Positions 1-64,000 of a DNA stretch of 64,000 nt are shown here, piece by piece. The translations under genes were made by a program, and so were the position numbers. Within the stretch, counting starts at the first letter, position 1, and every line of letters begins with the position of its first letter. The stretch covers positions 949,482-1,013,481 of the forward strand of contig OY970195.1 of assembly GCA_963708185.1 (NCBI GenBank). The letters run 5' to 3'. Under the pieces are notes generated by a model. The model did not search any database. It saw only the letters and a list, made by a program, of their open reading frames with translations, and had not been told where the DNA came from. The stretch comes from Candidatus Peregrinibacteria bacterium (GTDB taxonomy: Bacteria > Patescibacteriota > Gracilibacteria > UBA1369).

Positions 1-142
1 GATGAAAGCCGGCGTGTACGAACTTCCTGACTCCATCGATCAGAAAATCTCCCAGCTCCAGCTCGGGACGATGGGCGTACGCATCGATACGCTTACTCCG
101 AAGCAGAAAAAATATCTTTCGGGATGGCAGGAAGGAACCTAG
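1..142 (+). CDS. ahcY: S-adenosyl-L-homocysteine hydrolase, 3' fragment (start lies upstream of the window)
   Basis: Frame 2 reads ..GVYELPDSIDQKISQLQLGTMGVRIDTLTPKQKKYLSGWQEGT*, with TAG at 140-142. This matches my recollection of the conserved C-terminal tail of short archaeal/Thermotoga-type AdoHcy hydrolases (..LT.EQ..YL.SW..GT). Confidence 0.6.
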   Translation, partial: MKAGVYELPDSIDQKISQLQLGTMGVRIDTLTPKQKKYLSGWQEGT

Positions 143-187
143 CGGGTAGAATGGTGATGCCGACTCAAGGATTTTGACCATGTTCCT

Positions 188-1549
188 ATGAAAATCACAG
201 TATTCGGATGCGGGTACGTTGGCCTGACCACCGCCGTGGGGCTTGCCGAAATGGGCAACACCGTCCTGGGCATCGACGTGGACAAGGAAAAAATCGCGAT
301 GCTCCGCGAAGGTCTCGTTCCTTTTTACGAACCCGGTCTTCAGGAGATGCTGCTGCGGCAGATCAGCGAAGGGCGCCTCGCGTTTTCCACCGACGCGAAA
401 CTCGGCATCGAATCGTCTTCGCTCATTTTCAGTGCGGTGGGCACGCCGCCGTTGAAAGATCATTATGCGGATTTAAGCGCCGTTCTCCATGTGGCGGAAC
501 AGTTCGCTGATTATGCCCGCGGAGAAAAGATTTTCGTCAACAAATCCACCGTTCCCATCGGAACGAGCAGCAAAATCCTCAACATTATCCGTAAAAAGAT
601 GTCTGACAAGGATCGTTTTTTTGTGGTCTCGAACCCTGAATTTTTACGGGAAGGCACGGCGCTCAAAGATTTTTTTGAACCTGACCGCATCGTGGTGGGC
701 ATTGATGAAAAAGACCCCCTGCCGCGCCAAATCATGAAAAAACTTTATCGTCCGATGGTGGAAAAAGGTGTTCCTTTGCTCTTTACCGACATCCGCAGCG
801 CCGAAGTCATCAAATACGCTTCGAACGCTTTTCTGGCGACCCGGCTTTCCTTCATCAACGAGCTCGCCAACTTCTGCGAAAAAGCCGGCGCGGATATCCA
901 GAACGTCCGCAAAGGCGTGGGCATGGACAAGCGCATCGGCACGCACTTCTTCCAACCCGGGATAGGATTCGGCGGATCGTGCCTTCCCAAGGATCTCAAC
1001 GCACTCATCGAGATCGGTAAACTTCATGGATTTGACTTTCAGCTTCTGGAAGCCGCGCAAAGCGTCAACCTCCGGCAACCGCTGCGCATCATCGACAATC
1101 TGCACAAGGTTTTCTCTTCCCTGAAGGGAAAAACGCTCGGCGTCTGGGGAACCTCCTTCAAACCGAATACCGACGACCTCCGTGACGCCCCTTCGCTGGC
1201 CATCCTTCAGCAGCTGGTGCGGGAAGGCGCGAAAATTCAGGTATATGATCCGGTCTCTCTCCCAAAACTCCAGCAGCTTTTCGGGAAAAAACTGACGTAC
1301 TGCAAAAATTATTACAGTGCGCTCAAAGAGTCATCCGCCTTGCTCGTACTTACGGAATGGGACGAGTTCAGAAATCCGGATTTTGCCCGCATGAAGTCAT
1401 TTATGCGCAAATATTACATCTTTGACGGACGTAATATCTTTGACCGGGAAGAGGTTGAAAAACAGGGATTCAGCTATTACGGCATCGGAAGTTTATCTCC
1501 ACAGCGCAAACTGAAATCCAAACGCTCACGCGTCAAATTGGGGTTGTAG
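188..1549 (+). CDS. ugd: UDP-glucose 6-dehydrogenase
   Basis: 453-aa ORF with an ATG start. It has the N-terminal Rossmann motif MKITVFGCGYVGL and the catalytic-Cys region GFGGSCLPKD, and looks like the UDP-glucose/GDP-mannose dehydrogenase family over its full length. The last ~20 codons (SLSPQRKLKSKRSRVKLGL) look like a non-conserved extension. Confidence 0.9.
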   Translation: MKITVFGCGYVGLTTAVGLAEMGNTVLGIDVDKEKIAMLREGLVPFYEPGLQEMLLRQISEGRLAFSTDAKLGIESSSLIFSAVGTPPLKDHYADLSAVLHVAEQFADYARGEKIFVNKSTVPIGTSSKILNIIRKKMSDKDRFFVVSNPEFLREGTALKDFFEPDRIVVGIDEKDPLPRQIMKKLYRPMVEKGVPLLFTDIRSAEVIKYASNAFLATRLSFINELANFCEKAGADIQNVRKGVGMDKRIGTHFFQPGIGFGGSCLPKDLNALIEIGKLHGFDFQLLEAAQSVNLRQPLRIIDNLHKVFSSLKGKTLGVWGTSFKPNTDDLRDAPSLAILQQLVREGAKIQVYDPVSLPKLQQLFGKKLTYCKNYYSALKESSALLVLTEWDEFRNPDFARMKSFMRKYYIFDGRNIFDREEVEKQGFSYYGIGSLSPQRKLKSKRSRVKLGL

Positions 1550-4500
1550 TAAGGATCGCCTTTCTTCATGAGATCTTCGTATTTGTTTTTCATATACTGG
1601 ACCTCTTTCATGTTTACGTCGTAACCGCGACTCAATGATTCGTGGTGGTAGAGCGATGCATAAGCCGTGTAGACGACGAGATATCCTTTCTGACGCAATC
1701 TAAGGCAGAAATCCACGTCGTTAAAAGCCACGGCGAGGTTCTGTTCATCCAACCCCTTCAACTCCTCATAAACGCTTTTTCTGACCATGACGCAGGCGGC
1801 GGTTACCGCACTGTAATTCTTGATAACGTCAACCTGTCCGAAGTATCCGTGGTCATGATTGTTGTGTCTGCTAAAGGCGTGGTTGGCGACACCACCCACA
1901 CCGACGAGAACTCCCGCATGCTGAAGCGTGTTGTTCGGGTAGAGCAGTTTCGCCCCCACTGCACCGACTTCGCTGCGCTGGGCCTGTTCGAGCATGGCTT
2001 CGATCCATTCCGGCGTGATGACTTCGGTATCGTTGTTGAGGAGGATCAAAATTTCCCCTTTGGCGTGCTGTACGGCAAAGTTGTTGATGGCCGCATAGTT
2101 GAACGGCTTATTATAGGGCAAAATCGTGATTCGCGGATCGCTTTCGACGGTTTTAAGATACTCCGCGGTTTCAAAAAGTTCGCTCTGGTTATCCACCAAA
2201 ATGATTTCGTAATTTTTGTAGGTGGTCTTCTGGAAAATACTGGTGAGACAGGTTTCGAGGACGTCTTTTTTATCCTTGAACGGAATAATGATGCTGACGA
2301 GCGGCTCGTTTTTGATTTCGCGTTTTACGCGGTATGACCCCAGCCAGATGCCGTCTTCCACCTGCCCGTCGATGCTGCGGCGCTTCAAGGCGTCCTGCAA
2401 AGCTTTCTTGGCGGAGTCCATGGCATATGGTTTGTACTGAATATTTTCCGCGGTCGATCCGGGAATTTTCCTCCAGTGATAAAGAATTTTCGGGATATGT
2501 CTGATGTTGTTGGTCTTTTCGGTAAAGCGCAGCACGAGGTCGTAATCCTGGCTTCCGTCAAACCCTTCTCGGAACCCTTTGATCTCATTGAGAATTTTCC
2601 TGCGATAGACCCCGAAGTGCGAAACATAGTTGCAGGAAAGGAGAAGATCGGGTGACCAGTCGGGTTTGAAGAAAGGTTCGCACCGGCTGTCGGAAAGATC
2701 GATCTTGTCTTCGTCGCTGTAGATGAGGTCGTATTTCGTTTCCTGAAGAACCTTCACCACTTCGTACAAAGCGTCAGGCGTGAGCTCGTCATCGTTGTCG
2801 AGTAAACCTACATAAGCGCCTTGCGCAAGCCCCAGCGCATCGTTGGACGCTTTGACGATTCCTCCGTTTTTGGAACGGAAGGTCAGGCGGATGCGGCGGT
2901 CTTCCATTGCGTACTTTTCGAGCAGAGGGCGGATGAAGCTTTCGGTGGATGCGTCGTCGCAAATGCAGAGCTCCCAGCGGGTGTAGGTCTGCTGTTTGAC
3001 CGACGCAATGGCTTTGACAAGATACTCTTCGGCGACATTATAGACGGGCATGACGATGCTGATGACCGGCTTGTATTCAAACTTTTCGAGTTCTTCGGTC
3101 ATACTGTTGAGTTCTTTTGGCGTGGGGGTGTTTTTCTGAATATACACCTCATACTGCTCGGGGAGCGCGCGCTCCGGCGTGCCGGATTTCACCCTGCGGT
3201 AGGTTCGTTTGAAAAATTCCGAAGGCCCGAGGGTCGAGAGAACCCGCAGTCCGTTTTTGGCGAGCTTAACCGGTTCGCTCCAAAGTTTCTTCTTCAGGAC
3301 ACCGTACATTTTTACGGCTTTCCAGGCCCTTGAATTGAGGATGCCTTCGAGTGATTTTTTATACTCCGCAAGCGCCACCGCGGTTTCCGCAAGGTCGCTT
3401 TGTTTTGCTTTGAGTTCGGCGCTTTTGCTTTTTAAAAGTTCTTCGTTGCTCCTGATGTATTTCTTGAGCATGACCAGTTCCGAACTGCCGGATTTCAATT
3501 CACCATCCTGCTTCCGGATAAGCGTTTTCGCGTTATTGATCTCGCTGGCAAGCATGGCCTGCTGTTCTTCAAGCGTATTGACGCGGGAAACTTTCTGGTG
3601 ATAGTTGGCCTGGAGCAACGTGAGTGCCTGCTGGCGTTCCTGGAGCAGGCTGTAGAGTTCTTCGTTCTGATCGCGGAGTTCATTTTGCCGCTCCTTGAGT
3701 TCGGCCATCTTGTCACGCGCTGCCAGCATGGCGTCGGCCAGCGTATTGAGCTGTTTCTTGCGGCGATTGAGCATCTTGCGGTCTTCGGTGAAGGCGATCT
3801 TCATGGCATAGCAGAAGGTCTTCACCACGAACTTGTTCATGGCCGCGACGCCTTCGGTGATGGCGTTCCCTTTGAGCGTTTTTTCCTTGGATATGCAGAA
3901 AAAAGTACGATAGGTCGGTTCCTGGTAATTGCCGAGTTCGAGAAGGTTCTTATTGAAATATTCGCTGAAACCGGTGAATTCGTCGGCTCCTTTTTCACCC
4001 TGCTTTGCTCCGATGGCAAATTGCTGGAGCGCCCAGTTGATGATGTTTCCTTCGCCCACCGTCATGTAGGCGAAACCTTTTTCCTTGAGAAAAGCCTCCA
4101 CTTCGTGCGCTTCAGGAAGCCCTTTCTGACGATGCTCGTCGAGAAACGGATGTTTAATGCCGACGTTCTCGAGGAACTGCTGGGCGACCATGTTCTCGAC
4201 ATTTTCCACGAACTCTTTTCTGAAAGGTGCCCCTAAAATAACGTAGTTTTTACTGACGCGGCAAAGTTCATCGAGGACTTTCACGCGGTCTTCTTTGGCA
4301 ATGTGTTCCATCAGGTCCGAAGCCAGGACGACTTCAAAACTGTTGTCGGGGAACGGCAGTTTGCGGGCGTCACCCTGAACATAATTTCCTTTTTCGAGAC
4401 TGGCGTCTTCAGCGTCCCACGGCTTCTGGTCAAGCACAATCAGTTTGTAGTCTTCGTTCAAAAACCACCCGAGTTTCCCTCCGAAACCGCCGACGTCAAG

Positions 4501-4632
4501 AACGTGGGTAGGCTTATTGAGACCGAACGCATCAAGGAGAAAAGCGATGGTTTTGTTGCGGGAGTAAAGGTCGGGAGAAAGTTTCAGGAGAGCGCTCTGC
4601 TCGTTGTTATTTTCCAAGGTGTTTTCAGCCAT
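1477..4632 (-). CDS. Multidomain glycan synthase: SAM-methyltransferase / ~145-aa coiled coil / GT2 / GT2
   Basis: 1051-aa ORF. N-terminal class I methyltransferase motifs are VLDVGGFGGKLG and DNSFEVVLASDLMEHI. A heptad-rich Q/E/K/L segment lies at about 3340-3780. There are two GT2 modules (ISIVMPVYNVAEEYL..CICDDAST and VSIIIPFKDKKD..IILVDNQS..LLNNDTE). The start overlaps the wzt stop by 8 nt. Confidence 0.85.
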   Translation of the reverse strand: MAENTLENNNEQSALLKLSPDLYSRNKTIAFLLDAFGLNKPTHVLDVGGFGGKLGWFLNEDYKLIVLDQKPWDAEDASLEKGNYVQGDARKLPFPDNSFEVVLASDLMEHIAKEDRVKVLDELCRVSKNYVILGAPFRKEFVENVENMVAQQFLENVGIKHPFLDEHRQKGLPEAHEVEAFLKEKGFAYMTVGEGNIINWALQQFAIGAKQGEKGADEFTGFSEYFNKNLLELGNYQEPTYRTFFCISKEKTLKGNAITEGVAAMNKFVVKTFCYAMKIAFTEDRKMLNRRKKQLNTLADAMLAARDKMAELKERQNELRDQNEELYSLLQERQQALTLLQANYHQKVSRVNTLEEQQAMLASEINNAKTLIRKQDGELKSGSSELVMLKKYIRSNEELLKSKSAELKAKQSDLAETAVALAEYKKSLEGILNSRAWKAVKMYGVLKKKLWSEPVKLAKNGLRVLSTLGPSEFFKRTYRRVKSGTPERALPEQYEVYIQKNTPTPKELNSMTEELEKFEYKPVISIVMPVYNVAEEYLVKAIASVKQQTYTRWELCICDDASTESFIRPLLEKYAMEDRRIRLTFRSKNGGIVKASNDALGLAQGAYVGLLDNDDELTPDALYEVVKVLQETKYDLIYSDEDKIDLSDSRCEPFFKPDWSPDLLLSCNYVSHFGVYRRKILNEIKGFREGFDGSQDYDLVLRFTEKTNNIRHIPKILYHWRKIPGSTAENIQYKPYAMDSAKKALQDALKRRSIDGQVEDGIWLGSYRVKREIKNEPLVSIIIPFKDKKDVLETCLTSIFQKTTYKNYEIILVDNQSELFETAEYLKTVESDPRITILPYNKPFNYAAINNFAVQHAKGEILILLNNDTEVITPEWIEAMLEQAQRSEVGAVGAKLLYPNNTLQHAGVLVGVGGVANHAFSRHNNHDHGYFGQVDVIKNYSAVTAACVMVRKSVYEELKGLDEQNLAVAFNDVDFCLRLRQKGYLVVYTAYASLYHHESLSRGYDVNMKEVQYMKNKYEDLMKKGDPYYNPNLTRERLDFSLRCGDKLPMP

Positions 4633-5812
4633 AATGTCGCCATGTAACAGGAAGTTCGATCAGCCCGTATTGATTTTCGCGGTTCCGTTCGACCGAAAAT
4701 GTGTATCTTTTGTCGTGGTAGTCGTAGGGGCGGGTGCATGAAGAGTCAAAACAGGAAACTGTAAAGACATACCGTCCGCCGAGGAGCGTATTTGGATTGA
4801 TGATGCAATCCAGATACCCGTCCCTTTTCACCTCTTCAATCGGATACTCGGAAGTTTTGGTGTTGGGGCCACTAATATGTACACCATCATCCCTATGGAT
4901 GGCAATACCAAAAACCGGCTTTTTTACCGGTTTTTTAATTTTGTAAAAAATGCGCGCGGTGATGGAATCTCCGGTGCGGAAACTTGCCGTCTCCATGCCG
5001 TGATGATCAAAGAAACGGACGTCGCTGATGAAGATGTCGGTATCGTCGTGGTTTTTATGGATTTCCTGGGGCTGGCTTTCGAGGTGAATTCGCCGGTGGT
5101 ATTCATCGATGACCTTTTCGGCTTCCCCTCCTGCGACGACTTTTCCCTTTTCCAACAGGATCGCCTTCGTGCAGAACTGGGTGATGACCGCGGGATTGTG
5201 GCTCACCAATACGAGTGTTTTTCCCTGTTTCTTCCAGTCTTCAAAGACTTCGACGCACTTCTGCTGAAAGGCTTCGTCGCCCACGGCAAAGACTTCGTCG
5301 CAGAGGTAGATATCGGCGTCGGCCTCTTTGGCAATGGCGAACGCCAGCCGCGCCTGCATGCCCGAAGAAAAATTTTTCATCTTGAGATCGAGGAACTTTT
5401 TCACTTCGGCAAAAGCCACGATGTCGTCGAACTTCTGCTGGATCTGTTTTTTGGTGAGGCCAAGGAGCGTGGCGTTGACGCGGATATTCTCGCGCGCGGT
5501 CAGTTCGGGCTGGAAGCCGATGCCGAGTTCCAAAAACGGCGCGATCTCTCCGTTCACTTCCATCTTGCCGCTGTCCGGTTTATAGATTCCCGCCATCACT
5601 TTGAGCAACGTGCTTTTCCCGCTGCCGTTCTTGCCGATGATGCCGATAAAATCTCCCTTCCCCACCATGAGGTTGACGTTTTCAAGGGCCTTGAACTGTT
5701 CGAAGGTCCGTTTTTTCAAGAGTCCCAAAAAATTCTCCTTCAGGGTGTCGCGTTTTTCGTGAGGGAGCACGAATTTTTTTGAGATATCGGTGAGTTCGAG
5801 GGCCTGTTGCAT
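4625..5812 (-). CDS. wzt: Polysaccharide ABC exporter ATPase with C-terminal glycan-binding (Wzt_C-like) domain
   Basis: Walker A GKNGSGKSTLLK, signature FSSGMQARLAFA, Walker B IYLCDEVFAVGD. About 140 extra C-terminal residues (DIFISDVRFFDHHG..RYVFTVSCFD..) are typical of the beta-sandwich cap-recognition domain of O-antigen Wzt proteins. Confidence 0.85.
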   Translation of the reverse strand: MQQALELTDISKKFVLPHEKRDTLKENFLGLLKKRTFEQFKALENVNLMVGKGDFIGIIGKNGSGKSTLLKVMAGIYKPDSGKMEVNGEIAPFLELGIGFQPELTARENIRVNATLLGLTKKQIQQKFDDIVAFAEVKKFLDLKMKNFSSGMQARLAFAIAKEADADIYLCDEVFAVGDEAFQQKCVEVFEDWKKQGKTLVLVSHNPAVITQFCTKAILLEKGKVVAGGEAEKVIDEYHRRIHLESQPQEIHKNHDDTDIFISDVRFFDHHGMETASFRTGDSITARIFYKIKKPVKKPVFGIAIHRDDGVHISGPNTKTSEYPIEEVKRDGYLDCIINPNTLLGGRYVFTVSCFDSSCTRPYDYHDKRYTFSVERNRENQYGLIELPVTWRHYG

Positions 5813-5822
5813 AAGGAAACAC

Positions 5823-6608
5823 TTATATTTTTTCTGCGATCTTCCCGGCTTGGGAATTAAAAATACTATACCCGAAGATAAAAATCACCACGGACATGAG
5901 GAGGATAACAAGGTTGAGTCCCAGATCCGGAATGTGGTGGCGGATGAAGATGTCACGGGAGTATTCGATAATGCGTGCCATCGGGTTCAGGAAAATATAC
6001 CGGTGATATTGGACCGGGACGATGGTAACCGGATAAATGATGGGCGTAAGCCAAAAACCGATCTGAAGAAGGATCTCCCAGATGTGTTGGAGATCGCGAA
6101 AATGAAGGTACAGCGCCGCGAGCAGAAGCGTCACTCCGGTGGCGATCATGTAGAGTTCAACGATGTAGATGATGAAAAAAAACGCCGATGCCTGGATGGC
6201 TACACCCGCAACGAACATGAAGACGAAAAAAATGATGAGATTCAGCAGCAGTGTGACCAGGCTCGAAAGCGTGCTCGCAAAAACGATGATGGAGCGCGGG
6301 AAATAAATCTTGGTGACGAGATCTCTCTTGGCGATAAGGCTGTTCATGCCGATGAGCGTGGCCTCGGAAAAAAAGTTCCACAAAATGATCCCAAGGAGCA
6401 AATAGACCGGATAGTTTTCGATCGGCGACTGCATGAAGACCGAGAACACGAGGTAGATCACGCCAAAGAGCAGCAGAGGTTTGATAAGCGTCCAGAAATA
6501 GCCCAAAAAAGAGTTCTGATAGCGGAGTTTAAATTCGCTTTTGACGAGCTCGACGAGAATGCGCAGATGCTGCTTTTGGAACTTTTTGTGGAGATTTTTG
6601 GACCTCAT
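5823..6608 (-). CDS. wzm: ABC-2 type polysaccharide exporter permease
   Basis: Six predicted TM segments and an ABC-2 N-terminal signature (ELVKSEFKLRYQNSFLGYFWTLIKP). The start is placed at ATG 6608 (MRSKNLHKK); the longer ORF to 6665 has a non-homologous extension. A 10-nt gap separates it from wzt. Confidence 0.8.
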   Translation of the reverse strand: MRSKNLHKKFQKQHLRILVELVKSEFKLRYQNSFLGYFWTLIKPLLLFGVIYLVFSVFMQSPIENYPVYLLLGIILWNFFSEATLIGMNSLIAKRDLVTKIYFPRSIIVFASTLSSLVTLLLNLIIFFVFMFVAGVAIQASAFFFIIYIVELYMIATGVTLLLAALYLHFRDLQHIWEILLQIGFWLTPIIYPVTIVPVQYHRYIFLNPMARIIEYSRDIFIRHHIPDLGLNLVILLMSVVIFIFGYSIFNSQAGKIAEKI

Positions 6609-7221
6609 GCCAGATGAGAAAGAGAGCGCCGATATTCGCGCAGAGGTAGAGCAAGCATAGCGCAATACCGACCCAAATTGGAAGGTTAAATCGGCTTGCG
6701 GAGGCGATTTGTTCTATGGCCTTATACAACGGCACGGTGCTCCTCACTTTCAGCACGGGCTGGCTTTGACTATTCAACCAGTACGTGATGCCGTTCTGCG
6801 GCGTTGCATCCTTGGAACTCAGGAGGAAGCACAGTTTTTGATCGGTAGAAATACCAGAAAAACCTATGGGAAAATAATCGTTATCCTTGACGCTGCCCGA
6901 AGGAAACTCATTTCGTGCAATGATGTTTTTGGTATTGTCGCGCAGGGTAAAAATCTCGACCTGATTGGTGTTGGTATTTTGGCGATCGTAGGTGGCCAGA
7001 AGGATATCGATGCTCGTGACGTTTTCAAATTTACCGTCGATGCACTGTTCCAGGGGAGTTTGGGTGGTTATCGGGTCGGCGGGGCGAAGCTCTCCGTCAT
7101 TCGGCTGGACGTAGAGGGTGTAGGGAACAGGCAGGAACGTAAAAACCAACGCGGCGACCATGACGCTGAAAAGCGAGTATTTAAGCCAGTTCCCGGATTT
7201 TTCAGTGTGTTTTTTGAGCAT
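6529..7221 (-). CDS. Bitopic membrane protein of unknown function (N- and C-terminal TM helices, beta-rich outside domain)
   Basis: 230-aa ORF. Its ATG overlaps the GT-C stop in a TGATG arrangement. TM helices are YSLFSVMVAALVFTFLPV and IWVGIALCLLYLCANIGALFLIW. The basic tail overlaps the wzm start by ~80 nt. I recognise no family. Confidence 0.55.
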   Translation of the reverse strand: MLKKHTEKSGNWLKYSLFSVMVAALVFTFLPVPYTLYVQPNDGELRPADPITTQTPLEQCIDGKFENVTSIDILLATYDRQNTNTNQVEIFTLRDNTKNIIARNEFPSGSVKDNDYFPIGFSGISTDQKLCFLLSSKDATPQNGITYWLNSQSQPVLKVRSTVPLYKAIEQIASASRFNLPIWVGIALCLLYLCANIGALFLIWHEVQKSPQKVPKAASAHSRRARQKRI

Positions 7222-8660
7222 CAGTAAAATTCAGGAATAATACGGAACATGATGGTGACAAAACCGCTGAAAACAAAAAACGTCATGATGATTTTCATCG
7301 CGGTGGAGAGATTTTTTTGTGAAACAAGATGCGCCAGTCCGCGGACAAAAAAATACATGAACGGTATCAGCGCCGAAAAAAGATATCTTCCCTGCAGGGC
7401 TCCTAAAAATCCACGTTCGCGGAAGATCTGGAAGAGTTCGTAACTCAAAGCCGCGGACACAAAAACAATAGGGAGGAGCATGGTCCATCCTTTCCAGCCC
7501 AGGATTTTTTTCCAAAGATGTTTGCGGTTCTTTTTTTGGAACGATTCGGCGGCGAATTTTGTAAAACCCGCTGCGGAAGCCAATGTCAGCAATCCCACCA
7601 CCGCATACTGCCAGGTGAAGAGACGGAAAAAGAACTGACCGAAAGCACCCCAGATATTTTTGTAGTATTCCCCCAGGAATCCCGCGCCGAAGAAAAATCC
7701 CCACACCGTAGCGTTTGGAAGCGCCAGGACGCCGCTGGCTTCGGGGAATATTTTGACGAGGTTCGGGTAGGCGGCCAGCAGCGCAGGATTTTTTGCCGCG
7801 TACGCACCGATATCCGGAAAGAGCATATGATACAACGCGATATTGCGGACGTACCACCAGGCGGCGATGGCAAACGCCGAGCCGAAAATAATGAGCTGAT
7901 GCCGTACAAAATGCGCGAAATCCTTCCGCGTTTTGCGCATGCGCAGATGTTTGACGATTTCGATGGTGAAGATGGAAACGTACAACGGCAATGCCGTGAC
8001 CTTGGTCAAGGCCAGTAATCCCAGGACGATGCCGGTCTGCAAACTCAGGCGGTGCGTGCGTTCGTCAAAATTCAACACCGAAAGATAAATGAGGATGCTG
8101 GAAAGCATGAAGACGAGATTATCGTTGTTCATCAACGCGCTGATGGAAGAGAACATGGGCATAAAGGCAATGCCCACGAGAACGGTTTTCGTGACGATGC
8201 CTCCGGGGTTCGAGGGTCCGTCCGGCAAAAGCTGGTCGAGCGTTTTTTTGGCGTAGAACAGGGTGACACTGGCCATGATGATCGAGACGAGGCGCAAGAT
8301 AAAAATGCACAGCAAAGGATCATCCTGCGGCAGCAAAGCATACAAAGGCTCAAGACCAAGGTAGTAGAGCGGCGGGTGCTGGGCGATCCAGTTCAGGGCC
8401 AGCGAGCCCTTGTAGTAATCGATTTCCTTGGCGGGATCCACGGGGCCGATGGCCTGGACGCGTTCGGAAAGGACGGTTTTCCCCAGGACTGGGAACCGGT
8501 GTTCGTAAAAAAGGCTTTCCACGTAGCCGTAATGTGCGATCTCATCCGGAGCCTGCCAGGGCGGCGTGAGGTATGACCACAGCAGTTCCTTGCAAAAAAA
8601 TACCGCTATGAGCAGCCAAATCCATGGAAGTTTCCTGAGTTTTTGAAAAAAAGCGGTCAT
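7221..8660 (-). CDS. GT-C fold (ArnT/PMT/DUF2142-like) polytopic membrane glycosyltransferase
   Basis: 479-aa ORF with ~11 hydrophobic segments. The first outside loop carries the acidic motif PPWQAPDEIAHYGY, typical of lipid-carrier-dependent GT-C enzymes. It is the first gene of the glycan operon. Confidence 0.6.
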   Translation of the reverse strand: MTAFFQKLRKLPWIWLLIAVFFCKELLWSYLTPPWQAPDEIAHYGYVESLFYEHRFPVLGKTVLSERVQAIGPVDPAKEIDYYKGSLALNWIAQHPPLYYLGLEPLYALLPQDDPLLCIFILRLVSIIMASVTLFYAKKTLDQLLPDGPSNPGGIVTKTVLVGIAFMPMFSSISALMNNDNLVFMLSSILIYLSVLNFDERTHRLSLQTGIVLGLLALTKVTALPLYVSIFTIEIVKHLRMRKTRKDFAHFVRHQLIIFGSAFAIAAWWYVRNIALYHMLFPDIGAYAAKNPALLAAYPNLVKIFPEASGVLALPNATVWGFFFGAGFLGEYYKNIWGAFGQFFFRLFTWQYAVVGLLTLASAAGFTKFAAESFQKKNRKHLWKKILGWKGWTMLLPIVFVSAALSYELFQIFRERGFLGALQGRYLFSALIPFMYFFVRGLAHLVSQKNLSTAMKIIMTFFVFSGFVTIMFRIIPEFY

Positions 8661-8700
8661 GAAGCGGCGGAAATATCTGCATCATTCTGCCATATTTTCG

Positions 8701-9150
8701 CTAGAGCTTCAAATCCTTGAGCAGTTTGATGTTTCCTTCCTTTTTGGTCTGTTCGTAATAACGCCGGTCCGCAGTAATAAAATCTGTGTTATATGCTTTG
8801 GCCAGAGCGTGGTAGGCAGCATCGTAGAAAGAGACTTTCGGGTATTGATTTTTGATTTTCGCAGCTATTCCCATAAGGTCGGTATCGAGCGGAATAATAC
8901 TTACCTGTCTTTCGGTAAAAGCAAGAAATGCATTTTCAGCTGTTTGCGTTTCTAATCCTCTTCCAACGATATTCATGAACTCATACCTGAAAATATCCGG
9001 AATCAGGATCGACAGTTCATAATTATCTTTGAGATAATTCATTTTTTTTACCTTTTCTTCGCCATCCTCTTTCAGTATGGGTTTCAGAATAACGGATGTA
9101 TCCACGACAAGAGTTTTGATATTTTTCATGATTTTCAATAAAAGATTCAT
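8701..9150 (-). CDS. vapC: PIN-domain toxin (type II TA)
   Basis: 149 aa. PIN acidic residues occur in LVVDTSVILKP.., ..IPDIFRYEF.. and FYDAAYHALA..DFITADRRY. Its ATG directly abuts the TAA of the upstream antitoxin gene. The segment is visibly AT-richer than its flanks. Confidence 0.8.
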   Translation of the reverse strand: MNLLLKIMKNIKTLVVDTSVILKPILKEDGEEKVKKMNYLKDNYELSILIPDIFRYEFMNIVGRGLETQTAENAFLAFTERQVSIIPLDTDLMGIAAKIKNQYPKVSFYDAAYHALAKAYNTDFITADRRYYEQTKKEGNIKLLKDLKL

Positions 9151-9408
9151 TTAATGGGACTTCCTGTCTTCCCTTACAAGCTCTACCGCGGTCTTCCCGC
9201 TTTTCCGTTTATATTTATTGGCAAGATTGTCCCAAAACTCATGGATTTCTTCCATTGTTACGACTTCGTGCGATTGAGCGCTGAGATTTTTGGTGATTGC
9301 TTCAGCAACAAACCTGCTTCTTTTGTTTTTTGGAACGGAGATTTCAAGTTTTTTCATGACAATTGCAGGAATTGAAAAAGTGACCCGTTTTACATTTCTT
9401 AAAGCCAT
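9151..9408 (-). CDS. vapB: Ribbon-helix-helix antitoxin
   Basis: 85 aa. The N-terminal RHH-like beta strand and helices are VTFSIPAIVMKKLEISVPKNKRSRFVAEAITKNL. It sits immediately upstream of the PIN gene. Confidence 0.7.
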   Translation of the reverse strand: MALRNVKRVTFSIPAIVMKKLEISVPKNKRSRFVAEAITKNLSAQSHEVVTMEEIHEFWDNLANKYKRKSGKTAVELVREDRKSH

Positions 9409-9418
9409 CTTGTTTAAA

Positions 9419-9446
9419 GTTATGTAACTATTGTTATGTAACTATT
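9419..9446 (-). promoter_or_regulatory. Candidate VapB operator: two tandem copies of a 14-nt unit
   Basis: GTTATGTAACTATT is repeated head-to-tail at 9419-9432 and 9433-9446, 11 nt upstream of the vapB ATG. Each unit contains the inverted half-sites GTTA-N2-TAAC. The repeats overlap the predicted -10 box. Confidence 0.5.
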
Positions 9447-9472
9447 TTAAATCTTTTGATTTTGAAAAGCAA
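9444..9472 (-). promoter_or_regulatory. Sigma70-type promoter of vapBC
   Basis: The minus strand reads TTGCTT (9472-9467), a 17-nt spacer, then TAAAAT (9449-9444). Confidence 0.5.
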
Positions 9473-9495
9473 ACGTTTTCCTTCATCATTGTTCC

Positions 9496-10200
9496 ATGAA
9501 ACTTGCCGTCTGCATTCCGGCGTATAACGAGGAAAAAACCATAGGAGAGGTCATCAAGGCCGTTCCTCATACGATTGACGGTGTTCGTTCCGTGAAAATT
9601 TTCGTGGTGGACGATGGATCGTCGGACAATACCGCCGAAAGAGCCCAGGAAGCCAGCAATGCCGTGGAGGTCGTACGCATCCACCCGAACAAAGGTCTGG
9701 CCAACGCTTTTGTCACGGGTATCCGCACAGCTTTGGAATGGGGCGCGGACCTTATGGTGAATATTGACGCCGACGGCCAGTACCGCGCCGAAGAGATCCC
9801 GGCTTTGATCGCTCCACTTCTTCACGATGAAGCAGACATGGTCATCGGCGACCGCCAGGTTCGTACGTTGCGCTTTATGCCGGTGAGTAAAAAATACGGA
9901 AATATCGTCGGCAGCTGGTTTTTACGAAGGCTGACCGGATCAAAAGTGCGTGACGCTTCGAGCGGGTTCCGGGCATATTCACGCAAGACCGCTGAAACCA
10001 TCCGGATTCAATCCAGCCATACCTACACCCATGAGAACCTCATTCAGGCACATTACCAGCACCTGCGCATCGCCCAGGTCCCGGTGACGTTCATTTCGAG
10101 GACAGACGGCACCTCTTCGCGGCTCATCCGAGGGGTTTTAAAGCATATTTTCAAGAGCTTACAGGGCATTTTTGCGGCCTGGCGACACTGGAGAGGGTGA
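9496..10200 (+). CDS. GT2 glycosyltransferase, polyprenol-phosphate sugar synthase-like (DPM1/GtrB/ArnC type)
   Basis: 234 aa with MKLAVCIPAYNEEKTIGEVI, VVDDGSSDNT and NIDADGQY motifs. It lacks the C-terminal TM helices seen in GtrB. Confidence 0.8.
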   Translation: MKLAVCIPAYNEEKTIGEVIKAVPHTIDGVRSVKIFVVDDGSSDNTAERAQEASNAVEVVRIHPNKGLANAFVTGIRTALEWGADLMVNIDADGQYRAEEIPALIAPLLHDEADMVIGDRQVRTLRFMPVSKKYGNIVGSWFLRRLTGSKVRDASSGFRAYSRKTAETIRIQSSHTYTHENLIQAHYQHLRIAQVPVTFISRTDGTSSRLIRGVLKHIFKSLQGIFAAWRHWRG

Positions 10201-10247
10201 TACGTTCTAAAACGGCTGAAAGCCCGTCTTCGTTGACGGTATTTTAT

Positions 10248-10766
10248 TTATATTGTCTTAAACCCAATTTTTCTTTTTGGTTGTTCTTCAGCGGCGAGCA
10301 ACTGTTTGATGACTTTGAAGATAATCTTGAAGCGATTGTCGTATTTTTGCTCTATTTCCTCTATCTTTTCACGCAGTTCTTTGTTTGTAGCGAGCATTTC
10401 TCGAAGTTTGGTAAAAGTACGCATGATTTGAATATTCACCTGGATTGCCCGTTCGCTGTGAAGGACACTTGACAGCATCGCGACGCCTTGTTCGGTAAAA
10501 ACTAATGATTTTTTCCTTATCCCTTTCTTTTTTGCGCTGGATATCACAATTTGTGATATCCAAATTTGCATTTCCTTCTCGGTTAATTGAAACATGAAAT
10601 CTGCGGGAAAACGCTTTATATTTCTCCTAACAGCCTGGTTCAAAACCCTTGTTTCCACGCCATAAAGAATCGCCAAATCTTTATCAAAAATAACTTTCTT
10701 ACCGCGTAGAAAAAATATTTTTGCCTGGATGATTTCGTCGTGAACGATCTGTTGTGATGATGCCAT
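10248..10766 (-). CDS. ORF6N (KilA-N-related) DNA-binding domain protein
   Basis: 172 aa. FLRGKKVIFDKDLAILYGVETRVLNQAVRRNIKRFPADFMFQLTEKE is the ORF6N signature, followed by a C-terminal coiled coil. AT-richer than the flanks. Confidence 0.75.
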   Translation of the reverse strand: MASSQQIVHDEIIQAKIFFLRGKKVIFDKDLAILYGVETRVLNQAVRRNIKRFPADFMFQLTEKEMQIWISQIVISSAKKKGIRKKSLVFTEQGVAMLSSVLHSERAIQVNIQIMRTFTKLREMLATNKELREKIEEIEQKYDNRFKIIFKVIKQLLAAEEQPKRKIGFKTI

Positions 10767-10851
10767 GGCGTTATTTTAGTGTCGTGGGATGAACGAAAGA
10801 TAAACTTTTCTTAAATTAGCATTGATGGCTTGGCCTAATACATATACAAAA

Positions 10852-10877
10852 GGCCCCCGCCTTTGAGGGCGGGGGCC
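10852..10877 (-). terminator. Rho-independent terminator downstream of the S-layer gene (structurally bidirectional)
   Basis: A 10-bp GC stem (GGCCCCCGCC at 10852-10861 pairing with GGCGGGGGCC at 10868-10877) with a 6-nt loop. It is flanked by AAAA on one side and TTTGTTT on the other. Confidence 0.7.
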
Positions 10878-10925
10878 TTTGTTTGCATGTGAGACTTGCG
10901 TCTTTTATGCGACCGTCAGGTCAAA

Positions 10926-13900
10926 CTATGTTGTGACCTTAGCGGTGTAACCCTGCATAGCCGTCTGGAAGATATACGCGCCAGCACCGAGAATGTCTTG
11001 CTGGACGTTATCGCTCCATTCGAGAGACAGAGGGTCAGAGACGACGCTTGCGGATACCTGGTTACCACCAGCACTTGGAACCATTGTTGAAGTGTCGCAG
11101 ATAGCCTGGAGTTCAACAGTTGTTCCGTTAGCAATGGTGAGACCGTTCGTGTCGAATTCGAATGCTACGAATTCCGTAGCACCACCAGCTGTTGCAACGG
11201 TTGCGAGCGTCTGCGTACCACCAGTGACTTTGTCAAGGCGGCAAGTAGAAGCGTTCAATGCAACGTTACCGGAAAGTTTCATCACGAGCTGGTTGCCAGA
11301 GTCAACCGACAAACCTGCAATTGTAGCAGCTGTGTTGGAAACGTTTCCGTTTGCAGCGAATTTGACCTGGTCGCCGACAGCCGTAACGTTCATGTCAAGC
11401 AACACAGTGTTGCTGTTCGGACTGACTGCAGGAGCGCCAACCGGTACAAGATTTGCGACCTGAGGGATCGAACGGAAGAGCTTGCTGAGGTTGCCATGGA
11501 GCGGGAAGCGTGCGCTACCAGCAGCTGGCAAGAATGCAGCACCTGTTCCAAGAACCGGAACAACAGTATCGGCTGCGTTGTCGCAGACGGTAGTAGAACC
11601 GCCGAGGGTCGGATCAACGCAGAGGCTGTATCCGGTACCAGCGGCATTGCTGTACATATCGCCCTGGACTACGTCTGTACCTGCAGGGGATGCGACGGCA
11701 ATGGTTGAACGTGTCACCGTAGCCCCGATGTTATGGGAAGCAACGACCGAGTTGGCGAAGCCTCTGATGACGTTGGCAGCCGGGAGAACCGCCGGGTCGG
11801 TGCTTACGTTCGCACCATTGTAGAACATGACTTCATTGTCAACATTGAAGACGTCACCCGCAGTGAAGGTAAGAGTTGAAGGGTTGGCGAATTCAATATT
11901 TTCAGTGGAGTGACCAGCCGTCAAGGTTGTGGTCATCGCCACGTTGAGTGCGCTGGTCTGGACGCCGGTGGTAGCCGGGTCGAGATCACCTGCGTATTTT
12001 GGCGCGATGTTTTCACCTGCTCCGCTGGTCACCTTGGTGAGGTTCAAGAGAGCCAAACCAATGTTGGAACCGGAAAGCGGCTGGGTCGTACCGTCGGTGT
12101 TCACCGTGCCGGTCGTAGCCAGTGCGCAGAGTGTGTAGGTTGCGTTCGAAGTCACAGCCTCGTTGAGGTCGGTGATCTTCACGACAGCGCCTGTACCAAC
12201 CGGGGTCGGAACATAACCGCTGACGCTACCAACCTGTGTACCACCGCCGCAAAGATTAGCATTTGGGTTCTTGTAGAGTTTGACATTGCTGATGGTTGAA
12301 CCAGATGTGCTTTCTACAGCGAACTGCATGTCTTTGAGCGTTGGGTTTTCATTCACGGAAGTGAATGTCCAGCGGCCGACTTCAACCTGCTGAGCACCTG
12401 CCAAAGCGGCAGAGTTCGAGCTGGAAGATGTGGCAACCGTACCGCTACCGCTACCAGCGACAGTCATGACGACTGAACCGGCACCGAGACCGCCGTTTTG
12501 AGCGTTGGTCACGATTGCGGAAGAAGCAACGGTCTGACCGTTCTGATCAATTGCCGTCACGTTCGTGTTGGAAGTGAGAGCAAACTTGATGTCGTTACCG
12601 GTAACACCGGTTGGAGCGAACGGAGCGCTGTTGCTGATATGACCCTTCAAGGTCAGGTTGAGTGTCTGACCCTTTGGAACAACCAGGTTGAGGTTGTTGA
12701 ACACAACGGTACCGTCGGCAGCGTTGATGTTCTTGAAGTCAGAGATCTTTGTTGTGCCATCGTAGAGGGCAACGCTGTTGTCCACGATGTTGTTTGCCTG
12801 AACGCCGTTTTCAGCGCCGGCAACGAACGTACCATCCTGGTTGTTATCAACGTAACCCGTCAACGTGATGCTCTTCAGGGTGTTGTCCAAAGACGAACCA
12901 GATGTAAGAGCGAGACCGACCAATGCAGCATCGTTTGTACCGCGGGTGTAGGTCTGAGTTGTCGGAGTTGTAGCAAGGTTGATGGTAAGACCGGAAGCGC
13001 TGACATTGAAGAGGTTACCGGCAATATCTGCGTTCGGGGTGATGGAGTTGGCACCCAACTGGTCGCCGTTCACGTCGCGAACCGCGTCGGACTGGCCTAC
13101 CAGGTTCAAGAGAGTACATTTGAGCTGATCGCCATCCATGGCTGCGTTGGACGCAACATTGACGGTGACGGCAGCGTTGATGCTTTCACCCGAGTGGATG
13201 GTTGCATCACCGGAAAGGATAACATCCTGAGATGAATCGCTTCCTGCAGTGCTCAATTCGTTGGATCCGAGCAGTGTTCCGCCCAGAGTACCGTCAGAAT
13301 TGATTTCTGCGAGTTTGATGAGGGTGTAGTTTGCAGTACCTGCGGTGTTATCAATGAGACCATTGAGTGGACCTACGGCACTTGTGATAGCGAGGTTAAC
13401 TTTCCAGTCTTTGATGTCAACGTCATCGCCAGCCTGGTTCGTAATGGTCAGGTCGAGACAGTGAGCTGTCTGCTGGCCGATTGCGATATCGCCTGCGGAA
13501 GGACCGTTGAAGGCAATGTTGAAGGCTGAACCCTTGACGGTTACATCAGAGAAGTTTGCAGGAGCTGAACCGTCGAATCCGGCAGTGTTGACCTGTTCGC
13601 CGAAGCCGAAGGTGCTACCAACCATGAGAAGGTCGGTGGTTTCATCAAGATAGGTCTTGATGTCATCTCCGTTGCGACCCTTTACGTCAGCAGTGACGAA
13701 GAAGATCTTTCTCTGGCCGCGTCCGATCTTGTATGGAGCGGTTGGAACGAAGGTTGCAAGGCTGTTGGTCGTAATGCTGTCAACAGTTGCAATTGGAGTT
13801 GTAGCGTTGTCCTCAGAGTACAGCTTGAGGTTGCTCAAGTCTGTCGGGCGGATGGAACCGCGAACATAGAGGGCAATGCGCTGAAGGTTTGCATCTTCAC

Positions 13901-15410
13901 TTCCATCCATTTCGATCTGGAACTGGGAAATGCGGGCCTGCTGCTGGCCAACGGTGATTTCATCAAGAGAACCGTTTGCAGTGAGGGTAGCAGTACCTAC
14001 TGTACCACCTGCAACAGTCATCAAGTTGCCGTAAAGCGGGAATGAACCGCCTACGCTGCTAGCATTTGTCGTGATAGCAGTCACAGCGTCGAGACCGAAG
14101 GAGTGCTGAGCAGCACCCTGAGCACCTACTGAAAGATCAGCAACCACGCAGAGTTTTGCCATACCACCAGCGGCAACGCTTACATTGATGTTGTTGAATT
14201 CAACGTTCTGAGTTTCAGAGTTGATCGTTCTGCCAGTTGTTAAACGAGCAGCATCGTTGTAAAGGTAGACGTTTGAGAAGTCACCCTGTGAACCAGGGCC
14301 ACTGCGGTGAACAACCAAAGATTGTACAACCGTAGCGTCGGAACCCGCGGAGAAATCCCAGCAGGTGAAGACGATACCGGAAGCACCCTTTGGAGCTGCC
14401 ATAGCAGCCGGAGTGTTCGGATCAAGAGCAACCGTCAAAGGACCGCCAACTCCAAGTGGGTTGTACCCATTGAAGTTTACGATGCCATTGTCGAGAGCTT
14501 TGCCGCTCGCAGACATCACACCGGTAACGGTGAGAGTATAAGGTCTGTTCGCAGTCTGTGAAGCTGTGGTCAAAGTGACCGTGTCAGCGCTCACGGAAGC
14601 AGCTGTTACAGCGAGGGTGTTGTTATTAGCATCCATAATGCTGTAGTTGGCTGGATCAGCACCGGTCGTAGGATCTACATCCTGGCTGAACATAACGTCA
14701 ACCATGGTTGCAGAAGTCGCTGAAGCTGTCTGAGCATTGAATGCGCCAGATGAGCCACGTGGTACTGGGTTCATGGCACCAACAACCATCTTCGCGATTT
14801 CAGCGCGGTTGATGTTCTTGCCAGGACCAAAAGTACCATCAGGGTAACCGTCAACAACAGAGTTGTTGTAGAGGGTTTCGATGAAGCTGTAAGACCAGCG
14901 ATCGGTTCCGACATCAGGGAAGTGTGGACCTCCGGTTGTGTCTGATGTCATAGCCATTGCGTTTACAGCCATCTTTGCGAACTGTTCGCGAGTGACTGAA
15001 TCGCCAGGGCCGAAATTGCCGGTAAGGTTACCAGCAGTATCTTTGTAACCGCTAACAACACCATTTTTAGCAGCGGTTTCAACATATTGATAATACCAAG
15101 CGCCAGGAGCTACATCCTTGAAGGATGGACCGGCAGAAGTGTCGATTGTCAAACCAGCAGCCTCAACGAGAAGCTTTGCAGCTTCCGCACGATTTGCGAG
15201 GTCAGCAGGTCTGTACATTGTCTGTGTGGTATCGAGGATACCAGCAGCAGCAAGTTGTTCTACATAGGTGTAGAACCATGCATCAGCTGGAACGTCTGTG
15301 TAGGTAGCCGCTTGAGCAACACCGCTTACCGCAAAAGATGCGAGCAATGTCACGATGCTAAGGCTAGCTACAAAACGGCGAGCTTTTTGCACACCTGTAG
15401 CAATATCCAT
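10926..15410 (-). CDS. S-layer protein with three N-terminal SLH domains
   Basis: 1494 aa. Signal peptide ..LLASFAVSGVAQA. SLH repeats are YTDVPADAWFYTYVEQL.., FKDVAPGAWYYQYVETA.. and FPDVGTDRWSYSFIETL..NRAEIAKMVV. The remainder is T/N/A/G/V/S-rich, nearly charge-free and beta-rich. Confidence 0.85.
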   Translation of the reverse strand: MDIATGVQKARRFVASLSIVTLLASFAVSGVAQAATYTDVPADAWFYTYVEQLAAAGILDTTQTMYRPADLANRAEAAKLLVEAAGLTIDTSAGPSFKDVAPGAWYYQYVETAAKNGVVSGYKDTAGNLTGNFGPGDSVTREQFAKMAVNAMAMTSDTTGGPHFPDVGTDRWSYSFIETLYNNSVVDGYPDGTFGPGKNINRAEIAKMVVGAMNPVPRGSSGAFNAQTASATSATMVDVMFSQDVDPTTGADPANYSIMDANNNTLAVTAASVSADTVTLTTASQTANRPYTLTVTGVMSASGKALDNGIVNFNGYNPLGVGGPLTVALDPNTPAAMAAPKGASGIVFTCWDFSAGSDATVVQSLVVHRSGPGSQGDFSNVYLYNDAARLTTGRTINSETQNVEFNNINVSVAAGGMAKLCVVADLSVGAQGAAQHSFGLDAVTAITTNASSVGGSFPLYGNLMTVAGGTVGTATLTANGSLDEITVGQQQARISQFQIEMDGSEDANLQRIALYVRGSIRPTDLSNLKLYSEDNATTPIATVDSITTNSLATFVPTAPYKIGRGQRKIFFVTADVKGRNGDDIKTYLDETTDLLMVGSTFGFGEQVNTAGFDGSAPANFSDVTVKGSAFNIAFNGPSAGDIAIGQQTAHCLDLTITNQAGDDVDIKDWKVNLAITSAVGPLNGLIDNTAGTANYTLIKLAEINSDGTLGGTLLGSNELSTAGSDSSQDVILSGDATIHSGESINAAVTVNVASNAAMDGDQLKCTLLNLVGQSDAVRDVNGDQLGANSITPNADIAGNLFNVSASGLTINLATTPTTQTYTRGTNDAALVGLALTSGSSLDNTLKSITLTGYVDNNQDGTFVAGAENGVQANNIVDNSVALYDGTTKISDFKNINAADGTVVFNNLNLVVPKGQTLNLTLKGHISNSAPFAPTGVTGNDIKFALTSNTNVTAIDQNGQTVASSAIVTNAQNGGLGAGSVVMTVAGSGSGTVATSSSSNSAALAGAQQVEVGRWTFTSVNENPTLKDMQFAVESTSGSTISNVKLYKNPNANLCGGGTQVGSVSGYVPTPVGTGAVVKITDLNEAVTSNATYTLCALATTGTVNTDGTTQPLSGSNIGLALLNLTKVTSGAGENIAPKYAGDLDPATTGVQTSALNVAMTTTLTAGHSTENIEFANPSTLTFTAGDVFNVDNEVMFYNGANVSTDPAVLPAANVIRGFANSVVASHNIGATVTRSTIAVASPAGTDVVQGDMYSNAAGTGYSLCVDPTLGGSTTVCDNAADTVVPVLGTGAAFLPAAGSARFPLHGNLSKLFRSIPQVANLVPVGAPAVSPNSNTVLLDMNVTAVGDQVKFAANGNVSNTAATIAGLSVDSGNQLVMKLSGNVALNASTCRLDKVTGGTQTLATVATAGGATEFVAFEFDTNGLTIANGTTVELQAICDTSTMVPSAGGNQVSASVVSDPLSLEWSDNVQQDILGAGAYIFQTAMQGYTAKVTT

Positions 15411-15784
15411 AGGGGATAGTGAATTAGGAAATAAAGATAGATAAACAGAGATAGATATCGAAGGAAGATTCTAAGGCCTTGCCCGAAGGCTTGAATATAA
15501 GGCCTGCGTAAATTTAAGTATAAATTTAACGAGAGAGCTTTTGGCTCTTACGAGTATATAAGGAGTACCTTAACCATTTTCCTTGTTTTCAAAGATCGAA
15601 TTGGTATATCAACTGTCAGTATTTAGTTTGATGCGCTCGGCGGTGGCAGAGCCACACGCCTGCGCCCTCGCGCCATGCGCTCGGTGGTGCATTCGGATGC
15701 TTTTTTCGGCTTCTCTCTCAGGTTCGTACACGACATTCAGCACAGGGCACAAGTGCCCCTGTCCTGAAATGAGGTTCACGCGAA

Positions 15785-15813
15785 AATTTATCAAAACGGG
15801 CTATTAAAGTCAA
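15785..15813 (-). promoter_or_regulatory. Candidate sigma70 promoter of the S-layer gene (implies a ~365-nt leader)
   Basis: The minus strand reads TTGACT (15813-15808), a 17-nt spacer, then TAAATT (15790-15785). I found no better match in the 660-nt intergenic region. Confidence 0.4.
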
Positions 15814-16030
15814 CAAATCACAGTTGGCCTTTTCCGCAAGGAGCCTAGCATTTTTCCTTATGGGGGCCGGTCGGATTTTTGCTTGTCATTGCACTAATCT
15901 TTTTCGTGAGTGACTCGCCTTGTAGAACTTAAAAGGAATTTATTTGTTTCAAAAAATAGGGTGACAAAATTTAAAAATGTTTTATCCTTAGGTGCTTTTT
16001 GTATTTTTTGGGACCGTTGGGGTCGGTGAC

Positions 16031-16059
16031 TTGAAAGGCGGGTGGCGAGAGGGTATCAT
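16031..16059 (+). promoter_or_regulatory. Candidate promoter for tRNA-Glu (and dnaJ)
   Basis: TTGAAA (16031-16036), a 17-nt spacer, then TATCAT (16054-16059). The mature tRNA 5' end lies 14 nt downstream. Confidence 0.45.
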
Positions 16060-16072
16060 CTCGAGGCTACTT

Positions 16073-16148
16073 GGTCCTATCGTCTAGTGGCCCAGGACGC
16101 CACCCTCTCACGGTGGAAACACGGGTTCGACTCCCGTTAGGACTACCA
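16073..16148 (+). tRNA. tRNA-Glu (anticodon CUC), CCA encoded
   Basis: A cloverleaf can be drawn by hand: acceptor GGTCCTA/TAGGACT, a D arm identical to E. coli tRNA-Glu (GTCTAGTGGCCCAGGA), anticodon stem CCACC/GGTGG with loop CTCTCAC, T arm ACGGG-TTCGACT-CCCGT, then ACCA. Confidence 0.9.
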
Positions 16149-16178
16149 AAAAATGCTTTCCGGATTTTAACTGACATC

Positions 16179-17318
16179 ATGGCAAAAGACCTTTACGAAA
16201 TACTGGGAGTCGCCAAAGGAGCTTCCGATCAGGAGATTAAAAAAGCTTACCGCAAGCTGGCTTTGCAATACCATCCCGATAAAAACAAAGGCAATAAAGA
16301 TGCCGAGACCAGGTTCAAGGAGATCAACCAGGCCTATGAAGTGCTTTCCGACAAGCAAAAACGCGCCCAGTACGATCAGTTCGGAGCCGCCGGAGCACAA
16401 GGCTTTGGAGGCGGCGGGCAGGGTTTCAACGGCCAGAACTTCGATTTTTCGCAATTCCAGGATATGGGCGGGTTCGCGGATATATTTGAAACGTTTTTCG
16501 GCCAGCAATCCGGACGTTCGCAGCGCAGGAAGCGCGGTCCGACGCCGGGGGAACACATCGAGTTCGAACTGAACATCAGTTTTGAGGAAGCGGTATTTGG
16601 AACCGAAAAAGAGCTTCTGGTGGAAAAAACCATCACCTGCGACCGCTGCAAGGGCACGGGCGCCGAACCGGGCAGTAAAAGCATCAGCTGTCCTTTGTGT
16701 AGGGGGACCGGAGAGATCCGCACGATACGGCAGACCCTTTTCGGGCAGATGGCGACCTCGCAGATCTGTCCCGACTGTTACGGAGAAGGCCACGTCCATG
16801 AAAAGAAGTGCACGCTCTGCCACGGTTCGACGCGCATCCGCAAGAACGAAAAAGTCCGCGTCAAAATTCCTGCAGGTGTGGACAACGGCTCCACGATCCG
16901 TTTGAGCGGCAAGGGCGAAGCCGGCATGTATGCCGGCGCTTCCGGCGACCTCTACGTCCATATCAAGGTGACGCCGAGCAAGAAGTTCATCCGCAACAAC
17001 TACGATATTCATACGATTGTGAACATCCACCTCATCCAGGCGGTGCTCGGCGACGACGTGGAAGTGGAAACCATCCACGGCAAAGTGAAGTTGAAGATTC
17101 CCGCGGGCACCCAGAGCGGTAAAGTCTTCAAACTCAAAAATTACGGCGTCCAAAAACTGAAGTCCGACGACAAAGGCGACCATTACGTCAAAGTCATCGT
17201 GGATATTCCAAGTAAACTTTCGCGCAAGGAAAAGGAACTTTACACCCAGCTCGCCGAGGAAGCCCACCTTCATACCAGAGGCGGGAAGGATGGTTTGTTC
17301 AGTAAAATCATGGGGTGA
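16179..17318 (+). CDS. dnaJ: Molecular chaperone DnaJ
   Basis: J domain ([14 protein letters not shown]), a G/F-rich linker and four CxxCxGxG zinc motifs ([32 protein letters not shown]). The start is set at ATG 16179; the longer ORF from 16071 runs through the tRNA. Confidence 0.95.
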
Positions 17319-17352
17319 AGCCGTGTGCGCGGCTGGAATTTTCGATTGCAGC

Positions 17353-17381
17353 TTTTCAGTAAACTCATGTTCGGGTATAAT
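17353..17381 (+). promoter_or_regulatory. Candidate promoter of the CvpA-like gene
   Basis: TTTTCA (17353-17358), a 17-nt spacer, then TATAAT (17376-17381). It lies 28 nt upstream of the ATG at 17409. Confidence 0.45.
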
Positions 17382-17408
17382 TGTGGTCAACTGCTTTAGT
17401 TACTTCCG

Positions 17409-17978
17409 ATGAACCTCCATCTGTCCTGGGATCTTTTCATTCTTGTTTTTTTCGCGGTTGTCGTCGCCTACAGTTTTATTATCGGCAGAAACCAGACGCT
17501 CAAGGTCATCCTCGGGACGTACGTTTCCATTCTGTGCGCGGACGGTCTCGGAAATCTGTTCGCCAGATACCTCGCGCCGTCGCAGGCTTTTCTGCGTTTC
17601 ATGAAACTTTTCGCCGTGGGCAGTGAAGACCAGGCCATCATCTTTTTCAAGGTGCTGATTTTCCTGGTGCTCATCGTTCTGATTTCGATCCGCGGGATGT
17701 TCCAGGTTGAATCGGAAGAGCACGGTTCGATGAGCGTGAGAATCATCGTGCTGTTTTTGCTGGGACTCATGAGCGCGGGGTTGATGATGAGCACGGTGCT
17801 CGTTTTCATTTCCGGCTCTTCGTTGATCGGAACGGATATCACCGGCGGGAATATTCTGCTGGAAGTTTACAACGATTCACGCCTGGTGAGGATCATGGTG
17901 GATTTTGCCAACGTCTGGTTCTTTTTACCCGGAATAGCTTTCATAATTCTCGGCATCCTCCACAAAAAATCGGCTTGA
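17409..17978 (+). CDS. CvpA-like small polytopic membrane protein
   Basis: 189 aa with 4-5 TM segments. The N-terminus WDLFILVFFAVVVAYSFIIGRNQ..ILGTYVSIL resembles the CvpA family. Assignment from memory only. Confidence 0.45.
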   Translation: MNLHLSWDLFILVFFAVVVAYSFIIGRNQTLKVILGTYVSILCADGLGNLFARYLAPSQAFLRFMKLFAVGSEDQAIIFFKVLIFLVLIVLISIRGMFQVESEEHGSMSVRIIVLFLLGLMSAGLMMSTVLVFISGSSLIGTDITGGNILLEVYNDSRLVRIMVDFANVWFFLPGIAFIILGILHKKSA

Positions 17979-18033
17979 AAAACTGAAGCGTCATCCGTAG
18001 AATGATGGGGCTTTTTTCATGTGAAGGCGATTT

Positions 18034-18067
18034 ACGTGGGTCAGTAGCATAAGCTACAGCCCCACGT
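18034..18067 (+). other. Interrupted stem-loop just upstream of tRNA-Lys; it contains a 12-nt copy of the tRNA 5' end
   Basis: The structure is ACGTGGG-tca-GTAGC-ataa-GCTAC-agc-CCCACGT. TGGGTCAGTAGC at 18037-18048 repeats 18076-18087 (tRNA 5' acceptor and D stem). Confidence 0.5.
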
Positions 18068-18076
18068 TGCACTCTT

Positions 18077-18152
18077 GGGTCAGTAGCTCAGTCGGTAGAG
18101 CAGCTCCCTTTTAAGGAGATGGTCCCCGGTTCGATCCCGGGCTGACCCACCA
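18077..18152 (+). tRNA. tRNA-Lys (anticodon UUU), CCA encoded
   Basis: Acceptor GGGTCAG/CTGACCC, D arm GCTCAGTCGGTAGAGC, anticodon loop CTTTTAA, T arm CCCGG-TTCGATC-CCGGG, then ACCA. Confidence 0.9.
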
Positions 18153-18224
18153 GGTTTTCAAAAAAATTTTACTTACGCGACCACACCTCTGCGCAGTGAA
18201 GCAAGGTGGTTTTTGGGTAAGCGC

Positions 18225-18254
18225 TTGATTACACAAGCATGAAATTACTATAAT
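18225..18254 (+). promoter_or_regulatory. Sigma70-type promoter of the HTH gene
   Basis: TTGATT (18225-18230), an 18-nt spacer, then TATAAT (18249-18254). Because the ORF-track ATG at 18253 lies inside the -10 box, the start is moved to ATG 18286. Confidence 0.55.
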
Positions 18255-18285
18255 GAGACATCTTTTATCCCGTCATTTTATTTTC

Positions 18286-18717
18286 ATGGCTGAAACTCTT
18301 CTCACGATCCAGGAAGCGGCTGCCATAACAGGAAAATCCATCCAGACGATCCGCCGCGCCATCAAAGCACGCAAGATTACTTCCAAGAGAAAAAAGACTC
18401 CGCAGGGGTTTAACTACATGGTTACCCAGGACAGCGTCGCTTCGTTCTACAAAGTGAATATGAGAGCGTTCAACAAAGATCGTGAACAAGGGTCCGTGAA
18501 AGAGAAAGGGGTCAGCAAAGACGGCGCGTACGCCACACTCCATGACCTGCAATCCCTTGAAAAAGAGGTCGCGGGGCTTCTTGATGAATACAAAAAAGAA
18601 AAGGAAAGCTTTATGCGCTTCATGAAAGCGTTCCAGGAACGCTTCGTGGTTTTGGAAAACCAGCTGAAGCTCCTGGAAGAGCCCAAGAAGAGGTCGTGGT
18701 ATCAGTTTTGGAAGTAG
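18286..18717 (+). CDS. Helix-turn-helix (MerR/excisionase-type) DNA-binding protein with C-terminal coiled coil
   Basis: LLTIQEAAAITGKSIQTIRRAIKARKI is a typical HTH_17-like motif. The C-terminal half is heptad-rich (LQSLEKEVAGLLDEYKKEKESFMRF..). Confidence 0.55.
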   Translation: MAETLLTIQEAAAITGKSIQTIRRAIKARKITSKRKKTPQGFNYMVTQDSVASFYKVNMRAFNKDREQGSVKEKGVSKDGAYATLHDLQSLEKEVAGLLDEYKKEKESFMRFMKAFQERFVVLENQLKLLEEPKKRSWYQFWK

Positions 18718-18721
18718 AACT

Positions 18722-19345
18722 TTATTGTATAAGCACTGCGCGGGCAGGAGCGCCGTCGAGGCCTTTTGTGCGCAACGGTAAGCCGATAAAAAAGTAGCGG
18801 CCGGGTTTGATTTTGGAAAGGTCCAGGCCTTCAAAAATTGGGATGTTCTTTTTGAGCAGTGAGGTATGCGGGCGGTTGTCGGGACTGCCTTTTTGTTTGA
18901 TGGAAAGGTAGTCGATACCGAAGAGGCGGATGTTTTTTTGGGCGAGGTAATCGGCCGCGTCGCCGTCCAGATACACGTAGTCCTTGTAAAAGTTTTTGAA
19001 GCCTCGTTTGGAGTTGGAGGTTTTGACGAGAATGCGTTCGCCTTTTTTGACGCGGGCTTTCCGGAGGTTTTTGACGGTAATACCTTTTTTGACTTTGGTC
19101 ATGTCCAAGACGCGACATTCGCCGATGAGACTTTGGATATCCAGGGAATCAACGCCCTTGCCTTTGGGAAAAACGTGCTTTGGAGCATCCACATGCGTTC
19201 CGGCGTGGGAGCCGATGGTGATTTCCGAACTCACTGAGGTGCGGCTGTTGATGGGTCTGGCACGGAATTCGGTGTTTTCCGGGTACACGGCCATGCCCTG
19301 GTAGAGCGGGAGCGAAATGTCGTAGACTTTGAAATCTTTTTTCAT
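18722..19345 (-). CDS. Cyclase-family protein (arylformamidase/kynurenine formamidase-like)
   Basis: 207 aa. It has the metal-binding motif GSHAGTHVDAPKH, and its length and order match the 'putative cyclase' family. Confidence 0.7.
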   Translation of the reverse strand: MKKDFKVYDISLPLYQGMAVYPENTEFRARPINSRTSVSSEITIGSHAGTHVDAPKHVFPKGKGVDSLDIQSLIGECRVLDMTKVKKGITVKNLRKARVKKGERILVKTSNSKRGFKNFYKDYVYLDGDAADYLAQKNIRLFGIDYLSIKQKGSPDNRPHTSLLKKNIPIFEGLDLSKIKPGRYFFIGLPLRTKGLDGAPARAVLIQ

Positions 19346-19367
19346 GGAAGAGCGAGTGATGATGCCA

Positions 19368-20699
19368 TTACGCCGGTGTTTCCTCTTTTAAAATCTTTCT
19401 GGTTTCTATTTTATAGAGTTCCACATTGGGCTGGTCAAACGGATTCACGTTCATGAGTTTGCCCAGGTACATCATTTCGATCATCTTGAACTGGAGGAAT
19501 TCGCCGATCGCGAAGGGTGAGATTTCCGGCATGACGATTTCCATGAAAGGAAGTTCCTTTTTGGAATAGGCCAGCTTGGTTCCTTCCAGAATGGCTTCCA
19601 TAATATGCTTGGCGCTTTTATTCTTGAGGTCGGGGTTGAGTTCGTTCGCAAAACTCTCTTTGGGAAGCGGCATTGGGTCCTCGACATTCCTCACATAGAT
19701 AAACGTCGTAAACTTATCGAGCGGTCCACCCAGATACAGCTGGCCGACGGAATGCAGGTCGGTTGAACCCAGTGAAACGGTCGGCGTTATGCCGGCATTG
19801 ACGATCTCGCCGTCGCGGTTTTTTTCCTTGCCGACGCTTTCTCCCATAAGCTGGCGGTACCATTTGCCCAGAGATTCGAGCTGGGGAGCAAAAAAGAAAT
19901 TGTCGTTGATGGTTTTGCCGTTTTTCTGGTTGAGACAGATCACCGCAGCGGAGATCATGGCGGGGTTGAGGTCCGGTCCGTCCTCGATGCAGTTCTTGCG
20001 CATGGTGGCAGCACCTTCGCAAAGGCCCTCAATGTCGATTCCTCCTGCTGCAAGCGGGAAAAGTCCGACGGGAGAAAGTACGGAATAACGGCCGCCGACC
20101 ATTTTGGGAATGGTCAACGCGGTGATGTTTTTGGACGTCGCAAGCTCCCAGAGCTTGGAGTTTTCGTCGGTGGTGATGACGGTCCTTTCTTCAACGGCTC
20201 GGTGATCGAATTTTTCTTCAAGCGCGCCGATGATTACCGCAGCATTGGCGAGCGTTTCGGTCGTGGTTCCGGATTTACTGATGATATTGAGTAAAATATC
20301 TTCCGGCCTTTTGATTTCCAAATCCAGGAAATTTTTCAAACGCCGGAGATACTCCGGATCCGAAGTTTCCAAAAAAATCAGTCTGGGAAAGCGGTCGCAG
20401 TCAATGGCGTCGGTAAAACCAAAAACAGCGTCGTAGACGGCTTTGGTGCCGAGGTTGGAACCGCCGATGCCAATGACGATGATGTACTTGAGCTGCGGCG
20501 TGACTTTACTTTTTTTGACGACGTTGACCACGGAGATGTGGTTCTGATCTAACGGGAGGTTCACCGAACATTCGGGATTGTCGTAATCGCTGCGGGTGAG
20601 AATTTTGGTAAAATATTCGCGGTACTCTTCGAGACTTTGCGTCGTTTTTTTGAGTTCTTCCGAGCTGATTCCGCTCGAATCTTTATAAAGGAGTTCCAT
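19368..20699 (-). CDS. pgi: Glucose-6-phosphate isomerase
   Basis: 443 aa with IGIGGSNLGTKAVYDA and GGRYSVLSPVG motifs, of the short PGI type. Confidence 0.9.
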   Translation of the reverse strand: MELLYKDSSGISSEELKKTTQSLEEYREYFTKILTRSDYDNPECSVNLPLDQNHISVVNVVKKSKVTPQLKYIIVIGIGGSNLGTKAVYDAVFGFTDAIDCDRFPRLIFLETSDPEYLRRLKNFLDLEIKRPEDILLNIISKSGTTTETLANAAVIIGALEEKFDHRAVEERTVITTDENSKLWELATSKNITALTIPKMVGGRYSVLSPVGLFPLAAGGIDIEGLCEGAATMRKNCIEDGPDLNPAMISAAVICLNQKNGKTINDNFFFAPQLESLGKWYRQLMGESVGKEKNRDGEIVNAGITPTVSLGSTDLHSVGQLYLGGPLDKFTTFIYVRNVEDPMPLPKESFANELNPDLKNKSAKHIMEAILEGTKLAYSKKELPFMEIVMPEISPFAIGEFLQFKMIEMMYLGKLMNVNPFDQPNVELYKIETRKILKEETPA

Positions 20700-20729
20700 T
20701 GCCGGTGGAGGTTATGAGTCCGATGAAAG

Positions 20730-21593
20730 TTACGCGACGAGGGTGTTCCAGTCCTGCGAGAATTTTTCTATGCCCTTGGTGGTGAGATCGTGACCGATGA
20801 TGAAACCCTGCCACGGCTTGGTGAGGTCGAGGTCCTTCGCCGGGATCGGTTTGAGTTCGGGATGGTTGTAGGTAAAATCTTCCGACGGCATGGGCATGCC
20901 CTTTTCTCCCCACTCCTTGAGCACTTTGTGGGGCGCTGTGATGATGTCCGAACCGAGGTGGAGTGCGAACATGAAGTGTTCAAAAGAACGGACGCTGGCG
21001 GTGAGCACCTCCACGTGGCCGTCGCTCGTTTTATACATGTCGATGATGTTCTTGATGACATCCATACCGTTTTCGCCGCGGTCGTCGAGACGGCCGATGA
21101 ACGGAGACACAAACACCTGGCCTTTGACCGCGCCCCTGGTGGCGGCGTAGACCGCGGCGGCCTGGTCCTGGGTAAAGCACAGCGTCATGTTCACGCGCAT
21201 GCCCGCTTTGATGGAGTTTTCAGCCGCCGTGAGACCCGCCGTTGTGGTGGGGTATTTGATGTGGGCGTTGGGTATCCAACCGAACATTTCCCTGCCCTGG
21301 GTGAACATGGCGTCCGAGGTGGTGTTGAGGTCGCAGTACACTTCCACGGAAATCGAACCCTGCGGCAACATTTGTGAAAGCTGCGTTACCACGCTTTTAT
21401 AGAAATCGTAAATTTCCTGACTGGTGAATTTCTTGCCTTCCTGGAGCCTTTTTTGGGCTTCGGGATTTTTTGATACGAGGGTGGGGTTGGTGGTCTGTCC
21501 GTCGAGAAAACACAAAAGATCCAACATCTCTTTGGTTTCCGCCGGATCACCGCTGTCCAGAAAAATTTTCGTTTTCAGGTTGGCTGGTCTCAT
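20730..21593 (-). CDS. tal: Transaldolase family protein
   Basis: KIFLDSGDPAETKE and GQTTNPTLV motifs. The start is set at ATG 21593 (MRPANLK). The ORF track begins at TTG 21608, overlapping the tkt stop. Confidence 0.85.
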   Translation of the reverse strand: MRPANLKTKIFLDSGDPAETKEMLDLLCFLDGQTTNPTLVSKNPEAQKRLQEGKKFTSQEIYDFYKSVVTQLSQMLPQGSISVEVYCDLNTTSDAMFTQGREMFGWIPNAHIKYPTTTAGLTAAENSIKAGMRVNMTLCFTQDQAAAVYAATRGAVKGQVFVSPFIGRLDDRGENGMDVIKNIIDMYKTSDGHVEVLTASVRSFEHFMFALHLGSDIITAPHKVLKEWGEKGMPMPSEDFTYNHPELKPIPAKDLDLTKPWQGFIIGHDLTTKGIEKFSQDWNTLVA

Positions 21594-21604
21594 GATGGTG
21601 AAGG

Positions 21605-23467
21605 TCAAATGATACTTTTCACTTTGGCGACAATGGCCTTTCGGGAAATTTCTTCATAGTCGAGAAGTTCCTGCGGTTTGCCGCTGTGAGGCATTTTTTT
21701 GACGGCGAGCGAGTAGATCGGGCCGTTGAATGTTGAATTTTTGCCCAGGGTCACGCCTTCGGCGAGTGCCGTTTTTACGGCTTCACCGAGGCCTCCTTCG
21801 ATATAGTGATCTTCCACGGTGATGACGGCCTTGGTGCCGCCGATGGATTTGAGGAGGCTTTCCACGATGATCGGTTTGATGGAGTACAGATCGATGACGC
21901 GGATGAAAATATTTTCCTTGGCGAGTGCTTCGTACGCCGCGAGTGCTTCATGGAGCGTCACTCCCGCGGAGATGACCGTGACGGCGTCGTTGTCGCTCTG
22001 CTGCAAAACTTTGTGTTCGCCGATCTTGAACTCCTGGGTAATTCCATAAAGAATCGGCGTATCCATGCGCGTCGTGCGGATGTAGACGTTTCCATAATGC
22101 TTGGCGGCTTCCTCAACGAGTTTTTCCGTGGAGATGGCGTCGGCCGGATAGAGCACGACGCTGTTGAGAAGCGATCTGAACATGGCGATGTCTTCGAGTC
22201 CCATCTGCGACGATCCGTCTTCGCCGATTGAGACTCCGCTGTGGGAACCCACGTATTTGATGTTGGAATCTGAATACTGGCTCATGCGGATCTGGTCGTA
22301 AGCCCTCGTCAGGAAAGCCGAAAAGGTGGACATGAACGGAATTTTTTCCCTGCGGGAAAGACCGAGGGCGACGCCCGCCATGTTCTGTTCGGCGATGAAC
22401 ATTTCGAAGAAATGGTGCGGATATTTTTCCTTGAAGATTTCGGCGTAGGTAGAGTTACTGACTTCGGCATCGAGCACGGCGATGTTCGGATACTCTTCGA
22501 ACAGGCGGGTAATCGCATGGCCGTAGGCCTTGCGTGTGGCGACGGGTTTGGAGTTGTAGTCCGGAAACGGAATGCTTTCCCCCGTGTATTCGGCGGGCTT
22601 GAGGTTTTCGGGCATGGCGAGTTCGACTTTCATCGAGGTGTCCACTTCGCCGATTTCGGCGAGCGCTTTCTTGAGATCGTCCGGGCCGAGCGCTTTGCCG
22701 TGCCAGCCTTCCTTGTCTTCCAGAAAAGAAACCCCCTTCCCTTTGAGGGTTTTTGCAATGATCATGACCGGTTTGTCTTTTACGTTCTCGGCTTTCCGGT
22801 AGGCGTCGAAAACTTCCTGAAGATTGTGTCCGTCAATGACGATGGTTTCCCAGCCGAACGCCCTGATGCGCTGTTCATACACGTCGGTGTCATGTTCGTA
22901 CATGGTGCGGCCGCGTTGCCCCAGAGCGTTGACGTCGATGATGCCGATAAGATTGTCGAGCTTGTAGTATGAAGCGATCTCCATGGCTTCCCATTGCGAC
23001 CCTTCCGCCATTTCACTGTCGCCCAAAAGGACGTAGGTTTTGTAGGGAAGTTTGTCGAGATATTTCGCGTTGATGGCCATGCCCGCGCCGATGGAAAGTC
23101 CCTGGCCGAGCGAACCGGTGGCGGCTTCGGTATAGGGGAAAGCGGGTGTGGGATGGCCTTCCAGCCGGCTGCCGAATTTGCGCAAGGTCTTGAGCTCATC
23201 CTCGGCGACGACGCCGGCGACGGCATACAATGAATAAAAAAGAGGCGATGCGTGGCCCTTGGAAAAAATGAGGCGGTCGTTGTTTGGAAGGTTCGGATTC
23301 TTAAGATCGAACTTGTAAAATCCCGAGAAGAAAAGCACCGCCATCAGTTCCGTCGCCGACATGGCCGAGGTCGGGTGGCCGGAGCCGGCCGCAGATGTTG
23401 AAATGAGTGAATAGTAGCGGATGAGTTTTGCTGTTTGTTCGAGTTTTTGCTGGTCAAAAGCTGGCAT
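21605..23467 (-). CDS. tkt: Transketolase
   Basis: 620 aa with GSGHPTSAMS, the ThDP motif GDSEMAEGSQWEA, and transketolase pyrimidine-binding and C-terminal domains. Confidence 0.95.
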   Translation of the reverse strand: MPAFDQQKLEQTAKLIRYYSLISTSAAGSGHPTSAMSATELMAVLFFSGFYKFDLKNPNLPNNDRLIFSKGHASPLFYSLYAVAGVVAEDELKTLRKFGSRLEGHPTPAFPYTEAATGSLGQGLSIGAGMAINAKYLDKLPYKTYVLLGDSEMAEGSQWEAMEIASYYKLDNLIGIIDVNALGQRGRTMYEHDTDVYEQRIRAFGWETIVIDGHNLQEVFDAYRKAENVKDKPVMIIAKTLKGKGVSFLEDKEGWHGKALGPDDLKKALAEIGEVDTSMKVELAMPENLKPAEYTGESIPFPDYNSKPVATRKAYGHAITRLFEEYPNIAVLDAEVSNSTYAEIFKEKYPHHFFEMFIAEQNMAGVALGLSRREKIPFMSTFSAFLTRAYDQIRMSQYSDSNIKYVGSHSGVSIGEDGSSQMGLEDIAMFRSLLNSVVLYPADAISTEKLVEEAAKHYGNVYIRTTRMDTPILYGITQEFKIGEHKVLQQSDNDAVTVISAGVTLHEALAAYEALAKENIFIRVIDLYSIKPIIVESLLKSIGGTKAVITVEDHYIEGGLGEAVKTALAEGVTLGKNSTFNGPIYSLAVKKMPHSGKPQELLDYEEISRKAIVAKVKSII

Positions 23468-23535
23468 TGTTTATCAAAAAAACGTATAGAAGTGCCTACA
23501 ATGTAACACTAAAGTTTCCATTTCTCCAAGGACAA

Positions 23536-24985
23536 TTAGAGCTCTTTCTTCGGGCCAAAACTGCCTTTCGGGTACATATGGAGTTTGGACTTTTTCCAGG
23601 ATTCAATGATCGGCGTGATGAATTTCCATGACGCCAGCACTTCATCGGTGCTGGTAAAGAAAGTCTGGTCACCTTTGATGCAGTCGAAAAGAACGCGCTC
23701 ATAGGCGTCTACGGTTTTGACCGCACTTTTTCCTTCGTTGTAGCTGAAAGAAAGTTCATGCGGTTCAAGAAACGACTGAAGCCCCGGTTTTTTCGCCCAG
23801 AAAAGAATGGAGATTCCCTCTTCGGGCTGGATCTTGAACATGATGACGTTCTTGAAATCGCAGGTTTCATCCTTGGGACACAAATACGCGTTCGAACGCT
23901 TAAAATGTACGATGATTTCGGCCTTGCTTTCCTTCATGGCCTTGCCGCTTTCAAGGTAGAAGGGAACCCCCTTCCAGCGCTGATTGTTGATGAACGCTTT
24001 GATTTTGAAGTAGGTTTCCGTTTTGGAATTCTTGGCCACGGAAGGTTCTTCGCGATAGCCTTCATACTGTCCCCTCACGGTAGAACTCTGGACGTCTTTG
24101 TCTTTGATCGGCATGAGCGCGTTGAGTACCTTGGTCCTCGCGGGACGTACCGTCTGAGCATCGGTGCTCAGCGGGTTTTCCATGGCAATAAGCGCCAGCA
24201 TGCGCAGTATATGATTCTGCCCGACGTCGCGGAGAGCTTCCCACGTTATCGTAAAAAGCTCCTCTTCCTTCAACGTCGAGCTTTTCGTAAATCTTGATTT
24301 CAACTTTTTCAATGTAATCACGGTTCCAGATCGGTTCAAAAAGCAAGTTGGAGAACCTGAACATCATGATGTTCTGCAGTGTTTCCTTTGCCAGATAATG
24401 GTCAATGCGGAAAATCTGTTCTTCGCGAAAAAGTTTCCCGAGCATATGGTCGAGTTTTTTTGCCGATGCATCGTCATGTCCGAAAGGTTTTTCAATGAGG
24501 ATTCTTGTCCAGCCTTCACCATCACTGCAGGCGATGGTCAGACCATAATACGAGAGGTTCTTGAGAATGGTCTGGTAGAGATCCGGCGGAACGGCCAGGT
24601 AAAAAAGTTTGTTGGAGCAGCGCTTGAAACCTTTGGTGTCCATGGCAACGAGTTTCTTCTTGAGGCTCTTATAGCTTTGGGGATCGTCAAAATATCCTTC
24701 GTGGTAGGAAATGGTTTTGAGGAACTTCCTGAACTCGGGGCCTTTGAGGACCGGCAACTTGCGGCGTTTTTGTTCCTGTGTAATGAAATCACGGTATCCT
24801 TCGTCGGACATCGAACGCCTTGAAAAAGCTATGATGCGGAAATTTTTCGGGAGCATCCCTTTTTTATAGAGGTGGAAAAAAGACGGGATGAGTTTGCGGA
24901 TGGACAAATCACCGGTCGCTCCGAAAATGACGACTACCGTCGGCTTGGATGCGGCATACTCTTTTTTTATTTTTTTAATATCCAT
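23536..24985 (-). pseudogene. zwf: Glucose-6-phosphate dehydrogenase interrupted by a single-base frameshift
   Basis: The N-terminal ORF (VVIFGATGDLSIRKL.., RIDHYLAKETLQN, ..RGAFYDNVG) and the C-terminal ORF (ALRDVGQNHILRMLALIAMENP..) are in different frames. They join exactly at the conserved YD..GALRD motif if one base is removed at 24236-24244. Confidence 0.85.
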
Positions 24986-25090
24986 TGAAAATCTGGTGAA
25001 GATACCCGAAGTGCAATACAATTTCCGTGAATTCGTTATATATATACGATTGTTTGCCGCAAGTTACAAGACCCATTTACTACTACTTTC

Positions 25091-27601
25091 TTGAAGAAAT
25101 TTTCTTTCACCCAAGAGTTCAAAGCTTTCCTCAAAAAACACCGCATCGCTTCGATTTTTCTGCTGGCTTTCACCGCGCTGGTGATTTTCGGCATCAGTTT
25201 TTATCTCTACATCGCCTATTTTTTACCGCTTCCCGATGCGCTTATGCAGGACCAGCCCCAGGGCTCCATCAAGATTCTCGACCGCAAAGGACAACTTCTC
25301 TATGAAGTGATCCAGCCTACGGGCGGCAAAAAAACTTTCACGGAACTCACTCAAATTCCCAAAAATTTCGTCAACGCAACCCTGGCCTCTGAAGACATCA
25401 ATTATTATCAGCATGGCGGCGTCGATCTTGTAGCCATCGGCAGAGCGGTCTTTTTCAACGTCAGCGAAGGGAGGATTGTGAGCGGCGCGAGCACGATTAC
25501 CCAGCAGCTCGTCCGCAATCTGCTTGGTTACACCACGGAGCGCGGGTATTCCGAAAAGATCATGGAGGCCATCTATGCCATTCGTCTTTCGAACGTCTAC
25601 TCCAAAGACCAGATTCTCGAACTGTACCTGAACACCATTTATTACGGCAATCTCGCCTACGGTGCGGAATCAGCGGCGCAGGATTATTTCGGGAAACACG
25701 TTTATGATCTGGATCTGGCCGAGTCGTCGTTGTTGGCCGGACTCCCCCAGGCACCTTCCTACTACAATCCTTTCCTTTATATGGACCGTGCAAAAAAACG
25801 CCAGCAGTACGTGCTTGATCAAATGGTCAAATACGGATTCATCGACGATGCCACGTCAAAAGCCGCCGCCGCCGAGCCTTTGAAACTCCGCCAGAATATT
25901 TTTGAAATGAAGGCTCCTCACTTCGTACGGTACGTTCTCAACCAGCTCGGTGATGTCGTCGGCAACAAAAAACTTGAAGAAGGAGGATTCAGCGTGTACA
26001 CGACGCTTGATGAAGACCTTCAGCTGCAAGCCGAACAGATCGTGGCGCAGCAGGTAAAAAGTCTGGGCGACAAACATGTCACCGACGGCGCGTTGCTTTC
26101 ACTTGATCCGAAAACCGGAAAAATCCTGGCATGGGTCGGCAGCGAAAATTATTATAACGACGACATCGACGGCCAGGTCGACATGATCACGGCTCTGCGA
26201 CAACCCGGTTCCTCCATCAAACCACTGATGTATCTGCTCGCTTTGGAAAAAGGATATACGCCGGCAACGGTCCTTGCCGATGTTCCGGTTGAGTTTCAGA
26301 CCGACACAGGGCCTTATGCTCCAAAAAATTACGACCTGGATTTCCACGGCCCGGTGCGCCTGCGCGAGGCGCTGGCAAGTTCGTTCAACGTTCCCGCGGT
26401 CCAGACGCTCAACACGTTGGGGGTTGAAGTTTTCATGGCTTTTCTGGATAAACTCGGCATCCAGACGCTTGACCAGAATCCGAACTTTTACGGTCTCGCT
26501 CTCACGCTTGGAGGAGGCGAAGTGCGTATGTACGACATGGCGCGGGCGTTCAACGTCATCGCGAACTACGGCGATTATTTTGATTTGAGCACGATTGAAA
26601 AAATCACCGACGCCGCCGGGACGAATCTTTATACGTGGAAGCAATCCTCGCCTTCCTACGTTCTCGGGCAGGACGGAAGACAGCACGCGTACCAGATCAT
26701 CGACATTCTCAAAGACCCGAATGCCAGACTGAAAGGTTTCGGTGAGGGAAGCGTCCTGGAAATTTCCCACGAAGCCGCGGTGAAGACCGGGACCACACGC
26801 AACTTCCGCGACAACTGGACGATCGGTTTTACTCCGCAGCTTCTCACCGCGGTGTGGGTCGGCAATGCCGATGCTTCGGCCATGCAGGATATCAGCGGCG
26901 TGGACGGCGCGGGGCCGATCTGGCACGATTTCATGGAAGCCGCGCTGCAGTTTGCGCCCCAGGTAAAATTCAACGTGCCCCCGCGCCTCCATCAGGCGGA
27001 GGTCTGTGCGATCTCAGGAAAACTTCCGACGGACCTTTGTCCCGACCGGATCTTCGAGTGGTTTGTAAAAGGTCAGGAACCAAAGGAACCGGACGATTAT
27101 TATCAAAGTTACTGGGTTTTACGCTCGAACGGGCACCTCATCCGTCCGGAGTGCGTGGACAGCTATCCCGAGGCTGCCCGACTTCAAAAAACCTTTATCA
27201 CCTACCCAGCCGCCTTCCAAAGCTGGGCACAGCAAAAAGGCCTTTCCTTACCGCCTTTTGAGCCCTGTGCGTTATCAAAAACATCGGGTTCGGGATATAC
27301 GGACGCCTACTCCACGCAGGAAAAATCGCTTATTACCGTAGACAGTCCGTCTCATCAGGACCAATTCCAGGTTGACCATGAGCTTCCGGCGGATACTCAG
27401 AAAATACCGTTCCGGGTCACCGCTTCTTCGGATGTCGACGAGATAACTTTTTTGCTGGACGGCAAAGAACTTGCGACGGTGGGGCAACCTTTCAACTATT
27501 TGTGGATTCCCGAGAAAGGGAAACATACCCTTCAAGCCGTTTCACATATTTACAACGGTTCGACGCAGGAAAGTACTCCGGTAACTTTTGACGTTGAATA
27601 A
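25091..27601 (+). CDS. pbpC: Class A penicillin-binding protein, PBP1C-like (GT51 + transpeptidase + C-terminal beta domain)
   Basis: TTG start and an N-terminal TM helix. GT51 motif ASEDINYYQHGGVD. Transpeptidase motifs SSIKP, SFN and KTGTT. The ~120-aa C-terminal extension (..IPFRVTASSDVDEITFLLDGKELATV..YLWIPEKGKHTLQAV) resembles the PbpC C-terminal domain. Confidence 0.85.
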   Translation: MKKFSFTQEFKAFLKKHRIASIFLLAFTALVIFGISFYLYIAYFLPLPDALMQDQPQGSIKILDRKGQLLYEVIQPTGGKKTFTELTQIPKNFVNATLASEDINYYQHGGVDLVAIGRAVFFNVSEGRIVSGASTITQQLVRNLLGYTTERGYSEKIMEAIYAIRLSNVYSKDQILELYLNTIYYGNLAYGAESAAQDYFGKHVYDLDLAESSLLAGLPQAPSYYNPFLYMDRAKKRQQYVLDQMVKYGFIDDATSKAAAAEPLKLRQNIFEMKAPHFVRYVLNQLGDVVGNKKLEEGGFSVYTTLDEDLQLQAEQIVAQQVKSLGDKHVTDGALLSLDPKTGKILAWVGSENYYNDDIDGQVDMITALRQPGSSIKPLMYLLALEKGYTPATVLADVPVEFQTDTGPYAPKNYDLDFHGPVRLREALASSFNVPAVQTLNTLGVEVFMAFLDKLGIQTLDQNPNFYGLALTLGGGEVRMYDMARAFNVIANYGDYFDLSTIEKITDAAGTNLYTWKQSSPSYVLGQDGRQHAYQIIDILKDPNARLKGFGEGSVLEISHEAAVKTGTTRNFRDNWTIGFTPQLLTAVWVGNADASAMQDISGVDGAGPIWHDFMEAALQFAPQVKFNVPPRLHQAEVCAISGKLPTDLCPDRIFEWFVKGQEPKEPDDYYQSYWVLRSNGHLIRPECVDSYPEAARLQKTFITYPAAFQSWAQQKGLSLPPFEPCALSKTSGSGYTDAYSTQEKSLITVDSPSHQDQFQVDHELPADTQKIPFRVTASSDVDEITFLLDGKELATVGQPFNYLWIPEKGKHTLQAVSHIYNGSTQESTPVTFDVE

Positions 27602-27671
27602 ATTGTTGTAATACTTTTTCTGGAGAAATTGTTCTTAAGAGCGGCAAGATTCCGGGAGCCGTGATGACGAT

Positions 27672-27698
27672 GAACTTTTATTGTCTTTTCCTGTCATC
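27672..27698 (+). promoter_or_regulatory. Possible ECF-type (autoregulated) promoter
   Basis: The sequence is tGAACTT..GTCatc, with 17 nt between AAC and GTC, located 39 nt upstream of the sigma gene ATG. It resembles the generic ECF GAAC-N16/17-CGT/GTC pattern. Weak evidence. Confidence 0.3.
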
Positions 27699-27736
27699 AC
27701 CACTACAATTCTCTTTAGCGTTCCGCCCCAAGAACC

Positions 27737-28288
27737 ATGGATCTCCAAGATCAGCAAAAACTCGTTGCCGAAGCCCAGCAAAGTCCCGATGGATTCGGCA
27801 GGCTCTATGATTATTTCTTCCCGAAAGTCTACGCTTTTGTCGCCTCCAAAGTCGGCGACCGTGATGATGCCGAAGACCTCACCAGCGAAATTTTCATGAA
27901 GGTTCTCGAAAACATTCACGCTTATGAATGGAGAGGCATTCCCTTCGGAGGCTGGCTGTTCAAAATCGCACGGAACGTGCTGAACACTTACTATTCCCAG
28001 CACGCAAAGACAACGACCAAAGATATTGATGATGTGTACGGGCTCGCCGAAGACGAAGAAAAAACTTCGCCTCATAAAAAAGCCGCTCAAAACGAACTCT
28101 CAGAAAAGGTAAAAAAAGTCATGCGCGAACTTCCGGAAAGAGAAGTGATGGTTGTCCAACTCAAATTTTTCTCTCAACTCAACAACCGGGAAATTATGCA
28201 CGTTACCGGACTTTCCGAAAGCAACGTCGCGATTATTCTTTTCCGAACCCTGAGAAAAATAAAACCAGAACTTTCTTACTTTGCTTAA
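27737..28288 (+). CDS. ECF (sigma-70 family group 4) sigma factor
   Basis: 183 aa. Region 2 is GFGRLYDYFFPKVYAFVASKVGDRDDAEDLTSEIFMKV. The region 4 HTH is LPEREVMVVQLKFFSQLNNREIMHVTGLSESNVAIILFRTLRKI. Confidence 0.9.
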   Translation: MDLQDQQKLVAEAQQSPDGFGRLYDYFFPKVYAFVASKVGDRDDAEDLTSEIFMKVLENIHAYEWRGIPFGGWLFKIARNVLNTYYSQHAKTTTKDIDDVYGLAEDEEKTSPHKKAAQNELSEKVKKVMRELPEREVMVVQLKFFSQLNNREIMHVTGLSESNVAIILFRTLRKIKPELSYFA

Positions 28289-31200
28289 TCAACGGCCAAT
28301 GTTCTTCAAAAGAAAAAAAATCAGGCAATTGAACCAGATGCTCGACTCGGCCAAAAAACCACGCGACCTGGAAGAAGTGACCCGTGCCATTGAGGACACG
28401 GCGCCGGCTGCCGCTCGACCGGCATTCCAGAAACAACTTCGTCAACAATTACTCCATAAATACCACCCCATGGCCGCCGCCCATAAAGAAAAGAAAACAA
28501 AGGTTCACTCCTCCAATTCCGCACCGATGCGGGGAAAAGGCTGGGCTTTGGCCCTTGCCGTCCTGGTTATCCTCGTCGTTTCGGGCGTTGCCAGTTATCC
28601 GTTGATTCCGGCGCCGGAGGTCCAGGGCTATTCGCTCAAAGACACGGTCCGCAATATTTCCTACAATGCTCCGATCAAGGTCGTGTTCAGCCAGCCGATG
28701 GACCACAGTTCTGTCGAACAGGCTTTCAAGATCGACCCGAATATCGAAGGAACTTTTTCCTGGGAGAACAACAGCCTGCTCTTCATGCCCAAAGAACCTT
28801 TCAAACTCGGCGACAGTTTCAAGGTTTCCGTGAACCAGTCGGCTCGCAGCATTTTCCAGAAACAGCTTCCAGGCGATTACGAAGAGAATTTCGTTATCGT
28901 CGCGGCACCTCAGGTTACGCTGTTCTCCCCGGCGCCTGATTCCGAGGACGTTCCCGTGGACGCCAAACTGACGGTGCATTTTGACCGTCCGATGATCCCG
29001 TTGACGAGCCTTGATCAGGCCAATGAAAAAGCCATCAACATCAACGTCGATCCTCCGATCCAGGGCAAAGCCAAATGGCTCGGAACTTCTTCGATGTCTT
29101 TCATTCCGGACAAACTTGCCTACGCCACCCATTATACCGTGACGATTCCAGCTGGAACCTTGTCCGACGAGGGAGGATCCACCGACAAAGATTTTGTCTA
29201 CAGTTTTGATACCCTGAAACCCGCATTTGAAACTTCCGTTCCGGCCGACCTGGATCCTTTCAACGGACCGAAGACGACAATTGAGCTGACCTTCAACCAG
29301 ATCATGAATCTGGAGAAAGCCGGCGATTATATCAAGATTTACCAGTATGCCGGGAGCGACAAGGACTTCGCCAAAAAAATCCAATGGAACGGGAATGTGT
29401 ATGGGGCTCCATCCAAAAACGCCAAACTGTTGTTGACGGATACCGTCGTTGAACAGACCGACAAAGCGCAGTGGAAAGAAATCGGGAAAACCCTTCACTA
29501 TTATACGGCCGATGAATACAGACAGGATTATCTGAAGGACCAGCCCCAGGATGAGTCCAGTCAGACGCAGCAAATAGATGTTCCCGCGTCCGATGAACTG
29601 CAAAAAACTCTGGTGCTCGCGCCTTCTCAGCCGCTTGCCGAAGACAGTGTTTTCCTTGTCCAGATTCTCAAAGATTTTCCTGGAGCGGAAGGGACGTTCG
29701 GTTTGCCGGATGACCAGTCAATGATCATCAAGACGGTGGGGGCCCTGGATGTTGTTTCGACCTCCCCGGAGAACAACGCAAAAGATGTCCGCGATTCCGT
29801 GGTGAGCGTGACCTTCAACCAGCCCATGGACGAAGCCAGCCTTCAAGACAAAGTGATGATCGAACCGAAGGCGATGGACGACAACAATCAGGAACAGAAA
29901 CCCGAAGTTACGGTTTCCGGCGACGGTCTTGAAATGGACATCCATTATCCTTTCCTGCCTTCAACCAGCTATACCTTGACGGTCAAGCAGGGAGGAAAAA
30001 GTCTCTACGGAAAAAACTATGACAAGGATATCGTTGTCGCTTTCAAAACCGCCCAGCTCGATCCATCGTTCAGTCTGGTGAGCTCCCCGGACATCAGTGT
30101 GCTCGACGCCACGAAACCTCGTGTTTATTACGTAAAATCCACCAACGTCGATTTGCTCCATCTTGAGTTCAAAAAACTTTCCGACGACGAGTTCAATAAT
30201 TTCTACTCCAAAGGGTACGTGGATAACAACTATCGTCCGGACAGCGGATATACGTCTTTTGACGTGACACCGCAACGGGACTTCAACAAGAAGGTCGTCA
30301 CGAAGCTCGATCTGGATAAAGCTCTTGGAACCGCCTTAACTCCGGGCTACTACTATTTTGAAATGACGAGCCCGCAGGTGTTCAACACCGACTACAACGG
30401 CAATCGGCACCCTCAGGTTAATAAGCAGGTTTTCGTGCTGACGAGCAATGCTCTCGCCACGAAACTCAGCCGGAACCAGCTGCTGGTATGGGCGACTTCG
30501 ATGAAAGAAGGTGCTCCCGTGGAGGGGATGAACATCCAAGCAAAAAATACATCCGACGGAACGGTTTACAACGGCACGACGGATAAAGATGGTCTTGTGA
30601 CGTTCCAACTTCCACAAAAAGACAATAATGACTACACGGGTGAATATATGGTGACCGGGCGCGTCGGAGATGACGTGACGCTGACGCACTCGACCTGGTC
30701 GGAAGGCGTGAGCCCGTGGAACTTCAACATTGATTACAGTTCCTACGCCGAAAAGTATTTCGTCTACATGTATACCGACCGTCCGATTTACCGCCCTGGA
30801 GACGCGATCGAGTTCAAAGGACTTGTGCGCATCAACGATGATCTTCATTATTCGCTTCCCGACCGCAGCAAGATTCACGTCTCCGTTCATGATGCCGACG
30901 ACCAAGAGGTGTTCAGCAGGGATATCGACATCAACAAAAACGGAACGTTCAATGGAGAACTTCAGTTGGGGGATCAGGCTTCGACCGGCTACTACCAGAT
31001 TACCGCGTCGCTTGCGGCGGCCGGCGAACCAACATATTCGCATTCTTTTTATCAGAGTTTCCAGGTCGCAGCGTACAGGAAACCCGATTATAAAATGACT
31101 GTCACGCCGGACAAGGATTCCTACGTGAACGGTGAAACGGCAAAGGTGAACGTCAACGGACAGTATTTCTTTGGCGCGCCGCTCGCGAACGCTCCAGTCG

Positions 31201-34200
31201 AGTGGACCGTGAAGAGCCAGGATTATTATTTCTTCCTCCCGGCCGACAGCAAGAGCCCGTATGCGTCGCAATGGTTCAGTTTCAGCGATGAAGGGTACTT
31301 GTGTTTCTGGGGATGCCAGGGTCAAACCGAAGTCATCAGCCAGGGTAAGGGGACCCTTGATGCCAACGGTGATTTTACGGTCAACCTTCCGCTCGACATC
31401 AAGGACAAAAAAGTCAGTCAGTTCTATACGCTTGAAGCCACAGCTTACGATTTGAACCATCAGAGCGTATCCAACCGTTCGACTTTCGCGGTCCATCAGG
31501 GGGAATACTATGCCGGCATCATGAGCCAGGATTACGTTTCTTCAAAGGGCAAGGAGGCGAGCTTCGACGTCATCACCATCGATAAAGACGGCAACCCGGT
31601 TGCCGGAAAAACCGTGGACGTTTCGCTCTACAAACGTGACTGGAACACCATCAAGAAGAAGCAGGTCGACAGCGATTTCTACTATGACAACAACTACACC
31701 GACGTTCTCAAGGAAAAGAAGACGGTGACGACCGACAGCAAAGGGCATGCCACCGTGAGCTTCACTCCGAACGAAGGCGGCGATTATAAAGTGGGGACGG
31801 AATCGACCGACAGCCGGGGCAACAAGATCACATCGGCAACGGAGATCTACGTGACGTCTTCGGACTTCGTGAACTGGGGACAGGAAAACAACGACCGCAT
31901 TGAACTGGTTCCAGACAAGCAGGAATATACGGTCGGCGATACCGCACACATATTGGTGAAGTCGCCGTACCAGAACGTCTATGCGCTGGTAACGTATGAA
32001 CGCGCTGATGTGGTCTCCAAGAAGGTGATAAAGATCACTTCGAATTCCCAGACCATTGACGTGCCGATTACCGAGGACGCGCTTCCCAACGAGTTCGTTT
32101 CGGTACTGTTGGTCAAAGGCAACAATACTTCCGCCGGACTGCAGGATCCCGGGACTGAAGTCGACGAACGCGACGTCGCCGCATTCAAACTCGGATATAC
32201 AACATTGCAAATCAATACATCAACCCGCAAGCTCGGCATCGAGGTAACAAGCGACCAGCAAAAATATCATCCCGGTGACAATGTGGATTTGAAGGTTCGT
32301 ACGGTCGACGCTTCGGGCAAGCCCGTGAAAGCCGAGGTTTCGATCAGCGTGGTGGACGAGAGCGTTCTTTCGTTGACCGACAACGTCACCGCGGATCTCC
32401 TCACCGAGTTTTACCGCAAGCGTTACCTTGGCGTCGAGACTTCAGAAACCTTGACCAAAGCGTTGTCGCGTTTGAACGTCCAGGTGGAATCGGGTCTCAA
32501 GGGAGGAGGAGGAGGAACGCCGGCAAAACGCGGAACGTTCAAAGATACCGCATACTGGGAAGCCGACGTGAATACCGACGCCAACGGTATGGGTGAAGTG
32601 AAGTTCAAGCTTCCGGATAATCTGACGACCTGGCAGGTGCTGGCCATCGGCATCACCAACGATACGCTCGTGGGAAGCCAGCGCATGGATTTCGTTGTCA
32701 CGAAAGACGTCCTGGCGCGTCCGGTGCTTCCAAGGTTCCTGATCGTGAACGACAGCATGACGGTCGGAACCGTGGTCCATAACTATCTTGACCATGGCGT
32801 TGACCTGGATGTAGGGCTTCAGGCGAGCGGTGTCACGATCAGCGGCAGCGACAAACAGCGCATCCATCTTGATCCCGGGAAAGAGCAACTCGTGAATTTT
32901 AACGTCACGGTCCAGGACCAGCAGGAGGCCGACCTGACGTTCTCGGCCATTGATGCTTCCGACAGTTCGGTCGGCGATGTCGTGGAGAACAAACTGCCGA
33001 TCCATCCTTTCAGTTTCCCTGAAGTCGTGGCCACATCCGCCGAAGTTACCGACAATAGCCAACACGTGGAAACCGTGTGGCTGCCGACGGGAATCGATCC
33101 GAAGTTCGGCAAACTGACGATTTCGGCGGCTTCGACTTTGGCCGGTACTTTTGCCGACGGCATCCAGTATCTTGTCCAGTTCCCTTACGGCTGCGCCGAA
33201 CAGACCGCGTCTTCTTTGCTTCCGAACCTCGCCGTGAAAGAGCTCTCCAAACTTCCGGGACTTGGCGTCGAAAAACTGATCGATGAAAAACAACTCCAGA
33301 GGAACGTTGAGACCGGCCTGCAGGCTTTATACACATACCAACAAAGCAACGGAGGATGGGGCCTCTGGGAAAATTCCGAACCGACGCCGTATCTGAGCTC
33401 TTATGTGCTTTATACTTTGTACGAAGCGCAAAAGGCAGGGTATAGCGTCGACCAGAACGTCATAAAACGCGGCACCGACTACGTGAAGAACTCGATCAAG
33501 AACCTTCCGCTTTCCAAGGCAAACCGTTCCAATGCCGACAACCGGTCGTTTGCTTTATTCGTCCTCGCCGAGATGCAGCAGGGAGACCTTGGCCTCAGCA
33601 ACAATCTTTATGACTTCAAGGACAACCTCAACCTTTTCGGCAAAGCGTACCTGGTCATGACCTTCGACGACCTTATCAAGCAGCAGTCATTGAGCGGAAG
33701 CGTCAAAGACGACGCCGGGAAAAAAATGGATATGTTGAAAGGCGAGATCCTCAACGTGGCCAAAGAGACTCCGCGAGGTGTTCACTTCGAAGAAACGACC
33801 CCTGAATACACCATGTTCGACACCAACGCCCGCACGACAGCGCTTGTGCTTCAGATGCTTTCGCGCGTGGACAGTTCCAACGTGATGATTCCGAAAATTT
33901 TGAGGAACATGCTCATGGAAAAGAAGGACGGACATTATTCCACGACGCAGGAAACCGCCGTCAGTCTGCTGGCGCTCGCCGATTACCTCAAAGCCAGCAA
34001 AGAGCTCGAGCCGAATTATAACGGAGTCATCACGCTCAACAGCGTGGAAAAACTGAATAAGTCTTTCACGCAAAACAACCTGACTGACGTCCAGACCGTC
34101 GACATTCCTTTGACCGATCTGCTCCCGAACAATCAGGATAACGAGATAACGGCTTCCCGCAGCGGAACCGGCAAGATGTACTTTGATATGAACCTTCAGT

Positions 34201-34712
34201 ACTTCCTGCCGACCGATCAGATCCAGGCTCGCGACGAAGGCATTTTCGTGAACCAGGAATATTTCTCCCTGAACGACAAAAAGATGGAGAATCCGGTCAC
34301 GACGGTGAACGTCGGCGACAACCTCATGGGAAAAATGACCGTGATCGTTCCAGAGGACCGTTACTACGTGATGGTGGAAGATTATCTTCCGGCCGGGCTT
34401 GAAGGCGTAGACTTCAACCTGCAGACTTCTCAACAATCGCTCCAGGATACGCTGGATTCAAGCGGCGACCAGGCTCCGTGCATGAACTGGGATTGCTGGG
34501 AAGAGATGTGGAGATTCAACCATTCCGAGGTCCGGGACGACCGTATGATGTTCTTCGCCGACTACCTTCCCAAAGGCGTCTATGAACTCAAGTATGTCGT
34601 CAGGGCCACCACCGCCGGCACGTTCCATGACCTTCCGGCCCTTGCCCAAGAAACCTACTTCCCCGAGGTATTCGGCCGATCCAGCGGCAGGACATTTACG
34701 GTACTTCCATAG
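28281..34712 (+). CDS. Giant membrane-anchored alpha-2-macroglobulin (thioester protein) with N-terminal cytoplasmic segment and SbsA/Big_5-like Ig repeats
   Basis: 2143 aa from TTG 28281; the first ATG is at 28299. TM helix GWALALAVLVILVVSGVASYPLI (28539-28607). Repeated ..PI.V.FSQPMD.. Ig-like modules. MG-domain motifs DRPIYRPGDAIEFKG, AYRKPDYKMTV and LPDNLTTWQVLA. Thioester FPYGCAEQT (CAEQ at 33192-33203). Confidence 0.9.
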   Translation: MLNQRPMFFKRKKIRQLNQMLDSAKKPRDLEEVTRAIEDTAPAAARPAFQKQLRQQLLHKYHPMAAAHKEKKTKVHSSNSAPMRGKGWALALAVLVILVVSGVASYPLIPAPEVQGYSLKDTVRNISYNAPIKVVFSQPMDHSSVEQAFKIDPNIEGTFSWENNSLLFMPKEPFKLGDSFKVSVNQSARSIFQKQLPGDYEENFVIVAAPQVTLFSPAPDSEDVPVDAKLTVHFDRPMIPLTSLDQANEKAININVDPPIQGKAKWLGTSSMSFIPDKLAYATHYTVTIPAGTLSDEGGSTDKDFVYSFDTLKPAFETSVPADLDPFNGPKTTIELTFNQIMNLEKAGDYIKIYQYAGSDKDFAKKIQWNGNVYGAPSKNAKLLLTDTVVEQTDKAQWKEIGKTLHYYTADEYRQDYLKDQPQDESSQTQQIDVPASDELQKTLVLAPSQPLAEDSVFLVQILKDFPGAEGTFGLPDDQSMIIKTVGALDVVSTSPENNAKDVRDSVVSVTFNQPMDEASLQDKVMIEPKAMDDNNQEQKPEVTVSGDGLEMDIHYPFLPSTSYTLTVKQGGKSLYGKNYDKDIVVAFKTAQLDPSFSLVSSPDISVLDATKPRVYYVKSTNVDLLHLEFKKLSDDEFNNFYSKGYVDNNYRPDSGYTSFDVTPQRDFNKKVVTKLDLDKALGTALTPGYYYFEMTSPQVFNTDYNGNRHPQVNKQVFVLTSNALATKLSRNQLLVWATSMKEGAPVEGMNIQAKNTSDGTVYNGTTDKDGLVTFQLPQKDNNDYTGEYMVTGRVGDDVTLTHSTWSEGVSPWNFNIDYSSYAEKYFVYMYTDRPIYRPGDAIEFKGLVRINDDLHYSLPDRSKIHVSVHDADDQEVFSRDIDINKNGTFNGELQLGDQASTGYYQITASLAAAGEPTYSHSFYQSFQVAAYRKPDYKMTVTPDKDSYVNGETAKVNVNGQYFFGAPLANAPVEWTVKSQDYYFFLPADSKSPYASQWFSFSDEGYLCFWGCQGQTEVISQGKGTLDANGDFTVNLPLDIKDKKVSQFYTLEATAYDLNHQSVSNRSTFAVHQGEYYAGIMSQDYVSSKGKEASFDVITIDKDGNPVAGKTVDVSLYKRDWNTIKKKQVDSDFYYDNNYTDVLKEKKTVTTDSKGHATVSFTPNEGGDYKVGTESTDSRGNKITSATEIYVTSSDFVNWGQENNDRIELVPDKQEYTVGDTAHILVKSPYQNVYALVTYERADVVSKKVIKITSNSQTIDVPITEDALPNEFVSVLLVKGNNTSAGLQDPGTEVDERDVAAFKLGYTTLQINTSTRKLGIEVTSDQQKYHPGDNVDLKVRTVDASGKPVKAEVSISVVDESVLSLTDNVTADLLTEFYRKRYLGVETSETLTKALSRLNVQVESGLKGGGGGTPAKRGTFKDTAYWEADVNTDANGMGEVKFKLPDNLTTWQVLAIGITNDTLVGSQRMDFVVTKDVLARPVLPRFLIVNDSMTVGTVVHNYLDHGVDLDVGLQASGVTISGSDKQRIHLDPGKEQLVNFNVTVQDQQEADLTFSAIDASDSSVGDVVENKLPIHPFSFPEVVATSAEVTDNSQHVETVWLPTGIDPKFGKLTISAASTLAGTFADGIQYLVQFPYGCAEQTASSLLPNLAVKELSKLPGLGVEKLIDEKQLQRNVETGLQALYTYQQSNGGWGLWENSEPTPYLSSYVLYTLYEAQKAGYSVDQNVIKRGTDYVKNSIKNLPLSKANRSNADNRSFALFVLAEMQQGDLGLSNNLYDFKDNLNLFGKAYLVMTFDDLIKQQSLSGSVKDDAGKKMDMLKGEILNVAKETPRGVHFEETTPEYTMFDTNARTTALVLQMLSRVDSSNVMIPKILRNMLMEKKDGHYSTTQETAVSLLALADYLKASKELEPNYNGVITLNSVEKLNKSFTQNNLTDVQTVDIPLTDLLPNNQDNEITASRSGTGKMYFDMNLQYFLPTDQIQARDEGIFVNQEYFSLNDKKMENPVTTVNVGDNLMGKMTVIVPEDRYYVMVEDYLPAGLEGVDFNLQTSQQSLQDTLDSSGDQAPCMNWDCWEEMWRFNHSEVRDDRMMFFADYLPKGVYELKYVVRATTAGTFHDLPALAQETYFPEVFGRSSGRTFTVLP

Positions 34713-34733
34713 GACTTTTAAGGATTTTCAAAA

Positions 34734-34765
34734 GAACCCGGTCTTTCCACCGGGTTCTTTTTTTT
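34734..34765 (+). terminator. Rho-independent terminator after the A2M gene
   Basis: GAACCCGG (34734-34741), an 8-nt loop, CCGGGTTC (34750-34757), then a run of eight T (34758-34765). Confidence 0.85.
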
Positions 34766-34766
34766 A

Positions 34767-34775
34767 TGGTATAAT
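34767..34775 (+). promoter_or_regulatory. Extended -10 promoter (TGgTATAAT)
   Basis: TGG at 34767-34769 followed by TATAAT at 34770-34775, 27 nt upstream of the ATG at 34802. No -35 box is needed for extended -10 promoters. Confidence 0.5.
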
Positions 34776-34801
34776 CTCAACTGCATTTTGTCATCCGAGA
34801 C

Positions 34802-35470
34802 ATGAAAAAAAAGAATAAAGAAAAATCTCTACGCAAAGAAATCCTGCGGAAACTTTTTCATCTGATGGAGGTGCCTGTTCTTATCGGTTACACCATCATC
34901 AGGCATTATTTCAATGAACGTCTCGCCACGCTCATCATCACCGTGCTTTTTCTCCTGCTGCTTGAAATCGAGTACATCCGTCTGGAATACCACCCAAAGA
35001 TCCCGGAAATGTTTGACGTCCTCCGCCATAAAGAACAAAACAACATTACCGGAACGATTTTTTTCATCGCCGCCACGATCATCGTGTTTGCGGCCTTTGA
35101 TTATCCTATCGCGGTGACGGCTCTTCTGCTGACGGTGTTCGGAGATCTCGCGGCGGCGCTGGTCGGCATCAAGTTCGGAACGATCTTTCTTCACAAGGAT
35201 AAAACCCTTCAGGGACTCTTGGCCGGCTTTACGATGAACTGCGTCATCGGGTATCTTTTTCTTCCCGACTACCCGCTCATTTTTATTCCAATGGCGGTGG
35301 TGGCGAGCGTCGTGGAACTGCTTACCGGCAAACTTGACGATAACCTGACCGTCCCTCTTTTTTCAGCATTCACGGGCCAGATTATGGCATACCTCACCAA
35401 CGCTCCCCTCACGACTTTCCCGGGACACGCCGTGGGATCGATCCTGAATTTCTTTGTCAATTTCCATTGA
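34802..35470 (+). CDS. CTP-dependent polyprenol/dolichol/phytol kinase-like membrane protein (CTP_transf_1 superfamily)
   Basis: 222 aa with ~6 TM segments. It has the N-terminal LRKEILRKLFH (RK..H) motif and the C-terminal VFGDLAAALVGIKFG motif seen in the SEC59/VTE5/DGK1-type kinase family. Assignment from memory. Confidence 0.5.
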   Translation: MKKKNKEKSLRKEILRKLFHLMEVPVLIGYTIIRHYFNERLATLIITVLFLLLLEIEYIRLEYHPKIPEMFDVLRHKEQNNITGTIFFIAATIIVFAAFDYPIAVTALLLTVFGDLAAALVGIKFGTIFLHKDKTLQGLLAGFTMNCVIGYLFLPDYPLIFIPMAVVASVVELLTGKLDDNLTVPLFSAFTGQIMAYLTNAPLTTFPGHAVGSILNFFVNFH

Positions 35471-35651
35471 TTTGTCATCCGGAGAGTTCTTGCTATACTG
35501 AGCGCGAACTGCTTCTTATTTTTCGCTTATGTTGAAAATATCTGCACACACTTCTGTTCGGAAACGGAAGGTCGTTTCGGGTACACGGAAAAACATCAGG
35601 CCTCATACACGCCAAGAGTCCACATCCAAGAACTCCGCCGATTTGAGAACC

Positions 35652-38252
35652 ATGCTGGCATTCGAAGAAGGCAGGAAAGAGATGAAGGATCTGCTCGGAG
35701 GAAAAGGGGCGAACCTCGCGGAAATGAGCCGATTAAAACTTCCAGTACCTCCGGGTTTTACCATTACCACCGACGTCTGCAGGTTTTATCTTGCCAAAGC
35801 CAAATACCCAAAAACTTTTGAAAACGACCTCAAAAAACAGATGGTGATGCTCGAGAAGAAAATCGGCAAAACATTCGGCGATGCCGAAAATCCCCTCCTG
35901 GTGTCCGTGCGTTCCGGAGGCTCCGGTTTCAATGCCGGGGATGATGGATACGATTTTGAACCTGGGACTGAACGATCAAACCGTCCGGGGCTCATTGCAA
36001 AGACTGGCAACGAAAGGTTCTGTTACGATTCTTACCGGCGTTTTATCAACATGTTCGGCAACGTGGTTCTGGGAATCAGTCACGAGGCTTTTGAACATGA
36101 ACTTGATGAGATCAAACATCATCGGGGCGCGACCGTGGACACGGAACTCACCACGGAGGACCTGCAGCTCGCGGTGAAAAAATTCAAGGCCGTGGTCAAG
36201 AAAGAGGCCGGTCGCGCCTTCCCTGAAGATCCGCAAGAGCAGCTGAAGCTCGCCATCGACGCGGTTTTTGACTCCTGGAACAATGATCGCGCCATCACCT
36301 ATCGCCGCATCCACAACATCCGTGCCGATATCGGTACGGCGGTGAACGTCCAGGCCATGGTGTTCGGCAATATGGGCAATACTTCCGGTACCGGCGTGGC
36401 GTTCACGCGCAATCCGGCCACCGGAGAAAAACGCTTTTACGGTGAGTTCATGATCAACGCCCAGGGAGAAGACGTGGTGGCCGGGATACGGACACCCCAG
36501 ACACTCGATGAGATGAAAGACGTTCTTCCGGATGTCTTCAACGAACTCATCAGGGTCCGTGAAACTCTGGAAAAACATTATCGCGACATGCAAGACATCG
36601 AGTTCACGATCCAGGAAGGAAAACTCTTCATGCTGCAAACACGCAACGGCAAGCGCGCGGCAAGGGCCGCGGCAAAAATCGCCGTGGACATGGTCAACGA
36701 AAAATTTATCACCAAAAAAGAGGCGCTGCTTCGTATTGACGCTTCCGCGTTGAATCAGCTTCTGCATCCCGACCTTGATCCCGCGGCCGCGAAAAACGTC
36801 ATCGCCAAAGGGCTTGCCGCTTCGCCAGGTGCGGCGGTGGGCAAGGTGGTTTTCAGCGCCGACGATGCCAACGAATGGGTCACCAACCGCAAAGAAAAAG
36901 TCATTCTTGTCCGCAAGGAGACCAGTCCCGAAGATATTCACGGGATGCATCTTGCCGAAGGTATTTTAACTTCCACAGGAGGAGCGACTTCCCACGCCGC
37001 CGTGGTCTGCCGCGGCATGGGCAAATGCTGCGTAGCAGGATGTTCCGATATTATCGTGGACTCCAAAAATAAAAGGTTCATTGCCGGGCATACGGTGGTC
37101 TACGAAGGCGATACCATCACGCTTAACGGAACCACCGGCGAAGTGATGCTCGGTGCCGTTCCGATGATCAAAGCCGGCGTCAGTGAAGATTTTGAAAAGA
37201 TCCTTTCCTGGGCTGACGAGCACAGAACACTTGAAGTCCGCACCAACGCCGACACTCCGCATGACGCGCAGGTGGCCAGAAAATTCGGCGCGGAAGGTAT
37301 CGGCCTTTGCCGCACCGAACACATGTTCTTCGACGAAGCCCGCATCAAAGTCGTCCGTGAAATGATTCTTGCCAAAGATCTGGAAGGCCGCCAGAAAGCT
37401 CTGGCGAAACTGCTCCCCATGCAGAAGGAAGATTTTGTGGGAATTTTTGAAGCCATGGACGGGTTACCCGTTACCATCAGGTTGCTTGATCCGCCTCTTC
37501 ACGAATTTTTACCGCAAAAGGAATCGCAACTGGAAGAGCTGGCTCAGGAAACCGGCATGGATTTTGAGGAGCTCAAACGGTTCAAGGACAGTCTCCACGA
37601 AGTGAATCCGATGCTCGGACACCGCGGCTGCCGTCTGGGCATCACCTATCCCGAAATTTACGAAATGCAGGTTCAGGCCATTCTGGAGGCGGGTATTCAC
37701 GCCAGCCGCGCAGGTGTGAAAGTTCTTCCTGAAATCGAAGTTCCCCTGGTGGGGCACGTGGAAGAACTCCGCAGCGTGCGAAAAATGATTGAAGAGATGT
37801 CGTCACGCTACGCCAAAGATATTTCTTTCAAATACAAGATCGGCACGATGATCGAACTTCCCCGTGCATGCCTTACCGCCGATGAACTGGCTCCTGAAGC
37901 CGACTTTTTCTCTTTCGGCACCAACGACCTCACTCAGACGACTTTCGGATTGTCCCGAGACGATTCCGGAAAATTCATGAACGAATACGTTGACCGCAGC
38001 ATCTGGGAACGCGACCCGGCCGCCGGGATCGACGAAAAAGGCGTCGGAAAACTCATGAAGATCTGCATTGAACTTTCGCGTTCCGTAAAGCCGAAAATGG
38101 AGATCGGCATCTGCGGCGAACAGGGCGGTGATCCTGAGTCCGTTAAATTCTGCCACAAGATCGGATTGAATTACGTCAGCTGTTCGCCGTACCGCGTGCC
38201 CATCGCGCGTGTGGCGGCCGCACAGGCGGCGCTGATGGAGGAGGCGGCTTAG
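35652..38252 (+). CDS. ppdK: Pyruvate, phosphate dikinase (internal 24-codon stretch is out of frame, see findings)
   Basis: LLGGKGANLAEM, GNERFCYDSYRRFINMFG, the phospho-His region GGATSHAAVVCRGMGK, and the PEP-utilising C-terminal domain GICGEQGGDP. The start is placed at ATG 35652 (MLAFEEG); the upstream 41 codons of the ORF are not PPDK-like. Confidence 0.9.
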   Translation: MLAFEEGRKEMKDLLGGKGANLAEMSRLKLPVPPGFTITTDVCRFYLAKAKYPKTFENDLKKQMVMLEKKIGKTFGDAENPLLVSVRSGGSGFNAGDDGYDFEPGTERSNRPGLIAKTGNERFCYDSYRRFINMFGNVVLGISHEAFEHELDEIKHHRGATVDTELTTEDLQLAVKKFKAVVKKEAGRAFPEDPQEQLKLAIDAVFDSWNNDRAITYRRIHNIRADIGTAVNVQAMVFGNMGNTSGTGVAFTRNPATGEKRFYGEFMINAQGEDVVAGIRTPQTLDEMKDVLPDVFNELIRVRETLEKHYRDMQDIEFTIQEGKLFMLQTRNGKRAARAAAKIAVDMVNEKFITKKEALLRIDASALNQLLHPDLDPAAAKNVIAKGLAASPGAAVGKVVFSADDANEWVTNRKEKVILVRKETSPEDIHGMHLAEGILTSTGGATSHAAVVCRGMGKCCVAGCSDIIVDSKNKRFIAGHTVVYEGDTITLNGTTGEVMLGAVPMIKAGVSEDFEKILSWADEHRTLEVRTNADTPHDAQVARKFGAEGIGLCRTEHMFFDEARIKVVREMILAKDLEGRQKALAKLLPMQKEDFVGIFEAMDGLPVTIRLLDPPLHEFLPQKESQLEELAQETGMDFEELKRFKDSLHEVNPMLGHRGCRLGITYPEIYEMQVQAILEAGIHASRAGVKVLPEIEVPLVGHVEELRSVRKMIEEMSSRYAKDISFKYKIGTMIELPRACLTADELAPEADFFSFGTNDLTQTTFGLSRDDSGKFMNEYVDRSIWERDPAAGIDEKGVGKLMKICIELSRSVKPKMEIGICGEQGGDPESVKFCHKIGLNYVSCSPYRVPIARVAAAQAALMEEAA

Positions 38253-38659
38253 CTCAGGACTTTCTTACTTCTTGTGCCGTATTGTGCGGTCAATGCTTCA
38301 ACAAGGGACCGTTCGTTTTCCGCAATAACAGGTTTGGCAAACTGTTCAAACTGTTCGAGTGTCGCGGGATCGTTTGCTATCCATATTGCTATCTCGACCA
38401 CCCTTGCGGAAGGAGGCATAGCGCCTGACATGAAAAGCACTTTTTCCCTTTCCGTAGGCCCAAGGATTCCCTCAGGCAATTTCGCTTCCGCTTTTTTAAC
38501 GATGTTCATGAGGGCCGTGGGGGCATGGGTAAAATTCTCAGCCAGGAACATCCACAGCTGCATATCCGGTTCCTGCAAATTTTTCAGAATGTCGGCAGCG
38601 GCTTCCGTGGTGAGGGATTCAAAACCGGGACTTAATTCATCAATCTTTTTTTCAGACAT
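38249..38659 (-). CDS. Hypothetical protein (all-alpha by composition)
   Basis: ORF with no family I recognise. The start is set at ATG 38659 (MSEKKIDEL), 10 nt after the nadK stop. Its stop interlocks with the ppdK stop. Confidence 0.45.
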   Translation of the reverse strand: MSEKKIDELSPGFESLTTEAAADILKNLQEPDMQLWMFLAENFTHAPTALMNIVKKAEAKLPEGILGPTEREKVLFMSGAMPPSARVVEIAIWIANDPATLEQFEQFAKPVIAENERSLVEALTAQYGTRSKKVLS

Positions 38660-38669
38660 GTTCTTTGGG

Positions 38670-39575
38670 TTATTCGCCAAATTGTTCGCCCCAGCGGAGT
38701 TTGTCACGGAGCATCTTGTAGTAATTGCCTCCCTTGAGCCTGACCAAATGAAAATAGCGGCTGGACTTGCGGATTTTCACTTCGTCTCCATATTCCAGTT
38801 TGATGGTTTCCTGGCCGTCGAGGGTCAGTCCCACGTTTTCTCCTTCGTGGCGACGGCGAGTATGTAAAGCGATTTTGAGCTGTCGGTCATTGGGGATGAC
38901 GATGGGACGGATGGAAAGCGTGGCAGGACAGATCGGCGTAAGAATGATTGCCGGGAGCGAAGGGTGGACAATCGGTCCGCCGGCGGAAAGCGAATGTCCG
39001 GTCGAGCCGGTCGGAGAACTGATGATAAGGCCGTCGGCATGGAAGGTGATGACCTTGCGCTGGTTGATGGAGACGTCCAGCTCGATAAGTCTTGCAAACG
39101 ATCCCTGGTTAATGACGGCGTCGTTCAAAGCCAGGAAAGTGTTGAATTTCTGCCCCTGGCGGTAGATGGTCACACGGAGGATGGATCGTTTGTCGATGAC
39201 GTAGCGGTTGTGCAGGACTTCGATGAGATCATGCTCGATGTTCTGGGGTTTTGATTCGGTCAAAATTCCCAGATTCCCGAAATTGAAACCCATGACGAGG
39301 GTCGTCTTTTTGCCCATGCGGCGGGCCGTTTTGAGGAGCGTTCCATCTCCTCCCATAACGACGACGAGGTCGCATTTCTGCAGCAGCACAGTTTTCTTGA
39401 ACCCTTCGCTTCGATCAAAAAGCGGCGCCGTATTGGTGTCGTAAAAAATTTTTTTGTCGTGTTTTTTGAGTACCCGGATGACCTCTTTGATGTATCCCAG
39501 ATGTTCTTTATTGTTCCTCTTGGTAATGATACCTACCGTCGTAATCTTTTTCTTGATGGGATCGACGAGCGTCAT
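38670..39575 (-). CDS. nadK: NAD kinase
   Basis: 301 aa with the GGDGTLL motif, NDAVI, and the SSPTGSTGHSLSAGGPIV motif. Confidence 0.9.
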   Translation of the reverse strand: MTLVDPIKKKITTVGIITKRNNKEHLGYIKEVIRVLKKHDKKIFYDTNTAPLFDRSEGFKKTVLLQKCDLVVVMGGDGTLLKTARRMGKKTTLVMGFNFGNLGILTESKPQNIEHDLIEVLHNRYVIDKRSILRVTIYRQGQKFNTFLALNDAVINQGSFARLIELDVSINQRKVITFHADGLIISSPTGSTGHSLSAGGPIVHPSLPAIILTPICPATLSIRPIVIPNDRQLKIALHTRRRHEGENVGLTLDGQETIKLEYGDEVKIRKSSRYFHLVRLKGGNYYKMLRDKLRWGEQFGE

Positions 39576-39633
39576 GGTGAGTTGAAAAGGTTACTGGAAA
39601 CAGTATAGAAGTTTCGTCGCAAATTGCCAATTT

Positions 39634-40695
39634 TTAAACCTTTCTGCCTGACTTTTTGCCCTTCTTTCTGCGGAGAACGAGCAGTATTGCTCCCGCGCCG
39701 ATCAGTAACGCTCCGCCAGGCTGCTGTTCACTGTCACTCTGATGTGAAGAAGCAATGTAACAGCCGATGGTTTCGGGATGGTCGATATCAAGAGGGATTT
39801 TCAAAGGAGTGTCTCCTTTTTGAAGCGTGAACTGTTCCTGTCTGCCTTCCTGGGTAATCAACGACTGGCCTTCGACGGGAACGACCGACACGTAGTGCAT
39901 CTTTTTCCCGGTCGTTGCGTCGATTTCGGGAGCAAGATACTGGACGAGGACTTTCCCGTTCGTCACGATGTGAAGAGACGCTTCACCAAGCATGACTGTT
40001 TCGGTTTGAGAGTTGGCGGCGTCCTTCACCATTTCGACGCAAAGCTTTCCTTCCTTCATGTAAATCTTATTCTGATCATTGGGTGATCCGTAGACTTCTC
40101 CACGGATCTTCATAGCAGCCTCGGGAGCCCATGGTTGGGTCAAAAAGCAATCCCGGGGAATTCCCTGGCTGTCGAGAAGCGTGTGGCCGATAATGTGTGT
40201 GGTGCCGTCGGCATCTGCGACAAATTCACAGGGGTTGCCGTTGGATTGAGGAATCTTGTCTTTGGACAGATCCTGATCAAAGGATTCCGGCCCGCATAAA
40301 TCCTCCACGAGAGGAACACCTCCGTCGGTATCCAGAGCGTCGGTTGCGCCACCTTCCCCTGGGCCAGCCGGTGCCGGGCCGCCCATCGGATCGGGTTCGT
40401 CCGAATCGCGGTTTTTCCTGGCTTCTTCTTTTTTGTCTTTTTTCACCATGACCGGCGGAACACGCGGAGTTTTCGGTCCCTGCTTGTTCTCGTCAGATTC
40501 AGGCATTCTTTTGACTGCCGGGGGTGTCGTCGCGACGATAGCCGCCGTGGCAACGGCGGTCGCGATCATGAGCGGACGGCTGCTGGATCTTCCAGGTGCT
40601 CTGCTTTTTCGATCTTCCACCTCCGTGGCGGGAGGGGTTTCGTCGACATGATCTTCCAGCTGTGGGAGACCGTTTTCAGGTCGTTCGTTTGGCAT
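39634..40695 (-). CDS. Surface-protein candidate with N-terminal TM/signal anchor and C-terminal TM + Arg/Lys tail
   Basis: 353 aa. Disordered acidic/basic N-terminus, hydrophobic LMIATAVATAAIVATT, a Pro/Gly-rich linker and a Cys-containing beta-rich domain. The C-terminus is ..SEQQPGGALLIGAGAILLVLRRKKGKKSGRKV. Confidence 0.55.
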   Translation of the reverse strand: MPNERPENGLPQLEDHVDETPPATEVEDRKSRAPGRSSSRPLMIATAVATAAIVATTPPAVKRMPESDENKQGPKTPRVPPVMVKKDKKEEARKNRDSDEPDPMGGPAPAGPGEGGATDALDTDGGVPLVEDLCGPESFDQDLSKDKIPQSNGNPCEFVADADGTTHIIGHTLLDSQGIPRDCFLTQPWAPEAAMKIRGEVYGSPNDQNKIYMKEGKLCVEMVKDAANSQTETVMLGEASLHIVTNGKVLVQYLAPEIDATTGKKMHYVSVVPVEGQSLITQEGRQEQFTLQKGDTPLKIPLDIDHPETIGCYIASSHQSDSEQQPGGALLIGAGAILLVLRRKKGKKSGRKV

Positions 40696-40787
40696 GATTT
40701 GAACACAAAAGTTACGGTGGGATATTATAATGATTTTAGCTTGAAATGCAATGCGAAAAGTGTTAGTCTGCGGGTGGACATAACTGT

Positions 40788-41354
40788 ATGTTTATGGCCG
40801 ATCTTGGCAACCACAATGAGTTCATTCATGACGCTGCTCTCGAGCAGGCGGATTTCCGTGTGCCTGAAGCAACGCTTCATCCCGACAAAAAAATCGTCGG
40901 AAAACTGAGGAATTCGGTTGCCCGCGCGTTACTGGTCGCTGCACCGATGATCGCATCGTGCGGCGGGCAGGTTGATACCGTGGACTCTTTCCAGGGTGTC
41001 GGTGGAGCGCAGGCCGGCCAGACGACTGAAAATATGAATTTGCGTGACCATGAAGTGGTCGTTGACTGCAACCAGGGCGGTACATGGAGATTTCAGGGCA
41101 ACTATCCCGAAGATTTCAGCGTGGTGGTCAGCGTTGACGGCAAAGAGATTGCCACCAAAGAGGTTGTTGTTGACCATTCGATTGATCCTTCAACCCTCAA
41201 GCAATTTTCCGTGGAAGGCCCGGTAGGAAACGTGCAGGCAAAAAACGTTCAGGTCCAGACTTTTGACCTCGACGGCAACGTCATTCCCATTGAAAGTGAC
41301 CCCCAGACGAAAGGCATGTACGGCAATCCTGATTGCCCCGTGGGTTTGGAGTAA
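40788..41354 (+). CDS. Putative lipoprotein (start uncertain)
   Basis: It has the lipobox-like motif ALLVAAPMIASCGG, but this is preceded by ~50 residues in the longest ORF, so the real start may be a non-ATG codon further downstream. No family recognised. Confidence 0.45.
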   Translation: MFMADLGNHNEFIHDAALEQADFRVPEATLHPDKKIVGKLRNSVARALLVAAPMIASCGGQVDTVDSFQGVGGAQAGQTTENMNLRDHEVVVDCNQGGTWRFQGNYPEDFSVVVSVDGKEIATKEVVVDHSIDPSTLKQFSVEGPVGNVQAKNVQVQTFDLDGNVIPIESDPQTKGMYGNPDCPVGLE

Positions 41355-41355
41355 T

Positions 41356-43467
41356 TTATTTGGAAGTTTTTCTTGTGACACCGTTCCAGTCCGCTGGAGG
41401 CGGAAAATTTGAGTATATCTCGGAACGTTCAACATAAAGCTTTGTTGGTCCGTCGTCCGGATAAGCCTTGAGGATTTCTGTGAATTTTCCGTGGGCCTCT
41501 TTGAATTTTCGTGAGTGGAACAGAACCATGGCTTCATTATATTGCTGGAGGAGTTTCACGGCGTCCGCTGGCAATTCTCCTTTTGGAGCCAGCAGTTCGA
41601 ACACCTTGATCGGTTCGGTTTTCCCAACAACGAGGATGGTGTCAAGTTCGCGGGTCTCAAACTGGTCTTTAATGATGCCATACGTACTCTGACTCATCAT
41701 AATGTGCGTTTCGTACTCCTTGTTCTGGCTTTCCAGGCGCGCACCAAGATTCACCACGTCGCCGAGGGCCGTGTAGTCAAAACGTTCGGTCGATCCCATG
41801 TTCCCCACAATGGCTTCGCCCGAACTCAATCCGCAGCGGAAGTCAATTTCGGGCTTTGGTTCTCCGCCGGGAAGCGGCGGATCTTTTTTCCACTTTTCAA
41901 GAAGTTCGTTGAGCTTGAGGCGCATTTTGAGCGCCGCGCGAGCGGCGCGGACGGCATGATCCTGTTGCGACACCGGTGCGCCGAACAACGCCATGATTCC
42001 ATCCCCTTCAAACTTGTCCACCGTCCCGCCTTCTTCCATGATGACCCGGGACATGGCTTCGAAATACTCGCTGAGGAGGGCCACCACGCTCTGCGGTTTT
42101 AATTTTTCTTCGATAGTGGTGGAATGGGCGATGTCCGTGAACATCACGGTGATGTTGCGGCTTTCCCCGCCGAGTTTGAGGCTTTCCGGGTGCTCGGAAA
42201 TCTGTTTCACCAGCGCCGGATTCACGTACTTGCCGAAAGCTTTTTGCAGCTCGAGTTTTTCACGGAATTCCGTGACGTAGCGGTAGAGGTACACGGCGAT
42301 AAAGGTCACGGCGACGACAAGGTAGGGATGCACGAGGTCGGGAATGATTCCGATGTTAAAAAGCGGTTTTGCTGTGAACGAATAGGCGACCGGCACCCCA
42401 AAAAGGTAGAGCAGCGACCAGCGGATTTTGGTGAACATGAAGGTGAAGGCCGCGGTAAAGGCCAGGATCAGGATGAGCAAAGCCTGTTCCGGAAAGCTGA
42501 AATTGCGGAGAAATTTTTGTTCGAGAATAGTCTGGAGCGCGTTGGCGTGGATTTCGATGCCGGTCATCTGATCTTTTTTGCTCATCGGAGTGAGCTGGAA
42601 ATCCTTGAAATATGATGAAGTGGGACCTATGAGAACGATCTTGTCTTTGAAGAGTTTTTCGGGATCCGTTGAAGAGTAATTTTCATTATAAACGTCGACG
42701 AAAGGAATCGACGCGTAAGATTCCGTTCCCGGTTGCGTGGCATAGTTCACGTACATTTGTCCTTCCTGAAGCGGAATATTCACCGTGTTTCCGTTTTGTA
42801 GTTTGATCTGGTATTGGGTCGGAGACACCAAAGGAGTTGAAGGCTTATTTTGGGCGTTGAGTGCAATTCTGGCTATCGTTAAAGCAAAGCTTTCATAATA
42901 GGTTCCGTCGGGATTTACAAGAATCGGCAAAATTTTCCTGATGGCGTTATCCGCATCAGGGATAACCTTAGCCATACTGATTTTGATGTTTTCAAGTTGA
43001 TTGAAAAGATCGAGTGGCAGTTCAAACGGAAAAATATTCGGATCCTGGATGTAGTACCCTCTTTGGTCGTAGCTGGTGGATGATCCCCAGTAAATAATGA
43101 CTGGATTTTTGGTATTCTGGAGGGCTTCTTTGAACTGTTCATCTTTTTGTTGATCTTTGGCTGACTTGAAAAAGAAGTCGAACGCCACGACTTTCGGATT
43201 ATATTTATCAATATTGTTGAGTACCTTAGCAAAATTATCGCGCTGCCAGTTCTCGTAGGAACCGAGGCCTGTGCTGTCGCTTAATGATTTATCGTCGATG
43301 GTCACAACTGTTATATCGCTGCTCGGAGACCTTTGGCTATACAGCAAGTCTCCCAACCGCAACTGCCATGCAGCGAGCACATTAGTATATGCGAGAATTA
43401 ACGTTACGATTGCCGCAGTGGTTCCAAAAATGAGGGCAAACGCCTTTTTATTTTTGAGAAATTTCAT
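41356..43467 (-). CDS. CHASE2 sensor / class III adenylate-guanylate cyclase with C-terminal helical (TPR-like) tail
   Basis: CHASE2 motif DITVVTIDDKSL..NWQRDNFAKVL..VVAFDFFF, then 3 TM segments. The cyclase core is ITVMFTDIAHSTTIEEKL..KFEGDGIMALFGAP..VNLGARLES. The start is set at ATG 43467 (MKFLKNKK). Confidence 0.85.
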   Translation of the reverse strand: MKFLKNKKAFALIFGTTAAIVTLILAYTNVLAAWQLRLGDLLYSQRSPSSDITVVTIDDKSLSDSTGLGSYENWQRDNFAKVLNNIDKYNPKVVAFDFFFKSAKDQQKDEQFKEALQNTKNPVIIYWGSSTSYDQRGYYIQDPNIFPFELPLDLFNQLENIKISMAKVIPDADNAIRKILPILVNPDGTYYESFALTIARIALNAQNKPSTPLVSPTQYQIKLQNGNTVNIPLQEGQMYVNYATQPGTESYASIPFVDVYNENYSSTDPEKLFKDKIVLIGPTSSYFKDFQLTPMSKKDQMTGIEIHANALQTILEQKFLRNFSFPEQALLILILAFTAAFTFMFTKIRWSLLYLFGVPVAYSFTAKPLFNIGIIPDLVHPYLVVAVTFIAVYLYRYVTEFREKLELQKAFGKYVNPALVKQISEHPESLKLGGESRNITVMFTDIAHSTTIEEKLKPQSVVALLSEYFEAMSRVIMEEGGTVDKFEGDGIMALFGAPVSQQDHAVRAARAALKMRLKLNELLEKWKKDPPLPGGEPKPEIDFRCGLSSGEAIVGNMGSTERFDYTALGDVVNLGARLESQNKEYETHIMMSQSTYGIIKDQFETRELDTILVVGKTEPIKVFELLAPKGELPADAVKLLQQYNEAMVLFHSRKFKEAHGKFTEILKAYPDDGPTKLYVERSEIYSNFPPPADWNGVTRKTSK

Positions 43468-43476
43468 ACAACGCAA

Positions 43477-43508
43477 AAAGTGCTTTTATCCGTTTATTAT
43501 AGCACTTT
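43477..43508 (-). terminator. Candidate terminator after paralog C
   Basis: An 8-bp stem (AAAGTGCT paired with AGCACTTT) with a 16-nt loop. On the minus strand the 3' arm runs into TTTTT. Confidence 0.45.
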
Positions 43509-43530
43509 TCAGGGTTTTCTTCCAGTTCTT

Positions 43531-45306
43531 TTAAGCCTTTTTTCTGCTTTTTCGGCGGGTAATCACCGCACCAAGTCCGGCCGCCATTAACAGCAGAGCC
43601 ATATTGTTTGCCGTATGATCCTGGACTTCCGTACAGGAACAGCCCGGGTCCTGCACTGGCGGAACGGTTTTGAATTTCTTGGGATCGTCAGCGACTTCTC
43701 CGGTGCTCAATTCACGATACATCGTTACACCAGCTGGAATAAGCCCTTTTTCACTTGAACCGGGAGCTGTGAAATCTACCGGATTGCAGTTATTCACTGT
43801 GGCATTTGTTGGTGTACAGTTTTGATCATAGGCGCGTTGTGCGCCTTCAACGGTTGTATAAGCAACAATGTCGAACTGTCCTTTCGCTTTGTTGGGGTTA
43901 AGAGAATCTGGGTAGGTAACTGTTGTGTGTGTTCCTTCAAAGCCAAGGGTTATACCACTTTCATTACTGATAATTTTATCGGCTTCTGTTGGCGGTTCAC
44001 TGTCTTCATGGGCCAGGCCGATTGAGACCTCAGACATATTTGGCTCAGAAAAATTGAAACTGCCCTGACCCTCGGTAAAGTTGAAGGTTTTATTGCCGAT
44101 CTGGACGGTTGCCGGTCCTTGCACCTGGGCATTGAGCTGGGTATCCGAACAGTCTTTGATCGTGATGTTTTCCGGATTATTGGTTACTTGGGCAAAGCAA
44201 CCCGGAGCGCCACCGTCACCGCCGGCGCCACCGTCAGAGCCACCACCTCCGTCGGTTCCCGCGTCTCCACCTGCGCCATCCGTTCCTGCATCGGTAGTGC
44301 CTGTTTTCATCGTCGCCCATTTGATTGTGCCGTTGTCTCCATACCACAGGTCTCCGGAGCTATCTTTGAATAATGTTCCCTGGGTGTTCGCGTCATTCAC
44401 TGTGGCGCTTCCTGAAATTGCATTCAGGTTCGTCACTCCGCCTGAACAGTTTGTTCCGTTCCAGCCTCCGTTATAGACCATTAAATCCAGACTCCCCAAT
44501 GTTCCTGTTCGGTCTGAACCTACATAAAAATCGTTCGTGTCTACGAAAATTCCATAGGTATCTTTCGTCAAATCGCTGCAGCTTGTTAATTCGCTCCATG
44601 TCCATGTCCCGATCACCGCTGTGTGGATTCTCTTATTGCTGCTTGAGATATCCGAACTTGCATAAATGTTCGTTCCTCCACTGTCGCATGCCACATTGTT
44701 CACGTTCGCTCCATCGTCATTTAATGTCCCGGGCACTGCTGCTAAACCGCTCACCACTCCACCTGACCATGTTCCTTCGTACAACTTACTGGAGAGACCA
44801 TCTCTTTCAGATACTACATAGGCTTTCCCTCCACACACTTTGAAATCAAATTCATTAAAACCTGAATTTGCTCCAGATACCGGGGTCAACGTTGGGCTGT
44901 TCCATGTCGCCCCTCCGTCCGATGAACCTATTTTTTTTATGTCCCCACTTTCAACTATGTACAACGTGATATTTGGTCCAGATCTTTCTACATAGGCTAT
45001 GTTTGCATTTACACCCAAACTCGGTACCGTCGGGGAATTCCACCCGCTCGCTAACGCTTCACTCGTTTGTCCAAGACGTTCCTGTCCGTTGCCCGACTCG
45101 CAACCCTGGAGGGCTGGAGGCAATAATGCCCCAAACGTCACTCCTCCGGCCAACAATAAAGCATTGCGGATGGCTTTGCGTCCTGCAAACGGTTGTAAAA
45201 TATTTTGACGATCAGATTTTTGGGTACGGGATACTTCTTTGTTCTCCGGGCTCCCGCTGAGTCGGTCTTTTGCCATAAGGGGAAAGGTAAAAGAAGTGGT
45301 GTCCAT
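43531..45306 (-). CDS. Tandem surface lipoprotein paralog C (Asp-box beta-rich domain, Gly/Asp linker, C-terminal sorting-like tail)
   Basis: The start is set at ATG 45306 (MDTTSFTF..), 5 nt after the stop of paralog B. Features: lipobox-like ALQGC, Asp-box SSDGGATW, and C-terminus ..PGCSCTEVQDHTANNMALLLMAAGLGAVITRRKSRKKA. Confidence 0.8.
   Translation of the reverse strand: MDTTSFTFPLMAKDRLSGSPENKEVSRTQKSDRQNILQPFAGRKAIRNALLLAGGVTFGALLPPALQGCESGNGQERLGQTSEALASGWNSPTVPSLGVNANIAYVERSGPNITLYIVESGDIKKIGSSDGGATWNSPTLTPVSGANSGFNEFDFKVCGGKAYVVSERDGLSSKLYEGTWSGGVVSGLAAVPGTLNDDGANVNNVACDSGGTNIYASSDISSSNKRIHTAVIGTWTWSELTSCSDLTKDTYGIFVDTNDFYVGSDRTGTLGSLDLMVYNGGWNGTNCSGGVTNLNAISGSATVNDANTQGTLFKDSSGDLWYGDNGTIKWATMKTGTTDAGTDGAGGDAGTDGGGGSDGGAGGDGGAPGCFAQVTNNPENITIKDCSDTQLNAQVQGPATVQIGNKTFNFTEGQGSFNFSEPNMSEVSIGLAHEDSEPPTEADKIISNESGITLGFEGTHTTVTYPDSLNPNKAKGQFDIVAYTTVEGAQRAYDQNCTPTNATVNNCNPVDFTAPGSSEKGLIPAGVTMYRELSTGEVADDPKKFKTVPPVQDPGCSCTEVQDHTANNMALLLMAAGLGAVITRRKSRKKA
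44341..45093. repeat. 753-bp block in paralog C, near-identical to 48263..49015 in paralog A
   Basis: Compared line by line at offset 3922. I saw one mismatch (45070 t versus 48992 c). Confidence 0.85.
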
Positions 45307-45614
45307 CTTGTTTAATCCTTTTTGCGGCGGCGCATTACAGACGCAAGGCCGAGCGCCAAGAGGATGAAACTCAAATTGTTGCGGGTTGAACCAACGTGAT
45401 CGGAAACCGAGCATCCTCCGCCGTTATCCGTGTTACTTTGGACGGGGGGAAGGGTGTTGAATTTGCTTGGATCATCGGCAAGTTTGCCGGTGGCAAGTTC
45501 ACGGTACATCGTGGTTCCGGCAGGAATCTCGCCTTTTTCAGATGAACTCTGAGCCGTGAAATCTACGGGAGTACAGTTCGCCACTGAGTTATTCTCCGGT
45601 TTGCAGGTGTTGTC
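45098..45614. repeat. 517-bp direct repeat, copy 1 (3' end of B + spacer + 5' leader of C)
   Basis: Identical by eye to 46990..47506 at offset 1892. The boundaries were found at mismatches 45097/46989 and 45615/47507. Confidence 0.85.
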
Positions 45615-47198
45615 ATAGGCCCGCTGTGCGCCTTCAACGGTGGTATAGGCTACCACTGCAAAGTTTCCGCTGGCTTTGTCGGGATTGAGGTTGTCGGGAT
45701 AGGTGACCGATGTTTTCGTCCCTTCGTACCCTAGCCATAGACCGTGCTGGTTATCGATAATTTTATCCGATTCAGAGGTAGGTTCACTCCCTTCGTAGGC
45801 GACTCCTGTTGAAAACTGAACAAAGTTTGGTTCAGCGAAACCAAATGTTCCGCTTCCTTCGGTGACTTTGAAAACCTTATTGCCAATGGCAATGGTCGTT
45901 GGAGCGCTCACATGTGCACTGACCGTTGTTGCGTTGCAGCTATCAATATTGAAATTTTCAGGATGATCAGTCGCTTTGGCAAAACAGTCGACGGGTTTTC
46001 CGGCGTCCATGCCGCCCGTGCCGGCATCTGAGCCACCCATTCCTGCGTCACTGCCTCCCATGCCTGCATCGCTTCCGCCTGCTCCCGCATCTGTTCCACC
46101 TTGGCCTCCAGCGTCTGAACCGCCGATACCTCCATCTGCGCCGCCTGTTCCGCTATCGGTACCGCCATCAGGCATACCTGTTTTCATCGTTGCCCATTTG
46201 ATCGTGCCGTTGTCTCCATACCACAGGTCTCCGGAGCTATCTTTGAATAATGTTCCCTGGGTGTTCGCGTCATTCACTGTGGCGCTTCCTGAAATTGCAT
46301 TCAGGTTCGTCACTCCGCCTGAACAGTTTGTTCCGTTCCAGCCTCCGTTATAGACCATTAAATCCAGACTCCCCAATGTTCCTGTTCGGTCTGAACCTAC
46401 ATAAAAATCGTTCGTGTCTACGAAAATTCCATAGGTATCTTTCGTCAAATCGCTGCAGCTTGTTAATTCGCTCCATGTCCATGTTCCAATATCAGCTGTG
46501 CGAATTCGATAGTTCGAAGTTACAGCATTTGACGTTGCGTACATTTTTGTTCCACTGCTGTCGCATGCGATATTATTCACATTCGAAAAATCATCATTCA
46601 ATGCTCCAGGAACTGCAGCCAATCCACTCACAACTCCCCCTGACCATGTCCCTTCATAGAGCTTAAATGATAATCCGTCTTTTGCTGAAACAACGTATGC
46701 TTTCCCTCCGCACACTTTAAAATCTTCTTCATCTTGAACTGAATTGGCACCTGTTACTGGTGTCGGTGATGGGCTATTCCAATTTATTCCGTCCGTTGTT
46801 CCTACTTTCTTGATGTCATAATTCCCTCCGGAATCGTTCACCACATAGAGCGTGATGTTTGATCCTGCTCTCTCCACATAGGCTATATTCGTATTCCCTG
46901 AAAGTCCCAAACTTGGCGTCGCCGGGGAATTCCACCCGCTCGCTAACGCTTCACTCGTTTGTCCAAGACGTTCCCACCCTTGCCCCGGTTCGCAACCCTG
47001 GAGGGCTGGAGGCAATAATGCCCCAAACGTCACTCCTCCGGCCAACAATAAAGCATTGCGGATGGCTTTGCGTCCTGCAAACGGTTGTAAAATATTTTGA
47101 CGATCAGATTTTTGGGTACGGGATACTTCTTTGTTCTCCGGGCTCCCGCTGAGTCGGTCTTTTGCCATAAGGGGAAAGGTAAAAGAAGTGGTGTCCAT
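45312..47198 (-). CDS. Tandem surface lipoprotein paralog B
   Basis: The start is set at ATG 47198. It has the same leader as C, a diverged first half of the beta-rich domain, and C-terminus ..NGGGCSVSDHVGSTRNNLSFILLALGLASVMRRRKKD. Confidence 0.8.
   Translation of the reverse strand: MDTTSFTFPLMAKDRLSGSPENKEVSRTQKSDRQNILQPFAGRKAIRNALLLAGGVTFGALLPPALQGCEPGQGWERLGQTSEALASGWNSPATPSLGLSGNTNIAYVERAGSNITLYVVNDSGGNYDIKKVGTTDGINWNSPSPTPVTGANSVQDEEDFKVCGGKAYVVSAKDGLSFKLYEGTWSGGVVSGLAAVPGALNDDFSNVNNIACDSSGTKMYATSNAVTSNYRIRTADIGTWTWSELTSCSDLTKDTYGIFVDTNDFYVGSDRTGTLGSLDLMVYNGGWNGTNCSGGVTNLNAISGSATVNDANTQGTLFKDSSGDLWYGDNGTIKWATMKTGMPDGGTDSGTGGADGGIGGSDAGGQGGTDAGAGGSDAGMGGSDAGMGGSDAGTGGMDAGKPVDCFAKATDHPENFNIDSCNATTVSAHVSAPTTIAIGNKVFKVTEGSGTFGFAEPNFVQFSTGVAYEGSEPTSESDKIIDNQHGLWLGYEGTKTSVTYPDNLNPDKASGNFAVVAYTTVEGAQRAYDNTCKPENNSVANCTPVDFTAQSSSEKGEIPAGTTMYRELATGKLADDPSKFNTLPPVQSNTDNGGGCSVSDHVGSTRNNLSFILLALGLASVMRRRKKD
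46218..46484. repeat. 267-bp core identical in all three paralogs (= 44341..44607 = 48263..48529)
   Basis: Compared by eye. Identity ends sharply at 46484/44607, where B diverges from A and C. Confidence 0.8.
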
Positions 47199-47506
47199 CT
47201 TGTTTAATCCTTTTTGCGGCGGCGCATTACAGACGCAAGGCCGAGCGCCAAGAGGATGAAACTCAAATTGTTGCGGGTTGAACCAACGTGATCGGAAACC
47301 GAGCATCCTCCGCCGTTATCCGTGTTACTTTGGACGGGGGGAAGGGTGTTGAATTTGCTTGGATCATCGGCAAGTTTGCCGGTGGCAAGTTCACGGTACA
47401 TCGTGGTTCCGGCAGGAATCTCGCCTTTTTCAGATGAACTCTGAGCCGTGAAATCTACGGGAGTACAGTTCGCCACTGAGTTATTCTCCGGTTTGCAGGT
47501 GTTGTC
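46990..47506. repeat. 517-bp direct repeat, copy 2 (3' end of A + spacer + 5' leader of B)
   Basis: Partner of 45098..45614. Confidence 0.85.
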
Positions 47507-49216
47507 GTAAGCGCGTTGGGATCCTTCAACCGTGGTGTAGGCGACAACCGCAAAGTTGCCGCTGGCTTTGTCGGGATTGAGGGTGTCCGGATAGGTGACG
47601 GTTGTTTTGGTACCTTCAAAACCAAGTGTAATGCCATGTTCGTTACTGATAATTTTATCGGCTTCAGTTGGCGGTTCACTCGCTTGATAGGCAACGCCTG
47701 TTGAAAACTGCATCAGGTTTGGTTCAGCGAAACCAAATGTTCCGCTTCCTTCGGTGACGGTGAAAACCTTATTGCCAACAGCAATGGTTGTTGGAGCGGA
47801 AACATGGGCCGTCACGGTCATTGCATCGCAGCTGTCTACCTGGAAATTTTCAGGATGATCAGTCGCTTTGGCAAAACAGTCGACGGGTTTTCCGGCGTCC
47901 ATGCCGCCCGTGCCGGCATCTGAGCCACCCATTCCTGCGTCACTGCCTCCCATGCCTGCATCGCTTCCGCCTGCTCCCGCATCTGTTCCACCCATTCCGG
48001 CGTCACTGCCTCCCATACCTGCATCGCTTCCGCCTGCTCCCGCATCTGTTCCACCTTGGCCTCCAGCGTCTGATCCACCGAGACCTCCATCCATTCCTCC
48101 CTGTCCTCCTGCATCTGAGCCGCCGAGTCCTCCGTCAGAGCCACCTTGGCCGCCAGCGTCCGAACCGCCGATACCTCCATCTGCGCCGCCTGTTCCGCTA
48201 TCGGTACCGCCATCAGGCATACCTGTTTTCATCGTTGCCCATTTGATCGTGCCGTTGTCTCCATACCACAGGTCTCCGGAGCTATCTTTGAATAATGTTC
48301 CCTGGGTGTTCGCGTCATTCACTGTGGCGCTTCCTGAAATTGCATTCAGGTTCGTCACTCCGCCTGAACAGTTTGTTCCGTTCCAGCCTCCGTTATAGAC
48401 CATTAAATCCAGACTCCCCAATGTTCCTGTTCGGTCTGAACCTACATAAAAATCGTTCGTGTCTACGAAAATTCCATAGGTATCTTTCGTCAAATCGCTG
48501 CAGCTTGTTAATTCGCTCCATGTCCATGTCCCGATCACCGCTGTGTGGATTCTCTTATTGCTGCTTGAGATATCCGAACTTGCATAAATGTTCGTTCCTC
48601 CACTGTCGCATGCCACATTGTTCACGTTCGCTCCATCGTCATTTAATGTCCCGGGCACTGCTGCTAAACCGCTCACCACTCCACCTGACCATGTTCCTTC
48701 GTACAACTTACTGGAGAGACCATCTCTTTCAGATACTACATAGGCTTTCCCTCCACACACTTTGAAATCAAATTCATTAAAACCTGAATTTGCTCCAGAT
48801 ACCGGGGTCAACGTTGGGCTGTTCCATGTCGCCCCTCCGTCCGATGAACCTATTTTTTTTATGTCCCCACTTTCAACTATGTACAACGTGATATTTGGTC
48901 CAGATCTTTCTACATAGGCTATGTTTGCATTTACACCCAAACTCGGTACCGTCGGGGAATTCCACCCGCTCGCTAACGCTTCACTCGTTTGCCCAAGACG
49001 TTCCTGTCCGTTGCCACTTTCCGAACTACACCCTTGCAGCATGGCCAGTGTTCCCGTGGAACCGCTGAACAAGCCTAAACCTCCTGCTAAAAGTAAAGCA
49101 TTTCTTATTCTGCCGCTGGTCGCTGTTTTGCCTTTTTCCAGAGCTTTTTGGGCTCGTACTGAACTTGAAGAAACTTCTTTGTTTTCTGATCCACCTTGAG
49201 GTCGATTAATCGCCAT
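47204..49216 (-). CDS. Tandem surface lipoprotein paralog A (longest Gly/Asp repeat)
   Basis: 670 aa with its own leader (MAINRPQGG.. AMLQGC). The beta-rich domain is identical to C and the C-terminal end is identical to B. Confidence 0.8.
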   Translation of the reverse strand: MAINRPQGGSENKEVSSSSVRAQKALEKGKTATSGRIRNALLLAGGLGLFSGSTGTLAMLQGCSSESGNGQERLGQTSEALASGWNSPTVPSLGVNANIAYVERSGPNITLYIVESGDIKKIGSSDGGATWNSPTLTPVSGANSGFNEFDFKVCGGKAYVVSERDGLSSKLYEGTWSGGVVSGLAAVPGTLNDDGANVNNVACDSGGTNIYASSDISSSNKRIHTAVIGTWTWSELTSCSDLTKDTYGIFVDTNDFYVGSDRTGTLGSLDLMVYNGGWNGTNCSGGVTNLNAISGSATVNDANTQGTLFKDSSGDLWYGDNGTIKWATMKTGMPDGGTDSGTGGADGGIGGSDAGGQGGSDGGLGGSDAGGQGGMDGGLGGSDAGGQGGTDAGAGGSDAGMGGSDAGMGGTDAGAGGSDAGMGGSDAGMGGSDAGTGGMDAGKPVDCFAKATDHPENFQVDSCDAMTVTAHVSAPTTIAVGNKVFTVTEGSGTFGFAEPNLMQFSTGVAYQASEPPTEADKIISNEHGITLGFEGTKTTVTYPDTLNPDKASGNFAVVAYTTVEGSQRAYDNTCKPENNSVANCTPVDFTAQSSSEKGEIPAGTTMYRELATGKLADDPSKFNTLPPVQSNTDNGGGCSVSDHVGSTRNNLSFILLALGLASVMRRRKKD
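47896..48226. repeat. In-frame coding tandem repeat (21/24-nt units; GGSDAGM / GGSDAGGQ / GGSDGGL)
   Basis: This region of paralog A is 153 nt longer than the homologous region of B (about 46004..46178). The alignment offset changes from 1892 to 2045 across it. The C linker (about 44195..44290) is shorter again. Confidence 0.8.
48263..49015. repeat. 753-bp block in paralog A, partner of 44341..45093
   Basis: See the partner entry. The first 267 bp are also shared with B (46218..46484). Confidence 0.85.
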
Positions 49217-49242
49217 ACTTGATAAAATTAAAGAAGTATTGC

Positions 49243-49272
49243 ATTATATGCTTATACCTTTAATTTTGTCAA
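49243..49272 (-). promoter_or_regulatory. Consensus sigma70 promoter of the paralog A-B-C operon
   Basis: The minus strand reads TTGACA (49272-49267), an 18-nt spacer, then TATAAT (49248-49243), 27 nt upstream of the ATG at 49216. Confidence 0.65.
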
Positions 49273-49300
49273 GGTTTTCCGAGTGAAAAACTAATGACAG

Positions 49301-50527
49301 TTATTGCTGAATAACGTATTGGAGCAAGCCGGCTTCCTGGGGGTTTTTGACTTCAAGAACCTGCTTGAAAGTTCCGGAGTATCCTTCCGCGGTAATCGTT
49401 TGAGATGTATCAGTGGGTGCTGAAGGAAGCGTTGAATCCGTTATGATTTGGTATTCAAGATAAGGTATTTTGCCTGCGCCGTACTCATCGAGGCTGTGGA
49501 TAGCCGAAAGCTTAAATACCGGTTTTGTGATGCCCTGTGCGCTCCAATTTGGTGCAGGAGGACAGCCGAATGTTATGCTATCAACGTTCGTTAAAAATTT
49601 GATGATCGATCCTCTACAGTTTTGAAGATCTAATCCGAAACTAGATTGTGATACGACGCTAAAACCCGCCCCTTCAGCATTGTTAATCTTGCCCTCGTGG
49701 ATGACTGATGTGTTTAAATTCCAAGCTGGTGGAATTGCTACAGCGTTAAATGAAAAATACGGTCCCAATGCATAGTTCTTACTCCCATCCGATGATTCTC
49801 CCGTAATCTGCCAGGAAACGATGGGGTCGTCATGATTATATTTCGGATCACCATTTGACGTGTCTAAATTCGGACGAGGGCTGCAGATAATATTCCCGTC
49901 TGTACATCCCGTTCTTACTCTTAAGGTAAAAGTCTGGCTTTGAGAGTTGAAAATGTTATGTGGGCCAGTTGCATCGGTATAGTAGAGCGGGATTGCGACG
50001 CTTTCGCCGACTTTGAGCTTGTTCCAGTTGCAGGGGTTGTCTTTTGGATCGGCGTATTGCACGGAGGTTCCGCCCGGGTCGGAGGAGTACACCAGTTTTG
50101 TATCGGGGTCGTACCAAAAAGGATCTTTTGTATCCGGATTGAGCGCGTCGCAGTTGGCGCCTATGTCGCCTGTTCCAGGTGTGGGGATGCCGTAACTGCC
50201 GTCCAAATATTTGGTGCTGACCGGCACCTGTCCCGAAATGCTGTAGTTTGAGGTCGGCTGCTTGGTTGATACTGTGGTTGTGCCAACGGTGTAGCCCGCT
50301 CCCTGATTCTGATTGGCCAGAAGCCCTTCTTCGAGAGCTCCTTCCGCGGCATAATACGCCTGGTTGGCGCCGGTGACGTTGGCGGATTCACGGATCGAGG
50401 AGACCACGACCGTGGTCACGCCCAAAGAGACCAGCACGATGATGGTGGTGAGTCCGAGCGCTACCAGCAGCGATGTTCCCGGCTTGGTTGAACGCGCAAA
50501 TTTTCGGAGGAAATTTTTATAAGGCAT
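49301..50527 (-). CDS. PilX-N-like pseudopilin / type IV pilus-associated protein
   Basis: 408 aa. The N-terminus KPGTSLLVALGLTTIIVLVSLGVTTVVVSSIRESANVTGANQAYYAAEGALEEGLL matches the PilX_N pattern (hydrophobic helix, then ..A.YAAEAGLE..). The rest is beta-rich. Confidence 0.55.
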   Translation of the reverse strand: MPYKNFLRKFARSTKPGTSLLVALGLTTIIVLVSLGVTTVVVSSIRESANVTGANQAYYAAEGALEEGLLANQNQGAGYTVGTTTVSTKQPTSNYSISGQVPVSTKYLDGSYGIPTPGTGDIGANCDALNPDTKDPFWYDPDTKLVYSSDPGGTSVQYADPKDNPCNWNKLKVGESVAIPLYYTDATGPHNIFNSQSQTFTLRVRTGCTDGNIICSPRPNLDTSNGDPKYNHDDPIVSWQITGESSDGSKNYALGPYFSFNAVAIPPAWNLNTSVIHEGKINNAEGAGFSVVSQSSFGLDLQNCRGSIIKFLTNVDSITFGCPPAPNWSAQGITKPVFKLSAIHSLDEYGAGKIPYLEYQIITDSTLPSAPTDTSQTITAEGYSGTFKQVLEVKNPQEAGLLQYVIQQ

Positions 50528-50665
50528 ATGTTTTTGATTTGGGGTTTGATTTGAGGCCTGCAGCTTGAGCTTTCTTGTTCTTCAGGCTTTTTTATATTTT
50601 ACCATAATTATTTTTGGTTGTCTATACATTAGCTCAAAATAACTCCTTCCGCTTCCCTTATTGAA

Positions 50666-50726
50666 GAACCCCGGGGTCAACAAAACTGGCGCTTTTTTCA
50701 GGCGTCTTTTCTGTGACCCCGGGTTC
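50666..50726. repeat. Imperfect 13/14-bp inverted repeat with 34-nt spacer in the M23 / PilX-like intergenic region
   Basis: GAACCCCGGGGTCA (50666-50679) and TGACCCCGGGTTC (50714-50726). Confidence 0.6.
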
Positions 50727-50773
50727 AAGGTTAAGACCCGCTGGCTCCCGTCACTGACATTCCTTGCGGATGG

Positions 50774-53131
50774 TCACGGTGCCGGTCGAATACATACACG
50801 AAGACTGGGAACACGAAGCCGGCGAGAGGACCTCGCCCTCACCCCCGCTCCATTCACGGAACCGTAACCGCTGATGTAGGAAACCGAAAACGTCCTCCAC
50901 GGCGTACAGGTGTCACCGGAATTTCCGGTGTAGGTGTCGCCGAGTTGAGGGGTGTGGTTGTCGTCGGTAAGGATGGTTTTGTAGCTGTTGCTAAAACTTC
51001 CTCCCTGCTTGCAGACATTGTACTTCCAGGTGGAACCCGAAACCTGTTGTACAGCGATGCAAAGCGTTGGACCATTGGGGTTGGTGTAGCAAGCGGGGCT
51101 GCTGCTTGCCAAAAACACGTCCTGGCACTGTTGCTGGGGCGGGACGGAGCATGTACTCCAGCCGCTCCAAAAACAGCTGCTCTGACAGGTTCGGGTTTGG
51201 GTTCCGTTCGTGTTGCAGGACTGGTTCTGGGTCTGACCGGGGGGGCAAACGCCCTGATTGAGGCATGAGCTCCACTGGCCGTTCTGGTTACACGTAGCAG
51301 TCCCGCAGTTCCCGCAGACAGCGGTTTGGCCTGCGCTGCAGACGGGTGGCGATCCTCCGGTTCCTGAACCGCTCCCGTTGCCGGATGAACCGCCCGACCC
51401 CCCGCTACCACCGGAACCGCTGCTTCCCGGGGTCCCTCCGCTGCCTGAGCTTCCGCCCGATCCGCTGGTATCCAGATAGCAGGTCCCCGTTTGGATGTCG
51501 CAGAGCGTTCCCGGTCCGCAATATCCGCCGCAGGGGTCGTTGTTTCCACTTCCGGACGATCCCGCGCCGCCTCCGGTTCCGCCGCTGCTTGCGGTCCCAC
51601 CAGAACCAGTGGAGTTGCCGCTTCCTGCACTTCCGCCGGTTCCTTGATCTCCCCCTTCGTAACCGCCGCCTGCGGGGCAGACGTTGGTTTCGCTGGGGAT
51701 GCAAGCCGGGACTTCGTAGCACTGGCTCGTTGCGGGATCACAAAAGAAACCTTCGGGACAGGACAGGTAACTGCACGGACCCAAGGCTTCATCATCAATC
51801 TGCCGGGCTCCTTCACTGATCCATTTGGCGATCTCCTCCCGTTTGATGGGGTTGTTGGGGTAAAAATCCGACTGCACTTGGACGAGCCCTTTTTGCGCAC
51901 CATAGTACACAAAGGGAGCATACCAGTCGCCGGGGTTCACGTCCTGGAACTGGCCCAGGAGTTGCGTTGCTGCGGCCTTCTGAGCCTTCCAGATGAAGTT
52001 ATCGTAGAGTTCGAGAAACTCCGCGGAATGGAAGCTGAGGATGACCATTTTGAGGGCCTGGGCTCGGGTAACCGGATCGTCGGGATGGAAGTAACGGAGC
52101 CCTCCAATCACACTCGCATCCCTGTTGATGACCGGATACCTGGAAGGGTAAACGGCGAGGGCTTCGATATACGGCTCATCGGAATCGGCTGCCGGAACAT
52201 CCGTGAACGTGGGGAGAGCGGGCACTGCGTCATACTGCCGAGCTGCAATCTTCAGCCACCGGGCCGCTTCCCTGCGCGTGACGTTTTGACCTGCGCCGTA
52301 GCGCCCGTCAAACAGTCCAAACTCGATACCGCGGTGGCGGACGTCGAGCACGTAGGGCAGTGACCAGGCATAATCCGGCAAATTCCCGCCAAACTGGTAG
52401 TCGCTGAACGTGTCTTCGAGAACACCTTCCGGATCGAGATTCTTGGCGATCTTGCTGTCATCGCCGAAGGTGTAGCCATATCCAAGAACGGCAAGGACGC
52501 CGCTTTGCATGGCCTTCTTCAGCTCCTTGAGGTTCTTCCAGCGGCGAATACCGAAATGAAGATGGGTACCCGTCACATTGCCGGTGTTTCCTTCCTTTCC
52601 GATGACGTCACCGGTATTCACGGTCTCACAGGCGTTGAACTTCCGACTGGTTTTGTTCGTCGACGTGTCGTAGTGCATGTGGTGATAGTGGTAGGTGATG
52701 ATTTCGTCGGAAAAGGCGTTGGCGCGGGTGGCAATGACGATGGTTTCACCCCACTTGTGAGAGTCGTCCTGGCCCAATGACATGACGACAAATCCATCCT
52801 GAACCGACGTAATGTCATTGATGCCCGGGGTGTGACTGGAATTGACCAGATCCAATCCATCATGGCCGTAGAGCCATTTCCCGTTGGACGAGTAGCCCTC
52901 GTCATAGGAGGTATCGTACCCCTGACTGACCTCATGCGGAGAGAAGGGCTGTTGCATGTTTTCCACCAGCCTCTCCACGACAGGGATGTCGGTAAGATTT
53001 ATAGTGGTGCACATACCGCTCGTGATGAACTTTTCCATTCCTCCGTCACCCGCGTTCGCCGTAGAGGCGAACGCGGCCAAGGACATGGTCGCCAAAACAA
53101 GCAGCAACTTGAAAAGTCGATGCGCTTTCAT
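50774..53131 (-). CDS. Secreted M23 (LytM-type) peptidase with three SLH-like domains, Gly/Ser linkers and Cys-rich C-terminal modules
   Basis: Signal peptide ..AAFASTANA, with SD AAGGAG 7 nt upstream. M23 motifs HDGLDL and GNTGNVTGTHLHFGIRR. SLH-like repeats are FTDVPAADSDEPYIEAL.., FQDVNPGDWYAPFVYYGA..IKREEIAKWI. The C-terminal part is Cys-rich and includes CFWSGWSTCS. Confidence 0.8.
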   Translation of the reverse strand: MKAHRLFKLLLVLATMSLAAFASTANAGDGGMEKFITSGMCTTINLTDIPVVERLVENMQQPFSPHEVSQGYDTSYDEGYSSNGKWLYGHDGLDLVNSSHTPGINDITSVQDGFVVMSLGQDDSHKWGETIVIATRANAFSDEIITYHYHHMHYDTSTNKTSRKFNACETVNTGDVIGKEGNTGNVTGTHLHFGIRRWKNLKELKKAMQSGVLAVLGYGYTFGDDSKIAKNLDPEGVLEDTFSDYQFGGNLPDYAWSLPYVLDVRHRGIEFGLFDGRYGAGQNVTRREAARWLKIAARQYDAVPALPTFTDVPAADSDEPYIEALAVYPSRYPVINRDASVIGGLRYFHPDDPVTRAQALKMVILSFHSAEFLELYDNFIWKAQKAAATQLLGQFQDVNPGDWYAPFVYYGAQKGLVQVQSDFYPNNPIKREEIAKWISEGARQIDDEALGPCSYLSCPEGFFCDPATSQCYEVPACIPSETNVCPAGGGYEGGDQGTGGSAGSGNSTGSGGTASSGGTGGGAGSSGSGNNDPCGGYCGPGTLCDIQTGTCYLDTSGSGGSSGSGGTPGSSGSGGSGGSGGSSGNGSGSGTGGSPPVCSAGQTAVCGNCGTATCNQNGQWSSCLNQGVCPPGQTQNQSCNTNGTQTRTCQSSCFWSGWSTCSVPPQQQCQDVFLASSSPACYTNPNGPTLCIAVQQVSGSTWKYNVCKQGGSFSNSYKTILTDDNHTPQLGDTYTGNSGDTCTPWRTFSVSYISGYGSVNGAGVRARSSRRLRVPSLRVCIRPAP

Positions 53132-53152
53132 CTTGAACTCCTTTCACCAGTA

Positions 53153-53782
53153 CTACTGGCTGATCTTGAGGGTGTTGATGATCCTGGTAAGTTCCGCGGT
53201 GTAAAGATCACCGCGATCTCCAAGCAGGAACGTCACCAGGTAGCCGTCCTTGCTGAAATCAATCTCCGTTTCCCAGTATGGACCGGGGGCCTCCACATCG
53301 ATCTTGTCCATTGCCATGTAGATCGTTGTACCTGAGATCTCCATCTCTTTATACTCGGGGGTCGCCAGGCAATCACCGCCCATATTGGTACACTCCTGCT
53401 TCCACGTGGCGAAACGGTTGCTTGCCTCGTTCTTGGCGTCGGCGTCGGTTCCGGGATGAATCTCCGGTTCGAGTTTGACGAATGCGTTGTCACCAACTTT
53501 GGAAGCATGGTGCCAAATTGCGACGAGATCCTGCGGGGTGTCGAGCCACTCCCACCCGTCGGGCAGGTCGTAGCTCACGTTGAGCGCCTGTTGGGTCGCT
53601 GGCGGTTGACTGTCGCCGGAAGACTGGTTTCCGCCTTTCTGTTGAGATCCTCCGGTTCCCTGTTGGGTTCCCGGCGGCATGTAGGGCGTATTGGGTGAGG
53701 AGTCGCATCCCGCCATGAGCATGACGAAAAGTACCGCAAAGCACACCGCTGCGCGGTTCAAAATTTTTACGAACGTATTCAT
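53153..53782 (-). CDS. Lipoprotein of unknown function
   Basis: The start is set at ATG 53782 (MNTFVKIL..) because GGAG lies 6 nt upstream. The lipobox is VMLMAGC. It is 21 nt upstream of the M23 gene and likely co-transcribed. Confidence 0.6.
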   Translation of the reverse strand: MNTFVKILNRAAVCFAVLFVMLMAGCDSSPNTPYMPPGTQQGTGGSQQKGGNQSSGDSQPPATQQALNVSYDLPDGWEWLDTPQDLVAIWHHASKVGDNAFVKLEPEIHPGTDADAKNEASNRFATWKQECTNMGGDCLATPEYKEMEISGTTIYMAMDKIDVEAPGPYWETEIDFSKDGYLVTFLLGDRGDLYTAELTRIINTLKISQ

Positions 53783-54036
53783 GTGGTTCTCCATGGATGT
53801 TTGAGTTAGCGTGTTAAGAATAGCCCGACTTCTTGCAAAGTGGAATTTTTGTTTACGGTTTGTGTATGCGTCTTCGTTGATTTTAAGGATCGCTCGTTGA
53901 TCGCTGCTGTTTTGGCAAGATCAACAAGACGGCCTCATCATAAGCGAACAGTGATGATCGAATTCTCAACGAATTCTAAAAAAATTGACTTCAATTTTGT
54001 TTGGGTGTAATTATTTATTTTCCGTAACCTTTCGCC

Positions 54037-54468
54037 ATGAAGGCTGTCATTTTTGATTTTAACCGGACGCTTTATGATCCGGAACAGGGGTCTTTCATCC
54101 AGGGGGCCGTCGCCTCACTGGAAAAGTTGAAACGTGACGGTTGTCTTTTGTTTCTTGTTGGCAAGGGCACCAATGAAAGAGCCAATCTTATCAATGAACT
54201 GGGGCTTCATCGCTATTTTGACAAAATCATCGTCAAAAAAGAAAAAGAGGTTGATGATTTCAAATATCTGAAAAAGAAATATCCCGACGCCGATTTTTAT
54301 GTTTTCGGCGACCGCGTGAGAAAGGAGATCAAGTTCGGCAATGCATGCGGTTTCAAGACGATCTGGTTCAAAAGCGGTAAATTTGCAGACGAAGTTGCGG
54401 AAACCAACGATGAAAAACCATGGAAAACCATTGAAAGTTATGATGAGCTGGAAGAAGCTCTGGAGTGA
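54037..54468 (+). CDS. Small HAD-superfamily hydrolase-like protein
   Basis: 143 aa. Motif I is IFDFNRTL (DxN instead of DxD) and motif IV is FGDRVRKEI. Confidence 0.6.
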   Translation: MKAVIFDFNRTLYDPEQGSFIQGAVASLEKLKRDGCLLFLVGKGTNERANLINELGLHRYFDKIIVKKEKEVDDFKYLKKKYPDADFYVFGDRVRKEIKFGNACGFKTIWFKSGKFADEVAETNDEKPWKTIESYDELEEALE

Positions 54469-54471
54469 TTT

Positions 54472-55581
54472 TTAGGGTTTTTTATGCCCTTCGAACACCT
54501 CCAGGGCGGCCTTGGCAGAGGCCTTCCAGGTGAACTTTTCTGCGCGGCGCAAGCCGCGTTCAATCAACATGTTTCTGATCTGATCGTTCTCGATCAAACT
54601 GACGACGGAATCGGCGATTTTGCGGGCGTTTTTGGGGTCGATGAGTATTCCGGCGTCTCCGATGACTTCGGGCAAACTGGCCACGTTGGAAGACACGACG
54701 GGGCATCCGCAGGCCATGGCTTCGAGCGGGGGTATTCCAAATCCTTCATAGAGTGAAGGAAAGACGAAAACGGTGGCGCAGGCGTACATTTTCTTGAGGT
54801 CCTCGGCTTCAAGGTAGCCGGGAAAAATGACGTCGTTTTGAAGCTTGAACTCCTTGAGGCGTTGTTCGATGTGCTCGTATTTCCATCCCTTTTTGCCGAC
54901 GATGACGAGCTTGGAGTCCGGCAGTTTGCTTTTAATGAGGACAAAACTTTTGATAAGTGTCCCGAAGTTTTTGCGCGGCTCCAGCGTTCCTACGGCCAAT
55001 ATGAATTGATCAGGCAGTTTGTATTTCTGGCGAAACTTGGCTAATTCTTCCTGTTTTACGGGTTCTTTATAAAAATCGGACGGAGCGCATGGGACCAGAT
55101 GAACGCGCGCCGCAGGATACTTGAAACGCTTGAGGAGGTCTTTTTTGGTGTTCTCGGACACCACGAAAATCTGCGACGCTTTTTTGACGGCGCGGCGCAA
55201 TGTCAGCCTTTCGATGACAACAGCTTTGGCGTTGTGATGTCTCGGAAAAAGGAAAGCCACGAGGTCGTGGACGGTGATGATGACCTTGAGCCACTTCGGA
55301 GCCATGGATGGAATGATGTAGCTTGTAGGGGCGAAGAAGAGGTCTGGCTTGTCCGCCTTGAGGTCCTTGAGCACGTTGAGATGCCACTTGAAGCCTTTGC
55401 CGCGGATATGCTTTTCCCGGGCGTTTTTGAACTCTTTGAAGGGATTTTTTTCGCTATCGGAATAAAGGGTATATTCGTTTTTGGAATCGAGCTTGAGGAG
55501 TTCGAGCACGAGGTTATAGGTGTACCATCCCTTGCCGGTTTTTTCAGCTCCGGCTTCACGGATGTCGATGGCTATTTTCAT
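54472..55581 (-). CDS. GT4 (GT-B, 'glycosyl transferases group 1') glycosyltransferase
   Basis: 369 aa. The C-terminal signature is [33 protein letters not shown]. Confidence 0.9.
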
Positions 55582-55679
55582 CGGAAAATTTTCATATTTG
55601 GAGTTAAGCTGGCCAATATTAATCGAAAATCTTTCTATTTACAATACTGGGCCGTTTGTTCCTCCAATCCAAACTTCCG

Positions 55680-55709
55680 TTTACAAAAAGGAGTTTGCTG
55701 TTCTATAGT
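55680..55709 (+). promoter_or_regulatory. Candidate sigma70 promoter
   Basis: TTTACA (55680-55685), an 18-nt spacer, then TATAGT (55704-55709), 27 nt upstream of the ATG at 55737. Confidence 0.45.
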
Positions 55710-55736
55710 GAGCTCAGGTTATTTAAGCTTACAATT

Positions 55737-56486
55737 ATGCCAAATCCACGACTCGCTCAAATCATCGCAAAGCTCCCGTTTGAGAGGAAACTTGTCGGTA
55801 TTGGTTCGATTTTGATGGTTGTTTCGCTGTTTTTCCCCTGGTACCAGGACATCGATTCTTTCCATACCGGTGACACTTTTACCGGCCTGACCGGGCCGCT
55901 GTATTTTGCCGGATTCACGTTCCTGGTGCTTGCTTCGATCTCCATTCTGATGATGGTGATGGATTATCTGGACCGACAGATCCCCATCTTTAAAATGAAA
56001 ACTTCCAAGTTTCATTTGTGGACCGGCGTCTTTTCTTTTTACATGCTCTTTTTGATCGGATCGGTGTATTTTCATCCGGCCTTCGGCGTGAATATCACGC
56101 TCAAACAGTCGGGGTTCGGCATGTTCACGGCCTATGCTGCTGCGGCGTTGATGACGATTGGCGGATACATGGAAGGCCGCGGCAAGGCTGCGATCAAAGC
56201 TTTTGAAAAAGAGACGCGCGAAGAACCGGTCAAGGAGCAGGAAGTTACACCACGCGTCGTTGAAACGAAGGTCGTCCATCCCATGATTGAACGAAAGCCC
56301 CGCGAAAGTCTCCGCAACATGAAACCTGTCCAGCCGGAAACTCCCCAGCAACCGGCCATGGATCTCGGAAACGCCGAACAGACGCCTGTTCATGCACAAC
56401 CGGCCGCTGCGCCCGCGCAAGCCGCTGCAAAGCCGGCGGAACCTCAAAAAGAAAGCCATGTTCAACCTTACCGCATGGACCTTTAG
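55737..56486 (+). CDS. Polytopic membrane protein with Pro/Ala/Gln-rich C-terminal tail
   Basis: The start is set at ATG 55737 (MPNPRLAQII). About 5 TM segments, then ..PQQPAMDLGNAEQTPVHAQPAAAPAQAAAKPAEPQ... No family recognised. Confidence 0.55.
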   Translation: MPNPRLAQIIAKLPFERKLVGIGSILMVVSLFFPWYQDIDSFHTGDTFTGLTGPLYFAGFTFLVLASISILMMVMDYLDRQIPIFKMKTSKFHLWTGVFSFYMLFLIGSVYFHPAFGVNITLKQSGFGMFTAYAAAALMTIGGYMEGRGKAAIKAFEKETREEPVKEQEVTPRVVETKVVHPMIERKPRESLRNMKPVQPETPQQPAMDLGNAEQTPVHAQPAAAPAQAAAKPAEPQKESHVQPYRMDL

Positions 56487-56497
56487 CATAAACTTTT

Positions 56498-56758
56498 ATG
56501 ATCCCAGGGAAAATTTACGTCGACAACAAACTTCCTCCTGAACTGGTTTTTTACTGCAAGGACTGCAGGAAAATCGTTGAAACTACGCCCGTCGGGAAAA
56601 AGTTCGTCTACACATGCAATATTTGCAAAACGAAAAATGTTGCCTTTGGAACGGTCAAAAGCATCAAGAATTTTTATCGTGTTCCTGAAGAAAACCAGGA
56701 AGCTCCAACTTTTAGCGAAGCTGAGAAGAAAGCCATGGATGCGGATAAGTTGATGTAA
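56498..56758 (+). CDS. Small zinc-ribbon protein
   Basis: 86 aa with two CxxC pairs (CKDCRK .. CNICKT). Confidence 0.5.
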   Translation: MIPGKIYVDNKLPPELVFYCKDCRKIVETTPVGKKFVYTCNICKTKNVAFGTVKSIKNFYRVPEENQEAPTFSEAEKKAMDADKLM

Positions 56759-56799
56759 CGTTCAAGAGCGGTTATACTGGCCGCCTCTAACAAACATTT

Positions 56800-57333
56800 A
56801 TGAAGAATATTTCACGGTTATTTTTGCTGACAGGCGTTGCCATGTTTACGCTTACAGCGTGCGGGACGAAAACTCCGACCACGACCGAGAGTCAGACCCA
56901 GCAGTCAACGCAACAAAGCACCCCGACATCGGTCATCGGAGGATTGGATCAGAGCGTCGCGTTTGCGCCGCCAAGCTATCGCTCAACGGAGACTGCTTCG
57001 TCGGACTCAGCGGCCAAAAACTCGAGCTCAGCAGGATCTTCAACTTTCATGTACGAAGGTGGCTCCGGTCCAAGCGAAACCTACCACGTTCAAAGCAGTG
57101 ACGGCAGCGACTATGCCGTGACGTTGAATCCGGTGAGTTCGGAAGCCACGCCGCAGGGGACCACCACGATGACCTATGACGTGGCCGTGCAAAACGTCTC
57201 TTCTACAAGTGCAGGAACGGCTCCCATTTTCCACGGAGTTGTTCCGTCATATCAAAATGCATACCGGGCTTCGTATCTGGCCGGGCCGGTGTTCCACGGA
57301 GCCGTTCCGATCTTCCACGGTGTCGTGCGGTAG
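56800..57333 (+). CDS. Lipoprotein with Ser/Thr/Gln-rich linker and C-terminal FHG(V/A)V repeats
   Basis: Lipobox FTLTACG. The C-terminus is APIFHGVVPSYQNAYRASYLAGPVFHGAVPIFHGVVR. Confidence 0.55.
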   Translation: MKNISRLFLLTGVAMFTLTACGTKTPTTTESQTQQSTQQSTPTSVIGGLDQSVAFAPPSYRSTETASSDSAAKNSSSAGSSTFMYEGGSGPSETYHVQSSDGSDYAVTLNPVSSEATPQGTTTMTYDVAVQNVSSTSAGTAPIFHGVVPSYQNAYRASYLAGPVFHGAVPIFHGVVR

Positions 57334-57342
57334 TTCGATGTT

Positions 57343-57750
57343 TCAATGAAGCGTCGGCAGTTTGGCCGCGGTGACGCGCTGGATGAATTCGTAATCGTGG
57401 CGCCAGAATGCGTTTTCCAGGACGGCAACCAGCGCACGTTCCTTGGAAACGAAATGGAGAAAACATTCGTCTTGTTCCGCTTCTTCGTCGGAAATGACGA
57501 TGCCTTTTTCACGTAAAATCCTCCGGATATTGTCGGTAACCCTTTCCATGGCGAAAGATACGGTGCAGACGTAAAGTCCGGCCTGGCTAAGGTTCGGAAG
57601 CCGGTGATCGTAGGTAATGGAAACGGCAAGCTTCTCATCACGGAGAACGGCAAGGAGGGAGCATTTCACTTCTTCCGGCATATTCGCATCCATGACGATG
57701 TTCTCTTTTTCGACGATGGAGAGCTTTTTTTCGGGTCCTTCGAGCGACAT
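57343..57750 (-). CDS. Hypothetical protein
   Basis: 135-aa ORF with an ATG start and no competing ORF. No family recognised. Confidence 0.45.
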   Translation of the reverse strand: MSLEGPEKKLSIVEKENIVMDANMPEEVKCSLLAVLRDEKLAVSITYDHRLPNLSQAGLYVCTVSFAMERVTDNIRRILREKGIVISDEEAEQDECFLHFVSKERALVAVLENAFWRHDYEFIQRVTAAKLPTLH

Positions 57751-57809
57751 GGCAAAATATTACAAAATGGAAGGTTTGCCATATTAAAATATTACTCTTA
57801 AAATGTCAA

Positions 57810-60023
57810 TTACTCTACTTTTTTGAGCGGGGCGATGGAAAGTGCCAGCTTCTTGATGCCGTATTTGGGGTTCTTGAAGCAGACGGTGGCCACGCCGCCC
57901 TTCACCGAAACAATGACACCATCACCAAAAGACTGATGATAAACCTTGTCCCCGTCAGAGAATTCAGGGGTAAAGTCGGGCGGCTCCACGGGGATGGGAC
58001 TCCCGCCGATTTCGCCGGCGCTGAGCGAGCGGTGTTTTTGCTTTTCGGGTTTGTCCATGACCTCCTCGGGAATGTCGTCGAGGAACTGCGACGGGGCGCT
58101 GGACTGGACTTCACCGTAGAGCATGCGGTTTTTGGCGTGCGTCATGTAGAGCTTGTCCTTGGCGCGGGTAATCGCAACGTACATGAGGCGACGTTCTTCT
58201 TCGAGCTCGTCGCGTTCCAAAAGACTGCGTGAATGCGGAAAAATTCCTTCTTCCAGTCCGGCAAGAAACACCACCGGGAACTCGAGTCCCTTGGCGGAAT
58301 GGATCGTCATGAACGTTACGGCGTTGTCCTGTTCGCTCATGGTGTCGATGTCGGCGATGAGTGAAATTTCCTCGAGAAAAATATTGAGGGAAAGCCCCGC
58401 CTCGAGATTGTTGTACTTGGAAGCCACGCTGACAAGTTCGTAAATGTTCTCGACGCGCGCATCTCCTTCCGAGGTGTTGTCATCGACCATCTGCTTGTAG
58501 CCCGTGTACTCAAGGACGTGTTTAATGAGTCCTGAAGCCGGGAATTCGTGGTTGATCTTCTGAAGTTTCTTGATGAGTTCGACGAACTTTCTGATGACGG
58601 TGATTTTTGTTCCGGCAAGTTCAAGGTCAGCGACGTATGGATTTCCCGGTGACTCTTTTTCCGCTTTTTCAGCTTCATCCGCAATTTTTTCCATGGCCTG
58701 ATAGATGGAAAGTCCGTTCTGGATCGAGTACTGCTGGAGTGTTTCGATGGTTTTGGCTCCAATTTTTCTGGCAGGAGTATTGATGATTCTCAGCAGGCTC
58801 ACCGAATCGTTGGGGTTCTGGATAAGCCGCAAATAGGCCACGATGTCCTTGATCTCCTTGCGTTCGTAGAAGCGGATGCCGCCCACAATTTTGTAAGGAA
58901 TGCCATAGCGGAGGAACACTTCTTCCAGCACGCGCGACTGGGCGTTGGTGCGGTACAAGATGACGAAATCACGGTAGTCGGGAGTTTCATGAGCCTTGAG
59001 TTTCTCCAGGATTTCCTGGGCAATGAACTCCCCCTCGGCACGTTCATTTTCCATGGGGCGGAGCGTGATTTTTTCACCGTCTTCGCGCTCGGTCCAGAGT
59101 TTTTTGTCCTTGCGTTTGGAGTTTTTCACGATGATGTTGTGGGCCGCGTCGAGGATGTTTTGACTGGAACGGTAGTTCTGTTCGAGCATGATGGTGACGG
59201 CATCCGGATAATCTTTTTCAAAATTCAAAATGTTGGTGATGTTGGCCCCGCGGAAGCTGTAAATGCTCTGGTCGGAATCGCCGATGACGCAGAGGTTACG
59301 GTATTTTTCGGCGAGCATGTTCGTAAGTACGTACTGGGCGTGGTTGGTGTCCTGGTACTCATCAACGGAAATGAACTGGAATTTTTCCTGGAATTTGTCG
59401 AGAACGTTCTGGTGCTGTTTGAAGAGCTCCACGGTCTTCATGATGATGTCGTCAAAGTCGAGGGCGCTGTTTTTCTGGAGCCGCTCCTGATATTTTTCAT
59501 AGACCTCGGCCACGCGTTCAGTGAAGAAATTGTTGGCATATTGGTGGTACTGTGTTGGTCCGATGAGCTGATTCTTGGCTCCGGAAATGTAGTGAAGGAT
59601 GGCGCGGGGATTGGTCTGTTTTTCGTCAATGTTGAGATCTTTGAGGATCTGTTTGACGAGGATCTGCTGGTCCGCGGTGTCGTAAATGGTGAAAGCGTTT
59701 TCATACCCCAGAAGATGAATGTTTTTGCGGAGCATGCGCACGCAGGTGGCGTGGAACGTTCCGAGCGCGGGGAGGTCGGCCTCGTCCTCTTTGTTGAGGA
59801 GTTTGATGACACGCTTTTTCATTTCCTGGGCCGCTTTGTTGGTAAAGGTCACCGCCAAGATATTCCAGGGATGAACGTTTTTTTCCTGGATCATGTAGGC
59901 GATGCGGTGGGTCAACGCCCTGGTTTTTCCCGATCCCGCTCCCGCAAGCACAAGCACAGGACCGTGCGTCGCCTTTACGGCCTCCTGCTGTTTAGGGTTC
60001 AAATTTTGAAGAATGTCTGACAC
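57810..60023 (-). CDS. pcrA: ATP-dependent DNA helicase PcrA/UvrD
   Basis: GTG start. Walker A GAGSGKT, motif II DEYQDTN, and FMTIHSAKGLEF..MYVAITRAK, over 737 aa. Confidence 0.95.
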   Translation of the reverse strand: MSDILQNLNPKQQEAVKATHGPVLVLAGAGSGKTRALTHRIAYMIQEKNVHPWNILAVTFTNKAAQEMKKRVIKLLNKEDEADLPALGTFHATCVRMLRKNIHLLGYENAFTIYDTADQQILVKQILKDLNIDEKQTNPRAILHYISGAKNQLIGPTQYHQYANNFFTERVAEVYEKYQERLQKNSALDFDDIIMKTVELFKQHQNVLDKFQEKFQFISVDEYQDTNHAQYVLTNMLAEKYRNLCVIGDSDQSIYSFRGANITNILNFEKDYPDAVTIMLEQNYRSSQNILDAAHNIIVKNSKRKDKKLWTEREDGEKITLRPMENERAEGEFIAQEILEKLKAHETPDYRDFVILYRTNAQSRVLEEVFLRYGIPYKIVGGIRFYERKEIKDIVAYLRLIQNPNDSVSLLRIINTPARKIGAKTIETLQQYSIQNGLSIYQAMEKIADEAEKAEKESPGNPYVADLELAGTKITVIRKFVELIKKLQKINHEFPASGLIKHVLEYTGYKQMVDDNTSEGDARVENIYELVSVASKYNNLEAGLSLNIFLEEISLIADIDTMSEQDNAVTFMTIHSAKGLEFPVVFLAGLEEGIFPHSRSLLERDELEEERRLMYVAITRAKDKLYMTHAKNRMLYGEVQSSAPSQFLDDIPEEVMDKPEKQKHRSLSAGEIGGSPIPVEPPDFTPEFSDGDKVYHQSFGDGVIVSVKGGVATVCFKNPKYGIKKLALSIAPLKKVE

Positions 60024-60061
60024 TGTTGCGGTTTCTTATGAGATTTTGCTGGAAATTTTAC

Positions 60062-60089
60062 TTGACAAGTATGGGTAAATTATTATATC
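60062..60089 (+). promoter_or_regulatory. Candidate sigma70 promoter
   Basis: TTGACA (60062-60067), a 16-nt spacer, then TATATC (60084-60089), upstream of the ATG at 60128. Confidence 0.4.
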
Positions 60090-60127
60090 TTAATCTCCTT
60101 ATTTTTCAATACCTTTATTTACCCTGT

Positions 60128-60922
60128 ATGGGAGATTCTACTAAACCGTCGGCTGGTGGAGAAGGGGAAAATCTTGTTCATCTTCCGGGCGTGAAAAAAA
60201 ATCCACGAACAGGAGAACCCGAAGTCGTGAAGGCAGATGGGCCGAAAGAGAAAACCAACGGCGAAGCTCCTGCTGACGTCGTCGCAGCCATCTCCGGCAT
60301 CCAGGATGAGACCGTACAGAAAACCGGAGAGAATGTCGGTAATGTTGTACGGGTGAATTTTTCGAAAGAGCGCCAAAAAACTATTCCTTCTTCACATACT
60401 AAACCGAACGCTATGGGAAAGGGAAATAAGCGCAGCATTGGTAGGATCAATTTAGCAAAAAGCAGACCGCGTCCAAAAAAACTCGATCATAAAGTTGACG
60501 GACTCACCGTCGTTCCATCCCAAAAAGTGAAGACCATCACCGGAGGAAAAATCAGTGAAATCAGTGAGGCGGCACTGAGACATCGGGAAAATCACGCCAT
60601 TCGCAGAGGCCGCAAACGTTTGTTCCAGGTTGTGGGGCTCCACGAACGTGAACTTTCAGAACAAGAAGCTGAACAGCCTGCCGTAGCAGCCAGGAACCTG
60701 GAAGCTTTAATGGCAGAGGATTTCAGTGATGAAAAAAGAGAGACCGACCAGAAATTTTTCCATGAAGTCGCCTTGATTTTACTTTCCCTCTGGCCAAGAA
60801 ATTGGAGTAGATATCTTGATGATACAAGGATTGAGGGTATCATGCAGGCGATTCGTGACAAAGACACGCACGCACGCATATTGGCCCTCATCAAAAATTG
60901 CGCCGATCATCCGATCAGCTAA
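60128..60922 (+). CDS. Hypothetical protein (disordered basic N-terminal half, helical C-terminal part)
   Basis: The start is set at ATG 60128 (MGDSTKPS..), downstream of the predicted promoter. No family recognised. Confidence 0.45.
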   Translation: MGDSTKPSAGGEGENLVHLPGVKKNPRTGEPEVVKADGPKEKTNGEAPADVVAAISGIQDETVQKTGENVGNVVRVNFSKERQKTIPSSHTKPNAMGKGNKRSIGRINLAKSRPRPKKLDHKVDGLTVVPSQKVKTITGGKISEISEAALRHRENHAIRRGRKRLFQVVGLHERELSEQEAEQPAVAARNLEALMAEDFSDEKRETDQKFFHEVALILLSLWPRNWSRYLDDTRIEGIMQAIRDKDTHARILALIKNCADHPIS

Positions 60923-60935
60923 AACCCTCCAGAAA

Positions 60936-61223
60936 ATGACATCAGGTCCAAAAGAAAAATTGTCGTCACAGGACGAGACTGGCATCGTCTCACCTCCCCA
61001 GAGCCAGGAACGGGCTCGGGCTTTGATCGACGATATCGTCGGTCCTTCCGCTGAAGATCTTGTCAATGAGGCGCGCTTGTTATGGGAAGAAGATCCCGAA
61101 CTGGCAGCCATGCTCGGAATCGAGATCGACGGGATCGCGAACATGAAAGACGAAAAAAAAGGTGATCGTCCGAAAGCTCAAAAGTCCGCTCCAAGAAAAC
61201 GAAGGACTACCTCCGGACGGTAA
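60936..61223 (+). CDS. Small hypothetical protein
   Basis: 95 aa from ATG 60936 (MTSGPKEK..), 13 nt after the previous stop. It has a basic tail, and its 3' end overlaps the convergent ldt gene by 17 nt. Confidence 0.35.
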   Translation: MTSGPKEKLSSQDETGIVSPPQSQERARALIDDIVGPSAEDLVNEARLLWEEDPELAAMLGIEIDGIANMKDEKKGDRPKAQKSAPRKRRTTSGR

Positions 61224-62262
61224 CCGGAGTTCCAACGTCGGTAAAATCCCAGACGTATTGTGCATCTTGTGGCAGCAGGCGAATGCAGCCATGGCTCTTG
61301 GGTGTGCCAATGTGGTTCAAAGCTTCACGCCAGAACACACCGCGGTCGTTGGCGAGGCTCGGCAGGGCGTGAATTCCGTAGCCGCCCGCCCTGAATTCCA
61401 TAAAGAGCGGCATGATGTAATGCGGAGAGGAGGAAGCCACACGGACGGTTTGCTTCAAAAGAATTTTCGTCGTGCCCGTGGGGGTGGGGTGGAGATATGA
61501 CCCCGTGCTCACCGGGAAGGTTCGGATGGTTGTTTTCCCGATGTTGATGTACATCCGTTGTTCGGAAAGATCTACGACAATGTTTTTTCCTCCTTCGAGT
61601 TTGAGGTTGGAAAGATTTCCGCTGACCTGGACATATTTGAGTAAGTTCTCAGTTTCCTGATCGAGCGTGGCATTGCCGACATTGATATCCACGGAAAACA
61701 GTGCATCCCCGCCCATCCAGGTAACGCCTTCGGCGACCGGAGCGTAGTATTCGCGGTACACTCCCGGCGTTGTCGGCGCTTTGGCCGTGATGGTGAAAGA
61801 TGCGGCGTTCAAAGGACTCACCCGTTTGTTATCCATCTTCACGCGGGACCCGCTGATCCAGGTGTTCAGGCTTCCGGTGTCCGGATTTTTTTCAACGGTG
61901 TAAAAAGAGCTGATGCGGTCGCGCTCCTTTTCGGTTCCCAGATGAACGACGGTCATGCTGTTGCAGCCGCTGTCTTCCGAAAACCAGGGAACGTTTCCAG
62001 TGTTCTGCATGAAAACCTGCATGGTAAAAACTTGACCGGGTTCAACGAAGCCGGGCTTTTTGATGGCCAGGAACTTCCCCTGGAAATCGGGTTTTCCGAC
62101 TGAAGCGAAACTGCAGCTGACCTCTGCGGATGAGACCGGCTGATTGACAGACTGTTGAGTTTGCTGGGTTTGTGCCGGAGCGGTTTGCGCAAAAACTGTC
62201 GCCGGAAAGAGCACCATGGAAAAAAGGAATGTTTTGAAAAAAAGTTTGTGTGAGGTTTTCAT
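61207..62262 (-). CDS. L,D-transpeptidase (YkuD domain)
   Basis: Signal peptide ..ATVFAQT. The C-terminal YkuD catalytic motif is GIHALP..PKSHGCIRLLPQDAQYVWDF. Confidence 0.85.
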   Translation of the reverse strand: MKTSHKLFFKTFLFSMVLFPATVFAQTAPAQTQQTQQSVNQPVSSAEVSCSFASVGKPDFQGKFLAIKKPGFVEPGQVFTMQVFMQNTGNVPWFSEDSGCNSMTVVHLGTEKERDRISSFYTVEKNPDTGSLNTWISGSRVKMDNKRVSPLNAASFTITAKAPTTPGVYREYYAPVAEGVTWMGGDALFSVDINVGNATLDQETENLLKYVQVSGNLSNLKLEGGKNIVVDLSEQRMYINIGKTTIRTFPVSTGSYLHPTPTGTTKILLKQTVRVASSSPHYIMPLFMEFRAGGYGIHALPSLANDRGVFWREALNHIGTPKSHGCIRLLPQDAQYVWDFTDVGTPVTVRR

Positions 62263-62353
62263 AGGGATTTTGTGTTTTTATGGATCAATAAATTATAACA
62301 CAAATTGCTGCTTTCGGCAATTACCCATGAATACCTCCTTCAATGGATTGGTT

Positions 62354-63145
62354 TTAGCGGAGGGCGATCCACGTTTGTGTCGCGTAGCGGGATTTGGCGA
62401 GTTCCGCAGCCCGTTTGAGTTCCTGATCGGTCCACGCACCTTCAGCGAATTTTTTGTTTTGGGTAAATCCTTTAAAGAGTGCTGCATACACCTCTTCCAT
62501 AGTGAGTTGCGGCTTTAAAAGTTTTAATGCACTCACCCGTTCTTCAACCGCCGCGATCATTTTATCGGCGATTTTTTCCTGCCCGACTTTAAGCAGGGAA
62601 AACATTTTCGGGACGTCCACCTGGTACAAAATTGTTCCGTGCTGGAGGAGGATTCCGTTGCGGCGGGTCTGCGCGTTTCCGGAAATTTTTTTGCCACCCA
62701 CGTTTTCGCCATCGGGGCCGGTAGCGTTCGGGGCAAGAATAATGTCGTTGATGGGTTTGAATTCCGAAGGTACTCCAAGCAGGTTCAAACTGTCGATGAT
62801 CCAACCGCAGATTTCGTGGTAGGACTCGGTGATCCCTTTGGGAAAAAGATTTTCAGGGGCGATGACGCTGTAGGTGATTTCCCCGTCGTGATCGTGAAAA
62901 ACGGCTCCGCCGCCGGTGCGACGACGGACGACGTCTACTCCGGCTTCACGGCATTTGTCGGTCGCGACCTCATCGTTGAGGCTCTGGAAATAGCCGATGG
63001 AAACCGCGCTGGGCTGCCAGCGATAAAACCTGATCGTGGGCCGGACTTTTCCTGCCGCGACCTCTTCGCTGCAGGCTTCGTCGAGCGCCATGTTGGTGAA
63101 AGCGTCGTGAATTTCAAGAGGAATGATGCGCCACTGTGTTTCCAT
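62354..63145 (-). CDS. lplA: Lipoate-protein ligase A, catalytic (N-terminal) domain only
   Basis: 263 aa. BPL/LPL catalytic-domain motifs are RRRTGGGAVFHD and GKKISGNAQTRRNGILLQHGTILY. The LplA C-terminal accessory domain is missing. Confidence 0.85.
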   Translation of the reverse strand: METQWRIIPLEIHDAFTNMALDEACSEEVAAGKVRPTIRFYRWQPSAVSIGYFQSLNDEVATDKCREAGVDVVRRRTGGGAVFHDHDGEITYSVIAPENLFPKGITESYHEICGWIIDSLNLLGVPSEFKPINDIILAPNATGPDGENVGGKKISGNAQTRRNGILLQHGTILYQVDVPKMFSLLKVGQEKIADKMIAAVEERVSALKLLKPQLTMEEVYAALFKGFTQNKKFAEGAWTDQELKRAAELAKSRYATQTWIALR

Positions 63146-63186
63146 GATCTTGCGTAAAAATATCGAACAGATAATATGGGAACGTT

Positions 63187-63486
63187 ATGTATCAAGCAAC
63201 CTTAAAAGTCGCCGGGGGAAAGCTCCTCCGGGTCACCATGGAGATGCAGAATATGGACGGAGATCTGCTCATCCAGAACATTCAACTTACCGGTGATTTC
63301 TTTTTGCACCCGGAAGATGTTTTGCCGGAGATCGAAAAAGCACTGAACGGCATGGGCTGGCCGACCGACGAGGATGAATACATCGGAGTGATCCAGGATG
63401 TTTTGAACAAATACCACGCCACATTCATCGGGGTATCGCCGCAGGACATCGCCCAGGCCATTTTGATGGCCAAGGAAACCGCTTGA
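63187..63486 (+). CDS. lplB: Stand-alone lipoate-protein ligase C-terminal domain protein (LplB-like)
   Basis: 99 aa. KVAGGKLLRVTMEMQ..IQNIQLTGDFFLHPEDVLPEIEKAL resembles the Lip_prot_lig_C domain. It is divergent from lplA with a 41-nt spacer. Confidence 0.65.
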   Translation: MYQATLKVAGGKLLRVTMEMQNMDGDLLIQNIQLTGDFFLHPEDVLPEIEKALNGMGWPTDEDEYIGVIQDVLNKYHATFIGVSPQDIAQAILMAKETA

Positions 63487-63558
63487 TGGCCTTGTATCCT
63501 TTTCAATCGAAGTGAAGTCGTGTACGATGAGATTCCACATAATTCTTCATGTTTTTTT

Positions 63559-63837
63559 ATGGCTCCGACCTTAACTTCACACTTACTCCAATTTTCCGGA
63601 ACCGAGTGCATCCATTGTAAAGAGATGGAGCCGCTCGTGGAACAGCTCGAAAAAGATCTCAACGTCAACGTGCAGTATCTTGAGACCTGGCACGACGAGG
63701 AAAACGCCAAACTTCTTGAACAGTACGATCAGGGGCGCTGCGGCGGCGTGCCATTCTTTTACAACACCAAGAGTAACAAGTTCATTTGCGGAAACTGCGA
63801 TTACGACACGCTTAAAACGTGGGCACTTTCGGAGTAA
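63559..63837 (+). CDS. Thioredoxin/glutaredoxin-fold protein (CxxC)
   Basis: The start is set at ATG 63559. The redox motif is FSGTECIHCKEMEP, with cis-Pro-region-like GGVPFF and a second CGNC pair. Confidence 0.6.
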   Translation: MAPTLTSHLLQFSGTECIHCKEMEPLVEQLEKDLNVNVQYLETWHDEENAKLLEQYDQGRCGGVPFFYNTKSNKFICGNCDYDTLKTWALSE

Positions 63838-63883
63838 TCTGTGGACCGGAGACCGGGGCCTTTGATTATCTAACCTGAGAATT

Positions 63884-64000
63884 TTGCGCGTTCAGACTCC
63901 ACAAAATCAGACGTTCACCCAGAAGCTGAAAGCGGACCAGGCTGTTTTGCGGAAACCCGAGTGGCTCAAGATCCGGCCGCCGACCACGGAAAAGTATGCG
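63884..64000 (+). CDS. lipA: Lipoyl synthase, 5' fragment (continues beyond the window)
   Basis: The frame opened by TTG 63884 reads ..QKLKADQAVLRKPEWLKIRPPTTEKYA. LRKPEW(L/M)KI..P is the conserved LipA N-terminal motif. There is an in-frame stop at 63863-63865 upstream and no ATG is available. Confidence 0.65.
   Translation, partial: MRVQTPQNQTFTQKLKADQAVLRKPEWLKIRPPTTEKYA

Follow-up and report, generated by a model that had tools for sequence, protein, structure and literature searches.

A methyltransferase, coiled-coil and polymerase fusion in a putative surface-glycan locus of Peribacteria

The 64,000-nucleotide stretch of DNA analysed here (the window) comes from a member of the Peribacteria, within the Candidate Phyla Radiation (CPR). 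It probably encodes the core that polymerises and exports the chain in a lipid-linked, ABC-transporter-dependent glycan pathway of the S-layer-glycan/O-antigen type. The closest relatives of the window genes are found in Peribacteria MAGs. To our knowledge, proof of the terminator-ruler-polymerase design comes from no more than a few Enterobacteriaceae and one Geobacillus, and what is known of CPR cell envelopes derives almost entirely from cryo-EM images and gene lists. The locus would extend this design to the CPR and provides a testable candidate for the way in which such tiny cells assemble a surface glycan and set its size beside an S-layer gene.

In the pathway that we infer from sequence, with its capping, ruler action, donor sugars, decoration step and acceptor, a polyprenyl-phosphate primer would be made by a priming transferase (Bac_transf) and an adaptor GT2, encoded in relatives beyond the left edge of the window. 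The primer would be extended on the cytoplasmic face of the membrane by the two GT-A modules of a fusion protein that is probably held there by residues 433-482. A SAM-methyltransferase at the N-terminus of the same protein, at the far end of a coil of ~22 nm, would cap the non-reducing end when this came within reach, and growth would then stop. The capped end would be recognised by the C-terminal domain of Wzt, and the chain exported by Wzm/Wzt. Outside the membrane, a GT-C enzyme may add side-chain sugars from a donor made by a small GT2, perhaps assisted by a protein with two transmembrane (TM) helices, and the chain would be passed on, most likely to the adjacent 1494-aa SLH protein, by a Wzy_C(-TPR) ligase-like enzyme that relatives encode.

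Organisation of the locus

Five tightly coupled minus-strand genes encode the GT-C enzyme, the 2-TM protein, Wzm, Wzt with a Wzt_C domain and the 1051-aa fusion (Table 1). The ORFs lie where the initial annotation had placed them, and the overlaps and short gaps from which it had read a tight operon were verified on the sequence, including the TGATG shared by the GT-C stop and the next start and the 8-nt overlap, ATGGCTGA, of the 3′-end of wzt with the fusion-gene start. Although an ORF of 5823..6665 was listed for wzm, comparison with relatives, including the ortholog in locus L082, places the real start at the ATG at 6608, and the 2-TM gene therefore overlaps wzm by 80 nt. The gap between wzm and wzt is 10 nt. 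The UDP-glucose 6-dehydrogenase (UGDH) gene is convergent with the fusion gene and overlaps it by 73 nt. Its product scores 444 bits as an NDP-sugar dehydrogenase and 470 bits as TuaD in NCBIfam, the latter below the equivalog cut-off, and we infer that UDP-GlcA or a derivative is used somewhere in the pathway. The window opens in a frame-2 ORF fragment, a 46-aa C-terminal stretch, where three relatives (L001, L082 and L083) carry ahcY, and by position and synteny it is probably the end of ahcY.

Table 1. Features of the glycan locus and its immediate neighbours in the window
Feature	Coordinates	Strand	Evidence
ahcY 3′-end (S-adenosylhomocysteine hydrolase)	2..142	+	position and synteny
UDP-glucose 6-dehydrogenase (UGDH), TuaD-like	188..1549	+	Pfam, NCBIfam
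1051-aa soluble fusion: methyltransferase, coiled coil, basic amphipathic helices, GT2, GT2 (WsaE/O7-ORF6/WbbB type)	1477..4632	-	Pfam, colinearity
GT2 (GT-A) module 2 (aa ~777-1000)	1633..2304	-	Glyco_tranf_2_3, Glyco_tranf_2_2
GT2 (GT-A) module 1 (aa ~520-730)	2443..3075	-	Glycos_transf_2 aa 525-683
Basic amphipathic helical segment (aa 433-482), polymerase end of coil	3187..3336	-	charge, hydrophobic moment
Coiled coil (aa 283-432, ~150 residues, ~22 nm if continuous)	3337..3786	-	heptad statistics, AF2
Class I SAM-dependent methyltransferase domain (aa ~12-255), presumed chain terminator	3868..4599	-	Pfam, invariant motifs, AF2
wzt, ABC ATPase with C-terminal carbohydrate-binding domain	4625..5812	-	Pfam, Aquifex Wzt match
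wzm, ABC-2 permease, 261 aa from ATG at 6608	5823..6608	-	ABC2_membrane
230-aa protein, two TM helices around external beta-sandwich	6529..7221	-	TM prediction, AF2
GT-C fold glycosyltransferase, PMT_2/ArnT-PMT superfamily	7221..8660	-	PMT_2
Small GT2, polyprenyl-phosphate hexose synthase-like	9496..10200	+	Glycos_transf_2, NCBIfam similarity
1494-aa secreted protein, three N-terminal SLH domains; candidate S-layer protein	10926..15410	-	SLH profile

Wzm matches ABC2_membrane (Pfam, E 3.5e-17), and Wzt has an ABC_tran domain followed, at aa 260-386 (4655..5035), by the C-terminal beta-domain noted initially, which matches Wzt_C with E 2.4e-24 and 86 bits against a cut-off of 30. Residues 6-390 align with Wzt of Aquifex aeolicus (8dku/7k2t; E 4e-66) over its full length, including the carbohydrate-binding domain. 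Wzt_C is absent from the Wzt of more distant Peribacteria clusters that retain the methyltransferase and coil, and the family can therefore do without recognition of the cap by Wzt.

Modules of the fusion protein and their known counterparts

The order terminator, coil, polymerase that had been proposed for the fusion is borne out, with the methyltransferase first and the two GT2 modules after the heptad-rich coil. Three outcomes had been named beforehand as refuting the initial reading, namely a central segment that is no coiled coil, an N-terminal domain without SAM-binding residues and a wzt extension unlike Wzt_C, and none of them was observed. No TM segment was found in the protein, and 22 clusters of homologs with this architecture were found. 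The N-terminus matches Methyltransf_11 (aa 50-129) and Methyltransf_25 (aa 44-128), both over the Pfam cut-offs, and is modelled by AF2, for the most part at pLDDT 80-93, as a Rossmann-like sheet of 7 strands. The SAM-binding motifs, on which the initial reading of this domain had been staked beforehand, are intact, with D46, G48, G49, D68, A89 and D106 invariant in 20 homologs. At E<=1e-10, the family of this methyltransferase domain counts 1230 representatives.

The coiled coil, first estimated at ~145 residues (about 3340..3780) and ~20 nm, is slightly longer on both counts. It contains 0 Pro and 3 Gly, with strong heptads in a single register (z = 10.5 for the 3.5-residue periodicity and z = 6.3 for a single a/d register; 1000 shuffles). 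AF2 predicts helices at 270-322 and 327-432, with a confidence across the coil of just 50-73. Its sequence is poorly conserved, yet its length varies in heptad units, blocks of 7, 14 or 21 residues, between two invariant anchors, F281 and S434, which are separated by 147, 154, 175, 189, 196 or 203 residues in close homologs. Such variation is as expected for a ruler or spacer, and this natural, heptad-stepped series offers comparative support for the ruler model. Alternatively, the methyltransferase might modify internal or several residues, with the coil merely oligomerising or scaffolding the protein and chain length set elsewhere, for example by export kinetics. The linkers of more distant homologs, far shorter at 59-118 aa, and the retention of methyltransferase and coil where Wzt has no cap-binding domain are consistent with this alternative. 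We nevertheless judge it quite improbable, given the presence of Wzt_C on the Wzt of the window, the spacer-like variation of the coil and a domain order shared with WbbB and O7 ORF6, whose action as rulers has been proven by experiment (PMC11231755).

The polymerase end of the coil would lie at the membrane. Residues 433-482, between the coil and the GT2 modules, form the most basic and most amphipathic stretch of the protein, with a net charge of +12 over 50 aa and a hydrophobic moment of up to 0.65; S434, Y443 and K447 are the same in all of 20 homologs, and W437 and K438 in nearly all. This charge and amphipathicity identify the segment as a candidate membrane-association site. In GT2 module 1, the best Glycos_transf_2 stretch (aa 525-683) has an E-value of 7e-50 and D559, D560, D612, D614, D615 and D640-D642 are invariant in the 20 homologs; in module 2, which matches Glyco_tranf_2_3 at aa 779-996 and also Glyco_tranf_2_2, N866, N867, D868, D972 and D974 are invariant, and DXD-type motifs are among these conserved residues. 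Module 1 matches the chondroitin polymerase K4CP at E 1.6e-33, and Foldseek aligns the whole GT-A tandem with the bifunctional polymerases K4CP, PmHS2 and LARGE1. As modelled, the two modules thus resemble tandem-GT-A polymerases.

The fusion had been presented as if novel, but the arrangement already exists in WsaE (PMC2943079) and in Klebsiella O7 ORF6 and O12 WbbB (PMC11231755); the window protein adds to these known terminator-coil-polymerase designs, with no new mechanism. WsaE, the S-layer glycan methyl-rhamnosyltransferase of Geobacillus stearothermophilus NRS 2004/3a, is likewise a single soluble protein with an N-terminal methyltransferase followed by two GT2 modules (PMC2943079). Sequence comparison was made with a proxy for the authentic WsaE, the WsaE-type methyltransferase-GT2-GT2 protein of a Lysinibacillus S-layer-glycan cluster (L081), with which aa 15-1034 of the window fusion are colinear at 33% identity (E 5e-166). 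The L081 cluster contains Wzy_C, wzm, wzt with Wzt_C, the fusion, WsaF, a nucleotidyltransferase of RmlA type and three genes presumed to be rmlC, rmlB and rmlD; its genes and their order are those of the published G. stearothermophilus slg cluster (PMC2943079). As in the window, the WsaE gene start overlaps the end of wzt and Wzm and a Wzt with a C-terminal domain are encoded upstream; the Wzy_C transferase and TPR element of the WsaE cluster may have counterparts in relatives. In contrast to WsaE, the window protein is from a CPR bacterium rather than a Firmicute, has a canonical SAM motif I (DVGGFGG) and a longer coil (154 versus 118 residues between the anchors, by comparison with the proxy), and its locus has UGDH, SDR and SAM-cycle genes instead of WsaF and rml nearby, and adds the GT-C enzyme, 2-TM protein and small GT2.

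Compared by description, Klebsiella pneumoniae O7 ORF6 also has a methyltransferase, coiled coil and two C-terminal GT2 modules and works with Wzm/Wzt, but this 1414-aa protein has an extra kinase domain and CBM between methyltransferase and coil and adds methyl-phosphate (PMC11231755). As the methyltransferase of the window fusion ends at ~aa 255 and the coil starts at ~aa 283, there is no room for a kinase. WbbB of K. pneumoniae O12/Raoultella terrigena combines terminator, coiled-coil ruler and two-module polymerase in one polypeptide in the same N-to-C order, whereas its terminator is a beta-Kdo glycosyltransferase and its product the LPS O antigen of a diderm host (PMC11231755). The comparison of domain order with WbbB and WbdD, suggested at the outset, thus held for WbbB; identity as a WbdD-type kinase-methyltransferase was rejected, with no kinase domain in Pfam, no match to a WbdD chain or structure at E<=5, and the polymerase fused. 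In E. coli O9a and Klebsiella O3, WbdD has a kinase, and the terminator and the WbdA polymerase are on separate proteins. The likeness to WbdD/WbdA would lie in a methyl-containing cap, a coiled-coil ruler, attachment to the membrane where the coil meets the polymerase, and a Wzt whose C-terminal domain binds the cap.

The neighbourhood in relatives and the nature of the polymer

Past the position of the left edge, relatives that are 50-80% identical carry ahcY, an SDR, a GT2, a priming phosphoglycosyltransferase (Bac_transf) and a Wzy_C(-TPR) ligase-like gene, and most also have metK. The Wzy_C gene, of ~650 aa in L001, L082 and L083, shares an operon with the priming transferase; faint TPR matches are present in L001 and L082, with none in L083, and the proteins are 20% identical to the Wzy_C protein of L081. 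By synteny, a priming transferase and Wzy_C would be encoded beyond the left edge here too. Neither the window nor the 10 kb around the cluster in the Peribacteria relatives contains rml or WsaF genes; rml genes are nearby in 18 of 83 loci carrying the tandem GT2. Both rfbABCD and S-layer proteins have been reported from Peribacteria (PMC4736985). By analogy, dTDP-Rha is plausible as a donor sugar.

The 1494-aa protein encoded next to the cluster has a signal peptide, three SLH stretches (E 9e-30) and a Thr/Ser/Ala/Gly-rich body. A protein of this type (~1500 aa) adjoins the cluster in every 50-80% relative, with an ortholog in five loci (L001, L004, L005, L082 and L083), and it is the most likely acceptor of the glycan. 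The initial annotation had instead suggested a secondary cell-wall polymer (SCWP), linked to peptidoglycan and anchoring the SLH proteins rather than linked to them. The window does carry SLH genes, both beside the cluster and at other places, and UGDH, with the top NCBIfam similarities to TuaD and TuaG, recalls teichuronic acid synthesis. Gram-positive bacteria also have wall polysaccharides made by ABC-transporter-dependent routes, such as teichoic acids and streptococcal rhamnose polysaccharides. The TuaD and TuaG scores are, however, under the equivalog cut-offs, and neither a CsaB pyruvyltransferase nor an LCP ligase domain was found in the large window ORFs or, in relatives, among the genes called over 10 kb. 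Relatives have instead the Wzy_C(-TPR) ligase-like gene, which shares an operon with the primer transferase, an arrangement that mirrors WsaB/WsaA of S-layer glycosylation clusters (PMC2943079). We consider an SCWP unlikely; the Wzy_C(-TPR) and priming genes together with the SLH neighbour in relatives favour an S-layer-protein glycan as the more probable polymer.

The GT-C enzyme and its partners

The GT-C enzyme scores 30.6 bits against PMT_2 (Pfam gathering cut-off 26.1) and has an acidic motif in its first external loop, where the sequence PPWQAPDE after TM1 is conserved in five orthologs; a sequence search of the PDB gave no match. The product of the next gene had been labelled bitopic, but has two TM helices with an external, all-beta sandwich of ~130 aa between them (AF2 model, pLDDT 78, strands at 31-164). 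It has no match in Pfam or NCBIfam, and weakly resembles CBM6/36/4 (Foldseek, E ~1e-3, TM ~0.5). A word-indexed search found only 14 clusters of homologs, and those of known provenance, P0041 and P0042, are on Peribacteria-cluster contigs. It is lineage-specific and possibly a carbohydrate-binding partner of the GT-C enzyme. A role as a polysaccharide co-polymerase (Wzz/PCP) was rejected, the external domain being all-beta and not an alpha-helical coiled coil. It is a tentative reading, and one we hold to be somewhat doubtful as a whole, that Peribacteria have an S-layer protein bearing a methyl-capped, coil-sized glycan, with heptad indels as an evolutionary dial of its length and the 2-TM beta-sandwich serving the GT-C enzyme as a separate subunit that binds carbohydrate. 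If so, no S-layer glycosylation system would have been defined in the CPR before this one.

The small GT2 matches Glycos_transf_2 (Pfam), has no TM segment and is similar to AglJ, PpgS and a dolichyl-P-hexose transferase in NCBIfam, all far below the equivalog cut-offs. In relatives too, its gene adjoins and is divergent from that of the GT-C enzyme, for which it may make a lipid-linked donor. The pair, with the 2-TM protein, could instead O-glycosylate the SLH protein directly with single sugars, leaving the polymer undecorated, in the manner of Ppm1/Pmt, the protein O-mannosylation system of actinobacteria. Membership of the GT-C enzyme in PMT_2 and its loop-1 Asp-Glu motif, typical of PMT-type enzymes, are in keeping with this, as are the resemblance of the GT2 to AglJ and dolichyl/polyprenyl-phosphate hexose synthases and the position of both genes between the SLH and transporter genes. 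The GT-C/GT2 pair is also missing from some relatives that retain the polymer genes and is therefore a separable module. Against direct O-glycosylation, which we regard as rather unlikely, the TGATG coupling of the GT-C and 2-TM genes and the overlap of the latter with wzm argue for a shared pathway, and decoration by GT-C enzymes is well documented for ABC-exported polymers (PMC11127046).

Decoration of the chain outside the membrane, as first proposed for the GT-C enzyme and small GT2, fits the three-component scheme (GtrA/GtrB/GT-C; Citrobacter GT136), in which a polyprenyl-phosphate sugar synthase-like GT2 and a GT-C enzyme are encoded beside an ABC-transporter-dependent cluster (PMC11127046). 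The scheme also has a flippase, and no GtrA, SMR or MATE gene for a lipid-linked donor was found at 6.5-10.9 kb of the window. The GT-C enzyme of Citrobacter GT136 comes with a carbohydrate-binding beta-domain (PMC11127046), whereas the beta-sandwich of the window is in the separate 2-TM protein. In the interval searched for a flippase, a 91-aa ORF (10197..10472) with no Pfam match encodes one hydrophobic segment and overlaps an ORF6N gene. The GT-C gene is immediately preceded by a pair of PIN-toxin genes.

A probable operon for an ABC-exported glycan

The predicted terminator-ruler-polymerase operon is a real, well-formed feature of the window. ORF listing, translation and the junctions read from the sequence bear out the initial annotation, which had described five coupled minus-strand genes that encode, consecutively, a GT-C enzyme, a membrane protein (2-TM protein), Wzm, Wzt and a methyltransferase (MT)-coiled coil-GT2-GT2 fusion, and Pfam profiles support the domain assignments. 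The mechanism proposed also appears right in outline, with the functional steps all inferred from homology and gene context.

Features of the window, with positions and assignments
Feature	Position	Strand	Assignment
Window-edge fragment	2..142		putative ahcY end, by position in relatives
ugd	188..1549	+	UDP-glucose 6-dehydrogenase (UGDH)
MT-coil-GT2-GT2 fusion	1477..4632	-	1051 aa; Methyltransf_11/25 and GT2-family matches (Pfam)
wzt	4625..5812	-	395 aa; ABC_tran and Wzt_C (aa 260-386, E 2.4e-24; Pfam)
wzm	ORF 5823..6665, start ATG at 6608	-	ABC2_membrane (Pfam)
2-TM membrane protein	6529..7221	-	230 aa; ORF listing and translation
GT-C	7221..8660	-	479 aa; PMT_2 just over gathering score (Pfam)
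PIN-domain toxin gene	8701..9150
85-aa ORF	9151..9408		no family match
Small GT2	9496..10200		similar to polyprenyl/dolichyl-phosphate hexose synthases, scores below equivalog cut-offs
91-aa ORF	10197..10472		no family match
ORF6N-domain gene	10248..10766
SLH protein	10926..15410	-	1494 aa; signal peptide, three N-terminal SLH domains, Thr/Ser/Ala/Gly-rich body
Split glucose-6-phosphate dehydrogenase	23536..25021	-	two overlapping ORFs
First G6PD ORF	24062..25021	-	G6PD_N and first 43 positions of G6PD_C
Second G6PD ORF	23536..24339	-	remainder of G6PD_C
PBP1C-like protein to alpha-2-macroglobulin	25091..34712		PBP1C-like: Transgly, Transpeptidase, BiPBP_C
ECF-type sigma factor	27737..28288
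Bacterial alpha-2-macroglobulin (A2M)	28281..34712		2143 aa
Four large ORFs	43531..53131	-	627, 664, 670 and 408 aa; no Pfam match

The end of the GT-C gene and the start of the 2-TM gene share the sequence TGATG, wzm and wzt are separated by 10 nt and the start of the fusion gene overlaps the end of wzt by 8 nt (ATGGCTGA). Ortholog comparison places the wzm start at the ATG at 6608, and the 2-TM gene therefore extends 80 nt into wzm (6529..6608). This overlap is real, as the basic C-terminal tail that it encodes, HSRRARQKRI in the window (consensus HSRRTRQKR), recurs in about 11 of the 14 homologs. The fusion gene and ugd are convergent and overlap by 73 nt (1477..1549), an overlap identical in two loci of Peribacteria-type relatives (L001 and L082) and only 4 nt long in a third (L083). 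Promoter and terminator scans over positions 1..11000 returned no more sites than scans of shuffled sequences and so are uninformative on the operon boundaries.

The C-terminal extension of Wzt, noted initially as a beta-domain, is a Wzt_C domain; residues 6-390 also align, carbohydrate-binding domain included, with Wzt of Aquifex aeolicus (8dku, 7k2t; E 4e-66). In related loci with ~50% identity (L083/L008, L006 and L007), the MT, coil and both GT2 modules are kept, Wzt has about 248 aa with no Wzt_C, and there is no gene for a GT-C, a 2-TM protein or a small GT2. The L004 locus has the GT-C set and no Wzt_C. As MT-coil clusters without Wzt_C exist, the cap-binding domain is not strictly coupled to the methyltransferase.

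The fusion protein and its coiled coil

The N-terminal domain of the fusion (aa 44-129, Methyltransf_11/25) has the SAM-binding residues expected of a methyltransferase. D46, G48 and G49 of the motif DVGGFGG do not vary among 20 homologs, nor do D68, A89 and D106, and AlphaFold2 models the domain as a Rossmann-like sheet of seven strands (pLDDT mostly 80-93). A PDB search with this domain (E<=5) returned generic class I methyltransferases only, with WbdD and CgnL absent. The domain family comprises 1230 representatives at E<=1e-10, which are free-standing proteins of 310-380 aa or parts of fusions. Both GT modules (aa 525-683, Glycos_transf_2; aa 779-998, Glyco_tranf_2_3 and Glyco_trans_2_3) retain DXD-type acidic motifs in the 20-homolog alignment, and the top PDB matches of the fusion model in Foldseek are the tandem GT-A polymerases K4CP, PmHS2 and LARGE1.

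The region between these domains is predicted, as initially proposed, to be a coiled coil. Residues 283-432 are free of proline and have a 3.5-residue hydrophobic periodicity (z = 10.5) with a single a/d register (z = 6.3; 1000 shuffles), behaviour seen in all 19 aligned homologs, and AlphaFold2 predicts helices at 270-322, 327-432, 435-468 and 470-482. At 0.15 nm per residue, the predicted coil would span about 22 nm. No TM segment was found in the fusion. The 50 residues that follow the coil (aa 433-482) have both the highest net charge (+12, 3.3 SD above the mean) and the highest amphipathic moment of the protein, with S434, Y443 and K447 invariant and W437 and K438 nearly so, and are a candidate membrane-association site. 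[quoted passage not shown] In proven rulers, the polymerase end is at the membrane and the terminator is distal (PMC11231755).

Coil length was measured in the close family (28 sequences) by counting residues from F281 to S434, two anchors that are invariant. In 21 of the 28, this count is 147, 154, 175, 189, 196 or 203, all multiples of 7; the other lengths are 151, 158, 162, 176 and 192. Multiples of 7 thus make up 6 of 11 length classes, versus the 1 in 7 expected by chance, although, as many of the sequences are akin to one another, these counts are not independent events. Indels appear in the alignment as blocks of 7, 14 or 21 residues, a ruler-like pattern of change, and the window fusion differs from its relatives at 78% identity by one clean block of 7. 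The catalytic domains are well conserved and the coil sequence poorly, and in more distant homologs the linker is 59-118 residues long. The DNA of the coil region contains no tandem repeats, so the heptads did not arise by recent duplication.

A scan of species-representative genomes identified the closest relatives (78%) in Candidatus Peregrinibacteria/Peribacteria MAGs, one a 1.49 Mb chromosome; the contig that carries the window is 1.44 Mb. At 45-55% identity, the tandem GT2 pair is widespread, in cyanobacteria, Desulfobacterota, Saccharibacteria, Chloroflexi and archaea, and it occurs alone or joined to other N-terminal modules. In three loci of Bathyarchaeia and Methanophagales MAGs (L030, L049, L053), homologs span the MT to the second GT2 (query residues ~16-1042), with 28-41% identity over MT and coil and 53-55% over the GT modules; the coil has 203 residues in L049, and L030 and L053 have just 27-61 residues in its place. 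As these archaeal homologs cover most of its length, the fusion family crosses domains of life.

The gene order in a Lysinibacillus MAG (L081) is Wzy_C, wzm, wzt with Wzt_C, a gene that overlaps wzt at its start and encodes a 990-aa MT-GT2-GT2 protein, a WsaF-type gene (WsaF_N and WsaF_C in Pfam), an RmlA-type nucleotidyltransferase and three more genes, assigned as rmlC, rmlB and rmlD by size and order, the RmlA-type gene alone of the four being Pfam-scanned. This content and order are those of the published G. stearothermophilus slg cluster, which encodes WsaE. Residues 15-1034 of the window fusion are colinear with the L081 protein (33% identity, E 5e-166; 42% in the GT half versus 28% in the MT-coil half). 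Klebsiella O7 ORF6 has a methyltransferase-kinase, CBM, coiled coil and two GT2 modules, and with O12 WbbB is an experimentally characterised single-polypeptide terminator-ruler-polymerase (PMC11231755). The window fusion has the same order of methyltransferase/terminator, coil and two GT modules. It belongs with WsaE, O7 ORF6 and WbbB, so the arrangement is already known, and not new as the initial annotation had implied. A literature search for WsaE together with a coiled coil found nothing relevant. What is added here is a CPR host, a wider cluster whose content suggests S-layer glycosylation, and a coil that varies naturally in heptad steps.

Gene context, likely acceptor and sugars

Within its first 142 bases, the window contains the open C-terminal end (46 aa) of a reading frame, at the place that ahcY, the gene for S-adenosylhomocysteine hydrolase, occupies in relatives. 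In L001, L082 and L083 (50-78% identity), the order past ugd is ahcY, (metK), SDR, GT2 (about 350-376 aa), a Bac_transf phosphoglycosyltransferase (212 aa) and Wzy_C (about 650 aa), and the ahcY-to-Wzy_C core is conserved in a presence/absence table of ten Peregrinibacteria/Gracilibacteria-type loci. Across Peribacteria relatives, the glycan cluster contains genes of the SAM cycle, ahcY and in most cases metK, beside a methyltransferase-containing polymerase, which may reflect a functional link (SAM supply, SAH removal) or coincidence.

The product was suggested initially to be the secondary cell-wall polymer (SCWP) that anchors SLH proteins. Neither CsaB nor LCP domains turned up in the scanned window ORFs or in the called genes within 10 kb in relatives. 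In relatives, Wzy_C is encoded after, or in overlap with, the primer transferase, an arrangement that resembles the Geobacillus cluster (PMC2943079) with its TPR protein WsaA and with WsaB, for which an oligosaccharyl:protein transferase role has been proposed; the Wzy_C proteins have faint TPR matches only, in two of the three loci. An SLH protein of 1466-1635 aa flanks the cluster in L001, L004, L005, L082 and L083, and in L083 its gene is directly upstream of wzm on the same strand. With Wzy_C beside a primer transferase, a flanking SLH gene and no CsaB or LCP in these loci, we consider a ligase-dependent glycan, with the S-layer protein its most likely acceptor, a better explanation than a SCWP. 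Literature searches found nothing specific on CPR S-layer glycosylation.

For the polymer sugars, the candidates from homology and gene content are rhamnose and a uronic acid or derivative. Homology of the fusion to the WsaE type points to rhamnose, as do rml genes found within 10 kb of the tandem GT2 in 18 of the 83 loci that carry it, and rfbABCD have been reported in Peribacteria (PMC4736985). The conserved TuaD-like UGDH with a non-RmlB SDR, and the strong K4CP match of GT module 1, point to a uronic acid or derivative somewhere in the pathway; K4CP and TuaG similarity with the adjacent UGDH would suggest a glucuronosyltransferase. As an RmlB ortholog, the SDR of relatives was rejected (129 bits vs a cut-off of 365).

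The GT-C enzyme has a PPWQAPDE motif after TM1, retained in five orthologs; GT-C enzymes typically carry an acidic motif in loop 1. A PDB sequence search with the GT-C found no match. In relatives, the small GT2 gene adjoins the GT-C gene divergently. A word-indexed search placed the 2-TM protein in 14 clusters only, each at least 46% identical to the window copy. Its model (pLDDT 78) is a TM helix, a beta-sandwich and a TM helix, with weak similarity to CBM6/36/4 modules (E ~1e-3, TM ~0.5; Foldseek). Some GT-C enzymes carry their own CBMs, which bind the undecorated backbone (PMC11127046), and it is a reasonable, if weak, conjecture by analogy that the 2-TM protein is a detached CBM-like partner of the GT-C. 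A Wzz/PCP role was rejected on account of its all-beta external domain. No flippase for this module was found at 6.5-10.9 kb; the 91-aa ORF, considered for that role, was rejected, as it has no family match and overlaps the well-supported ORF6N gene. Some relatives that retain the polymer genes lack the GT-C, the 2-TM protein and the small GT2, which so form a separable module. Such absence would fit direct protein O-glycosylation by the module, an unlikely alternative to decoration of the polymer.

Other genes in the window

The PIN-domain gene abuts the upstream 85-aa ORF, and the two look like a VapBC-type pair. This pair and the ORF6N gene lie among the GT-C, small GT2 and SLH genes at places that are empty in L001 and L082, and the drop in GC there, to 0.39-0.44, suggests inserted mobile DNA. 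The split glucose-6-phosphate dehydrogenase reflects a frameshift, either in a pseudogene or from an assembly error. The four large ORFs with no Pfam match adjoin a 785-aa protein with Peptidase_M23 and one SLH domain. The genes for the PBP1C-like protein, the sigma factor and the A2M adjoin; PBP1C with A2M is a known pairing, notable here for a genome of about 1.4 Mb.

What the first reader, a model, noticed from the sequence alone, without database searches (positions are those of the whole stretch)
25091..34712. pbpC-type PBP paired with a 2143-aa thioester alpha-2-macroglobulin in an SLH/S-layer organism
Seen in the sequence:
- A class A PBP with GT51 motif EDINYYQHGG, transpeptidase motifs SSIKP/SFN/KTGT, and an extra PbpC-like C-terminal domain.
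- An A2M with MG-domain motifs and an intact CxEQ thioester (GCAEQ, 33192..33203).

Established knowledge: A2M-pbpC synteny (E. coli yfhM-pbpC) is known from Gram-negative periplasms. It is interpreted as a protease trap paired with a wall-repair enzyme.

What is unusual here:
- The organism anchors envelope proteins through SLH domains (S-layer at 10926..15410, M23 peptidase at 50774..53131).
- The A2M is TM-anchored rather than lipidated.
- It carries about 450 extra N-terminal residues made of four SbsA/Big_5-like Ig repeats.
- At 2143 aa it is longer than the ~1650 aa I recall for the E. coli protein.
Basis: partly seen in the sequence, partly recalled or inferred. Interest (0 to 1): 0.6.

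Follow-up and report, generated by a model that had tools for sequence, protein, structure and literature searches.

The report
Wall-repair enzyme with sigma-wired protease trap
A tiny candidate-phyla-radiation bacterium with no sign of an outer membrane carries the known pair of a wall-building enzyme (PBP1C) and a protease-trapping alpha-2-macroglobulin, but here the trap sits on an Ig-domain stalk, is held by a membrane helix, and seems to double as the anti-sigma factor of a sigma-factor gene lying between the two genes, which could let the cell sense protease attack.

Summary
ORF 25091-27601 is a PBP1C; it passes NCBI's PBP_1c cut-off and keeps all its catalytic motifs. ORF 28281/28299-34712 is a thioester alpha-2-macroglobulin (A2M) whose CAEQ aligns with the CLEQ of E. 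coli YfhM.

The genome is a 1.44-Mb single-contig Peribacteria/Peregrinibacteria (CPR) genome. It has SLH proteins and no Omp85/BamA.

The A2M-PBP1C pairing is the rule in this lineage. All 24 PBP1C-positive genomes among 151 of the order carry this A2M type. The same Big_5-stalked, roughly 2000-aa A2M is common in Chloroflexota.

- The A2M's 79-aa cytoplasmic N-terminus (three predicted helices) and this sigma are present or absent together: 10 of 10 mapped cases, at least 3 independent co-losses.
- In a sister family the same sigma pairs with a roughly 270-aa protein made of that N-terminal domain, a TM helix and one Big_5 domain.
- A conserved ECF-type promoter (TGTAATAC-N15-TGTT) precedes the sigma gene in at least 15 genomes. 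In this genome it also precedes an SLH-protein gene and a lipoprotein gene.

Best reading: a surface protease trap fused to an anti-sigma factor, co-inherited with PBP1C. Sigma binding and protease sensing are inferred, not shown. I class it as a new variant of a known kind.

The parts
25091..27601 (+). pbpC: class A PBP of the PBP1C type. N-terminal TM anchor (residues 19-45), GT51 domain, transpeptidase domain, BiPBP_C C-terminal domain.
   Evidence: TIGR02073 scores 541 bits against a cut-off of 494. Pfam finds Transgly, Transpeptidase and BiPBP_C.
27607..27634 (+). Predicted ECF-type autoregulated promoter: -35 TGTAATAC, 15-nt spacer, -10 TGTT(C). It starts 5 nt after the pbpC stop codon.
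   Evidence: The motif is conserved upstream of the orthologous sigma gene in at least 15 genomes with sigma identity of 45-86%, while the flanking DNA diverges. A variant, TGTAATAT-N15-CGTTAC, precedes the stand-alone pairs. In this genome all 3 full-motif sites lie 60-130 nt upstream of same-strand envelope genes.
27681..27709 (+). Sigma-70-like promoter TTGTCT-17-TACAAT in the sigma leader. It overlaps an inverted repeat (27661-27700).
   Evidence: This is a consensus scan hit only. The TACAATTC box is conserved in L001 and L002. Function was not tested.
27737..28288 (+). ECF (group IV) sigma factor, 183 aa, with sigma-2 and sigma-4 regions only.
   Evidence: Pfam finds Sigma70_r2 and Sigma70_r4. 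TIGR02937 sigma70-ECF scores 88 bits against a cut-off of 43. The best specific model is the BldN family TIGR02952 at 136 bits, below its cut-off of 206.
28299..28535 (+). Cytoplasmic N-terminal domain of the A2M (residues 7-85): three helices, basic. Proposed anti-sigma domain.
   Evidence: AF2 predicts helices at 2-16, 22-34 and 41-68 of the 109-aa query, with pLDDT 90-94 over residues 11-50. Codon-position differences of 18/7/40 and 18/9/30 show it is translated and under purifying selection. It is present or absent together with the sigma gene.
28536..28607 (+). Single TM helix (GWALALAVLVILVVSGVASYPLI) with N-in/C-out topology. No lipobox.
   Evidence: It is the only hydrophobic window in the protein, with positive charge on the N-terminal side and no Cys before residue 1008.
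28608..30050 (+). Stalk of four Big_5 Ig-like repeats (residues 110-205, 216-311, about 321-487 with an insert, 488-590).
   Evidence: Pfam Big_5 scores for repeats 1 to 4 are 34.2, 43.1, 16.5 and 59.2 bits. The third repeat is significant in Chloroflexota homologues, and P0090 has 4 Big_5 stretches.
30450..34667 (+). A2M body: bMG3, MG2, bMG6, bait-region domain (31899-32375), A2M domain, thioester domain, bMG10.
   Evidence: The Pfam hits all pass their cut-offs. It is homologous to E. coli YfhM/ECAM and the Salmonella A2M structures, with E-values of 1e-54 and 7e-47.
33192..33203 (+). Thioester motif CAEQ (C1638-E1640-Q1641).
   Evidence: It aligns with the YfhM CLEQ. C and Q are at least 90% conserved and E is invariant across 17 homologues.
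34730..34761 (+). Intrinsic terminator (13-bp stem followed by a T run) that ends the sigma-A2M transcription unit.
34802..35470 (+). Conserved downstream neighbour: membrane protein of the diacylglycerol/polyprenol (dolichol/phytol) kinase family. It is a separate transcription unit.
   Evidence: Homologues carry PF01148 and are named dolichol, phytol or polyprenol kinase. It sits downstream of the A2M in 10 related loci, with and without the sigma gene.

Best explanation
This is an envelope-defence module of a bacterium that shows no sign of an outer membrane.

Shown by sequence and comparison:
- a PBP1C gene;
- then an ECF sigma gene with its own conserved ECF-type promoter;
- then, 10 nt later, a thioester alpha-2-macroglobulin. 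The A2M is inserted in the cytoplasmic membrane by one helix and held away from it by four Big_5 Ig domains. A conserved 79-residue, three-helix cytoplasmic domain precedes the helix.

Inferred:
1. The ectodomain traps foreign proteases by bait cleavage and thioester capture, as E. coli ECAM does. Here that would happen in the wall/S-layer zone rather than in a periplasm.
2. The cytoplasmic domain holds the co-encoded sigma factor inactive, so it acts as an anti-sigma factor.
Intramembrane cleavage by the genome's M50 site-2 protease is the likely route.
4. The sigma factor is then freed and re-induces its own operon. That replenishes the trap and switches on a few envelope genes (an SLH protein and lipoproteins).
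5. PBP1C is co-inherited as the wall-synthesis partner, but it does not lie behind the ECF-type promoter.
For: Identity of the two proteins.

Envelope:
- SLH proteins are present.
- No Omp85 was found in a 99%-complete single-contig genome, while all 7 diderm control genomes matched.

A2M-PBP1C linkage:
- In 151 genomes of the order, 30 carry the large A2M and 24 carry PBP1C. All 24 fall within the 30 (Fisher p = 1e-22).
- Within the own family the table is 18/1/0/4 (p = 6e-4).
- PBP1C lies within 10 kb in 12 of 12 Peribacteria loci and 9 of 25 Chloroflexota loci.
- It is adjacent in other CPR classes, on either side of the A2M.

Sigma/anti-sigma coupling:
- The sigma stop and the A2M start are 10 nt apart.
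- The N-terminal domain and the sigma gene are concordant in 10 of 10 tree-mapped cases, with 3 independent co-losses.
- The wider A2M tree requires 5-6 changes in presence of the N-terminal domain.
- Genomes whose A2M lacks the domain have only paralogue-level sigma hits of 31-38% identity.
- Stand-alone pairs exist: a sigma gene plus a roughly 270-aa protein made of the N-terminal domain, a TM helix and one Big_5 domain.
- The promoter is conserved upstream of the sigma gene.
- Full-motif sites lie upstream of SLH and lipoprotein genes in this genome and in relatives.

Other support:
- AF2 predicts a three-helix domain with mean pLDDT 81.
- An M50 protease is present.
- A terminator follows directly after the A2M.
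Against: - No known anti-sigma family matches the N-terminal domain. Pfam finds nothing. NCBIfam NF052375 ('anti-sigma factor') reaches only E = 0.006, and only 5 of 27 members hit it weakly.
- Foldseek finds no PDB match.
- The domain has no HxxxCxxC zinc motif.
- The sign test on co-loss has only 3 contrasts (p = 0.25).
- One genome, G017, keeps the domain and the promoter but has no orthologous sigma gene nearby.
- The 12-mer TGTAATACTTTT alone is not enriched over its reversed control in 41 genomes (47 against 45 hits). The regulon therefore rests on the full two-box motif and its position.
- The bait region lies about 1100 residues from the membrane, so it is unclear how bait cleavage could trigger release.
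- No expression, binding or protease data exist.
Confidence: 0.55

Rival explanations
1. This is an ordinary A2M-PBP1C defence pair. The ECF sigma is a neighbouring regulator with another anti-sigma partner or none, and the A2M's N-terminal 79 residues are only a cytoplasmic tail for anchoring, localisation or oligomerisation.
For: The N-terminal domain matches no anti-sigma family or fold. Many relatives work without either the domain or the sigma gene. G017 has the domain but no nearby orthologous sigma gene.
Against: The domain and the sigma gene are lost together at least 3 times independently and are concordant in 10 of 10 cases. Stand-alone sigma/small-protein pairs have the same N-terminal domain, gene order and promoter type. 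The genes are tightly coupled, 10 nt apart. The domain is highly conserved and under purifying selection.
Confidence: 0.22
2. The large protein is mainly an adhesin of an episymbiotic CPR cell. The Ig/MG stalk reaches a host cell and the thioester fixes it covalently to the host surface, as complement-like TEPs or Gram-positive thioester adhesins do. The sigma factor would then report contact.
For: CPR bacteria are thought to live attached to hosts, and they invest in giant surface proteins. A2M-domain membrane proteins were noted in the predatory CPR Vampirococcus (PMC8080830). The protein is membrane-anchored and stalked.
Against: The full A2M architecture is kept, including the bait-region domain and bMG10. 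The strict co-inheritance with PBP1C matches that of free-living Gram-negatives, and the same type occurs in Chloroflexota, which are not episymbionts. The Vampirococcus authors themselves proposed a protease-defence role.
Confidence: 0.12
3. The sigma/anti-sigma pair is real, but the signal is not protease attack. The anti-sigma responds to general envelope stress or to a ligand of the Big_5 stalk, and the A2M is simply cargo that was fused to it.
For: The stand-alone version has only one Big_5 domain as its ectodomain yet keeps the same sigma gene and promoter. Sensing may therefore reside in the first Big_5 domain or the TM helix.
Against: The fusion is old and stable across several families of the order. 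The operon induced by the sigma factor encodes the A2M itself, which fits a feedback on trap supply.
Confidence: 0.11

Closest known systems
E. coli YfhM (ECAM)-PbpC and Salmonella A2M (PDB 4ziq, 5a42, 4rtd, 4u48)
   Same: Thioester A2M with MG domains, a bait-region domain, a TED carrying CxEQ, and a C-terminal MG10. It is genetically linked to PBP1C and anchored to the cytoplasmic membrane. It has been proposed to act as a protease trap paired with a wall-repair enzyme (PMC4498604).
   Different: Here the anchor is an N-terminal TM helix rather than a lipobox. There are about 470 extra residues: a cytoplasmic three-helix domain plus four Big_5 repeats. The organism has no Omp85, so there is no closed periplasm. 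The gene order is pbpC-sigma-A2M, and an ECF sigma gene with its own promoter lies between the two genes.
Pseudomonas aeruginosa MagD (mag operon A2M)
   Same: A bacterial A2M of the inner membrane or periplasm that forms part of a multi-gene envelope module.
   Different: From my own knowledge, MagD lacks the thioester and sits in a six-gene mag operon without PBP1C. The protein here keeps CAEQ and pairs with PBP1C. This comparison was not tested with tools here.
RsiV-SigV (Bacillus, Clostridioides) and RsgI-SigI (Clostridium thermocellum) anti-sigma factors
   Same: Single-pass anti-sigma factors whose ectodomain directly recognises an external agent: lysozyme for RsiV, polysaccharide for RsgI. 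The sigma factor is freed by regulated intramembrane proteolysis and induces a matching defence or response. This is from established knowledge. An M50 protease is present here.
   Different: There is no sequence or fold similarity of the cytoplasmic domain. The ectodomain here is a 2000-residue suicide protease trap. The mechanism of release is unknown.
BldN-RsbN type ECF sigma (TIGR02952)
   Same: It is the best-scoring specific sigma model (136 bits). From my own knowledge, BldN's partner RsbN is also an anti-sigma factor unlike the classical zinc-binding ASD.
   Different: The score is below the model's cut-off of 206. No similarity of the N-terminal domain to RsbN could be tested.
A2M-domain giant membrane proteins of the CPR bacterium Vampirococcus lugosii
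   Same: Large (1895-2368 aa) membrane proteins with A2M domains in a CPR genome, suggested to protect against host proteases (PMC8080830).
   Different: That paper does not describe a PBP1C link, a Big_5 stalk, thioester status or sigma coupling.

Membership tests
Bacterial thioester alpha-2-macroglobulin (ECAM/YfhM type) | MG-domain keyring plus a bait-region domain | tested here: met
   bMG3 62 bits, MG2 84.5 bits, bMG6 45 bits, A2M_BRD 84.7 bits and A2M 66 bits all pass their cut-offs. The protein aligns to YfhM over residues 560-1779.
Bacterial thioester alpha-2-macroglobulin (ECAM/YfhM type) | CxEQ thioester in the TED, aligned with the known thioester column | tested here: met
   FPYGCAEQTASSLLP aligns with YPYGCLEQTASGLFP of YfhM. 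The motif is conserved in 16 of 17 homologues.
Bacterial thioester alpha-2-macroglobulin (ECAM/YfhM type) | C-terminal bacterial MG10 domain | tested here: met
   bMG10 scores 109.8 bits over residues 1987-2129.
Bacterial thioester alpha-2-macroglobulin (ECAM/YfhM type) | Lipoprotein signal (lipobox Cys) anchoring the protein to the inner membrane of a diderm | tested here: not met
   There is no Cys before residue 1008. A single TM helix follows a basic cytoplasmic segment of about 79-85 residues. No Omp85 was found in the genome.
Bacterial thioester alpha-2-macroglobulin (ECAM/YfhM type) | Genetic linkage to pbpC | tested here: met
   The genes are adjacent in the window. 24 of 24 PBP1C-positive genomes of the order carry this A2M.
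Bacterial thioester alpha-2-macroglobulin (ECAM/YfhM type) | Protease-triggered covalent trapping | not testable with these tools
   This needs a biochemical assay with the purified ectodomain.
PBP1C (TIGR02073) | Whole-protein score above the curated cut-off | tested here: met
   541.1 bits against a cut-off of 494.2.
PBP1C (TIGR02073) | GT51 and transpeptidase active-site motifs | tested here: met
   EDINYYQHGG, SSIKP (SxxK), SFN (SxN) and KTGT (KTG) are all present.
PBP1C (TIGR02073) | BiPBP_C C-terminal domain | tested here: met
   PF06832 scores 32.8 bits against a cut-off of 26.8, over residues 744-817.
ECF (group IV) sigma factor | Sigma-2 and sigma-4 regions only, about 180-200 aa | tested here: met
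   Sigma70_r2 and Sigma70_r4 are found. TIGR02937 scores 88 bits against a cut-off of 43. The protein is 183 aa.
ECF (group IV) sigma factor | Autoregulated promoter with conserved -35 and -10 boxes upstream of its own gene | tested here: met
   TGTAATAC-N15-TGTT is conserved upstream of orthologues in at least 15 genomes. Its activity was not tested.
ECF (group IV) sigma factor | Co-transcribed cognate anti-sigma factor | tested here: inconclusive
   Gene coupling, co-loss and the stand-alone pairs all point to the A2M N-terminus. No binding evidence exists.
Class I anti-sigma domain (ASD, zinc-binding zf-HC2 type) | Match to the ASD or zf-HC2 profile, or an HxxxCxxC motif | tested here: not met
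   There is no Pfam hit and no Cys or His motif. Only weak NF052375 hits were found (E at or above 0.0016). Foldseek found no match. I therefore file it as working like an anti-sigma factor, not as a member of the family.
SLH-anchored envelope (monoderm-like, S-layer) | SLH-domain surface proteins and absence of outer-membrane biogenesis machinery | tested here: met
   SLH scores 102.8 bits in 10926-15410 and 51.8 bits in 50774-53131. No Omp85 was found, with positive controls matching. LPS genes were not searched.

The most novel reading that the evidence does not exclude
A thioester alpha-2-macroglobulin serves as the sensory ectodomain of an anti-sigma factor. Consumption or clipping of the surface protease trap by foreign proteases frees an ECF sigma factor, which then re-induces the trap and a small envelope regulon. 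This would be the first A2M/TEP-family protein wired directly into transcription, and a protease-sensing immune-like circuit in a CPR bacterium with a minimal genome.
Probability: 0.35. Interest if true: 0.8.

Novelty: new variant of a known kind. Interest (0 to 1): 0.62.

Why it matters
Bacterial A2Ms are described as periplasmic devices of Gram-negative bacteria. I found no paper treating them in lineages without an outer membrane, and none linking an A2M to an anti-sigma factor.

This locus shows three things:
1. The A2M-PBP1C partnership persists in lineages with no sign of an outer membrane (CPR, Chloroflexota). There it takes a distinct form: stalked, and TM- or lipid-anchored.
2. A 1.4-Mb genome spends 6.4 kb on it.
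3. In one clade the trap is joined to a sigma/anti-sigma switch with a recognisable promoter and a small envelope regulon.

If the coupling is real, it offers a simple, testable model of how a cell measures protease attack on its surface. It also gives a rare handle on gene regulation in uncultured CPR bacteria. If the coupling is not real, the locus is still a clear marker set for a monoderm-type A2M subfamily.

Tried and rejected
- Family searches of the N-terminal domain found only sub-threshold hits. These covered Pfam and NCBIfam, the single sequence, 27 members and 3 stand-alone proteins.
- A Foldseek search of the AF2 model against the PDB gave no match.
- A profile search of the N-terminal domain over 1.84 billion representative proteins returned only 8 hits. 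These were A2M fusions, fragments of them, and one 358-aa stand-alone protein. The domain is therefore lineage-restricted, and its architectural diversity cannot be used as an argument.
- The 12-mer TGTAATACTTTT is not enriched over its reversed control in 41 genomes. I dropped the claim of simple enrichment and used the two-box motif plus its position instead.
- I looked for the ECF-type motif upstream of pbpC and found none. PBP1C does not lie behind a predicted ECF promoter.
- I considered whether the N-terminal region might be an untranslated leader. I rejected this because substitutions fall mainly on third codon positions and the amino-acid sequence is conserved.
- A sigma/N-terminus complex could not be modelled, because the structure tool takes one native chain only.
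- Literature searches for A2M with anti-sigma, Peregrinibacteria or Chloroflexi, and for ECF sigma in CPR, returned nothing relevant beyond PMC8080830, PMC4498604 and PMC4736985.
- The second structure-prediction job was not used.
Full report
**What is there**

The window holds two long same-strand ORFs at the stated coordinates: 25091-27601 (836 aa) and 28281-34712 (2143 aa as the longest ORF).

The first is a class A PBP of the PBP1C type.
- Pfam finds Transgly (197 bits), Transpeptidase (77 bits) and the PBP1C-specific BiPBP_C domain (32.8 bits, cut-off 26.8).
- NCBI's equivalog model PBP_1c scores 541 bits against a cut-off of 494.

The second is a bacterial alpha-2-macroglobulin.
- Big_5, bMG3, MG2, bMG6, the bait-region domain, the A2M domain, TED and bMG10 all pass their cut-offs.
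- Its closest solved relatives are E. coli YfhM/ECAM and the Salmonella A2M (E = 1e-54 and 7e-47).
- CAEQ at 33192-33203 aligns column for column with the CLEQ thioester of YfhM and is nearly invariant in 17 homologues.

Two small corrections apply.
- The conserved start is ATG 28299 (MFFKRKK; 2137 aa), not TTG 28281.
- Of the four Big_5 repeats, the third is sub-threshold here (16.5 bits) because it carries an insert. The aligned repeat is significant in Chloroflexota homologues.

**The organism and its envelope**

The window lies in a single 1,437,033-bp contig that is 99% complete. Close homologues of the A2M come from Candidatus Peregrinibacteria/Peribacteria; NCBI labels some of them Gracilibacteria or Altimarinota.

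SLH domains are confirmed in the 1494-aa protein at 10926-15410 and in the M23 peptidase at 50774-53131. A whole-genome search found no Omp85/BamA, while the same search matched in all seven diderm control genomes. I take this as a cell without a classical outer membrane. That agrees with published views of Peribacteria, which report peptidoglycan, S-layer and sortase genes (PMC4736985).

The A2M has one TM helix (residues about 86-108), no lipobox cysteine, and a basic N-terminal segment. This gives an N-in/C-out topology. YfhM aligns only from about residue 560 onward. The extra roughly 470 residues are therefore the cytoplasmic segment, the TM helix and the Big_5 stalk.

**Is the pairing unusual?**

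It is not unusual within these lineages.
- The roughly 2000-2200-aa Big_5-A2M family has hundreds of members in Peribacteria and in Chloroflexota (Anaerolineae, Caldilineae, Thermoflexales, Ardenticatenia, Chloroflexia, Dehalococcoidia).
- In 151 genomes of the window's order, 30 carry this A2M and 24 carry a PBP1C scoring at least about 468 bits. All 24 fall within the 30 (Fisher p = 1e-22, not corrected for phylogeny).
- Inside the own family, the four genomes without the A2M also lack PBP1C (18/1/0/4, p = 6e-4).
- PBP1C lies within 10 kb of the A2M in 12 of 12 Peribacteria loci and in 9 of 25 Chloroflexota loci that have enough flank. It may be upstream, downstream or divergent.
- Across the phylum, 18 of 301 genomes have a bMG10-type A2M, mostly in 2000-2300-aa frames. 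In other classes a PBP again sits directly beside it, either downstream as in E. coli or upstream.
- Among the 14 named control genomes, bMG10 matched only in diderms. It did not match in Bacillus, Corynebacterium or Lactococcus.

The A2M-PBP1C partnership known from Gram-negatives (Budd 2004, as cited in PMC4498604) therefore extends, in a stalked form, to two lineages not covered by the Gram-negative literature. I found no paper that describes this.

**The gene in between**

ORF 27737-28288 is an ECF sigma factor. It has Sigma70_r2 and Sigma70_r4; TIGR02937 scores 88 bits; the best specific model is the BldN family, below its cut-off. Its stop codon is 10 nt before the A2M start.

I noticed this before reading the earlier notes.

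The 79 residues between the A2M start and its TM helix are conserved across the Peribacteria clade: KKIRxL ... DLxxVVxAI ... PxxxxxFxxxLKxxLLxKH. Nucleotide differences from two relatives fall mainly on third codon positions (18/7/40 and 18/9/30). The region is therefore translated and under purifying selection. AlphaFold2 with 27 sequences predicts three helices (2-16, 22-34, 41-68; pLDDT 90-94 over residues 11-50), followed by the TM helix.

**Evidence that the N-terminus is the sigma factor's partner**

1. *Concordance.*
   - Wherever I could see the context, an A2M with this domain has the orthologous sigma gene directly upstream. This holds for the window and for at least 15 other genomes, with sigma identity of 45-86%.
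   - A2Ms that begin just before the TM helix have no such gene (G010, G018, G005, G099, L024, L004, L007). Their genomes hold only paralogue-level sigma hits of 31-38% identity.
   - On a tree built from the ectodomain alone, the domain's presence needs 5-6 changes.
   - For the 10 tree rows with known context, domain and sigma agree in 10 of 10, over three independent contrasts. That is too few for a sign test (p = 0.25).
2. *Stand-alone pairs.* In a sister family (loci L127-L131) a 38-43% identical sigma gene is followed by a 268-330-aa protein; in the longest-ORF readings the two genes overlap. That protein consists of the same N-terminal domain, a TM helix and a single Big_5 domain. A 358-aa example was also found in the global profile search. 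This is the layout of an ordinary sigma/anti-sigma pair. The A2M version looks like the same anti-sigma factor with a much larger ectodomain.
3. *Promoter.*
   - Five nucleotides after the pbpC stop lies TGTAATAC-N15-TGTT (27607-27634). The motif is conserved upstream of the orthologous sigma gene in all these genomes while the surrounding DNA is not. The stand-alone pairs have TGTAATAT-N15-CGTTAC.
   - In the window's own genome the two-box motif occurs three times, each 60-130 nt upstream of a same-strand gene. These are the sigma-A2M operon, a 504-aa protein with three SLH domains, and a 193-aa lipoprotein.
   - In relatives, full-motif sites precede lipoprotein or SLH genes.
   - A strong terminator follows the A2M (34730-34761). 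Sigma plus A2M therefore forms a two-gene unit, the classic shape of an autoregulated ECF operon.

**Evidence against**

- The domain matches no known anti-sigma family. Pfam finds nothing, and only weak sub-threshold hits to NF052375 appear.
- Foldseek finds no PDB match. The domain has no zinc motif.
- One genome (G017) keeps the domain and the promoter without an orthologous sigma gene nearby.
- The 12-mer alone is not enriched over its reversed control.

I therefore say the N-terminus works like an anti-sigma factor and put the probability of that at about 0.6. I do not file it in a known anti-sigma family.

**How it most likely works**

Shown: the domain architecture, topology, gene linkage, conserved promoter and terminator.

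Inferred:
- The ectodomain traps foreign proteases at the cell surface, as ECAM does, with the Big_5 repeats acting as a spacer through the wall.
- The cytoplasmic domain sequesters the sigma factor.
- Loss of intact traps after protease attack frees the sigma factor. The likely route is trimming followed by intramembrane cleavage. An M50 site-2 protease is encoded at C1:261040-262593.
- The freed sigma factor then replenishes the trap and induces a few envelope proteins.

The step from bait cleavage to release is the weakest, because the bait region lies about 1100 residues from the membrane. The stand-alone version also shows that the A2M part is not needed for the switch itself.

PBP1C has no ECF-type motif upstream. 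Its link to the A2M is therefore co-inheritance rather than shared control by this sigma factor.

The conserved downstream gene (34802-35470) belongs to the diacylglycerol/polyprenol kinase family. It is a separate transcription unit. A role in lipid-carrier supply for wall repair is only a guess.

**Verdict**

- The pair belongs to known families and meets every sequence-level criterion tested, except lipoprotein anchoring and a diderm setting.
- The stalked, TM-anchored subfamily in outer-membrane-less lineages, and above all its fusion to a sigma-coupled cytoplasmic domain, make it a new variant of a known kind.
- Interest: 0.62.

Noticed in passing
window 23536-25021 (-): zwf (glucose-6-phosphate dehydrogenase) is split into two overlapping ORFs. 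G6PD_N plus the start of G6PD_C lie in 24062-25021, and the rest of G6PD_C lies in 23536-24339. This is either a frameshift or a sequencing error.
   Followed up: partly
window 34802-35470 (+): A 222-aa membrane protein of the diacylglycerol/polyprenol (dolichol/phytol) kinase family (PF01148) is conserved directly downstream of the A2M in 10 Peribacteria loci, with or without the sigma gene. A strong terminator (34730-34761) separates it from the A2M.
   Followed up: partly
window 27661-27711 (+): The sigma leader holds an inverted repeat (GTGATGACG ... CTGTCATCAC) that overlaps a sigma-70-like promoter (TTGTCT-17-TACAAT). Relatives L001 and L002 have different inverted repeats at the same place and a conserved ACAATTC box. 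This may be a second promoter or a regulatory hairpin.
   Followed up: no
own genome C1:1069398-1070979 and C1:815130-815770 (outside the window): The only two other full ECF-type motif sites in the genome lie 67 nt upstream of a 504-aa protein with three SLH domains and 62 nt upstream of a 193-aa lipoprotein. These are the predicted regulon members.
   Followed up: partly
L127-L131 (genomes G071, G087, G036, G062, G104): In a sister family, a sigma gene is paired with a 268-330-aa protein made of the N-terminal domain, a TM helix, one Big_5 domain and a coiled-coil or low-complexity tail. The promoter is TGTAATAT-N15-CGTTAC. This is a stand-alone version of the switch.
   Followed up: yes
L121/L133 (genome G017, C55:10930-17322): This is an exception. 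The A2M keeps the N-terminal domain and the TGTAATAC promoter directly upstream, but no orthologous sigma gene lies nearby. The best sigma hit in that genome is 34% identical.
   Followed up: partly
homologues P0067 and P0043: Two Peribacteria homologues have lost the thioester cysteine (PYGHTEA and PYGGTEQ) while keeping the rest of the protein.
   Followed up: no
window 29241-29741 (A2M residues about 321-487): The third Big_5 repeat carries an insert of about 70-100 residues, rich in charged residues, in Peribacteria. The insert is absent from Chloroflexota homologues, which instead begin with a signal peptide or lipobox-like LGAC and a Pro/Thr-rich linker.
   Followed up: partly

What the first reader, a model, noticed from the sequence alone, without database searches (positions are those of the whole stretch)
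27672..28620. ECF sigma factor between pbpC and the A2M gene, coupled to an anti-sigma-like N-terminus of the A2M: a possible protease-sensing envelope circuit
Seen in the sequence:
- The 183-aa ECF sigma (27737..28288) ends 8 nt inside the longest A2M ORF (TTG 28281), or 10 nt before its first ATG (28299). The two genes are therefore tightly coupled.
- The A2M does not begin with a signal peptide or lipobox. Residues 1-86 form a basic, helix-prone segment (..RPAFQKQLRQQLLHKYHP..).
- One TM helix follows (28539..28607), and then about 2050 extracytoplasmic residues.

Established knowledge: ECF sigmas are normally followed by a co-transcribed single-pass anti-sigma. Its short cytoplasmic N-domain holds the sigma, and its outside domain is removed by regulated proteolysis on signal.

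Inference: the protease trap itself may be the sensor. Cleavage of the A2M ectodomain or bait by an attacking protease would free the sigma and induce the pbpC-sigma-A2M unit. A weak GAAC-N17-GTC motif lies at 27672..27698. I am not aware of a described A2M fused to an anti-sigma module.
Basis: partly seen in the sequence, partly recalled or inferred. Interest (0 to 1): 0.8.

Follow-up and report, generated by a model that had tools for sequence, protein, structure and literature searches.

The report
Protease trap fused to anti-sigma-like tail
In a group of uncultivated Peregrinibacteria, a 2,100-residue membrane-anchored protease trap (alpha-2-macroglobulin) carries a small conserved cytoplasmic tail that is always gained or lost together with the ECF sigma factor gene just upstream, so the trap itself probably acts as the sensor that controls that sigma factor.

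Summary
The window encodes PBP1C (25091-27601), a 183-aa ECF sigma (27737-28288) and a 2,137-aa thioester A2M (ATG 28299-34712). The A2M starts with an ~80-residue basic cytoplasmic segment and one TM helix.

- **Conserved start:** ATG 28299, not TTG 28281.
- **Conserved pairing:** residues 1-57 (three predicted helices) are conserved in A2M orthologues. In 14 loci with readable DNA this module occurs with the sigma gene 0-23 nt upstream.
- **Joint absence:** three related A2Ms lacking the module also lack the sigma. No locus has one without the other.
- **Module distribution:** an exhaustive search of 1.84 billion proteins found the module only on these A2Ms.
- **Family tests:** the module matches no Pfam or PDB anti-sigma family.
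- **Promoter:** A TGTAATAC-N15-16-GTT box is conserved upstream of the sigma. It also lies upstream of pbpC, and these are its only two hits in the window.

Verdict: a likely ECF sigma/anti-sigma pair whose sensor domain is a whole A2M, which is a new variant of a known kind. That protease attack releases the sigma is plausible but untested.

The parts
25012..25037 (+). Candidate promoter box upstream of pbpC: TGCAATAC-N15-GTT
   Evidence: One of only two matches to TG[CT]AATA[CG]-N15-16-GTT in the 64-kb window (0.095 expected; 0 of 200 simulations reached 2). The same box sits upstream of pbpC in L002 and L011.
25091..27601 (+). pbpC, penicillin-binding protein 1C (transglycosylase, transpeptidase and BiPBP_C domains)
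   Evidence: TIGR02073 541 bits, above its 494 cut-off. Pfam Transgly, Transpeptidase and BiPBP_C domains. It lies upstream of the sigma in most loci but not all: L006 and L021 lack it.
27607..27633 (+). Conserved box TGTAATAC-N16-GTT, 130 nt upstream of the sigma start; candidate autoregulated ECF-type promoter
   Evidence: The two-block pattern is present 107-193 nt upstream of the sigma in 9 of 11 orthologous loci, although the flanking DNA has diverged to 37% mean column identity. L023 carries it with one mismatch; the sigma-less loci L017, L018 and L022 lack it. L024 has the box with different spacing.
27681..27709 (+). Sigma-70-like promoter TTGTCT-N17-TACAAT
   Evidence: Consensus scan, 9 of 12 matches. 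TTGAAT-N17-TACAAT sits at the same place in L002. This is a consensus match only.
27737..28288 (+). ECF (group IV) sigma factor, 183 aa, BldN-like sigma-2 domain
   Evidence: Pfam r2 and r4 domains. TIGR02937 is above its cut-off; the best specific model is the BldN family TIGR02952 at 136 bits, below its 206 cut-off. Closest solved chain is 6dxo_A (BldN), E=2e-18. About 97 clusters at 100-50% identity form a discrete orthogroup, followed by a drop to 37%.
28299..28469 (+). A2M residues 1-57: conserved cytoplasmic three-helix module, the putative anti-sigma domain
   Evidence: Mean pairwise identity is 44% against 13% for the following linker. K7, I8, F43, L47 and L51 are invariant in 11 orthologues. 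AF2 predicts helices at 3-17, 22-34 and 41-62. Strict co-occurrence with the sigma. No Pfam or PDB match.
28470..28535 (+). A2M residues 58-79: variable, disordered juxtamembrane linker
   Evidence: 13% mean pairwise identity and variable length. pLDDT is below 50 at residues 69-72.
28536..28598 (+). A2M residues 80-100: single transmembrane helix (N-in, C-out), followed by the conserved SYPLIPAPxVxGY motif
   Evidence: AF2 helix at 80-98. Positive-inside charge distribution. The motif is conserved in all A2Ms, including sigma-less ones.
28599..34712 (+). A2M ectodomain, about 2,035 residues: Big_5 x3, MG domains, bait region (31899-32375), thioester domain and bMG10
   Evidence: Pfam domains. 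Coordinates.
33192..33203 (+). Thioester motif CAEQ (residues 1632-1635)
   Evidence: FPYGCAEQTASS. CxEQ is conserved in the orthologues whose sequence reaches it, except L006, which has MPYGHTEA.
34802..35470 (+). Conserved downstream polytopic membrane protein (222 aa, no family hit); possible operon member
   Evidence: A gene of 177-218 aa (ORF or called product) without a strong Pfam hit follows the A2M in L002, the P0054 locus, L005, L006 and L024; in L004 a 216-aa gene is separated from the A2M by two small opposite-strand genes. Homology among these genes was not tested. No Pfam or NCBIfam hit.

Best explanation
The sigma and the A2M form an ECF sigma/anti-sigma pair in which the anti-sigma is the A2M itself. 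The two genes are co-transcribed and tightly spaced. The A2M inserts N-in/C-out.

**Proposed mechanism**
- The conserved cytoplasmic three-helix module (residues 1-57) binds the BldN-like sigma and holds it at the membrane.
- The ~2,035-residue thioester A2M ectodomain sits outside the cell, in a monoderm-like envelope with an S-layer.
- When the ectodomain is consumed or cleaved by an attacking protease, the membrane stub is removed. This would most likely happen by regulated proteolysis, as for other single-pass anti-sigmas.
- The freed sigma transcribes from the conserved TGTAATAC-N15-16-GTT boxes upstream of its own gene and of pbpC. That replenishes the trap and induces the peptidoglycan synthase.

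**Shown here**
- Gene order and spacing.
- Conservation and predicted topology of the module.
- Strict co-presence and co-absence of sigma and module.
- Restriction of the module to this A2M family.
- The conserved box.

**Inferred**
- Physical binding of the module to the sigma.
- That the box is this sigma's promoter.
- The nature of the signal and the release mechanism.
For: 1. **Adjacency.** The A2M lies directly downstream of every sigma orthologue examined, at 85% down to 44% identity, with gaps of 0-23 nt. The loci are L002, L004, L005, L006, L010-L014, L016, L021, L023, L024 and the P0054 locus.
2. **Module conservation.** Mean pairwise identity is 44% against 13% for the linker, with conserved hydrophobic positions F43, L47, L51 and L52 on the long third helix.
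3. **Co-occurrence.** 14 loci have both sigma and module, 3 have neither (L017, L018, L022) and none is discordant.
   - L017 nests inside the module-bearing clade, and L022 is on a separate deep branch.
   - Four of these contexts were predicted from the N-terminus before being looked up.
4. **A second pairing.** L019 has a 28-31% identical sigma overlapping by 8 nt a full A2M with a different ~105-residue cytoplasmic N-terminus. Its ectodomain is no more diverged than the others.
5. **Module distribution.** An exhaustive phmmer search of 1.84 billion representatives finds the module only on A2Ms of 2,100-2,200 aa, apart from two short fragments of 80 and 100 aa.
6. **Outgroup partners.** Outgroup sigmas at 32-38% identity are followed by overlapping partner genes. 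Their N-termini align end to end with the module (hhalign P=0.0014).
7. **Weak anti-sigma signal.** NCBIfam NF052375 'anti-sigma factor' is a recurrent sub-threshold match, in one register, in 6 of 15 N-termini. It is the best match in 5 of these.
8. **BldN resemblance.** The sigma's closest solved relative is BldN. Its partner RsbN is also a single-pass protein with a three-helix N-terminal domain and no similarity to other anti-sigmas (PMC6101532). The BldN residues that contact RsbN helix 3 (F15, Y19, D20, F48, L52) are identical in this sigma.
9. **Conserved box.** It occurs upstream of the sigma and of pbpC, only twice in 64 kb, and is absent from sigma-less loci.
Against:
- The module alone models poorly (pLDDT 64, pTM 0.21).
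- It matches no Pfam or PDB anti-sigma family. The NF052375 hits (14-18 bits) are far below the 100-bit cut-off, and the TM helix may partly drive them.
- The hhalign link to the outgroup partners is weak (probability 17%).
- Sigma and module are physically adjacent, so one deletion can remove both. Co-loss is therefore weaker evidence than it looks, and there are only 2-3 loss events.
- The bait region lies more than 1,100 residues from the membrane. Bait cleavage alone would leave a large stub that is not an obvious site-2 protease substrate.
- L006 keeps the sigma and module but has lost the thioester cysteine.
- The box spacing differs in L024, and the box was defined after inspecting these data.
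- The rest of the genome was not searchable for another anti-sigma or a site-2 protease.
Confidence: 0.68

Rival explanations
1. The sigma is only a transcriptional activator of the A2M (and pbpC). The N-terminal segment is a cytoplasmic tail with another role, such as localisation, interaction with the cell-wall machinery, or an extended n-region of a signal anchor. The sigma would then be controlled by something else, or not post-translationally at all.
For: - No recognised anti-sigma domain by Pfam or PDB.
- Low-confidence isolated model.
- A single deletion of adjacent DNA can explain co-loss.
- The post-TM motif and TM helix are shared with sigma-less A2Ms that have ordinary short signal-peptide-like N-termini.
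Against: - The tail is under clear constraint, at 44% identity against 13% for the linker.
- It is never found without the sigma, nor the sigma without it, in 17 loci.
- It was replaced together with the sigma in L019.
- A role tied to the A2M or PBP1C should persist in the sigma-less pbpC-A2M loci L017 and L022, but the tail is gone there.
- No other small membrane gene accompanies the sigma in any locus.
Confidence: 0.17
2. The module is an anti-sigma domain, but the signal is not protease attack. Release could be coupled to export or processing of the A2M: signal-peptidase-type cleavage at the conserved V-x-S/YP site next to the TM helix, followed by clearance of the stub. Alternatively, release could respond to general envelope or peptidoglycan stress. 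Either way, the circuit would act as feedback on A2M production rather than as a protease sensor.
For: - A conserved small-residue pattern (position -1 is S or G; position -3 is mostly V, I, L or A) directly precedes YPLIPAP in all 11 orthologues.
- Sigma-less A2Ms have classical signal-peptide-like N-termini with AxA-type sites at the same place.
- L006 keeps the sigma and module without a thioester.
- The bait region is far from the membrane.
- From my own knowledge: site-1 cleavage of the anti-sigma RsiV is carried out by signal peptidase.
Against: There is no evidence for cleavage at this site. The motif is equally conserved in sigma-less A2Ms, so it may simply begin the first Ig-like domain. 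Pure inference.
Confidence: 0.12
3. Annotation artefact. The first ~80 codons are not part of the A2M: either a separate small anti-sigma ORF, or untranslated leader with the real start just before the TM helix.
For: A Met lies four residues before the TM helix in the window (APMRGKGW).
Against: - That Met is not conserved.
- The reading frame is continuous from M1 through the TM helix into the ectodomain in all 14 module-bearing loci with readable DNA.
- M1 is invariant in 11 orthologues.
- Independent gene calls start at the same ATG.
Confidence: 0.03

Closest known systems
RsbN-BldN of Streptomyces (class III anti-sigma domain; PMC6101532, chain 6dxo_A)
   Same: - The sigma's closest solved relative and closest specific NCBIfam model is BldN.
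- The partner is encoded next to the sigma and is single-pass.
- Its N-terminal cytoplasmic domain has three helices with variable linkers and a long third helix.
- It has no sequence similarity to other anti-sigmas and carries a large extracytoplasmic domain.
   Different: - No detectable sequence similarity between the module and any PDB chain.
- The sigma scores below the BldN-family cut-off (136 against 206 bits).
- The ectodomain here is a 2,035-residue A2M, not the 272-residue RsbN domain.
- The organism is a CPR bacterium, not an actinomycete.
- The fold of the complex is untested.
RsiV-SigV of Bacillus, Clostridioides and Enterococcus (from my own knowledge; mentioned in PMC6101532)
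   Same: The logic matches. The anti-sigma's ectodomain is itself the receptor for a hostile lytic enzyme (lysozyme there). Engagement triggers regulated proteolysis and induction of cell-wall protection genes.
   Different: - A different sigma group.
- The RsiV ectodomain is small and non-covalent, whereas here it is a suicide thioester protease trap.
- No evidence here for site-1 or site-2 proteolysis.
Type I bacterial A2M with PBP1c (E. coli ECAM/YfhM, Salmonella Sa-A2M; PMC5764988)
   Same: Thioester CxEQ, bait region, MG/TED/MG10 architecture, and adjacency to pbpC.
   Different: - In those systems pbpC and a2m are directly adjacent, with no regulator between them.
- From my own knowledge, the A2M there is a periplasmic lipoprotein.
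- Here a sigma gene is inserted between the two genes.
- The A2M is anchored by an N-terminal TM helix preceded by an 80-residue cytoplasmic module, and has three extra Big_5 domains.
Large membrane A2M proteins of other CPR bacteria (Vampirococcus lugosii, PMC8080830)
   Same: Very large membrane-located A2M-domain proteins in CPR bacteria, proposed to protect against host proteases.
   Different: No link to a sigma factor or an anti-sigma-like N-terminus is reported there.

Membership tests
ECF (group IV) sigma-70 family | [quoted passage not shown] | tested here: met
   Sigma70_r2 53 bits and Sigma70_r4 27.6 bits. TIGR02937 88 bits against a cut-off of 42.9. Length is 183 aa.
BldN family (TIGR02952 / ECF121) | Score above the equivalog cut-off (206 bits) | tested here: not met
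   136 bits. It is the best specific model, and the sigma-2 domain matches BldN (6dxo_A) at E=2e-18. This is not membership.
BldN family (TIGR02952 / ECF121) | N-terminal pro-extension removed by proteolysis (PMC7826278) | tested here: inconclusive
   The window's sigma has no extension (in-frame TAG at 27716-27718). Eight orthologous loci have an in-frame open upstream extension of 23-74 codons; seven of them start at a conserved M..LSYNF-type motif.
Type I (thioester) bacterial alpha-2-macroglobulin | MG domains, bait-region domain, TED with CxEQ, C-terminal MG10 | tested here: met
   Pfam bMG3, MG2, bMG6, A2M_BRD, A2M, TED_complement and bMG10 are all above their cut-offs. GCAEQ at residues 1631-1635.
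Type I (thioester) bacterial alpha-2-macroglobulin | Gene adjacent to pbpC (PMC5764988) | tested here: met
   pbpC lies 697 nt upstream on the same strand, separated only by the sigma gene.
Type I (thioester) bacterial alpha-2-macroglobulin | Signal peptide with lipobox (lipoprotein anchor), as in E. coli and Salmonella (my own knowledge) | tested here: not met
   No Cys-containing lipobox. Instead there is an 80-residue cytoplasmic segment plus a TM helix.
Class I anti-sigma domain (zf-HC2, RseA_N, RsdA and other Pfam anti-sigma families) | Sequence match to a known anti-sigma domain profile, or an HxxxCxxC zinc motif | tested here: not met
   No Pfam anti-sigma family hit at E<=1 for any of the 20 distinct N-termini scanned. 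No Cys or His motif. Three predicted helices rather than four.
NCBIfam NF052375 'anti-sigma factor' | Score above 100 bits | tested here: not met
   14-18 bits, E=0.002-0.03, in 6 of 15 N-termini, always in the same register.
Membrane-bound ECF anti-sigma factor (functional class) | Encoded directly downstream of the sigma and co-oriented with it; single-pass with the N-terminus in the cytoplasm | tested here: met
   Gaps of 0-23 nt in 14 loci. Positive-inside charge and a single predicted TM helix.
Membrane-bound ECF anti-sigma factor (functional class) | The N-terminal domain binds the cognate sigma and inhibits it | not testable with these tools
Only indirect comparative evidence is available.
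Class III anti-sigma domain (RsbN type) | Three helices, with helix 3 clamped between sigma-2 and sigma-4 | tested here: inconclusive
   Three helices with a long conserved third helix are predicted. The RsbN-contact residues of BldN are conserved in this sigma. There is no sequence similarity and no complex model.

The most novel reading that the evidence does not exclude
A complete thioester alpha-2-macroglobulin serves as the extracytoplasmic sensor domain of an anti-sigma factor. Attack by a foreign protease on the trap would then be converted directly into transcription of the trap, its sigma and a peptidoglycan synthase. This would be a one-protein 'innate immune receptor with a transcriptional output' in CPR bacteria. 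It would also give the first regulatory logic for the long-noted pbpC-A2M gene pair.
Probability: 0.35. Interest if true: 0.85.

Novelty: new variant of a known kind. Interest (0 to 1): 0.7.

Why it matters
**Open questions it touches**
- Bacterial A2Ms have been structurally characterised, but their physiology and regulation are largely unknown. The pbpC-A2M 'periplasmic defence' idea has remained a hypothesis (PMC5764988).
- ECF anti-sigma factors are known with many sensor domains. I found no description of one built on an A2M: the searches returned nothing relevant.

**What would follow if the module binds the sigma**
- The A2M's state (intact or consumed) is read out transcriptionally.
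- That links protease attack to cell-wall repair.
- It gives a defined, portable three-part system (sigma, 60-residue module, promoter box) that can be tested in E. coli even though the hosts are uncultivated Peregrinibacteria.

**Other gains**
- A new anti-sigma module family not covered by Pfam.
- A natural set of matched 'with' and 'without' loci.

Tried and rejected
There is therefore no interface test.
- No supplements are held for the ECF classification paper, so I could not assign an ECF group number.

**Searches that found little or nothing**
- A word-indexed search with the first 300 A2M residues found only 2 unrelated hits, and a search with the module profile found one fragment. The very long A2Ms appear not to be retrievable that way. 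The exhaustive representative search was used instead.
- The module profile gave only noise against PDB and Pfam.

**Readings considered and rejected**
- I did not run a fold search on the isolated N-terminal model, because pLDDT 64 and pTM 0.21 would give meaningless matches.
- TGTAATACT read as an extended -10 element was rejected. The base at the critical -7 position varies (T, C or A), while the final C of the box is conserved in 12 of 13 copies.
- The box read as a palindromic repressor site was rejected. Only GTA-N-TAC is symmetric, except in one locus, the L011 pbpC box.
- The first script for motif statistics timed out and was rerun.
Full report
**1. What is in the window**

- 25091-27601 encodes PBP1C. 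TIGR02073 scores 541 bits, above its cut-off, and the Transgly, Transpeptidase and BiPBP_C domains are present.
[quoted passage not shown] The best specific model is the BldN family, at 136 bits against a 206-bit cut-off.
- The long ORF to 34712 is a complete bacterial alpha-2-macroglobulin with three Big_5 domains, bMG3, MG2, bMG6, bait region, A2M, TED and bMG10. Its thioester motif GCAEQ is at residues 1631-1635.

The sigma's stop codon ends 10 nt before ATG 28299. The A2M begins with a basic segment (18 K+R, 7 D+E). AlphaFold2 models this as three helices (3-17, 22-34, 41-62), a disordered linker and a TM helix at 80-98, with low confidence (pLDDT 64).

The closest genome is a Candidatus Peregrinibacteria MAG with the same pbpC-sigma-A2M order. 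The rest of the window carries S-layer-homology proteins, sugar metabolism and cell-envelope genes. It holds no other sigma, no anti-sigma and no M50 protease.

**2. The pairing is conserved**

The sigma belongs to a discrete orthogroup of about 97 clusters, running from 100% down to 50% identity and then dropping sharply to 37%.

Every context examined has an A2M of 2,100-2,200 aa directly downstream, with a gap of 0-23 nt. The start corresponding to ATG 28299 is invariant, and the TTG overlap is not conserved.

pbpC is usually upstream but not always. L006 has a beta-lactamase-like gene there, and L021 has a two-component system. The sigma-A2M link is therefore tighter than the classical pbpC-A2M link.

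**3. The N-terminal module is constrained and specific**

| A2M segment | Mean pairwise identity in 11 orthologues |
|---|---|
| Residues 1-57 (module) | 44% |
| Residues 58-79 (linker) | 13% |

- K7, I8, F43, L47 and L51 are invariant. R9, L15, A30, I31, P36 and L52 are nearly so.
- One orthologue has a 16-residue insertion between helices 1 and 2, which is what a loop would tolerate.
- An exhaustive phmmer search of 1.84 billion representative proteins found only ten hits. Apart from two short fragments, the module occurs solely at the N-terminus of 2,100-2,200-aa A2Ms.

**4. Natural controls**

Three related A2Ms lack the module: L017, L018 and L022 (protein P0131). They start with a short signal-peptide-like N-terminus, and none has the sigma upstream. 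In L017 and L022, pbpC directly precedes the A2M.

I used four of the last context look-ups as blind tests, predicting the neighbour from the N-terminus alone:
- Three module-bearing proteins (P0130, P0128, P0126) each had an ECF sigma immediately upstream.
- The one module-less protein (P0131) had none.

The overall tally is 14 loci with both, 3 with neither and none discordant.

A rough neighbour-joining tree of 830 ectodomain columns puts L017 inside the module-bearing clade and L022 on a separate deep branch. That implies at least two independent events. One caveat applies: the two elements are adjacent, so a single deletion can remove both.

**5. A second, different pairing**

L019 encodes a sigma 28-31% identical to the window's. 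It overlaps by 8 nt a full A2M whose ~105-residue cytoplasmic N-terminus cannot be aligned with the module, while its ectodomain is no more diverged than other deep lineages.

Among five deep lineages with similar ectodomain identity (35-39%), the two most diverged sigmas carry the two most diverged modules. This fits co-evolution, but the sample is too small to be significant.

**6. Is it an anti-sigma domain?**

By sequence it belongs to no known family:
- Pfam shows no anti-sigma family hit at E<=1 for any of the 20 distinct N-termini scanned.
- No PDB match.
- There is no zinc motif.

Weak but consistent signals do exist:
- NCBIfam NF052375 'anti-sigma factor' is a recurrent sub-threshold match, in one register, in 6 of 15 N-termini at 14-18 bits against a 100-bit cut-off. 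It is the best match in 5 of the 6.
- The nearest non-orthologous sigmas (32-38% identity) are followed by overlapping genes for soluble glyoxalase-domain proteins. Their N-termini (..IEQLDEAV....LRDLPxxxFKxRLxSEL) align end to end with the module (hhalign P=0.0014, probability 17%).

The sigma's closest solved relative is 6dxo_A. Its sequence and numbering match S. venezuelae BldN as described in PMC6101532. The BldN residues that contact helix 3 of its anti-sigma RsbN (F15, Y19, D20, F48, L52) are identical here, although such residues are widely conserved in ECF sigma-2 domains.

RsbN is also single-pass, is encoded next to its sigma and has three conserved helices with variable linkers. 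When discovered it had no similarity to any anti-sigma. This is a resemblance, not a membership test.

**7. Promoters**

What is conserved, inside otherwise diverged intergenic DNA (37% mean column identity), is the box TTTGTAATAC(TTTT), usually followed 15-16 nt later by GTT:
- The two-block pattern lies 107-193 nt upstream of the sigma start in 9 of 11 orthologous loci.
- L023 has it with one mismatch.
- L024 has the box but a GTT spacing of 22.
- The sigma-less loci have none.

In the 64-kb window the two-block pattern occurs exactly twice, both on the + strand: at 27607 upstream of the sigma and at 25012 upstream of pbpC. Chance predicts 0.095 occurrences, and none of 200 simulations reached two. 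The pbpC copy is also present in L002 and L011.

From my own knowledge, the box resembles Bacillus ECF -35 elements (TGTAAC or TGCAAC followed by a T-tract) with a two-base insertion. I read it as the candidate autoregulatory promoter of this sigma, also driving pbpC. The pattern was defined after looking at these data, so the statistics are partly circular.

A sigma-70-like TTGTCT-N17-TACAAT lies closer to the sigma, at 27681-27709.

**8. Mechanism**

Most likely (0.68): the module sequesters the sigma at the membrane and the A2M ectodomain is the sensor.

That protease attack is the releasing signal is an attractive inference, with overall probability of about 0.35. Its logic parallels RsiV-SigV, where the anti-sigma binds the attacking enzyme directly.

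Three difficulties stand against the protease-signal version:
- The bait region is more than 1,100 residues from the membrane.
- One lineage (L006) keeps the pair without the thioester cysteine.
- No site-1 or site-2 protease could be looked for.

One alternative is cleavage at the conserved V-x-S/YP site next to the TM helix, which would couple sigma release to A2M export or conformational change.

**9. Novelty**

Literature searches combining macroglobulin with anti-sigma, ECF, sigma factor, pbpC or Peregrinibacteria returned nothing describing such a fusion. One paper notes large membrane A2Ms in another CPR bacterium as a possible defence against host proteases (PMC8080830).

The components and the regulatory principle are known. 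An A2M serving as the anti-sigma sensor, and this module family, appear undescribed. I classify it as a new variant of a known kind.

Noticed in passing
window 27681-27736; L002 9351-9425; L005, L010-L014 and L016 upstream of the sigma: Eight orthologous loci, and many database gene calls (P0026, P0032, P0055, P0067 and others), have an in-frame open extension of 23-74 codons upstream of the sigma's M1. In seven of the eight it begins at a conserved ATG plus an M..LS(Y/L)N(F/L) peptide; L016 has a different N-terminal peptide. The other two frames close after 1-17 codons in most of these loci (L013 is an exception). L012 has CTG at the M1 position. In the window the extension is broken by TAG at 27716-27718, and the homologous peptide sits in another frame. 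This may be a BldN-like pro-sigma extension, or only conserved promoter DNA (TTGATTATG...TATAAT).
   Followed up: partly
window 23536-25021 (minus strand): Glucose-6-phosphate dehydrogenase is split into two overlapping ORFs. 24062-25021 holds G6PD_N plus the first 43 positions of G6PD_C, and 23536-24339 holds the rest of G6PD_C. This is a frameshift, so either a pseudogene or a sequencing error.
   Followed up: no
window 34802-35470; L002 16553-17209; L004 8636-9286; L006 9245-9898: A ~215-aa polytopic membrane protein with no family hit lies downstream of the A2M in most loci, directly adjacent in most of them. Only a weak CTP_transf_1 hit is on record for the L006 copy. It may belong to the same operon, and could be a polyprenol- or lipid-related enzyme.
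   Followed up: partly
L006 2912-9241: This sigma-coupled A2M has lost the thioester cysteine (MPYGHTEALSS instead of FPYGCAEQTASS). It also has a beta-lactamase/Peptidase_S11-like gene upstream of the sigma instead of pbpC.
   Followed up: partly
L007 6644-, L008 6569-, L009 6542-: The nearest non-orthologous ECF sigmas (32-38% identity) are followed by overlapping genes. In L008 and L009 these encode soluble glyoxalase/VOC-domain proteins. All three share a conserved N-terminus (RRSLIEQLDEAV...LRDLPxxxFKxRL) that no Pfam family covers. It may be an undescribed soluble anti-sigma type.
   Followed up: partly
L018 657-896: The A2M reading frame of this sigma-less locus stops after 79 codons under genetic code 11 (..FTQLMD*), although the tblastn match continues to the end of the contig. 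This could reflect an alternative genetic code (UGA read as Gly, as in Gracilibacteria) or a frameshift.
   Followed up: no
L021 12355-13699: The same contig as a sigma-A2M pair carries a second ECF sigma (195 aa), followed 4 nt later by a 250-aa hydrophobic, apparently membrane-spanning protein without a family hit. This looks like a conventional sigma/anti-sigma pair in the same organism.
   Followed up: no
window 41356-43476 (minus strand): A CHASE2-domain adenylate/guanylate cyclase (705 aa), unusual signalling equipment for a small CPR-type genome. Four consecutive large minus-strand ORFs at 43531-50527 have no Pfam hit.
   Followed up: no
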